Notes: a model not told the origin generated them from the letters alone. Counted from the first letter of the stretch, positions 1-64,000 are shown. The stretch is 64,000 bases of DNA from Haliotis cracherodii (GCF_022045235.1 NW_027266297.1:72540001-72604000); one strand, 5' to 3'. Translations and numbers: made by a program.

Positions 1-760
1 GTGATGGCATTCCCAAAGACATAAACAAAAGTATAAACATTACTACAGTTGGGGTTAATGGGCAAATTTCCAGATTCATGTAACGGCCTCGCCACACTGG
101 AGTGTAAAGGTGTCGCACGCTGTGAAGGGGCTTGCCACATCACATGACCATCTCCACTGATGATCCACCTTGACTACGTATTGTCAACTCTCTCAAGGTC
201 ATAAAACAGAAGTAGACACCGAGACATCTGAAGCACATTTATTTTCTTTTGTTCTTGTATTTACACATCCATGACAAATTAAGTGTTTGGTTCTGATATA
301 TATATATATATGGCCAGTACTGATAAGCTGAAATAAAGGTTCTAGTAGCAGCAGCCCAAGTTATTCTCATTCTATGTAATATTGTAACTGAAACACACAT
401 TGCAGACAGAGTGTATTTACAACAAGGTAGATATTTGTGGGAAACACAACAACAGGTAGAAAACAGTTGAATACTGATGCAGTAATCCTATAACACCAAT
501 AAATTTCATTAACACGATACAGTTGTCCACAGCCTCCAGTATCCTAACCAGTTCTTAAATTCTTTATGAATAAAACAGAACAGTTAATAATTCAGTACAT
601 CAACTTAACATAAAATATACAACAGTGAACAATTTAACATGTCTTGTGATAAAATATTGGACTTGATTTGAGATCTATATTTGACGTGTTCATATAAACT
701 TAGCATTTGCACAGCTGACATGAGAATCTTAGTTAAATGATTTATTTGTGATGTTCCTGG

Positions 761-3641
761 TTAAGCAAGAACGGTGGACCTCTGTCGTTCCATGCCGGTG
801 AGTGTGAGATTCCTCTCGATGGTGCTCTGGGGGCGTGCCTGGAGCTTCTGCCGCACGTTCATGCAACGGTTGTCCAGCATCAGCGAGTTGTTCTTCAGCG
901 CGAGGTCATCATTGATGCGATGGAGGTTCTTCTCAAGGCCGTCCAGAGCGTGTCTGTTAAATAAATTGTGACAAACATTTCAATCATACTTTAACTCTAA
1001 GATACATCAGAATCATACATAAGCATTTCCTTGAGTGAGTTTGGTTTTATGCTGCTTTTAGCAATATTCCAGCAATATCACAGCGTGCGACACCAGAAAT
1101 GGGCTTCACACATTGTACCCATGTCGGGAATCCAACTCAGGGTCTTCGCTGTGACGAGCAAACGCTTTAACCACAATGCTACCCGACCGCCCCCAGTTCA
1201 AAGAACATCAAAAAGCTGCCTCCATCAACCTCCCTGCCCTTCTGACTAACAGAAGGAATGAACAAGAACCGATATGTGATGTACTCACTTTGCCTGGTTG
1301 CATTTCTCTTCCAGTGCCCGCTTGGTGGCCTCGAGCTGCTTGACTTCATCGGTCAGCCCGTACTGGGGAGCATCCCGACACAGTTCCACATTGGGTCGGT
1401 ATGTTCGGTTCTCAAGACGTGTTTGGGCCAGTTTCATCGGATTGATCTTGGCACGGATGGATTCTTCCAGGCCACGAATGTCATTCTCCATATCAGCAAT
1501 TTCCTCCTCAGTCTGAAAATTAAGATTACTTTTAGACTTGGCTGACTCACAGACGAGCTTCCATTGCAGTGACTAGTGAAGATAGTATCATTGGACTATC
1601 ATTACAACTTATGCTTTAACTAGGGCTGGGACGATACACCAACTGTACGATCCGATACGTATCACGCTACCTTACTCACGATCTGATATGTATCCCAATG
1701 CTTGCATGTACTCTTATCTGTGGTGCCTAAGCCATCTTTTTCATAGAGAGGATGCCAAATACCTGGCACACTGATTTACAGTTGGCAGTGTCAAGTATGG
1801 CACAACAAATGAAAATGTGTATGTTTTCACTATTAACTTGCACTACTGATTAGTGTTTAGTGGAACAGTTATTAGAGCAAACATTTAAGGTCAGCATCGA
1901 TATTTTTTACTTAGTGTGCGACTGATCAATACTTGTATCGAGAAGTAAAACAATCGCGATCCACCGATGCATCTGTGTATTGTCCCACTACTTTTAACAT
2001 GACAGTGACAGAACTTACATTCTTCTTCTGCCACTCCAGTTCATCCTTGGCTCTCTCGAACTCATGGATCCTCTTCCTGAAAGCGTATTCCGATGCAATT
2101 CTCTGAGCCTCCAAGTCATTGGCGGTCTGCTGGAGGGTGTGATGGATTGCCTCTCGTAGTCTGTTGGATGCCTTCATCTCCGCCTCCGCCCGTTCTTTGT
2201 TGTAGCGACTGAAGTCTTCCCACTGCTGGGGGGTGGTGCTCCTGTTGTAGAGACCATCAGGTTAGGGAGGTGCAATTATCATTCAAAGAAACAATACAGC
2301 AAAATCAAAACTTCTTTTCAGGTTGTTTTTTTTTTCTAGTATTCAAGTTTCAAGGGTCAATGCACCTGGTTAAAAAAAAAGATGTTTTGCCTCACAATAG
2401 ATTTACGTGTTATTTGAATAAAATACAAGTGTCTAGTCTTTGTTTATAGGATAAAATTTTGTTATTGGTATCTTTGCAACAAATCACATTGTATCCACAA
2501 AACTGGATAAATTAATAAACTAAATAAGGGTATTACAGAAGTATGAACAAGATAAGAAGGATGACATTTTGTTTCATCCTGTAACCAGATGAAGTGAGCT
2601 ACCTACCCCTTGGGCACTCTCAGTGAGTCTGGCTTGTAGCTGATGTTGGGGGAGCGGTCAGTGAGGTTGTATTGGTCAATGTCAATGCCCAGAGCAATGT
2701 TCTTGTCCTGGAGGTCAGCCTGCAGCTGTTGGCGAGCTTCCTGCAGCAGACACAGCTGCTCAAAAGACTCATCCACACGCTGCTGCAGCTGTTTCTTGAT
2801 TCCCTCAATCACCTCAACTTCCTGTCCAGAAAGAAATTATGCATCATTGTCAAGCGGTCAAAGTTGATATATTGCCCACACATGTATTTGTAGGTTTAGA
2901 AATTTAGTCAGTTATGCTGAACTGACTATCTACCAGGAGGCTGGTATCATGAATGTACCTAATGGTATGAAAGGTAATTATGATTTAGAATTGGTATCCT
3001 TTCAAGATGTAACTTCTCAAACACTTTGAAAATCTTAAAAATCTGGCCCACAACTTAGGAAACAGAATGTTTAGTGATATTAATTCCCCGAAGTATTGAT
3101 GCAGCAGGCTTGTGTTCCCATGCATATAATGCATCACAAGATTCCCTATCAACACAGTAATATATACAAGAATATATCCCCATGACCATAGAAGTACAGT
3201 ATTAAAGTCATTTGTATATGTCTTCACCTTGTGCAGCTGAGCCTCTGGTTCATCCTGGACCACATCAATGGCTTGCCTGCCCTCCCTCAGAGTCAGACAC
3301 TCGATGGCTACATCCAACGGCAAGTTCTTCGCCTCCAGTGCTTGCTCTGTCTGTTCCTTGGATTCAGTGAGGTCGGCTATTTCCCTGTCTGTGTCAGCTA
3401 GAGTCTTCTCCAGAATTTCTTTCCACTTCCTGATATCATCTACTCTATCTGCAAGACGGACATTATTTGAATGCTGATCCCATTTGGTTTGATTGTCTGT
3501 TTCATTTCTCAAGAATCTGCCTTCTTGTCTGACTTGGTGCGAAGCATCCCTCTGTCGCTCGGCATTGGTGGATATGGTGTAGTTGCTTGTGAACCAATCT
3601 GGGGGCTGGTAGCGAGTTGTGGGCCGAAGTTGGGTGGCCAT
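761..3641 (-). CDS. TEKT2: Tektin-2 (tektin B1-like) axonemal filament protein, 5 coding exons, 422 aa
   Basis: Exons 3641-3228, 2821-2607, 2241-2019, 1512-1289, 953-761, all GT-AG with matching phases; 1269 nt ending in TAA. Has the tektin signature RPNVELCRD and a tektin-2-like N-terminus (YQPPDWFTSN...ERQRDASHQVRQEGRFLRNET). Confidence 0.93.
1033..1195 (-). mobile_element. tRNA-derived SINE, family A
   Basis: Reverse complement of GGGGCGGTCGGGTAGC..GTGGTTAAAGCG...CCCGACATGGGTACAATGTGTGAAGCCCATTTCTGGTGTC...GATATTGCTGGAATATTGCTAAAAGC with ACTC tail; other copies at 17655, 24359, 34669, 36358. Confidence 0.8.
1621..1990. mobile_element. Non-autonomous hAT-like MITE
   Basis: Termini TAGGGCTGGGACGATACAC / GTGTATTGTCCCA; near-full second copy at 39564-39930, fragment near 16530. 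Confidence 0.7.
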
Positions 3642-4412
3642 TTTGACAGCTACTCCAAATTTAACTCAGGAGTCTGTAAAATCAAAGAAATTAATATTGA
3701 TAATCAACCAACAAATTATATGAGATTATTCCTTCCCACACAATACTACAATGATAAGTTTTTATTTCAATTAAGTATAATGAAGGATAACTTCTGTTTC
3801 TGCCAATCATCAACCACCCCTAATATATTGACATATGGCTCAATTCCTTGTTCAGACGTGTATAATGAACAAAAATACTGTGGGTTGTTTATAATTAGAT
3901 CTATCATTATCTTCGAACTTCAAGGCATTCCTGAATAATATAGCATGTTATCCTTGATCTACCAAACCACATGAATCACAATGGCCGTATAATGGATGAA
4001 CAAATTGGGTAGGTCTAGACATTCAATTGTTCAAAGTGGTAATGTTTCTTTCCATTATCATAGTTTAGCCTGAAAATAATGAATGACGTACTACTCTTTC
4101 CTAACGGTAAATGGATTCTGACCGTCATGCCTGCCTATTACAAATATACTCAATACATTAATACCCCAATGGGAATCTGTAACACTGGAGAGCATCAGCC
4201 AAGTTCATAAATAAGTCAACGATATGATGTGAAATGGTCAGTGCATTTAACAGTAAACTGGCCTGGAGGACAATATGGTGTAGTTAACCCGTTGTACAAA
4301 CCCAACAAAAGGTGTCGAAGTCGGTATCCTCTGTACTCGCCCGGTGTAAATTGATGGAAATGTTACAAATGAGCACTCAGTAAATAGCCACCACACTCTA
4401 CTTGTAGGCCTC

Positions 4413-4575
4413 GTTGCTAACGAAACACAAAACGACAGGACTATTGATGTCAACAATCTTCTAATTGGCCAAAGGCTTGACTATGGGCCAATTAAACGCT
4501 CGATAACATCCACCACTTTGGTTTGTTTACGTTGCCAACGTAACAACCCCGCGGAGGTCACCGCTAGGAGACGAA
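4413..4575. promoter_or_regulatory. Divergent TEKT2/ATRAID promoter with RFX X-box-like and forkhead-like motifs
   Basis: GTTGCTAACGAAAC at 4413-4426; TGTTTAC at 4524-4530 directly next to GTTGCCAACGTAAC at 4531-4544. CpG-richer stretch between two divergent genes. Confidence 0.5.
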
Positions 4576-4634
4576 ACAGGAAGATGAAGTCACATGACCT
4601 AAAAATGGCCGCTGTTTGATTCGGAAAAGAAAAC

Positions 4635-7600
4635 ATGACACCCTTCAGCGTTTGGTTTCTTATCGTCACATTCGCGATTTACTTCGTGTATTGTAGTGCT
4701 AGTAAAAAACAGGTAAAAACGTAGAAAATATTTGACTAATACAGATGTCTCTTGTGAGAAAAATCTAAATTTAGTAAAAGTATTCACATTCCGTCTCTTG
4801 TTTTCGTGGGATACCTATTTTCGTGATGTTTTGGTATATATACTACTGGGGGATCGGCGCAACCAGCTGCTGCATCCTGCAATCCCAAACCAAGAGTATT
4901 TTATCCGCATCAATCATATTCAGTTGATATTATTGACAATGTTGCGTAAAGTAAACAATTTCAATGCGCAGTTCTCCAATACCGTCAAATAACAACATCA
5001 TTGTTCCATCATAACATTGGTGCCATTGATGCCGACCTCCTAAATCTCGCAGACCATGTTACATTGTTTACATTGTAAAAGACTTCTGAAGAACTGATTT
5101 CCCCAGGAGTAGGTTATCTTATAGGTTGTGTTCGGAAAGACCTACCTTGTCTTACTTTGCTGTACACTTGTCTAAGGGTCGGTTTCTCTCGACAATGGCT
5201 TCAATGTATTCGTGGCTGCTGTGGTAAAATCTCAAGTGTTTTGCTACATTCATCCGTCTGATCTGACACCACAAAACTTTCAAAGGAATTACAAGAATTT
5301 GGGTTATATTTAGCTGCGAGGGCTACCTTTTCATGTTGATAATTAGGAGAATACGTTTATAAAAATATTTAGAACTTATCCCGATTTAGTCATTCATCCT
5401 AGATCTGTGAAAGAGGACTTTACAGTACCATTAACAATTTAATTTAAGGATTTATGATAGAAAAGTTATCTGTCACAGGGGTACTTATTTGTGTTTTGAT
5501 ATTTCAGAGCGATGTCTGTTCTAAGACTTGCAGTAGTTCAATGAATGACAGCTATGTCACTGACTTCTGTCACGAACATAGTCTCCAGGTACAGGGCAGA
5601 TGCTGCGTCAATGTCACAAGGTCACATCGGATATTATTAGGGTAGGCAAAGATCACATGGTCCGATCACATATTTTGTTTCACCATTGAACTGTTGAACA
5701 TTGTAAACATTATTTTATCACATGCAGTATGTAGTAGTATTTCACCAAGGCAGAGACTTGATAAAGAGGACATTTGGTTTATGTCATAAAAAATTAGGTA
5801 TGCTAATTCTGAACAAGAAAAATAAGAAAGAGAAGTAGGAGACAAAACCTTGATCAACTTTGGGCAAATTTAATGTGAGACACAAACAAATATGACAGGT
5901 GAAATATATTTAAGAAATAAACAATGACCACGAGTCCTTTATTTATTATATGATATATCAACATTATGTACAGCCTCTTTAAGGATGTTTATAAAATATA
6001 CAAGCTTTAAAGATATTTACCAAAATTTTAATGGTGATGACTCCCTGAATAGAATCCGACCCCAGCAATGTCGGACAAGTGCATTTTATGAACAGGTGGA
6101 TTGAGTTTGGTATTTCCCGCATATTCTGTACTTTTTCTCCTAATACCAATTGTCATATCGCTCCCACTTTTTGATGCGATCATTGGGCCACTGCGTTTAT
6201 CTGTGAAGCCCAGCTACATCTATGGGAAACAACTTACTAGACACTTCCCTCTCAAAAATAGCATTAAAATACATGACATCATCAAGTTGTGAGCACATGA
6301 ATGAGAATCTCCAGAAATGATGTTACCGGTATATAGAACAGTGTTTTATCGTTAAAAAAACCATGCTTCATTCTTTATTGTTCTTTGTGTTGTTGTGTAG
6401 CTATCTTACACTACCAAACCCTTAGCTAGGTGCAGTTGTCCTTACCCTTAAATACTAGTACATGTAGTGCCCTAAGCAAAGACATATATACAGCAAGGCT
6501 GGTAACAGAAACAAACATGGAAAAGCAAAGGCTTGGCATGCCTAGCATAGCAGAGTAAAAAACACCCTACGTAAAGCAACTGGCAGTGTTGGAGTGGTTA
6601 TTTTACAAATTGACAAGCTGATTGCCCACATGGCCACAGACGTTGCGAAGCAAAACTGATTCACAACTGAAGAGCAACAAGGGAGGTAACAACTCAAAAC
6701 TTATTTTAACATTCCACTAAAATATCAACAATAATTATTGTTCAACAGCTGACATCAGTGGCCTGCAACTCTAACTTGCCAGCATCAACTGGTCATGAGT
6801 CACAGTTTCGGGATGATGATGGTTCTTGATCGGACATTGTCATACGTATTCTCATGGTTTTACTAAAGTGATAAACCTACTTTCATTCCACATTAAGTGA
6901 TTTAACTAAACTGCAGCTCAGGGTAGTGATCAGCTCAACATGTTCTTTGACAGAAGTGAACACCTGGGACTATGCAGACAGTAAACATCCCATATCTTAC
7001 ACAGATTTAGCCTTTATCCTTGCCAAACTGACCACTCAGTGCCAAAATATAGTCACTGGTGAACTGCATTGTTGTTAACCCACGCTGATAAACTGGAACA
7101 TTGATTGCAGCCTTGACGTTCAGGGATGTGGACTGTCGCAGCTGACTGGCTTGTTCACAGATGGAGCATCTCTACAAGTCGTGTAAGTTAGGTTTCATTA
7201 AGACAGTTTGTCTTTCTTTCAGAACATTAACATTGTTTTCTTTCCTTCATATCAGTTTCTTTTGGCTTTGTTGATGAATATTCTATCTTTTCTTGCTTGA
7301 ATCTCAATGACTCAGTCCTGAAGTTGAATTTCAATGTTTGGCTATTGTCTTTGAAGAAACATAAAACTGTATAAGATGCTCTTGTAGTGACTTGTTGGTA
7401 TTCTTAGGGTGAAAATTCTTGATGTCATTTTTTCAGTCTACTCCAGGACAATCCTGTGAAGAATATTTCAAGAACAGATTTTGAAGGCCTCTTAGAATTA
7501 CAATATTTGTAAGTATCACAGACTGATTAGACTTTGAGGTGATCTAATACAATCAAAGATAAGCTTAAGAACTGCACTAAACTTTGAATGTCTTCAAATC

Positions 7601-10229
7601 AAAGACACAAGAAAGAGAATAACAATCCTAAGAATGTCAGTGTCGTGAGAGGTGACTAACCAGTTGCGTGTATCGATGCTCATGCCATCAATCACTGGAT
7701 TGTCTGGTCCAGACACGATTATTTACAGATCACCGTCATATAGCTGGAATATTGCTGAGTGTGGTGTAAAACAACAAACCAAATCCTTTGACCGAGGGCG
7801 CCAGATCGCCTAGCTGTGCAGAGTTGTGTCCCTTAGCTGGTAGATGCTGTTGATCCTTGTCTGTGACCAGTAGCTGCGGCACTCTGTCCTGTGTACAGTG
7901 CACAGGTCACAAATCTCATGAACTTCAGCAATTTTGGTTGCAGCGAGTAGTTTGATGGGTGACCGCATTCAGGAGCTTTACTCCTAAGAGTTTGTAGGGC
8001 TTTGAAGCACATTTGGAGTATTTGGATCTTAGGCAAGTGACATTGTTGAAGTATGCCTCTGTTCACCCAGCAGTTAATGGGTACCCAGTAGGATGACACA
8101 GGTGGCTTGGGTTTTATACTCCCCAGGAAGATGAGAATGAAATTGGGTGCACACTGATCTATTTATAATGTTTCTTTGAGCATACTTGACCTGCATCACA
8201 TTGACTGAAATATTGCATTCTGGCCAGGGCTCTTCCTGTGGGCAGTGACTGTCCAGGGGGCGTGGATGCGTGGGAGACTACCAATATTACAGCCAATGAA
8301 ACACTTTGTCTACAGGAGCTGGACTTCTGCCTTGTACATAATGGTAGGTGTGTCATGTATGCTATAAGTGTGCATGGCTGGGGTGATCTCAGGACACACA
8401 GGGGTCACAATTGGTGGAGGCATTTCTTTTAATGGTGACACTATTTATGTGGGGAAATATTTATACTTGTTATCAGTGTTAATCTGCTGCTTATCACAAC
8501 ATGTCATGCAGTAAACATCTGTCATATACATCTGTTGTCACTCCAGCTTGATAACGGTGTAAGAATCTACATCAAAATATCGCTAGATGCAATAAACCAG
8601 AAGTTGTTATCCATAGAGTTGTATGTTTTTCTTTTTATACCCCCGGCATATAATGTGATATAGCGATCAGCCAACCTGCCTGTACATAATCGTTTCCTTT
8701 TCCAGGGCAGAACATGAAAACCATTCAGTGCATTTGATCGAAACTTGGCAAATCTATCAGTCACTCACTGAAGTAGTGCCGTTTGCTATTTAGGAATTTT
8801 AGAAATTTTTGTTTTTTACGTTTCCATGGTAACAAGTTGGACTTAGGTTCTATAAGGGTGGTGTACATTTCCGGAACATAACTCAAAAACTATTATATAC
8901 TTTCTTACAAAACTTTGCATGTCTACCAGGCACATACTGAACTGGTGCCTTTTGCTATTTAGGAACTTTATAAATTTGTATATTTCCATGGCAACAAGTT
9001 GGATTTAAGTTTAAATATAGGGTGGGTTCACTTATGGGGTATAACAAATAAACTGTCAAATATTTCCTTGCCAAACATTGCATGTCTATATATATAGCAC
9101 ATACTGAACTGTTGCCATTTAATATCAAAGAGTTTTAGAAATTTTTATTTTAGAATTTCCATGGCAGCTATTTTGACATGGGCTAAGAGAAATGTTGGGT
9201 CAGTTACCTGGTTTGGGACAATAACGTGTTAAAATGGGCGGGGGATATAGATGACTTCGCTGACTATACGCTTGTTTAGTTATTGTTTCTTGTAATGTGT
9301 CATTTGTTAGCATTAAAAAAAACCACAGAAACACACTTGTTTTACTTTCCATTTCATATGGATGAAACCATGGTGGATCTGTTGTGGGTAAACAATGTAT
9401 GCTTCTTCAAGAACATTCAACTCTTGACTCATTAATACAGAATATCACATTTACTTGTGGTTACTTTACAGACAGCTGCCGGGGGGATATGTCATCATTC
9501 TGATGACTCTTGTCTTATTTATGTGAGAGATAAAACATCATTTCTGTGCAAATTTGATGTACTTATGTAACAAACACAATGTGTCTACAACCACTGGGGA
9601 CCAGTAGCATAGTGTTCCTTGCTCATACCAAACATGTACTTATATTATGTCTGTATGGGACCACCTCCTTGGTGGCAGAGTGTCTGCCTGGAGAGCAGAA
9701 GGTCGGGGGTTCAAGGAGGAAGGGGTATGACTCCTCGTAAATGGTAATGTCTTTGTGTATATGCCATTGATGCTTTCCTCCTTTCAGTGTCTTGCCCCTC
9801 CAATTCCTTCTGTGCTAATACAGCGCCTGGGATGAGTGAGTGCCTATGTTTACCAGGTTACCATGGATACAAGTGTCTCAGAAAGGTAGTTACATTATTA
9901 ACTGGTAGTCATGGAAATTTATCATTTTGATCATCTTTAAAGAAACAAAGTAACAACACTTAAGAAAACCTGTTACATCATCATTTTTGTTATTCTCATG
10001 TCCAGTGTGTTTTAGCAGAGTAGCTTTAAAAGCAGGTGCTTGTCATGTCAAGGACCTGGTCTTGATTCCTTACACTGTTTGATGCCTTCACTCTCTCAGT
10101 TACCTCCCCTTCATGTTGCAGGGTACATTTCCCACGACAGTGTTTACTGCTGGAATGGTGGGATCAACCATACTTGTGGCCGGCCTCCTCTGGGCCACTC
10201 AAAGACGAAATGTGAAAAAACGTGTTTGA
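4635..10229 (+). CDS. ATRAID: All-trans retinoic acid-induced differentiation factor (APR3), 7 exons, 225 aa; signal peptide, LRR-like part, EGF-like domain, TM helix
   Basis: Exons 4635-4712, 5508-5641, 7111-7182, 7437-7508, 8228-8343, 9788-9885, 10122-10229 with consistent phases. Motifs GRCC, ILLGLDVQGC, CPGGVDAW, CLCLPGYHGYKCLRKGTF and C-terminal LLWATQRR, as in vertebrate ATRAID. Confidence 0.9.
7640..7782 (+). mobile_element. SINE-like family B, partial copy
   Basis: ATCGATGCTCATG..AATCACTGGATTGTCTGGTCCAGAC...CATATAGCTGGAATATTGCTGAG with (AAAC)n tail, shared with more than 10 copies in the window. Confidence 0.75.
8632..9270 (+). mobile_element. Helentron/HINE-like non-autonomous element with internal degenerate ~150-bp repeats
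   Basis: TTTTATACCCCCG start and GCGGGGGGATATA sub-terminal inverted motif; internal repeats of AAACTTTGCATGTCTA...GAACTGGTGCCTTTT...CCATGGCAAC. Related copy at 49848-50220. Confidence 0.55.
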
Positions 10230-10789
10230 TAATAATCATTCCCATTGTTTCATATTCTGTCAGCCAAACTCTGCTTAGCATCCACTCCGCTGTCTGCTCC
10301 ATTCCAACCTCAGTGTCACTTAGGCTTGTCTCCAGCAGATATATGATGATAAAACTGTAATACTGTTCAAAACCAAGTTAAAATCCATTTCATACTTTTG
10401 TCAGATCAACAGACATCCTCCTGAGGCAATGGCGTTAACTGACTATAAAAGTAGAGTTTCCACCCTTGACAGAACTAGGCTAGAATTCCGTTTTTCCATT
10501 TTGCCTGAACTAATGAATCTAAGGCAAAGCAAAGTTGGGCATCGATAGATCGATCTGATCATCTTGACTGGTTGCTGCCATTTTGTTTGAAGCAAATGCA
10601 AGTGATATGAGGTACAATCTGATTGTCAATAGGAGGGACATAACATGTAATTGCCACTGGTGGCACTGTGATTGAGCCATGAAATTCCAGCCTAGTTCAG
10701 CAAGGGTTAAAACTGTTACAGTCAGTCATTCCATTGTGTTACATGTACTTCGACAGTGTAAGTTTGTGATGTGTTCATGTGTCTTCAGT

Positions 10790-11263
10790 GTTACCCCACA
10801 GTTGTGTGAACATGCATTCCTTGTTACCCCACAGTTGTGTGAACATGCATTCCTTGTTACCCCACAGTTGTGTGAACATGCATTCCTTGTTACCCCACAG
10901 TTGTGTGAACATGTATTCCTTGTTACCCCACAGTTGTGTGAACATGTATTCCTTGTTACCCCACAGTTGTGTGAACATGTATTCCTTGTTACCCCACAGT
11001 TGTGTGAACATGTATTCCTTGTTACCCTACAGTTGTGTGAACATGTATTCCTTGTTACCCCACAGTTGTGTGAACATGTATTCCTTCTTACCCTACAGTT
11101 GTGTGAACATGTATTCCTTGTTACCCCACAGTTGTGTGAACATGTATTCCTTGTTACCCCACAGTTGTGTGAACATGTATTCCTTCTTACCCTACAGTTG
11201 TGTGAACATGTATTCCTTGTTACCCCACAGTTGTGTGAACATGTATTCCTTGTTATCCCACAG
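10790..11263. repeat. 33-bp minisatellite, about 14 copies
   Basis: Unit GTTACCCCACAGTTGTGTGAACATGTATTCCTT; ends immediately before AATAAA at 11267. Confidence 0.95.
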
Positions 11264-11559
11264 TGCAATAAACATTGTATATAGTGTACAAAGTCATGGG
11301 AAATAAATGCTTACCAGCTCATTGTTTCATTTGGAACTTGCTTTATACATTAAAATACAAATATAAGACTGCACACAACCATGTTGTGAATACGTGTATT
11401 TCTGAGGATGCTACTAACAAATGCCACTCACTTTTTGTGAAAACATGGATGGGGGCCTGAGCCGTTGATGCTAAAATTTCTGCACGGCTCAGACCTATGG
11501 TGGTTCTCTAATCCCTGTGGGTTGTCTCAATTGACTGAGATATGTTAGATGATGTCATT

Positions 11560-11782
11560 TAGATTTGAAAATCCAGGGCAGAACTTAGTCTACAGCAACC
11601 CCCACTAGTCTTAATAGGCAACTGACAGGATCAGGTGGTCAGACTCGCTGACTTGCTTGATGCATGTCTTCGTATCTCACTTGCATAGATCAATGCTCAT
11701 GACTGTCTGGTCAAGACTCAATTATGACCAGACCACAATTATATAGCTGGAATGTTGTTGAGAGAGGCATTAAAAAACAAAC
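11560..11782 (+). mobile_element. SINE-like family B, degenerate copy
   Basis: CAGGTGGTCAGACTCGCTGACTTG...ATATAGCTGGAATGTTGTTGAG. Confidence 0.65.
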
Positions 11783-12565
11783 TACGAAGGTAAATTCCAA
11801 AACTTTGGACAGAAGTACCGCCATGTTTCCGTAAGACTGAGTGAAAACAGACAGGCAGGGCGAAAGTCTGTGGTAAGGGAGTGAGACATACCTAATATTT
11901 CAGTTCCAGCCTGAGTGGGAGTGATTTGGGTTTAACGCTGCTTTAAACAGTATTCCACTTATAACACGGCGTGTCAGCTTGATGTGGAAGGAAAGCCAAA
12001 TGTGATGCAGGTCTTAGGTGTTTACCACGTTTGTGAAACCCATGATCATAGGTTTCGTGTATCCACAAGGAACGCACAAAGCAAATTGCGGTGCCTTGGA
12101 TGACTGCTTTGAAGGCTATTATCAAACTGCCTCAGAATGTGATAAAATCTTATTATATACTATTATTGCTTAAGGCAGTATGTTTGGTTTGAAGAACAAA
12201 AGCAAAATATTATTGTATTTTCTTTTAAATTGACCTTTTTTGAGTTATGACCATGCAGTTGTGCAGGGAGTTTAAGGGTTTTTTGTCCACTTTTTCATAA
12301 CTGCCAGGCAAAGTCTATGTCTCCGAAAATGACTCCAAATTTGCTATGACTTTTCGACTGCAGAAAGATTAATTCGCCATTGGGAAGGTGAACCAATCAT
12401 ACCTACACTAAATATTGTGGTCAGTTTCCGAACAGTTTCCGAACCTGTATCTGTCCATGTCATTGCATAATACAAAAGACAAGGTACTTAACAAAACAAA
12501 AGTTTTATTAACACAAAAATATCTGTAACATATCACATAAATGCATGCTGTTATGAGAAGGAGCA

Positions 12566-15500
12566 CTATACAATTCTTCCAATGTACTGACACTTGGGAT
12601 GCTGCTGTTGTAGAGTCGGCCATTGAACAAACATGTGGTCTGCAAAATGATAGAGTATCTTGGCCGACAGAGACAGGGACGTCACCCGACACACACTCTC
12701 CACATATACTATCATGGTGCGCTGGAAGTGGAGCCACTGAAACAGTTAATCCATGAAACCATATATAATAAGATTAGGCTGAAAAGATTGTCACTTACAC
12801 AAATCTCCCCTTAACCACTGTAACAGAGAGACTTAAACTGACTTGTTTTTAAACCTGTTGAGTGAGGAGACATTGTGGGATATTTAACGAGTCGACCTAG
12901 AACAGGACAAACTCGCTTGCTCTTTCAGGATACCATATCACATTGACATCAATGCATGATGTTATCTTTAATTATATGTTACAATGACTTTTCATATGAC
13001 ATCACAATGTTGATGGCTGCTTTTCAAAGAATATAACAGATTATATTTCACCAACATGATCGCTCTTTGTGATACTCTCTATACCTTGAGCTAAAGTCCA
13101 GGCAGGCAAACACATTCATATATCATAATGCTAAAGGTTGCTTTGCAAACAATCATACAAATTGTAAATTTTACATTAAATTGGATATTTATAAACTTAT
13201 CCTGTCTCACACTATGCTTTTTCTTCTTTTTTCTTTTGATCCTATGTGGAAACGTGCTTGAACAAGGTTTCCAGCTTCTAAAAACATATCACTCGAACTC
13301 ACCCCTCATCACCATGGTCACCACATAAGCAAATGGGTCATGCAGTGTAATCCGGTGCATAGGGACTTACAAAACATGATCACATGACTACCCCTGCCAT
13401 GTCATTCTCTTTTGTTAGAGCTGACCGACAAGAGGGCTGTAATGTGGGCAAACCAGTCTATGTTCTTGCCTCACCCTTGGTGAAAAACTCCACACCTCCC
13501 TCACATGAAGATACAGCATCCCAATTTGGAAGAGAGAACAGTGTATATGCAGCCAATTCCCTGTAGAATGTGTGACGTGACTGGTGCATTAGCAAGTTGA
13601 TTGCCAAGATGTCTGTACATGTCAATAAGTTAAAACATCAAATCCCTTTACACAAGTAAAAATGCACTCGCCTCAAAAGGGGACTAACGGGTTCGAGTGG
13701 TCAGGCTCAGTGACTTGGAAGATGCAGGTCATTGATCTCAATTGTGTGGATGCTCGATGCTCATGATGTCAATCACTGGATTGTCTGGTCCAGACTCAAT
13801 TGTTTACAGACTGCCGTCACATAGCTAGAATATTGTTGAGTGCGACGTCAAACAACAAACAAACAAAAAGTAAAAATGAGGGCACAAGATCCAGTCGATC
13901 TTGATTTCCTATATCATCTCTCTCTTGAGAGGGGTTAACTTCCTGATCTTGATCATTTATAAGTTGGCAAACAGATTAAATGTAAACTGAGAAGATAGAT
14001 GCAAGTAAGGGAGGGCGATGCCAATGTAGACTGTCATAACATCTCCAAACCAACATAGTTAATCCGATCCAGGTGATGCGTAGATGAAAGAGTGACTGAG
14101 CAATTATACATCGCTTGTTGCAAAATTCCAATAAGATTCAATGATTCTATGAATTAGAATAACCTGTACAATGGGTGCTTTGCTGAATGCTGGAAAACTA
14201 GAAGAAATATTCTGGAGGGCAGAGGTCACTGCCAACAAGAACAATTCCAAGTTCGTCTCAATGGTCCTGTGAGGTAGGTAGCAGCTGTGTAGATGGAGGG
14301 AGCATCACAGGAGGGGTCGGCAAAGTGAGGTAGGTAGCGGCTGTGTAGATGGAGGGAGCATCACAGGAGGGGTCAGCAAAGTGAGGTAGGTAGCGGCTGT
14401 GTAGATGGAGGGAGCATCACAGGAGGGGTCGGCAAAGTGAGGTAGGTAGCGGCTGTGTAGATGGAGGGAGCATCACAGGAGGGGTCAGCAAAGTGAGGTA
14501 GGTAGCGGCTGTGTACATGGAGGGAGCATCACAGGAGGGGTCAGCAAAGTGAGGTAGGTAGCGGCTGTGTAGATGGAGGGAGCATCACAGGAGGGGTCGG
14601 CAAAGTGAGGTAGGTAGCGGCTGTGTAGATGGAGGGAGCATCACAGGAGGGGTCGGCAAAGTGAGGTAGGTAGCGGCTGTGTACATGGAGGGAGCATCAC
14701 AGGAGGGGTCAGCAAAGTGAGGTAGGTAGCGGCTGTGTACATGGAGGGAGCATCACAGGAGGGGTCAGCAAAGTGAGGTAGGTAGCGGCTGTGTACATGG
14801 AGGGAGCATCACAGGAGGGGTCAGCAAAGTGAGGTAGGTAGCGGCTGTGTAGATGGAGGGAGCATCACAGGAGGGGTCAGCAAAGTGAGGTAGGTAGCGG
14901 CTGTGTACATGGAGGGAGCATCACAGGAGGGGTCAGCAAAGTGAGGTAGGTAGCGGCTGTGTACATGGAGGGAGCATCACAGGAGGGGTCAGCAAAGTGA
15001 GGTAGGTAGCGGCTGTGTAGATGGAGGGAGCATCACAGGAGGGGTCAGCAAAGTGAGGTAGGTAGCGGCTGTGTACATGGAGGGAGCATCACAGGAGGGG
15101 TCGGCAAAGTGAGGTAGGTAGCGGCTGTGTAGATGGAGGGAGCATCACAGGAGGGGTCAGCAAAGTGAGGTAGGTAGCGGCTGTGTACATGGAGGGAGCA
15201 TCACAGGAGGGGTCAGCAAAGTGAGGTAGGTAGCAGCTGTGTAGATGGAGGGAGCATCACAGGAGGGGTAGGCAAAGCGAGGTAAGAGGAACCCGAACAA
15301 GAAGCAGAGAAGCCAGGAGTACAGTGCATGACCCATTTGCTTGGGTGGGTGGTGACCGTGGTGATGCTGGGATGTGTTTGGGTGATTTGTTTTTAGAAGC
15401 TGGAAACCTTGTCCCAGCATGTTTCCACATAGGTTCAAAAGAAAAAAGAAGAAATGCATTGTGTGAGATAGGATAAGTTTAAAATCTACATGTCACCGAC

Positions 15501-18500
15501 ACGATGACTTTATCATATTTTGTACACACCTTGAGTAGAAGTCCAGCCAGGCAAACTGGAATACATGTTCCAGGGCCATTACACAAGATCTGCAACAGCA
15601 AAGATGTATGATCAGTTTCTTTTGACAGACCAAGTTACTGAATGATATTTAAGCATACCCCTGGATACGTGATATACCTCTCATATACCTTTTTTTAATT
15701 ATCCAAGGTCAAGGTCACTCAGTATGAACTAGGCATCTAAACAGCTTGCTTACTCAATAACATGAGCCGAGATTACTGAAATTTGACAAAATTGACACAC
15801 CACTAGGGTGTATCAGGTCAGGCTCAACAGGTCACATTATGAAACATGGCTGGAATTTAATTTCAATACACACTAAACTATTATTTTAACAAACTGAAAG
15901 GGACCACTAACTTTAGTTAGTTATGAGCTTTTCGACTGTCAGACATCTTGGATCAAGCCATGTAAGCACAGGTTACTCGATAAATAACAATCACTGGATT
16001 GTCTGGTTCAGACTCAACCATTTACAGACTGCCGTCATATAGCTGGAATATTGCTGAGTGGGGTGATAAACAACAAACAAACTATGCTTGTTCATCTGGA
16101 AAATGACATAAAATATATCACACAAGTAAGTAGTATATCATTGATACAGTTTCATTGACAAACAGACAAAAGCTTTCTGCGAGGTGTCTGCCGTCATAAT
16201 TTTATCAATTCTGAATTTCCCCACTCAAGTCGTCACATTTTAAAGACTGAATATATCCACCCCAAAGGCTATAGTGAAAACTGAGGACAAGGTGTCCCTA
16301 CTTAATCCAGTTAATCCCTTGCCTTCAATTGTTTATGCTACTTTCTACAGTCGCAGGTTCTCACAGATGTTTTGATAGGCTGATTGGCGATACGTGAGCA
16401 GCTCAGAGATAAACATTTCATTATAAACATAGACATTGTCGTTGGCAGAAGGTCGTTTACTCATGTAATTATTGTATGGAAACACTCCTGAAAGATAGCT
16501 CACCGTAGGGGTGAGAAGATACATCAGTGTACCGATGCATCGTGAGTTTTCATATGACGATACAATACTCAACACGTTTTTTAACTGTATCGATACAAGA
16601 TGATACTCTTACTACACACTTGATAACCCCCATTCCAAATAAATTACTCCCTACTCATTTAATGACCTCCCATTCCAGCATTTTGTCAGTCAGATATTGC
16701 AAAATATGCTGTAATTAGCTTTTCATGTTCACTACTAAAAAGAGCTTCTACGAATATGTGTCTTATACATATCTTATCATGACCTTGCTGTATCGTTTCA
16801 CCCACAGTCAGCTTTAACTTGTTCGGTGGCGGCCATGAAGAGTGGAGATGTGACGTCTGCTTCCATATTGGCATGTAAACCTAACCAAACCTTCCAGTTG
16901 CTGATGTTACTGATTCACTATGTGAGATATCACATGGCTTATGTTTTCCAAGGAAAGTCTTTTAGACTGCATCAAGTTTCTGTCTGTTGAGGTAAAGTCA
17001 TGACAAAAGAAATCAACGTATATATTCCCACATTATGGAAACTAATTCACTAGCTGTAGGTAAAACTCAGAAAAAAATGTTGTATCTTATCAGAGAACTT
17101 ACTATTTCTGGTTTCCGTCGGAAGACAACGGGAAAGGTGTAGATGGCAGCGTACAAAGTCGACAGCACTGTGCTCACCCATGACTGTTTCACATGACGAC
17201 TCCGTGGAATTCTTATCACAAAATACTGAAAGCAAAAGATCCTGTTTTTATACATTTGCTTCGCTTTCACATGTTCATTTGCATATCAAGTACATGTCCA
17301 CAAGTGCCATGATGTTGGGGGTCCTGAGATTCTAAGAATAATAATGATGACTGAGACATTCACAAGCCCAATAATGTTATCCTTAGAATAGTTCTGAGAG
17401 TGATCCTGGCACAACAAAGGGATGCAACTCTGCCACTCTTACCAACCCTGGTTTATAGCTACTGTGATTAAATAGTGACAAAAGAAACAAGCAGCATTTG
17501 TATCCATCATCACAGTGAGTGAACGGGTATGGTTTTACGCCGCTTTTAGCAATATTCCAGCAATATATTGTTACCCCATTGTTACCCCATCACATCCTCC
17601 ATCACAGCATGTTTCACCCCGATAACCAGGGATTTTGACCCAAAAAGCTGTACAGTGAGTGAGTGAGTGAGTGAGTGAGTGAGTGAGTGAGGTTTTGCGC
17701 CGCTTTAAGCAATATTCCTGCAATATCACGGTGGGGGACACCAGAAATGGGCACCACAGATTGTACCCATGTCGGGAACCCAGGTCTTCGGTGTGATGAG
17801 CAAACGCTTTAACCACTAGGCTACCCGACCGCCCCTTGAACTCTAGTAGTTTTCAGTTCAGAATAAATGGTGCAAGAGAGGTAAACAATATTATTCAAGC
17901 AAATACGACTGCCAGAGCCTAAAAGAAACTATAATTTATTAGTTTGCAAAAGAATTATGCCTACCAGTTGTCTAGGAATGCAACTTCAAAAGTTTTGTTT
18001 TGTTTGTTTGTTGTTTAACGCCACACTCAGCATTATTCCAGTTCTATAATGGCGGTCTGTAAATAATTGAGTCTGAAGCATACATTCCAGTGATTGACAT
18101 CATGAACATCGATCCACGCAATTGGTATACAATGACATGCATCAACCAAGTCAGCAAGTCTGACCACCCGATCATGTTAGTCACCTCTTATGACAAGCAT
18201 GTGCTTAAGACCTATTCTACCCCGGATCTTCACATGTCTACTTCAATAGTAGATGACTGATGCTACAAACCTGAGACTGTTCCTGCTCTTCTTTCCGACT
18301 CTCTTCCAAGGCATGGACTTTATGTTCACTCATCTTGTCGGTGTCTGCAATAACGTAGTACCTGGGCGAGTAGTGGCTCCCCAGCTGTCGCACCAGACAC
18401 AGGACTTCTCTCGTGTGACCTCCTATAATCCAAACATTCAGTGTTAATGCTAGATTACACCAGTGGGGGAAATCTTCAAATTTAATGGGTTGGTTTCTCT

Positions 18501-19020
18501 GGCACATAGCTTCATTCTGGGAGCTATGGTTGATTAATGTTGTGATAACTTTGAATGTAGAATGTGCTAATTGGTTAATCATAAGGATGTTGATGGATGT
18601 CTTTCTATATAGAATCACACAGATCATCACATACCACACAAACCACTTAACATTTACTTGGTCATCATGCAAAGATTACACTACGTTTCCCCCAACCTAT
18701 AATAATATCATAATAATAATAATAATAATAACAATAATAATATTAATAAGGGGGTCCTTTATGGCACTCATACATCATTCCCAATTGTGTGTCAGCATTG
18801 AAGTACTGATGACCTATTTTAATATAAATTATTACCACAGATTAAATACAGAAGCTGGTATATTACCTGAACCTACCACTACCATCAAGGAAGCTGAAGC
18901 TTTTCTCTTGCCTGCATTTAATGGATTGTGTGTTCCATTTACTTTTACAAAATGTATTCTATACAGAAGATATGTCAGAATACACACAGGAACAAGAATG
19001 AGAAATATAAACACGTCCAT
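12566..19020 (-). CDS. ALG14: UDP-N-acetylglucosamine transferase subunit ALG14, 5 coding exons, 219 aa
   Basis: Exons 19020-18867, 18422-18271, 17225-17103, 15589-15530, 12736-12566. Motifs VVGSGGHT, YSPRYYVIADTDKMS, IPRSRHVKQSW, LCNGPGTCIPVC, VYVESVCRVTSLSLSAKIL, FVQWP, YIGRIV-stop. Confidence 0.95.
13150..15485 (-). mobile_element. DIRS1-like retrotransposon relic in ALG14 intron 4
   Basis: Inverted repeats at 13194-13350 and 15318-15480 (AAACTTATCCTGTCTCACAC...CCTATGTGGAAAC...CCAGCTTCTAAAAAC) homologous to the ITRs of the 30812-33108 element. Possible decayed recombinase motif LFLLAVTSA on the minus strand near 14200-14250. Contains a family B SINE (13668-13865) and a 56-bp array. Confidence 0.65.
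14269..15276. repeat. 56-bp minisatellite, 18 copies
   Basis: Unit GTGAGGTAGGTAGCGGCTGTGTAGATGGAGGGAGCATCACAGGAGGGGTCAGCAAA, highly homogeneous. Confidence 0.97.
15985..16082 (+). mobile_element. SINE-like family B, 3' fragment
   Basis: AATCACTGGATTGTCTGG...GCCGTCATATAGCTGGAATATTGCTGAG followed by AAAC tail. Confidence 0.7.
17655..17835 (-). mobile_element. tRNA-derived SINE, family A, with (ACTC)n tail
   Basis: (GAGT)n run followed by the reverse complement of the family A body and tRNA-like head. Confidence 0.85.
17995..18235 (-). mobile_element. SINE-like family B, near full length
   Basis: Reverse complement runs from GTGAAGATCCGGGGTAGAATAGGTCTT through to the AAAC tail. Confidence 0.8.
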
Positions 19021-19289
19021 CTTTAAACTATTTCCATAAATCACAAAGCTACGTGCATCCACATGTTCTCAGCTGTTCTACTAAGGGTAGACAACTCATT
19101 TATTCAAAAGGGAGACAACCGTGAATCGGATTAATCCAAAACAAAGAGTTCATGCATCAATTGTAATATGCTGTTTGAATCTATGGGGTCATACCTACAA
19201 AGAATGTAAGAATATTGCTCTTCCGTCGATAACGTGAGGCACCAATTGAGACGAAAGGCAATATTCGACATATTTTGGTTCATACATAC

Positions 19290-19400
19290 CGCGTCATGCG
19301 TCGTTTACTTCCTTTTACTGTGACTTCCGGAAACTAACGTGGCTTCACAGAAGAGCACCTGTCAAAATGCGGAATAATGCATCTATGATTGTGTAGGTCC
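19290..19400. promoter_or_regulatory. Probable bidirectional promoter between ALG14 and TLCD4
   Basis: ETS-type ACTTCCGGAA at 19323-19332 and a second ACTTCC near 19307. A minus-strand donor GTATGT at 19289 suggests an ALG14 5'UTR exon here. Confidence 0.45.
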
Positions 19401-20173
19401 TTTTGATGAGGGTTTTGAATTAAACAGAGGTTGAAATGCAGAAACATGATTACGATGTTGTCATTGTGTGCATTAATTCATAAATTAGGCATGTGATCAG
19501 CGTGATCTAAACACTTGAGGGGGACACACGTCTGAGGAAATGACATAAACATTCATGACAAGATATTTAGGGCAAAGGTCTGAGCTACGAGTCAGCTGAT
19601 AAAACCAGGCCAGTGTAGAAACATCAACGTAGCACCTATTATCTTATCTCTACACTACACGAATTCAGTAGAGTAACAGGACACGTAAAGATATCACCTG
19701 GCAGTCGTACATAAGTCCCGAAATCTGTTGCAACACATGCATTGTTGTCAGTAGTGCCCACGTTCTTCAATCTTAGTTTATTTAACAGGTAATGTTTGTG
19801 GAAAAGTTGTTTCAGTTATATGTAATTCCTTTGTATAATGATTCTGATACCTGGTTGCTAACAGAATGGTTGCCAACCCCTTTGGCTTAATACATAATAT
19901 ATAGCTTTTTCTAGACATGTGCCTTGTAAAGGTCACCAATTCTGTAATAGAATTCGACTTTTTTTACTTTGAAACTAACGATGACCATGATAATGCCAAG
20001 TTGTACTTGAGATGCTTAGATATTCCCACTGAACATTAATTAATGTGTAATAATGTACTAGCTTATGTCATAAATATTAGTCATTGAGGTGGCGTTTATC
20101 ACCATGTCTGGACTTCTGAAGTTTGTCATGAGCACTTTATTCATTTCAGATCTGCAATGCTAACTTCGAACAA

Positions 20174-23100
20174 ATGATGGGTCGCAGAATTGAGGTGATC
20201 GCATTTGATACAACCTATTACCCATTTGCATTCGCAAGCTGTGCATTTTTCCTGTGTATTTATAAATATGTCTCCCCATCGCTGTCACTGCGAATGTGTG
20301 AAGGGTACAGGAATATGCCACTGGCAAAACAAATTGACTGGAATACAAGGTAAGTCAATGATACTTCAGTTTAGCAGTTTGTATTACAACATTGTTTATG
20401 TTTCTATAAATCTTGACCTCATTACTGATTGTTATAAAAATCCTTTTTTCATTATATATGTAGAATATCACTGGTAATATGTTCATACAGTTGTTTCATC
20501 AGTTAATAGTAATTGACAACTATTGATTCAGTAAGATATTGGGTAGTACTGGATTGGTTTGGTTGGTTTGTTCTTTACGCCGCACTCAGCAGTATTCCAG
20601 CTATATGACGGCGGTCTGTAAATAATCGAGTCTGGACCAGACAATCCAGTGATTAATACCATGAGCATCGATCCACGCAATTGAGATCGATGACATGCTT
20701 CAACCAAGTCAGCGAAGATAAATTCTCACCATGTGTTTTTTATGTGAGTTGATAAAATTGCTTTGACAAGTTGAACAAAGATTTTTACTATTTTTGTCAT
20801 ATTTCTTCGTTGGTATTATTTTCCTAAATTCAGCGGTAGAAACTACAATTTTTAGTCCACTAGTCCTTATAATGATAACAAATAGCAAAACACTTAAAAA
20901 TGGCATATTTCTACTAGTCCTTATGATACCTTAACTGTTGGGCAGTTTGGCAAGGACTACAGGACTAGTGCCAATTTCTAACCCTGAAATTGATAAATTA
21001 AGTCGGTACAACATGTAAGAACACATTGGAATTTACATGTTAACATGTGTTCAATAAAATTATAAATACCAGCCCCTAAATAAATCTACAAGTTTGTTTA
21101 CAAATTAAATGGAGTTTCCATCCATGGATAGAGTGAACTATCAGTTTCTTTAGGAAGAATATGTTCTGGTACGTTGATCACAGTAATCAGGGGAAGTAGG
21201 CCTTGCTAGCCCTTACCCCACACCTATACAGTTTCAGCAACAAGAGATCAGATGATATGATAGGTAGGCCTTGCTAGCCCTTACCCCACACCTATACAGT
21301 TTCAGCAACAAGAGATCAGATGATATGATAGGTAGGCCTTGCTAGCCCTTACCCCACACCTATACAGTTTCAGCAACAAGAGATCAGATGATATGATAGG
21401 TAGGCCTTGCTAGCCCTTACCCCACACCTATACAGTTTCAGCAACAAGAGATCAGATGATATGATAGGTAGGCCTTGCTAGCCCTTACCCCACACCTATA
21501 CAGTTTCAGCAACAAGAGATCAGATGATATGATAGGTAGGCCTTGCTAGCCCTTACCCCACACCTATTCAGTTTCAGCAACAAGAGATCAGATGATATGA
21601 TAGGTAGGCCTTGCTAGCCCTTACCCCACACCTATACAGTTTCAGCAACAAGAGATCAGATGATATGATAGGTAGGCCTTGCTAGCCCTTACCCCACACC
21701 TATACAGTTTCAGCAACAAGAGATCAGATGATATGATAGGTAGGCCTTGCTAGCCCTTACCCCACACCTATTCAGTTTCAGCAACAAGAGATCAGATGAT
21801 ATGATAGGTAGGCCTTGCTAGCCCTTACCCCACACCTATTCAGTTTCAGCAACAAGAGATCAGATGATATGATAGGTAGGCCTTGCTAGCCCTTACCCCA
21901 CACCTATTCAGTTTCAGCAACAAGAGATCAGATGATATGATAGGTAGGCCTTGCTAGCCCTTACCCCACATCTATACAGTTTCAGCAACAAGAGATCAGA
22001 TGATATGATAGGTAGGCCTTGCTAGCCCTTACCCCACACCTACACAGTTTCAGCAACAAGAGATCAGATGATATGATAGGTAGGCCTTGCTAGCCCTTAC
22101 CCCACACCTATACAGTTTCAGCAACAAAAGATCAGATGATATGATAGGTAGGCCTTGCTAGCCCTTACCCCACACCTATACAGTTTCAGCAACAAGAGAT
22201 CAGATGATATGATAGGTAGGCCTTGCTAGCCCTTACCCCACACCTATACAGTTTCAGCAACAAAAGATCAGATTATATCATAGGTAGGCCTTGCTAGCCC
22301 TTACCCCACACCTATACAGTTTCAGCAACAAGAGATCAGATGATATGATAGGTAGGCCTTGCTAGCCCTTACCCCACACCTATACAGTTTCAGCAACAAA
22401 AGATCAGATTATATCATAGGTAGGCCTTGCTAGCCCTTACCCCACACCTATACAGTTTCAGCAACAAAAGATCAGATTATATCATAGGTAGGCCTTGCTA
22501 GCCCTTACCCCACACCTATACAGTTTCAGCAACAAAAGATCAGATGATATGATAAGTAGGCCTTGCTAGCCCTTACCCCACACCTATACAGTTTCAGCAA
22601 CAAGAGATCAGATGATTTGATAGGTAGGCCTTGCTAGCCCTTACCCCACACCTATACAGTTTCAGCAACAAAAGATCATATGATATGATAGGTAGGCCTT
22701 GCTAGCCCTTACCCCACACCTATACAGTTTCAGCAACAAGAGATCAGATGATATGATAGGTAGGCCTTGTTAGTCCTTACACCACACCTATACAGTTTCA
22801 GCAACAAAAGATCAGATGATATGATAGGTAGGCCTTGCTAGCCCTTACCCCACACCTATACAGTTTCAGCAACAAGAGATCAGATGATATGATAGGTAGG
22901 CCTTGTTAGTCCTTACACCACACCTATACAGTTTCAGCAACAAAAGATCATATGATATGATAGGTAGGCCTTGCTAGCCCTTACCCCACACCTATACAGT
23001 TTCAGCAACAAGAGATCATATGATATGATATGTGGTGGGTTTTCATTGAGTTGTCTCTTTATCTTTGCATTATCTAGCGAACTAGAACATGGACAGAGCC

Positions 23101-26100
23101 CTGAACGTTAGTTGACTGAGATATTATTACCGTATTCGACGTAATAAGCGCCCACGGCGATATTTGCTAATATATTGGCTGGTGAACAATCCCAATTAGC
23201 ACCCCTTCCGATTGATCAATGTACACAAGACCTATTTATTCGTGTATAATACGCACTCATGTGTAATATGCACCCTCAATTATGGGCAATTAAATTCTGG
23301 AAAAATATATCTTTCATATATAAACATTTCAGGCTGTCAGCATAAACAACAAAATTTATCTTTTAACTCTGTTTTTTTTTCACCAAAATAATATTCTAAT
23401 AAGAGCCCCCATTTTGGATTTTGAGAGCATCCTGGGCGCTTATTACGTCGAATACTGTAATCACTTTTATTGAGTCTGTAGATCCCCAACATTTTCAGTT
23501 CATTTGTTTCCGTCAGATTTTCTAAAGAATAGGGATATTAAGATAGTGTTTCTTTTACTACCGTATATCGCCGTCTCTAAAGCTGTACAAGCCTTCAAAA
23601 TCGAAGCTAATTTATATACACAATCTATAAAGCGAATCAGAATGAAGCAGGTCACCAGCGCATACACACCCCTACATTTCCAATAAAAATGTGTTTGTCT
23701 TCAACAGAAAAAAAATATGTCGTATCCAGTCTGCTAATTAAGTACAGATTTGTTGACCTGGTATTTCTGCTCACAGTAATGTTTTTGTGTTGGGGAAAAA
23801 AATCAAAACACTTCAACCCCGTGTATAAGACGACCCCCCTTAATTCTAGGTACGAAAAACTCGCCTTATACACAACGATATACAGTATACTAGTTCTATA
23901 AACAAGGGTGTTATTGTCATTGGGCTTGATTTAGCTACATATAGCATGCACCAGTGCAACCTAGTATTTATGTCAACATGCCCCAACCCTTACTTGTCCT
24001 CACAACATTGATCTTTGAACACATTCTATACCTTGAGGCTTTATTCACCCTACTACATCAATGATCCCTGTGTTATGTGTAATTTGTCATGCTTTTTGGG
24101 GCTTGATGTCATCAAACTGTGGGTACTTCGAAATTATGTGCACATTTCAACTTTGATAAAATGGTGGGACGAGGATGCAACCTGGTTTTGTCTGGTGCAA
24201 CTAGGTTTTCATGTCAATGTTTACCTGTGCAAGTTAAATCAAGTTCCTTAATTCAAGTCACATGTCATTATTGTTTTTTAAAATAATATTCTGTTTCTTC
24301 CTTGGTGATGAAGCAACAAAAATTGATACATTTTTATCCCACCATCAAACGCATCTTTGGGGGCGGTTGGATAGCCTAGTGGTTAAAGCGTTCGCTTGTC
24401 ACACCGAAGACCTGGGCTCGATTCCCGACATGGGTAGAATGTGTGAAGCCCATTTCTGTTGTTCCCCGCCATTATATTACTGGAATATTGCTAATAAGTG
24501 ACAAGCGAACACTTCAACCACTAGGCTACCGACCCCCCATCATCTCAGCTAGTAATAGTTAATATAATACTGAGAATTTTGCGAAGTGCTATGTTCAGGC
24601 ACAGACCTATATAACAAGTTATACAAGTCCGTGGTTCAAGCTAGTAGTCTGAAAGTTTTTGGCACAAACTAACACAATATTCAATTCTGTGAGACCGCCA
24701 TTGCTGGGAGTCGTTCACATTCCTGTATCCATTTTAGTTTTCGACATTGTTCTGCAGTTACAGGTTGGTGTAACTTTCTAACACTGCTTGTTCCATGGTT
24801 TGATTCCAGAGTAAACTCAACCCTCCATTCTGCCATTGTTAGCTGTATGTGTGTGTACTCACTTGTCTACGACAATGAAATCAGTGAAGATCCTATTTGG
24901 TGAGTACTCCGTCATACCTGGGAACTCATCCTCAGTCATCCAGGGTATTATACCTCTTCTGTCATTAATAACCTGGACCAATTCACTACCATAGAGTCGG
25001 ACATGACGCTTAAATAGACGTCCCATAAGATTATGCTCATGGGCAAGAGAAATTCTATGCAAAGTTACTGTTAGGGTGTGTGACAGCGTGAAGCTATGGT
25101 AGCTTAGTCCATGGTATTTATCATCAAAGAAAGGAGATATAATAACATGGATAATATAATAAAGGATGCAGGTAAAAAAGTTCCAAAATATTTTAAGCGC
25201 ATATGAGTAATAAGATTTCTTGCTGCTTTTGAATTTGGGTTGTGTGATTTGAGAAGATGTTTTTGTTGGTAGATATACATAATGTGGTGAAAATAGTTAC
25301 AATTTGACCAACAGTTGTGTTTTATTTTATACAGGGACTAGGTTTAGGCAAATATTCCAATGTTTTTCCCTTATTGTTAATGTGTACAAATTAATGATAA
25401 CGAATCACAGTCGTCAGTTTAATTCATACTTTGTTTTTGAAGTAAGTAAATTGTGTTGACATTTTGAAGAAATACTGTTTGAAGGAATGTTATGAGAATG
25501 TAGAATAATTTCTTGTATTAATTTAATAAAACATGTTAAGTAAGATCTTAATTTTCTAAAATTGTGCACTTGTGTTGTGCTGATGGTGTTAATGTTACTC
25601 AGATGTGCTGCATCTGTCTTGCGTTAGAACTATCATGTTTTCATACCGATACTTCTGCAATTAATTGTTATTCGTTTATGTTTCTTATTCAGCTTTTTTA
25701 TCTAGTGACTTATCCATGCCATTATTGCAGGTGCGATGCCCCCATGGTTAGAACTAGCTGTGCAATATTGTTTGGATACATGGCTTCTGGTATGTGCTCT
25801 GCTTGTATTTGATACTGCATGTGGTCCTGCTAAGTATTGTCATTGGAGCTGTATATAGAGATTCTATACATTTATAGACGAGTGTTATATTTGATATCAA
25901 AAGACACAAGGGTGAAATTCTATTTATCATCCAAGATCATTCATCCACCTTTTTTCCTAATAACTAGTGTCTTGATTGTGAAAAGAAGCTAACCAGCTTT
26001 ACTGGCAGAGAGATTAGTGATGTAATTCCATTGTGATGTCGTAACCGATGACACCACAATGGTTTGTACATTGTAATGCAATTTCATTAAAGAAATATCT

Positions 26101-29100
26101 CCCTTGAGACATATCTTCATCCTGCCCATGTGTATCTATATGGGAGACAGTTTTTGGTGATTGATAACATTATTTTAAAAAAGAATTGCAGGTGGATAAA
26201 GGCTAGTATGCATAACATCTGCAACACATGATATTAAGACACATGGTACTGTAAATATCCAAATTGATACGACTGCTGTACTCTAGCCAAAAATGCTATT
26301 GTGTAACTCCTATTCTTTGAATGACATGGTTATATACTTGTTACAACTGCTGCTCAATAAACAATATTTGGGTTTATATGCAAGTTAGTATTTCCGCTGT
26401 CCAAAGTGTGCAGTGAGGTCGTCTTATTTATTGATAGTCATTTTGGAGACATAACTGCGAAGTTTCATTAATATGAACAAAAAACACTCACATTTTTTGC
26501 ATTGAATTCATGCTCATGTTATTTTTAAGCTTTACAGTATTATTAAGCCAATAAGTCCATCAATGATTTGTTTTTTCAGCCCACTTGGCATATTACTCCC
26601 CAGCCCCACAGCCCCCCCGCCACCCACCCCACTCCAAGTTATCAGGAAATAATTTCTTTCTGCCCTCTATTTTGTCATGTATCTTAAAAGCTTTGTGTCG
26701 TTGAGAGGAAGAGTGAAAATGTTTTCTTGATATTTTAATCTTTTGCAGATTTGGTTGTGATGACTGTTCATTACAAGCACATAGGCGAAACTTTTTACTT
26801 TTTTCACCATGGGGCGTCCATGTATGCTTACTACTATGTCACAGTAAGTACTCATGCTATCAACCTCTGGTTTGTTAGTATTGTTTACAGGCTGCCATCA
26901 CAGTGCTGTAATGTTGCTGTGTGTGTTATTAATGAACAAAGAAACACCAAAACTAAAAACTATACGACATGCTGAACACTGCCCTGACAAAGTCCCTTCA
27001 TGTTGTGCCCCGTGAAGATCTGGGTAAGAATCTCCAGCAACCCATGCTTGCTGTAAGAGGTGACTATGTGTTGTAAGTGGCAACTAATGTGATCAGGTGG
27101 TCCTGTCTCGATTATTTACAGACTGCCATCATATGGCTGGAATATTGCTGAGTGCGGTGTTAAACCACAAACCAACAAACAAGCACTACATCATGTACAT
27201 TAGGCGGCCCTGACAAAGTCACTACATGCTGTAGGCGACCCTGACTAACTCACTACATGCTGTACTCTATCATGACAAACTCACTACATGCTGTAGGCAG
27301 ACATGACAAACTCACTACATGCTGTACTCTATCATGACAAAGTCACTACATGCTGTAGGCGGCCCTGACAAACTCACTACATGCTGTAGGCAGACATGAC
27401 AAACTCACTACATGCTGTAGGCAGACATGACAAACTCACTACATGCTGTAGGCAGACATGACGAGGTCACTACATGCTGTAGGCAGACATGACAAAGTCA
27501 CTACATGCTGTAGGCGGCCCTGACAAACTCACTACATGCTGTAGGCAGACATGACAAACTCACTACATGCTGTAGGCAGACATGACGAGGTCACTACATG
27601 CTGTAGGCAGACATGACGAGGTCACTACATGCTGTAGGCAGACATGACAAACTCACTACATGCTGTAGGCAGACATGACAAAGTCACTACATGCTGTACT
27701 CTGTCATGACAAAGTCACTACATGCTGTACTCTATCATGACAAAGTCACTACATGCTGTAGGCAGACATGACAAAGTCACTACATGCTGTACTCTGTCAT
27801 GACAAAGTCACTACATGCTGTACTCTATCATGACAAACTCACTACATGCTGTAGGCAGACATGACAAACCCACTAAATGCTGTAGGCAGACATGACAAAC
27901 TCACTACATGCTGTACTCTGTCATGACAAAGTCACTACATGCTGTACTCTATCATGACAAAGTCACTACATGCTGTAGGCAGACATGACAAAGTCACTAC
28001 ATGCAGTACTCTATCATGACAAAGTCACTACATGCAGTACTCTATCATTACAAACTCACTACATGCTGTAGGCAGACATAACAAATCTCACTACATGCTG
28101 TAGGCAGCCCTGACAAAGTCACTACATGCTGTAGGCAGACATGACAAATCTCACTACATGCTGAAGGCAGACATGACAAACCCACTAAATGCTGTAGGCA
28201 GACATGACAAACTCACTACATGCTGTAGGCAGACATGACAAATCTCACTACATGCTGTAGGCAGACATGACAAACTCACTACATGCTGTAGGCAGACATG
28301 ACAAACTCACTACATGCTGTAGGCAGACATGACAAATCTCACTACATGCTGAAGGCAGACATGACAAACCCACTAAATGCTGTAGTTGGCCCTGTTAAAG
28401 TTACTACAGCTGTATATCTATCATGACAAAGTCACTACATGCTGTGGGGGCACGGGTGGCCCAGTCGTCTAAGGCGCCGCGATTCGCTGTGCAGAGTTGC
28501 GTCCCTTGGGCATGCCAGAAACCTATGATTGTGGGTTCGAATCCCGGTTGGCCCCACATTTGTTTCTAGGTTTGTCAGTACCGTAGCAGTGCTCGTGGGT
28601 TTCACCGAAGTGGTAAACGTCTGAAACCTACATCACTTAGGCTTTCCTCCCACATTAAGCTGACACGCTGCGATATAACTTGAATACTGTTTAAAGCTCG
28701 CTCACTCACTCACTCACTCACTCACTACATGCTGTACTCTATCATGACAAACTCACTACATGCTGTAGGCAGACATGACAAAGTCACTACATGCTGTAGG
28801 CAGACATGACAAAGTCACTACATGCTGTAGGCAGACATGACAAAGTTACTACATGCTGTACTCTATCATGACAAAGTCACTACATGCTGTACTCTATCAT
28901 GACAAACTCACTACATGCTGTAGGGAGACATGACAAACTCACTACATGCTGTAGGCAGACATGACAAAGTTACTACATGCTGTAGGCAGACATGACAAAC
29001 TCACTACATGCTGTACTCTATCATGACAAAGTCACTACATGCTGTACTCTATCATGACAAATCTCACTACATGCTGTAGGCAGACATGACAAACTCACTA

Positions 29101-30722
29101 CATGCTATACTCTATCATGACAAACTCACTACATGCTGTAGGCAGACATGACAAACTCACTACATGCAGTACTCTATCATGACAAACTCAGTACATGCTG
29201 TACTCTATCATGACAAACTCACTACATGCTGTAGGCAGACATGACAAAGTCACTACATGCTGTACTCTATCATGACAAATCTCACTACATGCTGTAGGCA
29301 GACATGACAAACTCACTACATACTGTAGGCAGACATGACAAACTCACTACATGCAGTACTCTATCATGACAAACTCACTACATGCTGTAGGCAGACATGA
29401 CAAACTCACTACATGCTGTAGGCAGAGAAGACAAACTCACTACATGCTGCACTCTATCATGACAAACTCACTACATGCTGTAGGCAGACATGACAAACTC
29501 ACTACATGCTGTAGGCAGACATGACAAACTCACTACATGCTGTAGGCAGACATGACAAACTTACTACATGCTGTAGGCAGACATGACAAACTTACTACAT
29601 GCAGTAGGCAGACATGATTAACTCACTACATGCTGTAGGCAGACATGACAACAGTGTACACCCCAATACATTCCCTCACGTTCATTATGGTAGTTATGTG
29701 TCACTGCTATGTTTCTCTGTTCCAGACATACGGAGTGCTTTCCTACTTCGCCAATTACCGCCTGATGGCAGAGTTTTCCACAGCATTTGTCAACCAGAGG
29801 TTTGAGTTCTTTTATTTTGGGGACGTTTAGGAGCTGTATTAAAATTTCCCAGAAATATGTTTTCCTTGATTCTGACTCACTCCATCAACTGAAATGAAAG
29901 AAATTAAACTTGAAGGACAAATTCAATCCAATTCTGAAACATTGTTTTTAAGTAGTATTAGAAACATGACATGGTTGATTGTGTTCTATACAAGGTGTTT
30001 GTGTCTACTGTACTAAGATGCAGGAAGTTTCACCCATGAAGATCCAGGTTTGAATAGGTCCTCAGCAACCCATGCTTGCCCTAAAAGGCAACTCTGCCTG
30101 TCGTGAAAAGCGACTAACAGGATTGGGTGGTCAAGCTCGCTGTCTTGGTTGATGCATGTCATCGTATCCCAATTGCGTGGATCGATGCTCACGATGTCAA
30201 ACACTGGATCGTCTGGTCCATACTCAATTAATTACAGATTGCCGTCATATAGCTGGAATATTGCTGAGCGTGGCATTAAACAACAAACAAACAAACAAAC
30301 ATGGGAACCAACTGTCTGATTACAATATACTTGGGTGCACCAGAAACCTTGTCGGACATCCTAACTGACCTTGTCCTTCCTCTTTCAGGTGGTTCTTTGA
30401 TGTGTTGCGCTACCCAAAGAACAGTCCCCTCTTCATAGGAAATGGTTTAGCGATGACAGCAGCATTTTTCTTGGCACGTATAGCAGTGATGCCGTCTTAT
30501 TGGTCAAAAGTTTACAGCGTATATGGCACAGAAGATTTTGCCCGCATCGGTCATATACAAGGAGTGCTTATTGTCACCTGTGTTATTCTGGACGTAATGA
30601 ATATTTTCTGGTTTTACAAGATGTGTTTGGGTGTGAAGAAAGTTTTGACTATTTTATTAAAGTTAAATACACCCATAGAAGAAAGTCGACCAGCGATACC
30701 AGTGGAAGACAAAGTGAAGTAG
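20174..30722 (+). CDS. TLCD4: TLC domain-containing membrane protein TLCD4 (TMEM56), 6 coding exons, about 275 aa; N-terminus may extend upstream
   Basis: Exons 20174-20349, 24810-24899, 25731-25789, 26749-26843, 29726-29799, 30389-30722 with consistent phases. Motifs QIDWNTRVNSTLH, DPIW, GYMASD, YFFHH, ANYRLMAEFSTAFVNQRWFF, NGLAMTAAFFLARIAVMP, LDVMNIFWFYK. Confidence 0.9.
20555..20712 (-). mobile_element. SINE-like family B, 3' half
   Basis: Reverse complement of the family B body and tail. Confidence 0.75.
20831..20986. mobile_element. Short MITE, hAT-like termini
   Basis: CAGCGGTAGAAA ... TTTCTAACCCTG; homologous copy at 53903-54058. Confidence 0.6.
21196..23030. repeat. 68-bp minisatellite, about 27 copies, in a TLCD4 intron
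   Basis: Unit GTAGGCCTTGCTAGCCCTTACCCCACACCTATACAGTTTCAGCAACAAGAGATCAGATGATATGATAG. Confidence 0.97.
23130..23457. mobile_element. Tc1/mariner (pogo/Tigger-type) MITE
   Basis: TIRs CCGTATTCGACGTAATAAGCGCCC / GGGCGCTTATTACGTCGAATACTG, TA on both flanks; inverted copy at 46265-46609. Confidence 0.85.
23561..23885. mobile_element. pogo-like MITE, degenerate
   Basis: TA|CCGTATATCG ... CGATATACAG|TA imperfect TIRs. Confidence 0.55.
24359..24496 (+). mobile_element. tRNA-derived SINE, family A
   Basis: GGGGCGGTTGGATAGCCTAGTGGTTAAAGCG (A box) ... GGGCTCGATTCCC (B box) followed by family A body. Confidence 0.85.
27008..27180 (+). mobile_element. SINE-like family B, internally deleted
   Basis: CCCGTGAAGATCTGGGT...CAGCAACCCATGCTTG...GCTGGAATATTGCTGAGTGCGGTGTTAAAC. 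Confidence 0.75.
27184..29650. repeat. 31-bp minisatellite with two interspersed variant types, interrupted by a SINE
   Basis: GACAAACTCACTACATGCTGT followed by either AGGCAGACAT or ACTCTATCAT. Confidence 0.95.
28446..28722 (+). mobile_element. tRNA(Leu/Ser)-like SINE, family C, inserted in the 31-bp array
   Basis: A box GGTGGCCCAGTCGTCTAAGGCG, B box GTGGGTTCGAATCCC, (CTCA)n tail, duplicated flank TCACTACATGCTGT. Decayed relatives near 36910-37125 and 42140-42300. Confidence 0.8.
30031..30300 (+). mobile_element. SINE-like family B, full length
   Basis: CCCATGAAGATCCAGGTT...GGTCCTCAGCAACCCATGCTTG...GCGACTAAC...GCTGGAATATTGCTGAG and (AAAC)n tail. Confidence 0.85.
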
Positions 30723-30811
30723 TCAATGTTGTCATTTGTCTTTTCATGATTTGAATTTACTTATGAAATTTTATCACCAATAGAGATAGCACCTTATTTG
30801 GTGTCTTTAAT

Positions 30812-33108
30812 AATTTCTTATTTTTAAACTTATCCTACCTCACACTATGTCTCTCTTCTTTGTTCTTCGATCCTATGTGGAAACATGCTTCAACAGTTTC
30901 CAGCATCTGAAAAACAATTGAACCAAACACACCCCAGCCTCACCACGGCCACTCCCCAAACAAGTAGGTCACACACTGTACTCCCATGCATAGCGACCTA
31001 CGCAACCTAGTCATGTGATTTTCCCTGCCATATCATTCTCTTTGTCATTGCTACTCAGTGGAGATGTGTATGTGAATAGTGAGAGAATATAGTTTTGGTG
31101 TTTTTACCAGATTTCCTCTAATAAGCCCTTAATGTGCGACAATTTGAGGATAAGATGAGCAAAGATCTTAGTCCTCGTCCGGCTTTTTCTGCCTATGACC
31201 CTTACAAGATCTGCTGTGACTGCTGGAGACGATGCAGTCTTTCCAAGCAATGAGTGTGATTACATGACAGAGGAATCCTTCTAAGTCTATATTGTAGGGA
31301 AATGCCACAGACATGAAATGGGCAGGTGATCAAAATCGCGGGATTCTGACAAGGCCACGCCGTCTGCTGTCAAGAAACTCAAGAAATCTAATAAGGCGTC
31401 TGTCCTCGCCTCCGTTGTTGTTTAACTCCCTTGGATTCCTCTTTACTTCAAGTGACACCTGAACTGTCCGTTCTTGATACCTCTGAATCCACATCTACGA
31501 TGGAACAACCAGCGATCTCAGATGTTCGTAAAGTGTTTGTGGCAATAAATCCAACTGAACCTCCAGTGACTCCAGTGGACTTTCGGTCAATCCCCTCTAG
31601 GAAGCCATGTTCGGAGGATCGACTCTCTAGGAAGCCACGTTCGGAGGATCGACTCTCTAGGAAGCCATGTTCGGAGGATCGACTCTCTAGGAAGCCACGT
31701 TCGGAGGATCGATTCTCTAGGAAGCCACGTTTGGATGATCGACTCTCTAGGAAGCCACGTTCGAAGGATCGACTCTCTAGGAAGCCACGTTTGGAGGATC
31801 GACTCTCTGTCAATCGACATTCTCATAAGGAGACTCCTGATTACAGGTATGACTCCTACTCGACAAAATTTGGATGACGATTATTACACAGATTCTGCTG
31901 AATGTTATTTGACTTTGGGTAAATCCTCATCCCCCTGTTCTTCAGATAGATGTCGCCAACGTGATCACTCCCGTTCCTACGAATATCATCATGGTCAACG
32001 AGATTTCTCGTTTGGGATTGTTCGTGGTACAGTGTTTATGATCACCAACCACATTGACTTTATCCTCCTTGGGGTGGCTATCCCTGTGCTGTGCTCTATC
32101 CCGACTATCCTGATTTTTACTTGTCTCCTCCACAGGATCAGTCCTTTGGTCGACATAACCGAGATTCTAAAAGTCCCTCTCCTGCTCAGACATGTCCTTC
32201 TACTTGTGTTGCCGGGTACTGGCTCAAAGATCCTCTTCTGCATATTGTCGATCGTTCCTCTTCTCACCTTAGCATGCTTCAATCCCTCAGGCGTGTTTGA
32301 TAGCTTTGACGAAGCTTTAAAAGAGATGCCTGGCAGTCACACTCTTTCGTCCATGGGAGATAGTTTTGCATCCTGTCTTGTAGAATTGATTGACTGGAGA
32401 CCCTTTGATTATTGATTATCAATTATAGATTGATTATATGTCGCATGCAGTATCGCTTGTTCTATACAGAGACGCGTCATTCATGTAATGGTATCATACA
32501 TGAAAACACATTTCGCATGATATACCTGATTTCATGCTGTAACATCCAATTAGCATATCAGGATTGTAATTCCAGCTTCGCTGTATTTCCCTGCTGACTC
32601 ATTGTCTTTGAGTCACTAAGCAGTGTTTTCAATATCCTATTAAATTCACTGTTTAGCAACAGCTTCCTCGTGTACGTTTTAAGGTTGTAGTTTATTACAG
32701 GCTAGGGTATCTGCGCCCCACCATCTAACTGTATAGTGGGAGATAGGATAAGTTTTGTAATTTGGAAATTGTTTTTTGGAAATTATATATTTATATACTT
32801 ATCCTATCACACACATTATATGCCCTTCCAACCATCCCCACATCCCCCGTAGCTTGTTAGCTCTGACGAAAGAGAATGATATGGCGGGGTTAAGCAAGTG
32901 ATAAGTCTTGTAGGTCGCTATGCACAGAGTACAGTACATGACGTATTTGTTTGGGTAGTAACCATGGTGATGATGGTATGTGTTTGGGTGAATTGTTTTG
33001 TAGAAGCTGGAAACTGTTCAAGTATGTTTCCACATATGATCAAAGAAGAAAGCAGAGATGCATCTTGTCAGATAGGATAAGTACATAAGTATACAATTTA
33101 CCATAAAA
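30812..33108 (+). mobile_element. Non-autonomous DIRS1-like element: ITRs, internal complementary region, decayed gag
   Basis: ~225-bp inverted terminal repeats at 30826-31052 and 32859-33085. ICR at about 32736-32812 is the reverse complement of the left end joined to that of the right end. Stop-disrupted Cys-rich gag-like start (DPYKICCDCWRRCS) near 31195, then a Ser/Arg-rich ORF. No RT or recombinase visible. Confidence 0.8.
31596..31809. repeat. 30-bp repeat, 7 copies, within the DIRS gag remnant (RKPRSEDRLS)
   Basis: Unit CTCTAGGAAGCCACGTTCGGAGGATCGACT. Confidence 0.9.
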
Positions 33109-33874
33109 TCTCCAATAATAGATTTTAAAATTCAAGAAAAATAATACATAATTGATGTGCTTCTTTTTCGTGTTCCTTTGGGGAAATTCAATGATTTACT
33201 AGTCATTAATGAGTGTTGTGTGTCAATCGACAGCGTCAATCATTGTCGTGACTATCCTAAATCAAATCTCTGATTTACGCTTTCACCCAACCATTTTATC
33301 TTAGCGTGTTGGGAGAGACATGTATTATTTTTCTTCCAGAAGGCAAAATTTGGGGCATCAACATCAACAATAATTTCAGTGTGACTTTGGAGACTAATTT
33401 AAAAATTCACCATTTCAGATATGACAGGACTGATAACTCTGTTTTGAAAGATTTCCATATTCAGTTTGTGCACATTGTGATAAGGAAGCATTCTGATGTC
33501 TGTCTCCATGGCAACCCATCTTTCAACTGTGTTCCATCTTTAATGAAAGTGCTCAAGCTGTTTCTCATTGATTGCCTTTTCAGGTGTTCTTCATTTTTGC
33601 TTTATGACAGAAGATATGTCTGACTGTAATTTTAACACTCCACCGTGAATTTCTGTATGTGTGTGAGGCAAAATTGTGGAAAAGAAGCTTTATTTGTTTG
33701 CTTATTTTCCATGTTTTGTAGATTTGAAGAAATGTGATATTTGTGTTTCTGAGACCCTGTTACAGTGTTACGAATCCCATGGGAAAAGGGTTAATCAGCT
33801 TTAGTTGAAACATACGTCGACTTTGTGCTCTTAGATGAGGTGACAGGGACGGGTAGGCTCAGAAATAAAGGACA

Positions 33875-33990
33875 GGGGCCCCTTCCACAGAACGGTCTTA
33901 GTGCTAAGTCAATCATAATCCTATGTTAAAGTATGGTACATGTATTTATGATCATCTTAGCGCTAAGATCGATATGTGGAATGGGCTGCA
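33875..33990. mobile_element. Small palindromic MITE remnant
   Basis: GCCCCTTCCACAGAACGGTCTTAGTGCTAAG ... CTTAGCGCTAAGATCGATATGTGGAATGGGC imperfect inverted arms. Confidence 0.55.
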
Positions 33991-34668
33991 GGTCTACTGC
34001 GTCCTTCTTACACAGTGACAGAACTATGTGTCATCGGATAACAATGTAGAAACAACTGTTATATTCCTAGACGTCTTGTCTGAACATGTCAATCTACTAC
34101 AGTATCAGTGAATCACAATTGTTTTCATGAAACAACAATTTCAGCAGTAACCAATTAGGCCATGATAAATTAATTACCCCCATTATTATATTTCATCACC
34201 ATCCACCCCACTGCCAAACACCTCACCTCACATCACGTTATTGTCCCTGCCTGCAGATGAAGCAATGTGTTGCCTTAGTGTTATGGCTGATGAAATACAC
34301 CATGTGCATAGTTCTGCTTAACATTCATGCTTCATGGGACTCACATCCATCGCAAGATGCCTTGAACTGATACCTTCAACAATTTAAAAAATTAAATATA
34401 AAAAATACTTCAACCTCATATTTAAAAATGGGATGAAAGTCTAATAATTAATTTATTGTGGCCTTATCCTTACTTGACTGGTCGACATTGTCTTCATATC
34501 ATGCCTTAGATGCTTATGTTGACACAGTAATCTATGAACGTACTATTGCAGAAAATCTGAAGCTTGTCATCACTGTTAAACGAATGTTTTTCTATCAGAT
34601 ATTTTCATTCTATTTTCAATTGTTTCTTCATATCCTGAAAACTGTACGTTGTACTTTACATGTCAAAT

Positions 34669-34838
34669 GGGGATGGTCGGGTAGCCTAGTGGTTAAAGCA
34701 TTCGCTCGTCAAATCAAAGACCCGGGTTCGCTTCCTGACATGGGTACAATGTACGAAGCCCATTTTTAGTGTCCCCCGCTGTGATATTGCTGGAATATTG
34801 CTAAAATCGGCGTAAAACCTCACTCACTCACTCACTCA
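34669..34838 (+). mobile_element. tRNA-derived SINE, family A, full length
   Basis: A and B boxes, family A body and (ACTC)n tail. Confidence 0.88.
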
Positions 34839-36357
34839 CATGTCAAGTTATGTCACACGTGGGAACAAGTTATTTGGCTTTTACTACACATGGTAAGAGA
34901 ACAATAAACAACATGAAATATATTTTCACTATGATCACTGCACAAAAGAGACACTTCGGACCAGTGTCCGGCGTCCAGTGTTGTAAGAGAATGTGGATTG
35001 ACTGGTTACAATGGCCACTGAACATGGTACAGAAATGAGTGACCATTTGGTGGGGCCAGCTTTGGCTGAGACTAGCACTGTGGCTATATGACATGCCCTT
35101 GCACTGCACATGTTGTATAACTGAATACATTGTAATTCTGTAGTTCACCTATATATATCACAAAGATGGATGTTTTGGGTCAGTTGTAAAGTTTGCCAAC
35201 TTTGTTTCACCTTTCTTATGGGTTTTTATAAATAAGGTACAATTATAAGAGATCCTATTAAAGATCCTTCAATGTTGCATTAGGACCAAGTCCAGCAATT
35301 TTATCTTTGGAGGAGAAAGGTGTGTTGATGTTTCGTATTGTTTTAGGAAAAATCATATTTTAGATTTATTAAACTGCTGACAAAATTCTTGGCAAAATAT
35401 TCAAAACTGATCCAGCACCACCTCCTTTTTCAAAAGATAAAATGTTTATCTCTAATTAAGCAAACATCTTGCCTGTATATGTTTTAGTTGTTTTACCAAA
35501 GTGACGCATAATAAGGAACCATCAGTGTTTCTTAATCAACCAGTCCCATGCCCCTTTACGAATCTAGTCAATGCATTTCAACAAATGTATTTAATGTGTT
35601 CGAAAGACTTCTTCATCATGCTTAATGTTGGAATGTAATTATTGTGAAAATCATTATAAAGGCACCTCTTTTATAAATGTCGTGAAACTGAGAATTTTTC
35701 AATCCATGGTCAGCTGTGTTTGTTAGTGAAGTTGTCAGTAGACTTAGAATAGTCGTGGGAATCATGGTGTTTTCCATTACACGTATTCTGTCTGGATTCA
35801 GCGGACCATGATCACGGACTGAGGATCAATGGTGAGCCTGTGTGAACCCTGTTTATAGTTACATTTAAAGCTGATGTTAGATACTGTTAGAGTAACTGTT
35901 CGTGGTAGAAACTGAATGTGGAAAAAATGTTTTTTTATTACTGAAAGCAAACGTGTTTAGGTAAATGGAACATGCATAGTTTATGTTGAGCTGCATGGCT
36001 GAAGAAGCAGACTTGATGGCAATAAGTTCAGTTAATTTTTTATTTTTTTTATTTTTGTGACGATATTCTAATAAGGAAGAGAATTTATGGATGTCAACTT
36101 CTTGATTATGAGGAACACAACGTTTCATAGTAAATACTTACTCCCTCATAATATAGAAGTTGACATCCATAAATTCACTTCCTTGTGTATATCACTTCTA
36201 AATGCCTTTCAAACATTTACTATTCTGATTAACAGAAATTATAGGAAGAATGATGCCTGATGCCATGGTGATGGTGATAGGTAGTACTGATGGATCAATT
36301 GGTGAATCCTGCTAGGATAACATTGGATTATGTTCATGGTTGTTGCTCTTAAGGGAT

Positions 36358-36502
36358 GCGGGGCAGTGGTTAAAGCCTAAGACCTGGGTTCAATTCCCGA
36401 CATGGGTACTATGTGTGAAGCCCATTTCTGGTGTCCCCCGCTGTGATATTGCTGGAATATTGCTAAAAGCGGCATCAAACCCATACTCACTCACTCACTC
36501 AC
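36358..36502 (+). mobile_element. tRNA-derived SINE, family A
   Basis: GTGGTTAAAGC..GACCTGGGTTCAATTCCCGACATGGG...GCTGGAATATTGCTAAAAGCGG and ACTC tail. Confidence 0.85.
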
Positions 36503-38369
36503 TTAAGGGATGCACAGATACAGAAGTCCAAACAGCAATACATGTCCAACAGTCCACATCACACTACACTGGTTCACAGTAAACACAGTTCACAAGCATG
36601 GTAGTCACCAATATCATTAAAATCAGATCTTAGTGCTCACTGCTACAAAAGCAGTGGTAGGAGGCCCTAGAATCTGATGTTAGTGAGATTGGGTACTCAC
36701 GTCTGTACAAGGAAACAGAATAAATTGATACATTTGCTTTTAGTTTGGGCCTTTATGACAGGAAGTCCTGGACTTAAAAACCAGAAAGGTTGACAGCTGC
36801 AAAACAAAAATCAAATTCCACATAATCAGCATTTATCAGTTTCCGTTTCGTATTGGTTGTGTTATATGTAACGTTTAGTATCATGGTGTGTCGATTTAGG
36901 CCTGAGGAAGTGGGTGGCCTGGTGGTCTCAGCTGCCACAGTTCACTCTCCAGAGTTGTGTGCCTTACACTGCCAGGATCTGCTGATTGTAGCTTGGAAAC
37001 CAAGATTCAACCAGTGTTTGTCAGTTTCCTCAGAGTTGTAAAACTCCAGACCATGGGGCTTTCTTCTCACATCAAGTTGACATGCCAGGACATGACTGAA
37101 ATACTCTTCGAGCGTTAAACCCAACTCATTTTATCCAGACGACTACTTATATGTTCATTGTTTGTGAGAGCTTTGGTGATGCAAAGAAATGCATTGGTCA
37201 CTTAGCATGTGTTTGTTATTGCTGACGTCATGCACTAGTTTATTTTTCAAGAGGTATGTTGATTTTTTGAGAATATCAAATAATGACATCAATCCGGTTC
37301 CTAATACTTTGCAACGTGTGGCCGTAGTGTTCATTCACTTAGGTGTCAATTGGTCCAGATTAAATTTACTCTTGAATAAGTTGAATATTGACTCTCAGGC
37401 TTTTTGCTTCAGTATCAGCATGCTGTATTTGTTTTAGTGGAACCTTTGCAGGAATATCAAAATCTTTGTGGAGTTATGAAGAGGATACCTCTTTGAAGAA
37501 CGAGGTGTCACTGGATTCCAAGTTTGAAGGAGTTGGTGCGAAACAAAATGAAATCAGTTATCAGTCTTTCATAGATATTTTTTGTTCTGAAAAGAGGAGG
37601 TATCAAAAACTGACTGTTATTAGAATACATCACCAGCATTCTGGATAACAGCACACTTTTTCAAATGTTATCATTTGAAGTCCGTTGGTAGATGTACTTT
37701 AATGATCGTAAGAGAACTTGTATACATAACCAAACTGCAGAGGTTGCTAGTTTTGTGTGGGATTGTTGTTAAAAATGTACTTGTTTATTGTTTACAATAA
37801 TTTTTACATTTTACATTATCCATTGAGTCTCAACTGCTTTTTTCATAGACTTGAAAAAATTATGTTAGACCAGTTTATTTTTATTTTTTCCTAATAAGCC
37901 ACGATTCAGTAGGCAGAATAAATATTTCAAGGGAAAAGTTGATGCAATATTAATATAACATTTGTTACATTTGACCACTTTCTAAATGGCATTTGTGTGT
38001 TCGTAATATTAATAACCTTTTAAATATTAATATTAGCTGCCCAGAAATTTAACGCATCTAGATGGTTAAAATGTTAAAAATGCTCCTGAAGTTAAGATTT
38101 TCAAGATAAGCATTTTTCTGTCCCTACATTTTATATTTTTCTTTTTCACTTTTGCTCAAATAAAGGCAGGCATGTCCTTGATACAGGACACTTAGGCCAG
38201 AATTGTTTTTTGGGAGGTCTACAAATTTTGAATTTTTATTTTGTAAACCAAGCAAAGAACATGTGAGGCCCTCAAGTGGTCTGGCCTGATGAAGAAATCC
38301 AACATCTCACTGTACTAGAACATTGAAGTTTGACATGCATTGGCTGTGTCTGGTCTGTGCCACATTGTA

Positions 38370-38925
38370 CAGTAGGACACGGATATAACGAACACGGATA
38401 GAGCAAAGAAATGGATACAACGAACTGTTACAAAATCCCCAATTTATCTCCTCTTTTATCATATAAAATGTGCATATATAACGACCTCTCTATAGCGAAC
38501 TAACGTATATACAAACTGATATCTGATCCCCGACAAGCCCTACTACCACCAATTAGTGATGTGTACAGTAAATGGAGAAATCTCACTCAGTGTCAAGTGT
38601 CACTGACAATTGGCTGTACGCAGTCAGCGCAAATCAACACAATCAGTGGTGACGATTCAAACTTGTTGAACTTGCTTTATGCTAATTTTACCTGTAACTG
38701 GACTAATCTTATCTGTAAGACAAACATAAATTTCACGCGATTATGTCAAAGTGTCACTTTGCACATGGTATCATGGCGGGCAATGCAGCAGTTACATGTA
38801 CTGTGTTTTGTTTTGTTTCATCCAAGATAGCAGACGTTTCCGAGCGAAAACATATATAACAAACAATGTATGTAAGGAAGTGATTTCTCCGGTCCCTAGT
38901 AGTTCGTTATATCCATGTTCTACTG
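38370..38925. mobile_element. Tigger/pogo-type MITE
   Basis: TA|CAGTAGGACACGGATATAACGAAC ... GTTCGTTATATCCATGTTCTACTG|TA. Confidence 0.8.
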
Positions 38926-39563
38926 TATCAGTATACACACAATACCTCATCGCCAATCCATACCACAAAGTCAAGCATTTGTTTTGTGTCTGTCAATTAA
39001 CATGGTTTTAATGAGGAATGTATATGTGCCACTCACAGTGTACTGACAACTGTTGTCATCGGCAGGTTTGTTTTGATGTGGCGGTCATGTGACAGAAGTT
39101 TCAGAGCGGTGAAATGAATATGAAAATAGAACTTGCCTGGGCCGTGAACCCCCACCCCAAAACTGTATGACGTAGTTTATCATGATGATGACCTCTAGCT
39201 GCACATAGAGACATTACCATGGAAACACAGAGCATGTGATGGGTGTGATTCTGTTTTCTATTCTGGAAGAATTATGCGCCAACTTCAGACATATTCTAGC
39301 CAGTTTAAGCCTTGTTTCGTTTTGGGAAAGCACTGTTTTTAAGTCAAATGTTCGAGGAGTGTTGTGAAGAAACACATTGTAGCATTGTATGTCCTGTACT
39401 CAGCATGGAAGAAGTCCCCGTCAGCTGGCCGACTCACTGTCGGAGTGAAGTCAGAGCATGTCGTCACAGGGAGCGTCAGGCACACTGATGGCATGTTTTA
39501 TTAGGTGTGTGTAATGTGGCAAACAAGCATGATGACGGCAGCTGATTCTCTCAGTATTACTAT

Positions 39564-39930
39564 TAGGCCTGGGACGATACACCAACTGTGCGATCCAATA
39601 TGTATCACGAAACCTTATTTATGATCCCATATGTTTCATGATACTTGCATGTGCTTTTATCTGTGGTCCCTAAGCCATCTTTTTCATAGACAGGATGGCC
39701 AAATACCTGATTTACAGTCTGCAGTGTGAAGAATGGCACAACGGACGAAAATATTTACGTGTTCACTATAAACTTTCATTAGTAATTAGCGTTTAGGGTT
39801 ACAGTTATCAAACCCAACATTAAAGGTACGAATCGATATTTTTTACTTAGTGTGCTCCTGTGATCAATATTTGTATTGAGAAGTAAAAAATCGCGATCCA
39901 TCAATGCATCGGTGTATCGTCCCAGCACTG
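39564..39930. mobile_element. hAT-like MITE, same family as 1621-1990
   Basis: TAGGCCTGGGACGATACACC ... GGTGTATCGTCCCAGCACT; interior collinear with the first copy. Confidence 0.75.
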
Positions 39931-41232
39931 AACACAATGAGAAATTGTCATGTGGTTACAGATGTGTTCTCCCACACAGGCCTACCTGGTAGTGGATGAC
40001 AACGTTGTGCACATCCCTACACCCTAAACTGAATGTTTTGACTGCAATGTTGGGGTCTATTGCCTAGTGTTGCTGTTGTGCCAAGAATGAGACATTGTCA
40101 GGGTTGTACTAGGGAACTGTTTCCTACACATGATGAAATTTGAGTTCGCAGATAAACAAAATGAGTTTCAAATTATTTGAATCAAATCTACTAGGACTGG
40201 CTATTGGTTGGACCCAATTCATCCTTTCAGTTTTATTTTGAAGATCTGCCTTGCGTTTGCCTGTTGTCTGGTATTCATGCTTTTGCCAAGCAAATAATAC
40301 CAGTTCAACGAAATATTGTCGATTACTTAAATGACTATGGTTGCAAGTAGTTAAAAGTTGATGAAGGAGCAACTGACATCATAATAAATACTGTGTGGTT
40401 GATAGTTGAGAGTGAATTAAAAGCATCCTACATAAGTATCAGACTGTAAACTGCCTTGAGCTCCTCATCATTCCCGACTATCCAGGGTAGTGTATCTCTA
40501 TTGTATTATGGTAAATAGCTTGCACCTAGCTTCTACCAAAGCTTTCAGAAGTGATCTTTCATCTCCATCTGTCCTATCGCTGTCTTAGCACATAATTTCT
40601 CTTTCTCATGGGTGTAATTTGATTGGATGGCTATTTTTAGTATTGTGTCATTCAAACTAGGCTCACAATGAACCTGTGGTAGTGCAAGGGTCCAGGCTGT
40701 ATTGTGTAATGGAATGGAGATATAGATTCCTTGCATCCAGTTATTGTTTGGCTTCCCGCAGTTTGAACTCTGGACTCATTAGTACATATTATATGTATAC
40801 TGACATTTGGAATTACATGAAATAGCTTACAAAATCAATGTAGAACCAGGTTCAGTTGTGATTATTTCAAGGTTTTAGGTTTGAAAGGGGAACCAATAGG
40901 CCATGTTACTGTATTAGCGATTACCTGTGTGTAGCACCATACATCAGTGTTATTGTGTTACTTGTGTGTGAGGTGCCATGTTGGCTGTCTGAACTGTTAG
41001 CTGCTGTCTTGTACACTTGTGATTCCAGCCAATGAAGAATTAGGATTGCACACATTGTAAGGATGGTCATAACTTCTGGAACACAGTCGTATCAGCTGTT
41101 TTTATAATTCACTCAATCATCCATTCATGTTGATTTTATTTAATAAATCAATCATTCTAAGGAAAGCGTCTCCTGTTTTTATTGTGTCTGTTTGCAGAGC
41201 TACCATTTTGTGCATGTGGTGACACAGATGAC

Positions 41233-41637
41233 CAGTGTTTGAAATTTTTAAAAATGCCAATTTTAAAAAATGCCAGGCTGCCATCAGGTCCAATAGACTT
41301 TAGAAGCTGCAGGCCCTGACTACACTCTTCAGGTCCTCCTTTAAGACACTGCAGCTTACTGTGACAACGAAACTGACATGTAAATGTACAGCAGGCCCTG
41401 ACTACACTCTTCAGGTCCTCCTTTAAGACACTGCAGCTTACTGTGACAACGAAACTGACATGTAAATGTACTGCAGGCCCTGACTACACTCTTCAGGTCC
41501 TCCTTTAAGACACTGCAGCTTACTGTGACAAAGAAACTGATATGTAAGTGTACTGCACTGTACGAAAGTGAAACGACCGGCCTGACATGAGACCTACCTG
41601 CCACCGGCCTACGGGCAGGCCCTTATTTCGAACACTG
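41233..41637. mobile_element. MITE with CAGTG termini containing three 82-bp tandem units (41310-41550)
   Basis: CAGTGTTTGAAAT / ATTTCGAACACTG; units start at 41310, 41392 and 41474. Confidence 0.6.
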
Positions 41638-41807
41638 CAAGTTACCAATGTGCTGCGACTCCCAGTCATACTGAATATAAAGTTGGTTTGTTGGAATCAG
41701 CAATATTCCAGCCATGTGACAGCGGTCTGCAAGTAATCAAACTCAGGACCAGAAAATCCAGTGATTGATGTGAGCAATGATCCATGCCATCAGGGTACAA
41801 TGACACT

Positions 41808-42068
41808 CAATCAACCTTGCCACCAAGCCTGACCACACAATCAACCTTGCCACCAAGCCTGACCACACAATCAACCTTGCCACCAAGCCTGACCACACAA
41901 TCAACCTTGCCACCAAGCCTGACCACACAATCAACCTTGCCACCAAGCCTGACCACACAATCAACCTTGCCACCAAGCCTGACCACACAATCAACCTTGC
42001 CACCAAGCCTGACCACACAATCAACCTTGCCACCAAGCCTGACCACACAATCAACCTTGCCACTAAGC
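41808..42068. repeat. 30-bp minisatellite, about 8.5 copies, inside an antisense family B SINE (41690-42135)
   Basis: Unit CAATCAACCTTGCCACCAAGCCTGACCACA. Confidence 0.9.
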
Positions 42069-43495
42069 CGGAATCCCTTTGGTTGCCTTGATGATAAGCA
42101 TAGGCTGTGGAGGACCTATTGCAAACTCGAAATCTCTGATGAGGTCAGGATGCTTGGCCTCAGGATGTGGATCCTCAGCACCATACTCATGGGTTTCACC
42201 AAAATGTTTCATGTGTACAATCTCCAGACTTTCTTTCCTCCAACATTGAGCTGTGATATAACTGAAATAATGTTTAAAGCATTGTTAAACCCAACTCACT
42301 CTTGTCCTTTGTCATTGTACGAGTGTAGCACAAAAACAATAGATACATAGTAAGTCCACAATACTTTTACCAGCAACTTGTACCCATGTGGATTTAGGGG
42401 CAGGGAATTTCCGATGTCACACAAGCAAACTGACAAGAGTATCGCCGGGTCATAATACCAATAATCACTTACTCACACCACCAATTACAAGGTGCATAAC
42501 CTAAACTAAAAACAAGACTGATTATCATGGCCTACACTGCTTGAAGGGAGATGCCATGGACAACTGCAGCTATTTGAGACAGGGAGTTTTGTTTAATCCT
42601 GCATTGAACAGTATTTCGCATTCTCATGTCGGCTTGGATTTGGGAGGGAAGTGAGAAAAGTTTAAGATGTTTACTACTTAGGTGAAACAGCAGCATAATC
42701 AGAGAGAATCTGGGATTTGAACCAAAGATCCTAGGTTTCTGACACACCGAAGGGACATAAGACTGCACAGTGACTTCGACATCTGGGCCACTTACATCAC
42801 TTACTTGGAGACATACACAGGAAACGAATAAACTCAGAAGTCAAATTCTCGACACTGAGCAATACAGGTACAGAGACATGTATCCCTGCACCGGAGCAAA
42901 AAAAACTGGGTGGCCTCTTCGTGCAGAGATCGTCTATGAAAACTCTTTCCCTGTCGAAAATGTATCCTTTAGTTGTGCTTATGTCATGGGCTTTCTGCTA
43001 CCCTTGGCGGAAGTACATTTTAAGTAACAGGTACTTTTTTTTAAAAAGAAAAGAAAAAATAAAGAAAAAGTATCCTTTTATCAACAGAATGTTTAACATA
43101 GTAATAAACATTAAAAGAAGCTTTGTTACAGTATCCTCGACTGTCCAGTGTATATGGTGAAAATCTAAAAAATGGATCGCTAACTGAAAGCTTAGCGTTT
43201 ACTCTACTGGCGAAATATGTGATGAATAAATATAACAAAACAAAGAACTTAGAAATAAGACGCACTAGGGCATCAGAACCCAGGCCAGTGAGTTCTTTCC
43301 ACTAATTAATCCTCTTAATCAGAGATTAAGACGTAGAAATATTTATTTTATTTATTTTACATGATATCTGTGTCATTATATATGAAAAGAAATGTTTGTT
43401 TATGTGTTAAATGGTTCAGTGCATGGGCAAGATTCGCTGCAGAACGAATTAAGGGGAAATAACTCTACTTAACAAGTGCGTGTTCCATCGCGCCC

Positions 43496-43520
43496 GTTAC
43501 ACGACAACGCTAGCTTCCGG
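43496..43520 (+). promoter_or_regulatory. IFT74 core promoter: X-box-like GTTACACGACAAC and ETS-like CTTCCGG
   Basis: Both motifs lie directly upstream of the exon ending at the GTGAGT donor at 43561. IFT genes are established RFX targets. Confidence 0.45.
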
Positions 43521-43558
43521 TTGCATTCCAGTCAAGTGTTGACATCGTAACCAAGAAA

Positions 43559-46500
43559 ATGTGAGTACATTAGAGTGTTGCTTTGGTAATCAAATATGGA
43601 ATAATATTTTCTTAAGTCTATATTCGCGGTTTCCCCGCTTCCCTTTAATGTGTAAAGAGGTGTTAAATTCATTAATCTTGGTAAAACACATGTAGAGCTA
43701 GAGAATGTTTGTAATGAATCCATTTTGGCACCCTTCAACTTTGTGGACAGCGTAAACATGTTTGATTGGTTTGGCAAGTATATTGCTAGGTTAAAAAGAA
43801 CCTGTTTCCTCTTGTCGTCGCAATGATAACTTGGCAAATTCCTGACTGAAATACTTTGTGGTTGTATCGTTAATCACGATACTCTGAAGGTATCTTTCCC
43901 TCAAATATTACAAAATAACCATTGTGAAGTGGCATTTGAAACCAGTGCAAACTGTTACTATTTGACGAATAAAACTTGTTCAAGATAAAAAAAAAGAGTA
44001 TCTTTGAATCATATTGATGTATGCAGCTAATATTTCTGTGAAATATTGTTGATATGACGTAAACACTTCAACTCACTCACTCATATAAGCATTAAGTTGT
44101 TTACACTAAATGTTCATGAAGTTATCTTCTTAGAAAATTATCTTCTTAGGATATTGTGTATCCAGTAAGAAGCACATGTAGGACACCGACTTGGCTCCAA
44201 GTGTGCCTTTGAACTATAGCAGCTCTCACTTGACTAGTTTTGCTATGCAATGCTATGTATATTGCTTACTTGTCATTCCCAGGAGCCAACGACCCCCAAG
44301 TAGCAGTGGTCGTCCAATCACTGGGGCAGCTCGCCCCCCAGGGACAGGTAATGACTTATATCTTGTTAATAATTCTTAGAATTGATATATATAATGTTTT
44401 GCCAATATCAATATCATATATACCATATATGGTTTTACAAAATAAATATTTTAAGTATCTTGAAATTATTCTGGTTCCCATTTATATGTCATTAAAAATT
44501 ATGAATCACCGTCTTTGTTAACTATACAGAGTTTTCTCCGTTGTTAGCTGCAGGGAGACAGCCTGGGACGGCCACCAGATTGACAACTGCTATGGTAGGT
44601 TCACCATCAAGTGGTGTATTTTACTCAATACTTTCGTTACAATGCTTACAAAGATTGAAAGGTTTAAAATGTGAAAGCTAGATTGATAATTTTCTACACG
44701 GTTCTTATTTCAGAATCCAGGCACAGCTAGACCAGGGACCAGGGGAGGGCAGATAGGAGGAGGCGTGGGTAGGTCGTCATTGACCTTGAAATATATCAAG
44801 TCAAATATTACAAATAAATCTTTGTAGATGTGTACCTGTTACTTCAAGGTAGCGATCTCTTTCAAATGGCTGTTGTCTAATCTTATCAGAAATCTGTGGC
44901 AGATTTTGTCACATTCCACAGGCAGAGGATAATTTTGTTGACACAACGTTTTGCTGCAGCAAATAAGCACATTTGTTGATGTTTAGAAGCACGATGATAA
45001 TGCATCAGTTTGATATTTTATTGAGTGTAATGGTATTTAGAAACTGAAAATTTTCAGGAAAAAAACATGAATAAGGAAAACTCTGTAATTTTCTCCGTAA
45101 TGGTGTAATGCTTAGTGGACAGACTGAAATTAGGTTAAACAAGGAAATGTATTGAATTTGAAATATATCTTTTCAAAATCTGTTTGATTGTCCTTGACAG
45201 TTAGTTTGGGATTTTTTTGTTCCATTATAACACAATACAGATATATACTGAATTGAATACATGCCTTCTCTGTCCACAGCCCTGATGTCCCAGGTGACGG
45301 TGGTAGATCGTCCCACGACGCAGCAGGGCTTGGGAGGAATGAAGACAGCCAAGCAAGGTTAGCAAGAAATCACTGAAATAGCAAATTACGGAAATAAACA
45401 GGAATCATTTGTAGGAGTACAGTAGTTTAAAATTGAAATCAAATTATTTGACTAAAACACATCTCAATTTTGGGTGTTACATTATGTGTGTTGTTTATTT
45501 GTCATGTCATGTGTGCCGTCACATTAAGTGAGAATAATCCTTCACATCAACTACATGTATGCAAAGAAATGGATAAAATGTAACTTAACATATGCTTGTT
45601 AATGACATGATTGTTTTCTCCTCCATGATGATGATGATGATGTTACAGGTGGGAGACAAGTTATGGACAAGACATACTACCTTGGCTTGATCAGGTGAAC
45701 ACTTCCTTTTTATTTTTTTAAAAGAGCCTTTTTTGCTTAACTAGATACGTATGGTGCAGCTTAGACCTTAATGAAATATTGTTTTTCCTTCTTTTGAGAA
45801 CTGAATATTCTGAGCCTAACAACCTATGACTAACCAATCAGTCAATCATTTTTTTGCCTAAGGTTGTTTTTGATGATGATATGAAAATGATACAAAGCCT
45901 CTTGATAGCCCGGTGAAGATCCAGGTTAGAACTGGTCTTCAGCAACCCATGCTTGTTGTATGATGCGACTAACAAGATGGTGGGTCAGATTCGCTGACTT
46001 TGTTGATGCATGTCATCATATCCCAATTGCCTGATCACTGCTCATTATGTCAATCACTGGATTGTCTGATCCAGGCTTCCATATTGACAGATGAGACATA
46101 TAACATATGTATCTTTCTGAACATACCACCTGATATGTACCGTTTGTATCTTAAAAGTGGGATTAGAATGTTGTGTGGAGTGATACCAGTAATTACAATG
46201 TATGTACCCTCAGGCTTAGATCACTGTAGTCAACACTTGTTATCTCTGCTTCAAGATTGAGTTACCGTATTTGACATAATAAGCGCTCAGGGAACTCCCA
46301 ATATTAGGAATAGGGGGCTCTTATTAGAATATTATTTTGGTAAAAAAAACAGAGTTTAAAGATAGATTTCATGGTTAATGCTGACAGCCTGAAATGTTTA
46401 TGTATGACATATATTTTTCCAGAATTAAATTGCCCATAATTAAGGGTGCATATAACACCACACGAGTGAGTATTGTACACGAATAAATAAGTCTTGTGTA

Positions 46501-49500
46501 CATTGATGAATTGGAAGGGGTGCTAACTGGGATTGTTCACTAGCCAATATATTAGCAAATATCGCCGTGGGCGCTGATTAGAGCGGGGCGCTTATTATGT
46601 CAAATACGGTATATGGTTTTACTGAGGGAGCATACAGAAAAACTAATACTGATAATTCCATTTTTGGCTGTTAATGTTATGTGAATTATGTGGTGATTAG
46701 GGTACAGAGTGTTGTGTGGAATGATACCGTTAATTACAGGGTGTGGACCCTCAAGCCCAGATTATTGTATTCTCTTTGCTTGAGGATTAAGTTTATGTGG
46801 TTTTACTGAGGGATCATACTGAAAAACTGGTACTGATAATTTAATCTTTACATCTTATTTTACATCTTTTAATGTTCTGTGAATGGTGTTGTGTTACAGG
46901 AGTAAAATCAATGAGCTGAATGCAGAAGTGATCCGACTGAACAAGGATATTGAGAATGCTAATGATGAGAACTCCAGCTACCTCTCGTATGAGAAAAGGT
47001 ACACATCTTTTACTGCTTCATCTATATGCCACATGTTGTATGTTAGATACCTCCTTGTTAGAGCTCTTACGGCAAAAGCAGACCGCTCCATGGATAGAGC
47101 GACAACCCAGAGGGTAGAGTGTCGGTGGTTTGATCTCTAGACATGTCATATCAAGACATTAAAAGATGATACTTGATATTTCCCTGCCTGGCACTCTGCA
47201 TTAAGGGGATAAAACAAGGACTGGTCGGCTCAAGTCAGTATACTGTGTCTGAGTGGGGTATCCATGTTAAACTACAACTTTATATCTCAGTGGGCTAGCA
47301 CTATAAAACCTGATTTGTTCAAGCAGGCACACACATGCATGCATGTCGTTAAGTAAGTGCAGTAAAAGGCGATTATGCTTGTCGTAAAAGGCAAACTAAC
47401 GGGATTGGGTGGTCAGGCTCGCTGACTTGGTTGATGCATGTCATCGATTCCAATTGCGTGGATCGATGCTCATGATGTCAATCACTGGATTGTCTGGTCC
47501 AGACGCGATTATTTACAGACCAACGTCATATAGCTGGAATATTGTGACGTCAAACAACAAACAACCAAAGTCCTAACTGGAAATGAATGACAATGTATCA
47601 GTGTCTTCAGTAACTTTTGTCCAACCTGACCTTCTTCAGCTTGTTGGGAAACATACCAAGAGCTTTGGAAGCTCCTTTCAAGTATTTATTAATGGCATAC
47701 AGATTGTAGAACGTCTGATACACAGAATTATTTTATGATGTTATATTTGGTTTCAGAGCTGAGGCTTTGGCTGGAGAGATCCGAGACCTGCAGGGAGAAC
47801 TTGGTGATTATAATACTGTAAGTATATCCATGTAGGATTATAATACTGTAAGTATACCCATGTAGGATTATAATACTGTAAGTATACCCATGTAGGATTA
47901 TAATATTGTAAGTATATCCATGTATGATTATAATACTGTAAGTATATCCATGTAGGATTATAATACTGTAAGTATACCCATGTAGGATTATAATATTGTA
48001 AGTATATCCATGTATGATTATAATACTGTAAGTATATCCATGTAGGATTATAATACTGTAAGTATATCCATGTAGGATTATAATACTGTAAGTATATTCA
48101 TGTAGGATTATAATACTGTAAGTATATCCATGTAGGATTATAATACTGTAAGTATATCCATGTAGGATTATAATACTGTAAGTATATCCATGTATGATTA
48201 TAATACTGTAATTATATCCATGTATGATTATAATACTGTAATTATATCCATGTAGGATTATAGTACTGTAAGTATATCCATGTAGGATTATAGTACTGTA
48301 AGTATATCCATGTAGGATTATAATACTGTAAGTATATCCATGTATGAGTATAATACTGTAAGTATATCCATGTATGATTATAATACTGTAAGTATATCCA
48401 TGTATGAGTATAATACTGTAAGTATATCCATGTAGGATTATAATACTGTAAGTATATCCATGTATGTTTATAGTACTATAAGTATATCCATGTATGATTA
48501 TAATACTGTAAGTATATCCATGTAGGATTATCATAGTGTAAGTATATCCATGTAGTATTATAATAATGTAAGTATATCCATGTAGGATTATAATACTGTA
48601 AGTATACCCATGTATGTTTATAATACTGTAAGTATACCCAAGTAGGATTATAATACTGTACGTATATCCATGTAGGATAATAATACTGTAAGTATACCCA
48701 AGTATGATTATAATACTGTAAGTGTACCCAAGTAGGATTATAAAACTGTAGGTAAACCCAACTATGATTATAATACTGTAAGTGTACCCAAGTAGGATTA
48801 TAATACTGTAGGTGTACCCAAGTAGGATTATAATACTGTAAGTATACCCAAGTAGGATTATAATACTGTAAGTATACCCAAGTAGGATTATAATACTGTA
48901 AGTGTACCAAAGTATGTTTATATTACTGTAAGTGTACTCAAGTATGTTTATAATACTGTAGGTATACCAAATAGGATTATAATACTGTAAGTATACCCTA
49001 GTAGGATTATAATACTGTAAGTGTACCCAAGTATGTTTATAATACTGTAGGTTTACCCAGTAGGATTATAATACTGTAAGTGTACCCAAGTAGGATTATA
49101 ATACTGTAAGTGTACCCAAGTATGTTTATAATACTGTAAGTGTACTCAAGTAGGCTTATGATACTGTAGGTATACCCAGTAGGATTATAATACTGTAGGT
49201 ATACCTGAGTAGGATTATAATACTGTAAGTATACCAAAGTAGGATTATAATACTGTACGTATATCCATGTTGGATTATAATACTGTAAGTATACCCAAGT
49301 ATGATTATAATGCAGTAAGTATACCTAAGTAGGATTATTATGCAGTAGGTATACCTGGGTAGGATTAAAATACTGTAAGTGTACCCAAGTATGTTTATAT
49401 TACTGTATGTAGTTCCATGTAGGATTATAATACTGTTCATTTATCCATGTATGATTATAATGCAGTAAGTGTACCCAAGTAGGATTATAATACTGTAAGC

Positions 49501-52500
49501 ATACCCAAGTAGGATTATAATACTGTACATATATCCATGTAGGATTATAATATTGTATGTATATCCATGTAGGATTATAATGCCTTAAGTATGCCTAAGT
49601 AGTATTGACACGTTTATTCCAGCCATGTTTATTGTTGCAGCTGGTGGATAAACTGACAACAGACGAGGACATCCAGGACGTGGAGTTTGACTGTAACAAT
49701 GTGAGTAGTAGCCAGAGGTGGAGCCAAGATGGCGAGGGACGAGGGTGGATGACACATGACATATAGTGTATGCAGGATGTCTTTGTGTGGCTTTGTGGAA
49801 GCTGCAGAAACAGTGAGGAAAGAGTTGACTTGTGGATTTAAACATCTTTATTATCCCCCACTACAAAGTGTAAGGGTGATATTGGAATTGGTGCTGTCCA
49901 TCCGTCCATCACGTTTCCAAACATGAGAGATATCTTAACCAAACTTGGCACATAGATAGGTCTAGTAGTGAACTGGTGCCTTTTGATAGTTTGGGATTTA
50001 AAAAAAAAATCATTTTTCGAGTTTCCATAGCAATGACTTTGACTAAAAATGGCGGTAGTGCTCCTTTCCAGAGTAGATCTTGAAAACCATACAATATTTC
50101 TTCACCAAACTTGTCACATAGATAGGTCTAGTGGTAAATTGCTGCCTTTTGATAGTTTTTAGACAATATATTTTGCCTTGCACAAAACCTGACATGTTAT
50201 TTTGGCGGGGGATATGAGTATTACATGCATCTTCTTTCAATGGGACTTTTCAGTACAGATACCAGCCTCCAGTGCCTTGATGAAGGTACTATCATCTGTT
50301 CCTAAAGGTCGCATTGAAAGAATAAAAAAGTTGTAATCCATGTCAACTGTGTCCCCATCTTATATGATACTTTTAACAATTACAACTGTAAGCTGTAATG
50401 TGGTGACATTAGCTAATTCTCTGTGTTCATCCATGTATCTATGCTATCATATGATGCACAGGCAATGACATGTTCTTGGTGATTGTGTTACAGCTGAAAT
50501 CACAGAATGACAGAGAAGCAAAGAAAATAGAAGACATGTTTGATGTCAAGAAACAGTGAGTACAATAGACACTGGCTGGACTGATCTGGTTGTAGCAATA
50601 GCTGATCTGGTGTTACTGGTTGTCACAATGGCAGATCTGATGTTACTGGTTGTCACAATGACTGATCTGATGTGACTGGTTGTCACAATGGCAGATCTGA
50701 TGTTACTGGTTGTCACAATGGCTGATCTGATGTGACTGGTTGTCACAATGGCAGATCTGATGTTACTGGTTGTCACAATGGCTGATCTGATGTTACTGGT
50801 TGTCACAATGGCTGATCTGATGTTACTGGTTGTCACAATGGCTGATCTGATGTTACTGGTTGTCACAATGGCTGATCCGATGTTACTGGTTGTCACAATG
50901 GCGGATCCGATGTTACTGGTTGTCACAATGGCGGATCCGATGTTACTGGTTGTCACAATGACGGATCCGATGTTACTGGTTGTCACAATGACGGATCCGA
51001 TGTTAAGAATTGTCACAATGGCTGATCCAATGTTACTGGTTGTCACAATGGCTGATCTGATGTTACTGGTTGTCACAATGGCTGATCTGATGTTACTGGT
51101 TGTCACAATGGCTGATCTGATGTTACTGGTTGTCACAATGGCTGATCTGATGTTACTGGTTGTCACAATGGCTGATCTGATGTTACTGGTTGTCACAATG
51201 ACTGATCTGTTACTGGTTGTCACAATTACTGATCTGATGTTACTGGTTGTCACAATGGCTGATCTGATGTTACTGGTTGTCACAATGGCTGATCTGATGT
51301 TACTGGTTGTCACAATGGCTGATCTGATGTTATTGGTTGTCACAATGGCTGATCTGATGTTACTGGTTGTCACAATGACTGATCTGTTACTGGTTGTCAC
51401 AATGACTGATCTGATGTTACTGGTTGTCACAATGGCTGATCTGATGTTACTGGTTGTCACAATGGCTGATCTGATGTTACTGGTTGTCACAATGACTGAT
51501 CTGATGTTACTGGTTGTCACAATGGCTGATCTGATGTTACTGGTTGTCACAATGGCTGATCTGATGTTACTGGTTGTCACAATGACTGATCTGATGTTAC
51601 TGGTTGTCACAATGGCTGATCTGATGTTACTGGTTGTCACAATGGCTGATCTGATGTTACTGGTTGTCACAATGACTGATCTGATGTTACTGGTTGTCAC
51701 AATGGCTGATTTGATGTTACTGGTTGTCACAATGGCTGATCTGATGTTACTGGTTGTCACAATGGCTGATCTGATGTTACTGGTTGTCACAATGGCTGAT
51801 CTGATGTCACTGGTTGTCACAATGGCTGATCTGATGTTACTGGTTGTCACAGTGGCTGATGTGATGTTACTGGTTGTCACAGTGACTGATCTGATGTTAC
51901 TGGTTGTCACAATGGCTGATCTGATGTTACTGGTTGTCACAATGGCTGATCTGATGTTACTGGTTGTCACAATTACTGATCAGATGTTACTGGTTGTCAC
52001 AATGGCTGATCTGATGTTACTGGTTGTCACAATGGCTGATCTGATGTTACTGGTTGTCACAATGGCTGATCTGATGTTATTGGTTGTCACAATGGCTGAT
52101 CTGATGTTACTGGTTGTCACAATGACTGATCTGTGACTGGTTGTCACAATGACTGATCTGATGTTACTGGTTGTCACAATGGCTGATCTGATGTTACTGG
52201 TTGTCACAATGGCTGATCTGATGTTACTGGTTGTCACAATGGCTGATCTGATGTCACTGGTTGTCACAATGGCTGATCTGATGTTACTGGTTGTCACAGT
52301 GGCTGATGTGATGTTACTGATTGTCACAGTGACTGATCTGATGTTACTGGTTGTCACAATGGCTGATCTGATGTTACTGGTTGTCACAATGGCTGATCTG
52401 ATGTTACTGGTTGTCACAATGGCTGATCAGATGTTACTGGTTGTCACAATGGCTGATCTGATGTTACTGGTTGTCACAATGGCTGATCTGATGTTACTGG

Positions 52501-55500
52501 TTGTCACAATGGCTGATCTGATGTTACTGGTTGTCACAATGGCTGATCTGATGTTACTGGTTGTCACAATTGCTGATCTGATGTTACTGGTTGTCACAAT
52601 TGCTGATCTGATGTTACTGGTTGTCACAATGGCTGATATCTAATGTTACTGGTTGTCACAATGGCTGATCTGATGTTACTGGTTGTCACAATGGCTGATC
52701 TGATGTTACTGGTTGTCACAATTGCTGATCTGATGTTACTGGTTGTCACAATGGCTGATCTGATGTTACAGGTTGTCACAATGGCTGATCTGATGTTACT
52801 GGTTGTCACAATTGCTGATCTGATGTTACTGGTTGTTCACAGGAAGGAGGACATGATCAGCCAGCTGAACACAGAGCTGGATCAGGAGAAGCGCATGGCA
52901 GACAGTCTGGTCAATGACATGGTGGGTATAGCTACATGCAGTTAAAACATGTTCACACAAACTGAGAAAAATTACTTTCTTTGCTCTCTGATTCTTTTTG
53001 ATAATGCAAAATGCTGTGGCTTATTCAAGAAACTGTCACATGTATTTATCAAATATTCTGAAAGAGATCAGCAGAATACTGCTATAGTTGATTTCCAATG
53101 ATGAGCTTAAGATATTAAAACCTATTATTCTGAACATTATCCTTTGTCTGACAGGTTCTTTGTGACCATCAACCCTTAAGGGGGGGTCTTTTACACACTG
53201 CCAAAATGTTGGAGGGGGACTAGACATTTTCATGATGTGTAAAACTAACAGTAATTATTGCCCTGTTTACAGTGATTCAACATCAGAATGCACTGTAGTG
53301 GTTCCGGAATAGGTCCCCATCTATGCCATCTTCCCGAGGCAAGAGAGTTACTAGGCTGGAATTACTGGGCTTGATCGTAGCGCCACCAGTAGCTATTAAG
53401 AGCTATGTCCCTTCCATGCCTCTCCTAATGACCAATCAGATTCCACCTCTCGTATCACTTGCATTTCTTCAAACAAAACGTCAAGACGATCTGATTGATA
53501 ATCAAGATCTATATTGTGATAAAACGAGTCGTACATCACGAAGTGCATCAAATCACGTGAGCACCTTGATTAAAAACATGAAAGGATTTAGATAATATCT
53601 GTTGACAACGAGTTGCTGGTGCACATGTTTTGCAAATCTTTCAATCGACCAAAATCTGCATGACAGTTTACGAACAGGATTTCGATTTCGTTGCTCAATT
53701 TTGATTGGACTTTGCATAGACTTGTTAGGCCAGGCAAAATGTAACTCCATAATACAGCCTAGTTCGGCAAGGGTGGAAACTGGACTTTTATAGTCAGTTA
53801 AGTCACTTGCATCGGGAAGATGCATCTATGCTGGTCGTAAAAGGATTTTAATGGGTGGTGGATGGATCAGGTGGTAAATTGATGATTGCGTCATCATTGT
53901 ACCAGCGATAGAAACTAACACTTTTAGCCCACTGGTCTTTATAATGATAACATAAGGCAAAACCTTTAGAAAGGGCAGATTTCTACTAGTCCTTAGGATA
54001 CCTTAACCGTTGGGCAGTTTGGCAGGGACTACAGGACTAGTGCCAATTTCTAATGCTGCGTACCACGTTGTTGTTCATTATATCAGTAACTGAATTGTCT
54101 GGTTTGAAGACTTGATTATTTACAGACCACCATCATATAGCTGGACTATTCCCAAGTGTTTCATAAAGTACTAACAAACAAGAAGACAATTGGGACCATT
54201 GAGCATATTTCCCCTTCAGCCATGTATGACACACTCTCGCCATGTATGACACACTCTCGCCATGTGTGACACACTCTCGCCATGTATGACACACTCTCGC
54301 CATGTATGACACACTCTCGCCATGTGTGACACACTCTCGCCATGTATGACACACTCTCGCCATGTATGACACACTCTCGCCATGTATGACACACTCTCGC
54401 CATGTATGACACACTCTCACCATGTATGACACACTCTGGCCATGTATGACACACTCTCGCCATGTATGACACACTCTCGCCATGTATGACACACTCTCGC
54501 CATGTATGACACACTCTCGCCATGTATGACACACTCTCACCATGTATGACACACTCTCGCCATGTATGACACACTCTCGCCATGTGTGACACACTCTCGC
54601 CATGTATGACACACTCTCGCCATGTGTGACACACTCTCGCCATGTATGACACACTCTCGCCATGTATGACACACTCTCGCCATGTATAACACACTCTCGC
54701 CATGTATGACACACTCTCGCCATGTATAACACACTCTCGCCATGTATGACACACTCTCGCCATGTATGACACACTCTCGCCATGTATGACACACTCTCGC
54801 CATGTGTGACACACTCTCGCCATGTGTGACACACTCTCGCCATGTATGACACACTCTCGCCATGTATGACACACTCTCGCCATGTATGACACACTCTCGC
54901 CATGTATGACACACTCTCGCCATGTGTGACACACTCTCGCCATGTATGACACACTCTCGCCATGTGTGACACACTCTCGCCATGTATGACACACTCTCGC
55001 CATGTATGACACACTCTCGCCATGTATGACACACTCTCGCCATGTATGACACACTCTCGCCATGTATGACACACTCTCGCCATGTGTGACACACTCTCGC
55101 CATGTGTGACACACTCTCGCCATGTGTGACACACTCTCGCCATGTATGACACACTCTCGCCATGTATGACACACTCTCGCCATGTATGACACACTCTCGC
55201 CATGTATGACACACTCTCGCCATGTATGACACACTCTCGCCATGTATGACACACCATGTATGACACACTCTGGCCATGTATGACACACTCTCGCCATGTA
55301 TGACACACTCTCGCCATGTATAACACACTCTCGCCATGTATGACACACTCTCGCCATGTATAACACACTCTGGCCATGTATGACACACTCTGGCCATGTA
55401 TGACACACTCTCGCCATGTATGACACACCATGTATGACACACTCTGGCCATGTATGACACACTCTGGCCATGTATGACACACTCTCGCCATGTATGACAC

Positions 55501-58500
55501 ACTCTCGCCATGTATGACACACCATGTATGACACACTCTGGCCATGTATGACACACTCTCGCCATGTATGACACACCATGTATGACACACTCTGGCCATG
55601 TATGACACACTCTGGCCATGTATAACACACTCTCGCCATGTATGACACACTCTCGCCATGTATGACACACTCTGGCCATGTATGACACACTCTGGCCATG
55701 TATGACACACTCTCGCCATGTATGACACACTCTCGCCATGTATAACACACTCTCGCCATGTATGACACACTCTCGCCATGTATGACACACCATGTATGAC
55801 ACACTCTGGCCATGTATGACACACTCTCGCCATGTATAACACACTCTCGCCATGTATGACACACTCTCGCCATGTATGACACACCATGTATGACACACTC
55901 TGGCCATGTATGACACACTCTGGCCATGTATAACACACTCTCGCCATGTATGACACACTCTCGCCATGTATGACACACTCTCGCCATGTATGACACACTC
56001 TCGCCATGTATGACACACTCTCGCCATGTATGTCGCCATGTATGATACACTCTCGCCATGTATGACACACTCTCACCATGTATAACACACTCTCGCCATG
56101 TATGACACACTCTCGCCATGTATGACACACTCTCGCCATGTATGACACACTCTCGCCATGTGTGACACACTCTCGCCATGTATGACACACTCTCGCCATG
56201 TATGACACACTCTCGCCATGTATGACACACTCTCGCCATGTATGACACACTCTCACCATGTATGACACACTCTGGCCATGTATGACACACTCTCGCCATG
56301 TATGACACACTCTCGCCATGTATGACACACTCTCGCCATGTATGACACACTCTCACCATGTATGACACACTCTGGCCATGTATGACACACTCTCGCCATG
56401 TATGACACACTCTCGCCATGTATGACACACTCTCGCCATGTATGACACACTCTCGCCATGTATGACACACTCTCGCCATGTGTGACACACTCTCGCCATG
56501 TATGACACACTCTCGCCATGTGTGACACACTCTCGCCATGTATGACACACTCTCGCCATGTATGACACACTCTCGCCATGTATGACACACTCTCGCCATG
56601 TATGACACACTCTCGCCATGTATGACACACTCTCGCCATGTATAACACACTCTCGCCATGTATGACACACTCTGGCCATGTATGACACACTCTCGCCATG
56701 TATGACACACTCTCGCCATGTGTGACACACTCTCGCCATGTGTGACACACTCTCGCCATGTATGACACACTCTCGCCATGTATGACACACTCTCGCCATG
56801 TATGACACACTCTCGCCATGTATGACACACTCTCGCCATGTGTGACACACTCTCGCCATGTATGACACACTCTCGCCATGTGTGACACACTCTCGCCATG
56901 TATGACACACTCTCGCCATGTATGACACACTCTCGCCATGTATGACACACTCTCGCCATGTATGACACACTCTCGCCATGTATGACACACTCTCGCCATG
57001 TGTGACACACTCTCGCCATGTGTGACACACTCTCGCCATGTATGACACACTCTCGCCATGTATGACACACTCTCGCCATGTATGACACACTCTCGCCATG
57101 TATGACACACCATGTATGACACACTCTGGCCATGTATGACACACTCTCGCCATGTATGACACACTCTCGCCATGTATAACACACTCTCGCCATGTATGAC
57201 ACACTCTCGCCATGTATAACACACTCTGGCCATGTATGACACACTCTGGCCATGTATGACACACTCTCGCCATGTATGACACACCATGTATGACACACTC
57301 TGGCCATGTATGACACACTCTGGCCATGTATGACACACTCTCGCCATGTATGACACACTCTCGCCATGTATGACACACCATGTATGACACACTCTGGCCA
57401 TGTATGACACACTCTCGCCATGTATGACACACCATGTATGACACACTCTGGCCATGTATGACACACTCTGGCCATGTATAACACACTCTCGCCATGTATG
57501 ACACACTCTCGCCATGTATGACACACTCTGGCCATGTATGACACACTCTGGCCATGTATGACACACTCTCGCCATGTATGACACACTCTCGCCATGTATA
57601 ACACACTCTCGCCATGTATGACACACTCTCGCCATGTATGACACACCATGTATGACACACTCTGGCCATGTATGACACACTCTCGCCATGTATAACACAC
57701 TCTCGCCATGTATGACACACTCTCGCCATGTATGACACACCATGTATGACACACTCTGGCCATGTATGACACACTCTGGCCATGTATAACACACTCTCGC
57801 CATGTATGACACACTCTCGCCATGTATGACACACTCTCGCCATGTATGACACACTCTCGCCATGTATGTCGCCATGTATGATACACTCTCGCCATGTATG
57901 ACACACTCTCACCATGTATAACACACTCTCGCCATGTATGACACACTCTCGCCATGTATGACACACTCTCACCATGTATGACACACTCTCGCCATGTATG
58001 ACACACTCTCACCATGTATGACACACTCTCGCCATGTATGACACACTCTCGCCATGTATGACACACCATGTATGACACACTCTCGCCATGTATGACACAC
58101 TCTCACCATGTATAACACACTCTCGCCATGTATGACACACTCTCGCCATGTATGACACACTCTCACCATGTATGACACACTCTCGCCATGTATGACACAC
58201 TCTCGCCATGTATGACACACTCTCACCATGTATGACACACTCTCACCATGTATGACACACTCTCGCCATGTATGACACACTCTCGCCATGTATGACACAC
58301 TCTCACCATGTATGACACACTCTCGCCATGTATGACACACTCTCGCCATGTATGACACACCATGTATGACACACTCTCGCCATGTATGACACACTCTCAC
58401 CATGTATAACACACTCTCGCCATGTATGACACACTCTCGCCATGTATGACACACTCTCACCATGTATGACACACTCTCGCCATGTATGACACACTCTCGC

Positions 58501-61500
58501 CATGTATGACACACTCTCGCCATGTATGACACACCATGTATGACACACTCTCGCCATGTATGACACACTCTCGCCATGTATGACACACTCTCGCCATGTA
58601 TAACACACTCTCGCCATGTATGACACACCATGTATGACACACTCTCGCCATGTATGACACACTCTCGCCATGTATGACACACTGCACAGTATGGAGCAGA
58701 CGTCTATATTTGGTTGTTGTGTGTGTGACAGGAGCCGGAGATGAGGCAGAGATATTTCAAGATGAAGGATATGAACGAGCACCTGCTGAAGCAGCTGGAG
58801 AACGGCCAGCAGGAACTGGATCAGCTCAACTCCAAGATCGAGGGCTTGCAGGATGTATGTATCCAGTGGAATTATAAAGACAAACTTGATTCCAACAATT
58901 GCTAGCCTTCATGTATTTTAAGACATGTTTCCTCCTTTGCAATGTGTTGTGACATGTCTGGTTCAGTGACTGGAACTGATTGATTGTTTGTCTTCAGGAG
59001 CTGTCTATGTCACAAGTCAAGCAAGAAGCAGGTAAGATAAAGATGAAAAAAATAATAATACATCCTGATTTGTATGTTGTCTAAGGCATCATTACACACG
59101 TGCAGAGTTGCATCCCTCAGCTCCGAGATTCCTCACAGCGATATCCTGTAAGCAGAGCTCTCTGTGTTATCACTTCCCACTGTAAACGGCAGCATTCGAC
59201 TACAAATGGAGGTGACCTCGCAACTGCCTGACCATTATGTCAAGTACTCGCCCCAAGCTAAAATATTTTTTGACCTGATCCTGACTTATACTTGTTTCTT
59301 ATCTCATCTCATATCCTGACTTATACTTATTTCTTATCTCATCTCATATCCTGACTTATACTTATTTCTTATCCCATCTCATATCCTGACTTATACTTAT
59401 TTCTTATCTCATCTCATATCCTGACTTATACTTATTTCTTAGCCCATCTCATATCCTGACTTATACTTATTTCTTATCTCATCTCATATCCTGACTTATA
59501 CTTATCTCATCTCATATCCTGACTTATACTTGTTTCTTATCCCATCTCATATCCTGACTTAAACTTGTTTCTTATCTCATCTCATATCCTGACTTATACT
59601 TATTTCTTATCTCATCTCATATCCTGACTTATACTTGTTTCTTATCTCATCTCATATCCTGACTTATACTTATTTCTTATCCCATCTCATATCCTGACTT
59701 ATACTTATTTCTTATCTCATCTCATGTCTACATGTGCATGTTCCAGTGAGGACTGTTCAGTGTTTGTGTGAGGACTGTATACATGTGCATGTTCCAGTGA
59801 GAACTGTTCAGTGTTTGTGTGAGGACTGTATACATGTGCATGTTCCATTGAGAACTGTTCAGTGTTTGTGTGAGGACTGTATACATGTGCGTGTTCCAGT
59901 GAGAACTGTTCAGTGTTTGTGTGAGGACTGCATACATGTGCGTGTTCCAGTGAGAACTGTTCAGTGATTGTGTGAGGACTGTCTACATGTCCATGTTCCA
60001 TTGAGAACTGTTCAGTGATTGTGTGAGGACTGTCTACATGTGCATGTTCCAGTGAGAACTGTTCAGTGTTTGTGTAAGGACTGTATACATGTGCCTGTTC
60101 TAGTGAGAACTGTTCAGCGTTTGTGTGCGGACTGTATACATGTGCCTGTTCTAGTGAGAACTGTTCAGTGTTTGTGTGGACTGTATACATGTGCATGTTC
60201 CAGTGAGAACTGTTCAGTGTTTGTGTGAGGACTGTCTACATGTGCGTGGTCTAGTGAGAACTGTTCAGTTTTTGTGTGAGGACTGTTTGTGTTTTCCAGT
60301 GAGAACTGTTCAGTGTTTGTGTGAGGACTGTATACATGTGCGTGTTCCAGTGAGAACTGTTCAGTGTTTGTGTGAGGACTGTATACATGTGCATGTTCTA
60401 GTGAGAACTGTTCAGCGTTTGTGTGAGGAGTGTATACATGTGCCTGTTCTAGTGAGAACTGTTCAGTGTTTGTTTGAGGACTGTATACATGTGTATGTTC
60501 CATTGAGAACTGTTCAGTGTTTGTGTGAGGACTGTTTGTGTTTTCCAGTGAGAACTGTTCAGTGTTTGTGTGAGGACTGTATACATGTGCGTGTTCTAGT
60601 GAGAACTGTTCAGCGTTTGTGTAAGGACTGTATACATGTGCGTGTTCCATTGAGAACTGTTCAGTGTTTGTGTGAGGACTGTATACATGTGCATGTTCCA
60701 GTGAGAACTGTTCAGTGTTTGTGTGAGGACTGTCTACATGTGCGTGTTCCAGTGAGAACTGTTCAGTGTTTGTGTGAGGACTGTCTACATGTGCGTGTTC
60801 CATTGAGAACTGTTCAGTGTTTGTGTGAGGACTGTATACATGTGCATGTTCCAGTGAGAACTGTTCAGCGTTTGTGTGAGGACTGTCTACATGTGCGTGT
60901 TCCAGTGAAAACTGTTCAGTGTTTGTGTGAGGACTGTCTACATGTGCGTGTTCCAGTGAGAACTGTTCAGTGTTTGTGTGAGGACTGTATACATATGCCT
61001 GTTCTAGTGAGAACTGTTCAGCGTTTGTGTGCGGACTGTATACATGTGCCTGTTCTAGTGAGAACTGTTCAGTGTTTGTGTGAGGACTGTATACATGTGC
61101 ATGTTCCAGTGAGAACTGTTCAGTGTTTGTGTGAGGACTGTCTACATGTGCGTGGTCTAGTGAGAACTGTTCAGTTTTTGTGTGAGGACTGTTTGTGTTT
61201 TCCAGTGAGAACTGTTCAGTGTTTGTGTGAGGACTGTATACATGTGCATGTTCCAGTGAGAACTGTTCAGTGTTTGTGTGAGGACTGTCTACATGTGCGT
61301 GTTCCAGTGAGAACTGTTCAGTGTTTGTGTGAGGACTGTATACATATGCCTGTTCTAGTGAGAACTGTTCAGCGTTTGTGTGCGGACTGTATACATGTGC
61401 CTGTTCTAGTGAGAACTGTTCAGTGTTTGTGTGAGGACTGTATACATGTGCATGTTCCAGTGAGAACTGTTCAGTGTTTGTGTGAGGACTGTCTACATGT

Positions 61501-63764
61501 GCGTGGTCTAGTGAGAACTGTTCAGTTTTTGTGTGAGGACTGTTTGTGTTTTCCAGTGAGAACTGTTCAGTGTTTGTGTGAGGACTGTATACATGTGCAC
61601 GTTCCAGTGAGAACTGTTCAGTGTTTGTGTGAGGACTGTCTACATGTGCGTGTTCCATTAAGAACTGTTCAGCGTTTGTGTGAGGACTGTATACATGTGC
61701 ATGTTCCAGTGAGAACTGTTCAGTGTTTGTGTGAGGACTGTCTACATGTGCGTGGTCTAGTGAGAAGTGTTCAGTTTTTGTGTGAGGACTGTTTGTGTTT
61801 TCCAGTGAGAACTGTTCAGTGTTTGTGTGAGGACTGTATACATGTGCGTGTTCCAGTGAGAACTGTTCAGTGTTTGTGTGAGGACTGTATACATGTGCAT
61901 GTTCTAGTGAGAACTGTTCTAGTGTTCAGCGTTTGTGTGAGGACTGTATACATGTGCATGTTCCAGTGAGAACTGTTCAGTGTTTGTGTGAGGACTGTCT
62001 ACATGTGCGTGGTCTAGTGAGAACTGTTCAGTTTTTGTGTGAGGACTGTTTGTGTTTTCCAGTGAGAACTGTTCAGTGTTTGTGTGAGGACTGTATACAT
62101 GTGCATGTTCCAGTGAGAACTGTTCAGTGTTTGTGTGAGGACTGTCTACATGTGCGTGTTCCATTAAGAACTGTTCAGCGTTTGTGTGAGGACTGTATAC
62201 ATGTGCATGTTCCAGTGAGAACTGTTCAGTGTTTGTGTGAGGACTGTCTACATGTGCGTGGTCTAGTGAGAACTGTTCAGTTTTTGTGTGAGGACTGTTT
62301 GTGTTTTCCAGTGAGAACTGTTCAGTGTTTGTGTGAGGACTGTATACATGTGCGTGTTCCAGTGAGAACTGTTCAGTGTTTGTGTGAGGACTGTATACAT
62401 GTGCATGTTCTAGTGAGAACTGTTCAGCGTTTGTGTGAGGAGTGTATACATGTGCCTGTTCTAGTGAGAACTGTTCAGTGTTTGTGTGAGGACTGTTTGT
62501 GTTTTCCAGTGAGAACTGTTCAGTGTTTGTGTGAGGACTGTATACATGTGCGTGTTCCAGTGAGAACTGTTCAGTGTTTGTGTGAGGACTGTATACATGT
62601 GCGTGGTCTAGTGAGAACTGTTCAGTTTTTGTGTGAGGACTGTTTGTGTTTTCCAGTGAGAACTGTTCAGTGTTTGTGTGAGGACTGTATACATGTGCAT
62701 GTTCCAGTGAGAACTGTTCAGTGTTTGTGTGAGGACTGTATACATGTGCATGTTCTAGTGAGAACTGTTCAGCGTTTGTGTGAGGAGTGTATACATGTGC
62801 CTGTTCTAGTGAGAACTGTTCAGTGTTTGTGTGAGGACTGTTTGTGTTTTCCAGTGAGAACTGTTCAGTGTTTGTGTGAGGACTGTATACATGTGCGTGT
62901 TCCAGTGAGAACTGTTCAGTGTTTGTGTGAGGACTGTATACATGTGCATGTTCTAGTGAGAACTGTTCAGCGTTTGTGTGAGGAGTGTATACATGTGCCT
63001 GTTCTAGTGAGAACTGTTCAGTGTTTGTGTGAGGACTGTTTGTGTTTTCCAGTGAGAACTGTTCAGTGTTTGTGTGAGGACTGTATACATGTGCGTGTTC
63101 CAGTGAGAACTGTTCAGTGTTTGTGTGAGGACTGTATACATGTGCATGTTCTAGTGAGAACTGTTCAGCGTTTGTGTGAGGAGTGTATACATGTGCCTGT
63201 TCTAGTGAGAACTGTTCAGTGTTTGTATGAGGACTGTATACATGTGTATGTTCCAGTGAGAACTGTTCAGTGTTTGTGTGAGGACTGTTTGTGTTTTCCA
63301 GTGAGAACTGTTCAGTGTTTGTGTGAGGACTGTATACATGTGCGTGTTCCAGTGAGAACTGTTCAGTGTTTGTGTGAGGACTGTATACATGTGCATGTTC
63401 CAGTGAGAACTGTTCAGTGTTTGTGTGAGGACTGTATACATGTGCCTGTTCTAGTGAGAACTGTTCAGTGTTTGTGTGAGGTCTGTTTGTGTGTGTCCCA
63501 GTGTTTGTGTGAGGACTGTATGCTTGTCCAGTGAGAATTGTTCAGTGTTTGTTGGAGGACTATGTGTGTTCAAGTGAGAGTGTTTGTGTGAGGACTGTGT
63601 GTGCATGTTTCAGTGCGACTGTACGAGCAGCTTCATGAGCTGGAGGCGAGGCGAGACCAGCTGGTGGAGGAGGCCAAGTCACGGGGGACGCCAGCGGAGG
63701 AGAGGGAGAAGTTGCTGAAGCAAGTAAAGGAAGACAACCAGGAGATAGCCAGCATGGAGAGACA
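43559..63764 (+). CDS. IFT74: Intraflagellar transport protein 74, exons 1-14; gene continues beyond the window
   Basis: Coding segments 43559-43560 (AT), 44283-44347, 44548/44554-44594, 44714-44768, 45280-45357, 45649-45694, 46900-46998, 47757-47817, 49641-49700, 50494-50555, 52843-52921, 58732-58854, 58998-59031, 63614-63764; all phases fit. Peptides [93 protein letters not shown] match IFT74. Confidence 0.95.
45908..46095 (+). mobile_element. SINE-like family B, 5' part
   Basis: CCCGGTGAAGATCCAGGTTAGAACTGGTCTTCAGCAACCCATGCTTG... Confidence 0.75.
46265..46609. mobile_element. pogo/Tigger-type MITE, inverted copy of 23130-23457
   Basis: TA|CCGTATTTGACATAATAAGCGC ... GCGCTTATTATGTCAAATACGG|TA. 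Confidence 0.85.
47080..47568 (+). mobile_element. Old SINE with Meta-like central domain (47080-47345) followed by a family B copy (47375-47568)
   Basis: CCTGCCTGGCACTCTGCATTAAGGGG...GGACTGGTCGGCTC...GTGTCTGAGTGGGG resembles the MetaSINE domain from memory; the family B body is clear. Confidence 0.55.
47806..49581. repeat. 30-bp minisatellite, about 59 copies, containing the IFT74 exon 8 end and donor
   Basis: Unit GATTATAATACT|GTAAGTATATCCATGTAG; the first unit overlaps coding sequence. Confidence 0.96.
49848..50220 (+). mobile_element. Helentron/HINE-like element related to 8632-9270
   Basis: TTATCCCCC start, GTCCATCCGTCC microsatellite, two AAACTTGGCACATAGATAGGTCTAG units, GGCGGGGGATAT end. 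Confidence 0.55.
50580..52842. repeat. 30-bp minisatellite, about 75 copies, filling IFT74 intron 10 up to the acceptor
   Basis: Unit CTGATCTGATGTTACTGGTTGTCACAATGG; the last unit ends TTGTTCACAG, the acceptor at 52841-52842. Confidence 0.96.
53318..53830. mobile_element. MITE with ~28-bp imperfect TIRs
   Basis: CATCTATGCCATCTTCCCGAGGCAAGAGA versus reverse complement CATAGATGCATCTTCCCGATGCAAGTGA at the right end. Confidence 0.6.
54219..58683. repeat. 20-bp minisatellite, about 4.5 kb, with 14-bp deletion variants and a large internal duplication
   Basis: Unit GCCATGTATGACACACTCTC. Confidence 0.97.
59278..59724. repeat. 35-bp pyrimidine-rich minisatellite, about 13 copies
   Basis: Unit ATCCTGACTTATACTTATTTCTTATCTCATCTCAT. 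Confidence 0.93.
59726..63625. repeat. 51-bp (variant 45-bp) minisatellite, about 3.9 kb, homologous to the IFT74 exon 14 acceptor
   Basis: Unit GTTTGTGTGAGGACTGTATACATGTGCATGTTCCAG|TGAGAACTGTTCAGT. Confidence 0.95.
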
Positions 63765-64000
63765 GTAAGTACCCCCTGAACACATGGAGAGACAGTAAGT
63801 ACCCCCTGAACACATGGAGAGACAGTTAGTACCTCCTGAACACATGGAGAGACAGTAAGTACCCCCTGAACACATGGAGAGACAGTAAGTACCCCCTGAA
63901 CACATGGAGAGACAGTAAGTACCTCCTGAACACATGGAGAGACAGTAAGTACCTCCTGAACACATGGAGAGACAGTAAGTACCCCCTGAACACATGGAGA
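63753..64000. repeat. 30-bp minisatellite, at least 8 copies, containing the IFT74 exon 14 end and donor; runs off the window
   Basis: Unit CATGGAGAGACA|GTAAGTACCCCCTGAACA. Confidence 0.96.

What the first reader, a model, noticed from the sequence alone, without database searches (positions are those of the whole stretch)
47806..49581. Exon 8 donor amplified ~59 times as AG / 12 nt / GTAAGT cassettes
The unit is the last 12 coding nt (GAT TAT AAT ACT, DYNT) plus the consensus donor GTAAGT plus ATATCCATGTAG. Most proximal units therefore carry an identical 5' splice site and also resemble a frame-preserving 12-nt micro-exon (TAG|GATTATAATACT|GT). Reading to any downstream donor hits GTA AGT ATA TCC ATG TAG in the first unit, so only the first donor is productive. 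Units are most uniform beside the exon and decay distally.
Basis: partly seen in the sequence, partly recalled or inferred. Interest (0 to 1): 0.7.

Follow-up and report, generated by a model that had tools for sequence, protein, structure and literature searches.

The report
Splice-donor minisatellite in abalone IFT74
A 30-base piece spanning the end of an exon and its splice signal is repeated 60 times into the next intron of an abalone cilia gene, but assembled RNA from two runs splices at the first copy, so it is likely a harmless repeat of a kind already known from human and lancelet genes.

Summary
The array is real: 60 units of 30 nt (47806-49602), each the last 12 nt of IFT74 exon 8 plus the first 18 nt of its intron. 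It fills 1785 of the intron's 1823 nt. GT survives in 58 of 60 units, units are most uniform beside the exon, and read-through hits a stop in unit 1. RNA contigs of two runs join the first donor (47817) to exon 9; rare forms would not show. The micro-exon idea is not supported: all 39 decoy acceptors score below all 20 real acceptors, and the AG is lost in 19 of 60 units. Related abalones share the array. It is a new member of a known kind: human F7, CBS and 6-16 repeats, amphioxus 'mirages'. Such arrays recur in this genome: a second one in IFT74, and 5 of 169 sampled kinesin/kinase donors (all 5 in kinesins), a modest excess over chance. The scan already noted several others on other DNA of this genome. 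Best reading: tolerated repeat, first-donor preference, with nonsense-mediated decay likely clearing leaks. Interest is low; the genome-wide frequency is the part worth following.

The parts
47757..47817 (+). IFT74 exon 8 (61 nt; seventh mapped exon), ending GAT TAT AAT ACT (DYNT, residues 148-151)
   Evidence: tblastn with P0001; RNA contigs of X3 and X2 cover 47755-47817 with loose ends matching exon 7 and exon 9
47806..49602 (+). Minisatellite, 60 units of 30 nt: 12 exon nt plus 18 intron nt; unit 1 holds the true exon end and donor
47818..47823 (+). Authentic 5' splice site GTAAGT, the donor seen in RNA contigs
   Evidence: loose end behind 47817 reads CTGGTGGATAAACTG..., the start of exon 9, in X3 (depth 161) and X2 (depth 7.9)
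47833..47835 (+). In-frame TAG (codon 157) met if any downstream donor is used
   Evidence: translation
47836..49602 (+). 59 copies with pseudo-donors (57 keep GT); 39 are preceded by AG, none with acceptor-like context
49603..49640 (+). 38 nt of non-repeated intron carrying the real acceptor (TTTATTGTTGCAG)
49641..49700 (+). IFT74 exon 9 ([20 protein letters not shown])
46900..46998 (+). IFT74 exon 7, joined to exon 8 in RNA contigs
63753..64000 (+). Second, unrelated donor-spanning array in the same gene (12 exon nt + 18 intron nt, 14.5 units, runs on to 64187 beyond the window); read-through stops at once

Best explanation
This is an intronic minisatellite whose 30-nt unit spans the exon 8 donor of abalone IFT74; assembled RNA from two runs splices at the first donor, and the 59 extra copies are likely tolerated passengers with no regulatory role. 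Shown: the unit's make-up, the intact reading frame, the first-donor junction, the stop codon behind it, the weak decoy acceptors, and the presence of the array in relatives. Inferred: (1) birth by one 30-bp tandem duplication across the exon-intron boundary, which left exon end and donor intact in the first copy; (2) growth by ordinary minisatellite turnover (slippage or unequal exchange), most recently at the exon end; (3) the spliceosome takes the most upstream of identical donors, as shown experimentally for the human F7 repeat; (4) any leak to a later donor carries a stop at codon 157 of 594 and would be removed by nonsense-mediated decay, so selection against the array is weak.
For: RNA contigs of X3 (organism B, depth 161) and X2 (organism A, depth 7.9) each leave exon 8 at 47817 into exon 9 (2 of 2 RNA runs laid on that stretch). 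Nineteen mapped exons read through 493 codons without a stop, 487 identical to P0001. Four of four Haliotis records are 594 aa with a single DYNT. Splice-like positions are not specially kept: GT 58 and 60 of 60, like unrelated positions 5 and 28 (60 of 60); AG lost in 19 of 60. Decoy acceptors fall below all real ones. Minisatellites are dense here: 15% of 344 kb around kinesin exons and 7.7% of 146 kb around kinase exons. Donor-spanning arrays recur: 63753 in this gene, and 5 of 124 kinesin exons. Same behaviour is reported for F7 (PMC1557585) and amphioxus mirages (PMC3087553; PMC3902484).
Against: Contigs drop rare variants and NMD would hide unproductive forms, so 'first donor only' is not shown. 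The runs are from coded organisms, at least one about 4% different in introns, and RNA is the tool's guess. In human CBS and 6-16 the two nearest pseudo-donors are used (PMC1557585 introduction), so some leak is plausible. The array has persisted across that divergence. Donor-like motifs are on the sense strand of array units more than chance (35 of 84 against 13 antisense and 22.5 +/- 3.6 shuffled), which pure indifference to splice sites does not predict.
Confidence: 0.8

Rival explanations
1. The array is a leaky unproductive-splicing switch: some transcripts use the second or third donor, gain the stop at codon 157 and are degraded, so repeat number or splicing state tunes IFT74 dose.
For: Identical donors lie 30 and 60 nt downstream. 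Every alternative carries a stop. Human CBS and 6-16 use their two nearest pseudo-donors. The second donor array in the gene is also stop-coupled. The array is shared with relatives.
Against: No such junction in two RNA contig sets (weak, as contigs drop rare forms). A stop soon after an intron start is common (own knowledge). No special conservation of the donor positions. F7 pseudo-donors stay silent even when in frame.
Confidence: 0.12
2. The units act as frame-preserving 12-nt micro-exons (DYNT) that lengthen the IFT74 coiled coil, or are a step toward new exons as proposed for mirages.
For: 38 of 59 copies have AG, 12 nt, GT, and 36 of 60 still encode DYNT. Exon or intron gain from mirages has been proposed (PMC3087553).
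Against: Decoy acceptors score -1.9 at best against 3.5 for the weakest real one. Neighbouring cassettes are only 18 nt apart; the shortest of 18 mapped introns in this gene is 119 nt. AG is lost in 19 of 60 units. 0 of 124 records carry a doubled DYNT. RNA contigs join DYNT directly to LVDK.
Confidence: 0.03
3. The array helps splicing or transcript integrity by loading U1 snRNP next to a short exon (exon definition or protection from early polyadenylation) and is kept for that.
For: 42 GTAAGT sites follow a 61-nt exon. Sense-strand excess of donor-like motifs among array units.
Against: The donor already scores 7.8, among the stronger of the gene's 20. The intron has no AATAAA and one ATTAAA. 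Most donors have no array (164 of 169 sampled). In F7 no autonomous intronic element was found.
Confidence: 0.05

Closest known systems
Human F7 intron 7 37-bp VNTR (PMC1557585; abstract, introduction, first results section and discussion read)
   Same: First unit spans the exon-intron boundary, later units repeat the donor, and only the most upstream donor is used.
   Different: 5-9 units with 4 exon nt, against 60 units with 12 exon nt. F7 pseudo-donors were shown to work when the first is mutated; untested here. Length polymorphism is known for F7, untested here.
Amphioxus 'mirages' in Adh3, globins BflGb6 and BflGb9, troponin C, PGBD5 (PMC3087553 and PMC3902484, passages read; the original Adh paper PMC117041 was not held)
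   Same: Minisatellite-like tandem copies of an exon-intron boundary, at donors or acceptors, unit sizes 10-160 bp, no reported effect on splicing, several loci per genome.
   Different: Mollusc rather than cephalochordate; more copies than in the globin cases (3-6). Germline and somatic instability were reported there and are untested here.
Human CBS intron 13 31-bp VNTR and 6-16 (IFI6) intron 2 minisatellite; LMNB2 and PDGF repeats (as summarised in the PMC1557585 introduction; CBS naming c.1444_1467+7(16_21) seen in PMC2630376 passages)
   Same: Donor repeated 10-25 times downstream of the true one; the CBS unit is nearly the same size.
   Different: CBS and 6-16 also use the two nearest pseudo-donors; no such use was seen here in contigs. 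The primary papers were not read.

Membership tests
Boundary-spanning minisatellite (F7-type VNTR / amphioxus mirage) | Head-to-tail repeats of minisatellite unit size | tested here: met
   60 units, period 30, 88% matches
Boundary-spanning minisatellite (F7-type VNTR / amphioxus mirage) | Terminal unit contains the authentic exon-intron junction of an intact gene | tested here: met
   Unit 1 = 47806-47835; junction at 47817 in RNA contigs; open frame over 493 codons
Boundary-spanning minisatellite (F7-type VNTR / amphioxus mirage) | Splice signal reiterated in the intronic copies | tested here: met
   GT in 58 of 60, ACT|GTAAGT in 36 of 60
Boundary-spanning minisatellite (F7-type VNTR / amphioxus mirage) | Main transcript uses the authentic site | tested here: met
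   2 of 2 RNA contig sets from related organisms; minor forms not excluded
Boundary-spanning minisatellite (F7-type VNTR / amphioxus mirage) | Variable copy number between alleles or cells | not testable with these tools
   One assembly and short contigs only; unit variants differ in X20 and X22 but array lengths cannot be read
F7-type oriented donor choice | Pseudo-donors become active when the first is inactivated | not testable with these tools
   Needs a minigene
Micro-exon array | Each short exon has a usable acceptor (pyrimidine tract, spacing) | tested here: not met
   39 of 39 decoys below all 20 real acceptors; 18-nt spacing
Micro-exon array | Inclusion seen in transcripts or proteins | tested here: inconclusive
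   Not seen in 2 contig sets or 124 protein records; both would miss rare forms
Recursive splice sites | AG directly followed by GT (definition from own knowledge) | tested here: not met
   AG and GT are 12 nt apart in the units

The most novel reading that the evidence does not exclude
Abalone minisatellites are born or kept preferentially at splice donors, so that a few percent of all introns carry donor arrays, and their copy number sets a rate of unproductive, NMD-coupled splicing for the host genes, IFT74 among them. The abundance part is fairly well supported (5 of 169 donors; sense-strand excess; I put it at about 0.7). The regulatory part has no positive evidence, and the probability given is for both together.
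Probability: 0.08. Interest if true: 0.65.

Novelty: new member of a known kind. Interest (0 to 1): 0.2.

Why it matters
As one locus it matters little: the gene is intact and splices normally. It is a clean natural test of first-donor choice outside mammals, with 36 identical donors in a row and a graded series of variants. The sample here gives a first rough frequency for a class that the papers seen describe from single genes. If a few percent of abalone donors carry such arrays, the genome offers many independent cases for asking why they arise at splice sites and whether they ever yield new exons or introns, as proposed for amphioxus. Practical point: such arrays can mislead gene prediction and read mapping.

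Tried and rejected
No RNA holder was on record in the run search; the runs used are guessed RNA. The first read-laying was swamped by interspersed repeats, so its exon joints were not displayed; only depth bins and DNA contig pieces were usable. A 162-nt array contig in X2 (depth 2.9) may be unspliced RNA or DNA and was not counted for or against decoy use. Polarity toward the exon as a general rule: rejected, as only 6 of 11 boundary arrays are more uniform at the exon end, several by a hair (crude lag-identity measure). Replication in kinases: 0 of 45 donors and 0 of 45 acceptors were spanned, so the 4% kinesin figure did not repeat. Acceptor excess: 2 of 169, not above expectation. The 445-aa antisense frame over the array is a by-product of a 30-nt period. 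Folding of five units gave -24.3 kcal/mol with no control; not used. The PDB search with one exon was uninformative. No look-alike notes in other genomes. Six paper searches listed no title on this locus or on splice-site arrays across mollusc genomes; listings only were seen for most hits, subscription journals are missing and no supplements were opened. PMC6905558 (passages) reports a variable 27-bp intronic minisatellite in another abalone gene, without saying it spans a boundary. PMC10078293 (passages) did not bear on this case.

Full report
Observation. The window holds a 30-nt tandem array at 47806-49602. Segmenting it gives 60 units, 57 of 30 nt and 3 of 29 nt. Unit 1 is GATTATAATACT followed by GTAAGTATATCCATGTAG. 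GT is present in 58 of 60 units, GTAAGT in 42 and ACT|GTAAGT in 36. An AG-12 nt-GT cassette is present in 38 of the 59 copies and is exact in 19. Divergence from unit 1 rises with distance (rho 0.76), and units 1-15 differ from each other by 1.39 positions on average against 6.27 for units 46-60. A search of the genome with 47700-47900 returned 25 matches, all at this locus.

Host gene. A later exon of the gene (63616-63765) is 100% identical to an abalone IFT74 record, P0001. tblastn with P0001 maps 22 exons from 44283 to about 70574 in window coordinates, using neighbouring stretches of G000. Nineteen of them, joined, read 493 codons without a stop, 487 identical to P0001. The exon in question is 47757-47817. 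It is exon 8 if an upstream exon supplies the first two bases of the ATG (candidate ending at 43560, unconfirmed). Its intron is 1823 nt, of which 1785 are array and 38 are a unique tail with the acceptor.

Splicing. On 47690-47865, one contig each from X3 (organism B, depth 161) and X2 (organism A, depth 7.9) covers 47755-47817 and continues into exon 7 on one side and exon 9 (CTGGTGGATAAACTG...) on the other. So the first donor is used. The limits are real: these are assembled contigs of runs that the tool only guesses to be RNA, from coded organisms, and contigs drop rare variants. Four of four Haliotis records are 594 aa with one DYNT, and none of 124 IFT74 records has a doubled DYNT or the read-through peptide (101 cover the junction). 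Use of any later donor gives [13 protein letters not shown], at codon 157 of 594; that such RNA would be degraded by NMD is inference from general knowledge.

Micro-exon test. An acceptor matrix from 20 IFT74 acceptors scores them 3.5 to 13.9 leave-one-out. The 39 decoy AGs score -1.9 at best, median -7.3, and 66% of 394 other AGs from a repeat-free, mostly intronic part of the gene score at least that median. The matrix is small, but the gap is complete. The last base of the AG is T in 19 of 60 units, while GT is no better kept than unrelated positions 5 and 28. Adjacent cassettes are 18 nt apart; the shortest of 18 mapped introns is 119 nt. The micro-exon reading is therefore not supported.

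Age. DNA-type runs X20 (organism B) and X22 (organism F) hold head-to-tail units: loose ends before 47805 read as the end of a unit, and one X22 contig runs from the upstream intron through the exon into unit 2 with one difference. X2 (organism A) also holds a three-piece array contig. Intron contigs of organism B differ from the window at about 4% (23 in 535, 9 in 397 and 32 in 594). The array is thus older than that divergence and is not an assembly artefact.

How common is it here? IFT74 itself has a second donor-spanning array of unrelated sequence at 63753-64187 (14.5 units), one array running into the acceptor at 52843, one whose unit resembles the acceptor at 63614, and one ending 48 nt before an acceptor, among 21 mapped introns. 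For a sample not chosen by repeats I took exons found by family searches. Kinesin: 124 of 125 matches (one stop-ridden, intronless match dropped), 344 kb, 64 arrays covering 15%. Merged into 59 blocks, 18 lie within 40 nt of or overlap a match edge, against 4.7 +/- 1.8 when slid at random between matches (maximum 14 in 20,000). Match edges only approximate splice sites, and the shuffle could not overlap exons. By eye, 5 arrays span a donor (L046, L051, L064, L082, L083) and 2 an acceptor (L051, L057). Kinase: 45 exon-sized matches of 136 (91 long or intronless ones left out), 146 kb, 20 arrays covering 7.7%; none spans a focal donor or acceptor, 5 start within 40 nt, and one spans the acceptor of a neighbouring exon (L155). 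Pooled, 5 of 169 donors and 2 of 169 acceptors are spanned. A rough neutral expectation from my own estimates of array density and unit length is 1.2-1.5 each (Poisson p 0.007-0.019 for donors, 0.33-0.45 for acceptors). Among all 84 units, a donor-like motif lies on the sense strand in 35 and the antisense strand in 13 (discordant 30 to 8, p 5e-4), against 22.5 +/- 3.6 for shuffled units (maximum 32 in 300). So donor arrays are common mainly because minisatellites are dense, with a modest donor excess that did not repeat in the smaller kinase set. Polarity toward the exon is not general (6 of 11).

Mechanism. A 30-bp duplication that starts 12 nt inside the exon and ends 18 nt inside the intron leaves the first copy as a normal exon end and donor, so the protein is unchanged (follows from the sequence). 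Further copies accumulate by minisatellite turnover (inferred). They are tolerated if the most upstream donor wins. That was shown for human F7, where pseudo-donors are functional but silent until the upstream one is mutated (PMC1557585); for abalone it is inferred, and fits. Leaks would be cleared by NMD (inferred). I give this 0.8, a regulated unproductive-splicing switch 0.12, U1 loading 0.05 and micro-exons 0.03.

Known relatives. The introduction of PMC1557585 lists F7, 6-16, CBS, LMNB2 and PDGF as genes whose minisatellite begins across an exon-intron boundary; in 6-16 and CBS the two nearest pseudo-donors are also used. PMC3087553 (passages) and PMC3902484 (one passage) describe amphioxus 'mirages', which do not appear to disturb splicing and were proposed as a route to new introns. 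I took the term and these papers from earlier scan notes on other arrays of this genome and checked the passages myself. The array meets the four features of this class that could be tested; copy-number variation could not be. Six searches listed nothing on this locus or on a mollusc-wide survey; most hits were seen as listings only, no supplements were opened, and the original Adh paper was not held.

Verdict. Observation confirmed, interpretation partly supported, new member of a known kind, interest 0.2. The open lead is the genome-wide frequency and donor bias, not this locus.

Noticed in passing
window 63753-64000 (to 64187 in L004): Second donor-spanning array in IFT74 with the same 12+18 layout but unrelated sequence. 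It ends in a half unit (exon part plus GTA) followed by different intron sequence, so the array is bracketed by a 15-nt direct repeat.
   Followed up: partly
window 50586-52841 and 59725-63613: Two IFT74 arrays reach acceptors: the last unit of the first forms the acceptor at 52843; the unit of the second resembles the acceptor at 63614 and the first exon bases.
   Followed up: partly
L046:3668-5989: Kinesin gene with 28 copies of an 83-nt unit holding about 62 coding nt plus the donor; the largest exon share among the arrays seen.
   Followed up: partly
L051:6990-7816 and L082:2207-2964: Donor arrays whose unit is almost all exon; the unit start matches the first intron bases (GTGAGGGG against TTGAGGGG; GTAAGTC against AGTC), suggesting birth by slippage between short direct repeats.
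   Followed up: no
L059:3311-5777, L061:6341-6636 and 7215-7795, L081:4846-6301: Arrays with strong sense-strand donor motifs that are not beside a mapped kinesin match; they may span donors of exons the family search missed.
   Followed up: no
L155:2556-3144 (oriented to the gene): Acceptor-spanning array at a kinase exon beginning VVTLWYRAPE.
   Followed up: no
window 14269-15284 and 21196-23030: Arrays that begin with GTGAGG and GTAGGC on the + strand; whether an exon ends there was not settled.
   Followed up: partly
window 2985-3665 (-) and 18238-18675 (-): Open frames that look like exons of a tektin and of ALG14 (names recalled, not tested by a call).
   Followed up: no
window 45908-46029, 46274-46639, 47128-47615: Very high-copy interspersed repeats, probably SINE-like, in IFT74 introns; they swamped.
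   Followed up: no
G000:C12:28406365-28415066: Six near-identical intronless kinase frames spaced about 1.6 kb apart: a tandem gene array.
   Followed up: no
G000:C74:4486-5433 and C74:24214-24885: Intronless kinesin and kinase matches with many TAA/TAG stops (20 and 10) on one contig; this pattern would fit a contaminating ciliate-like sequence with another genetic code.
   Followed up: no
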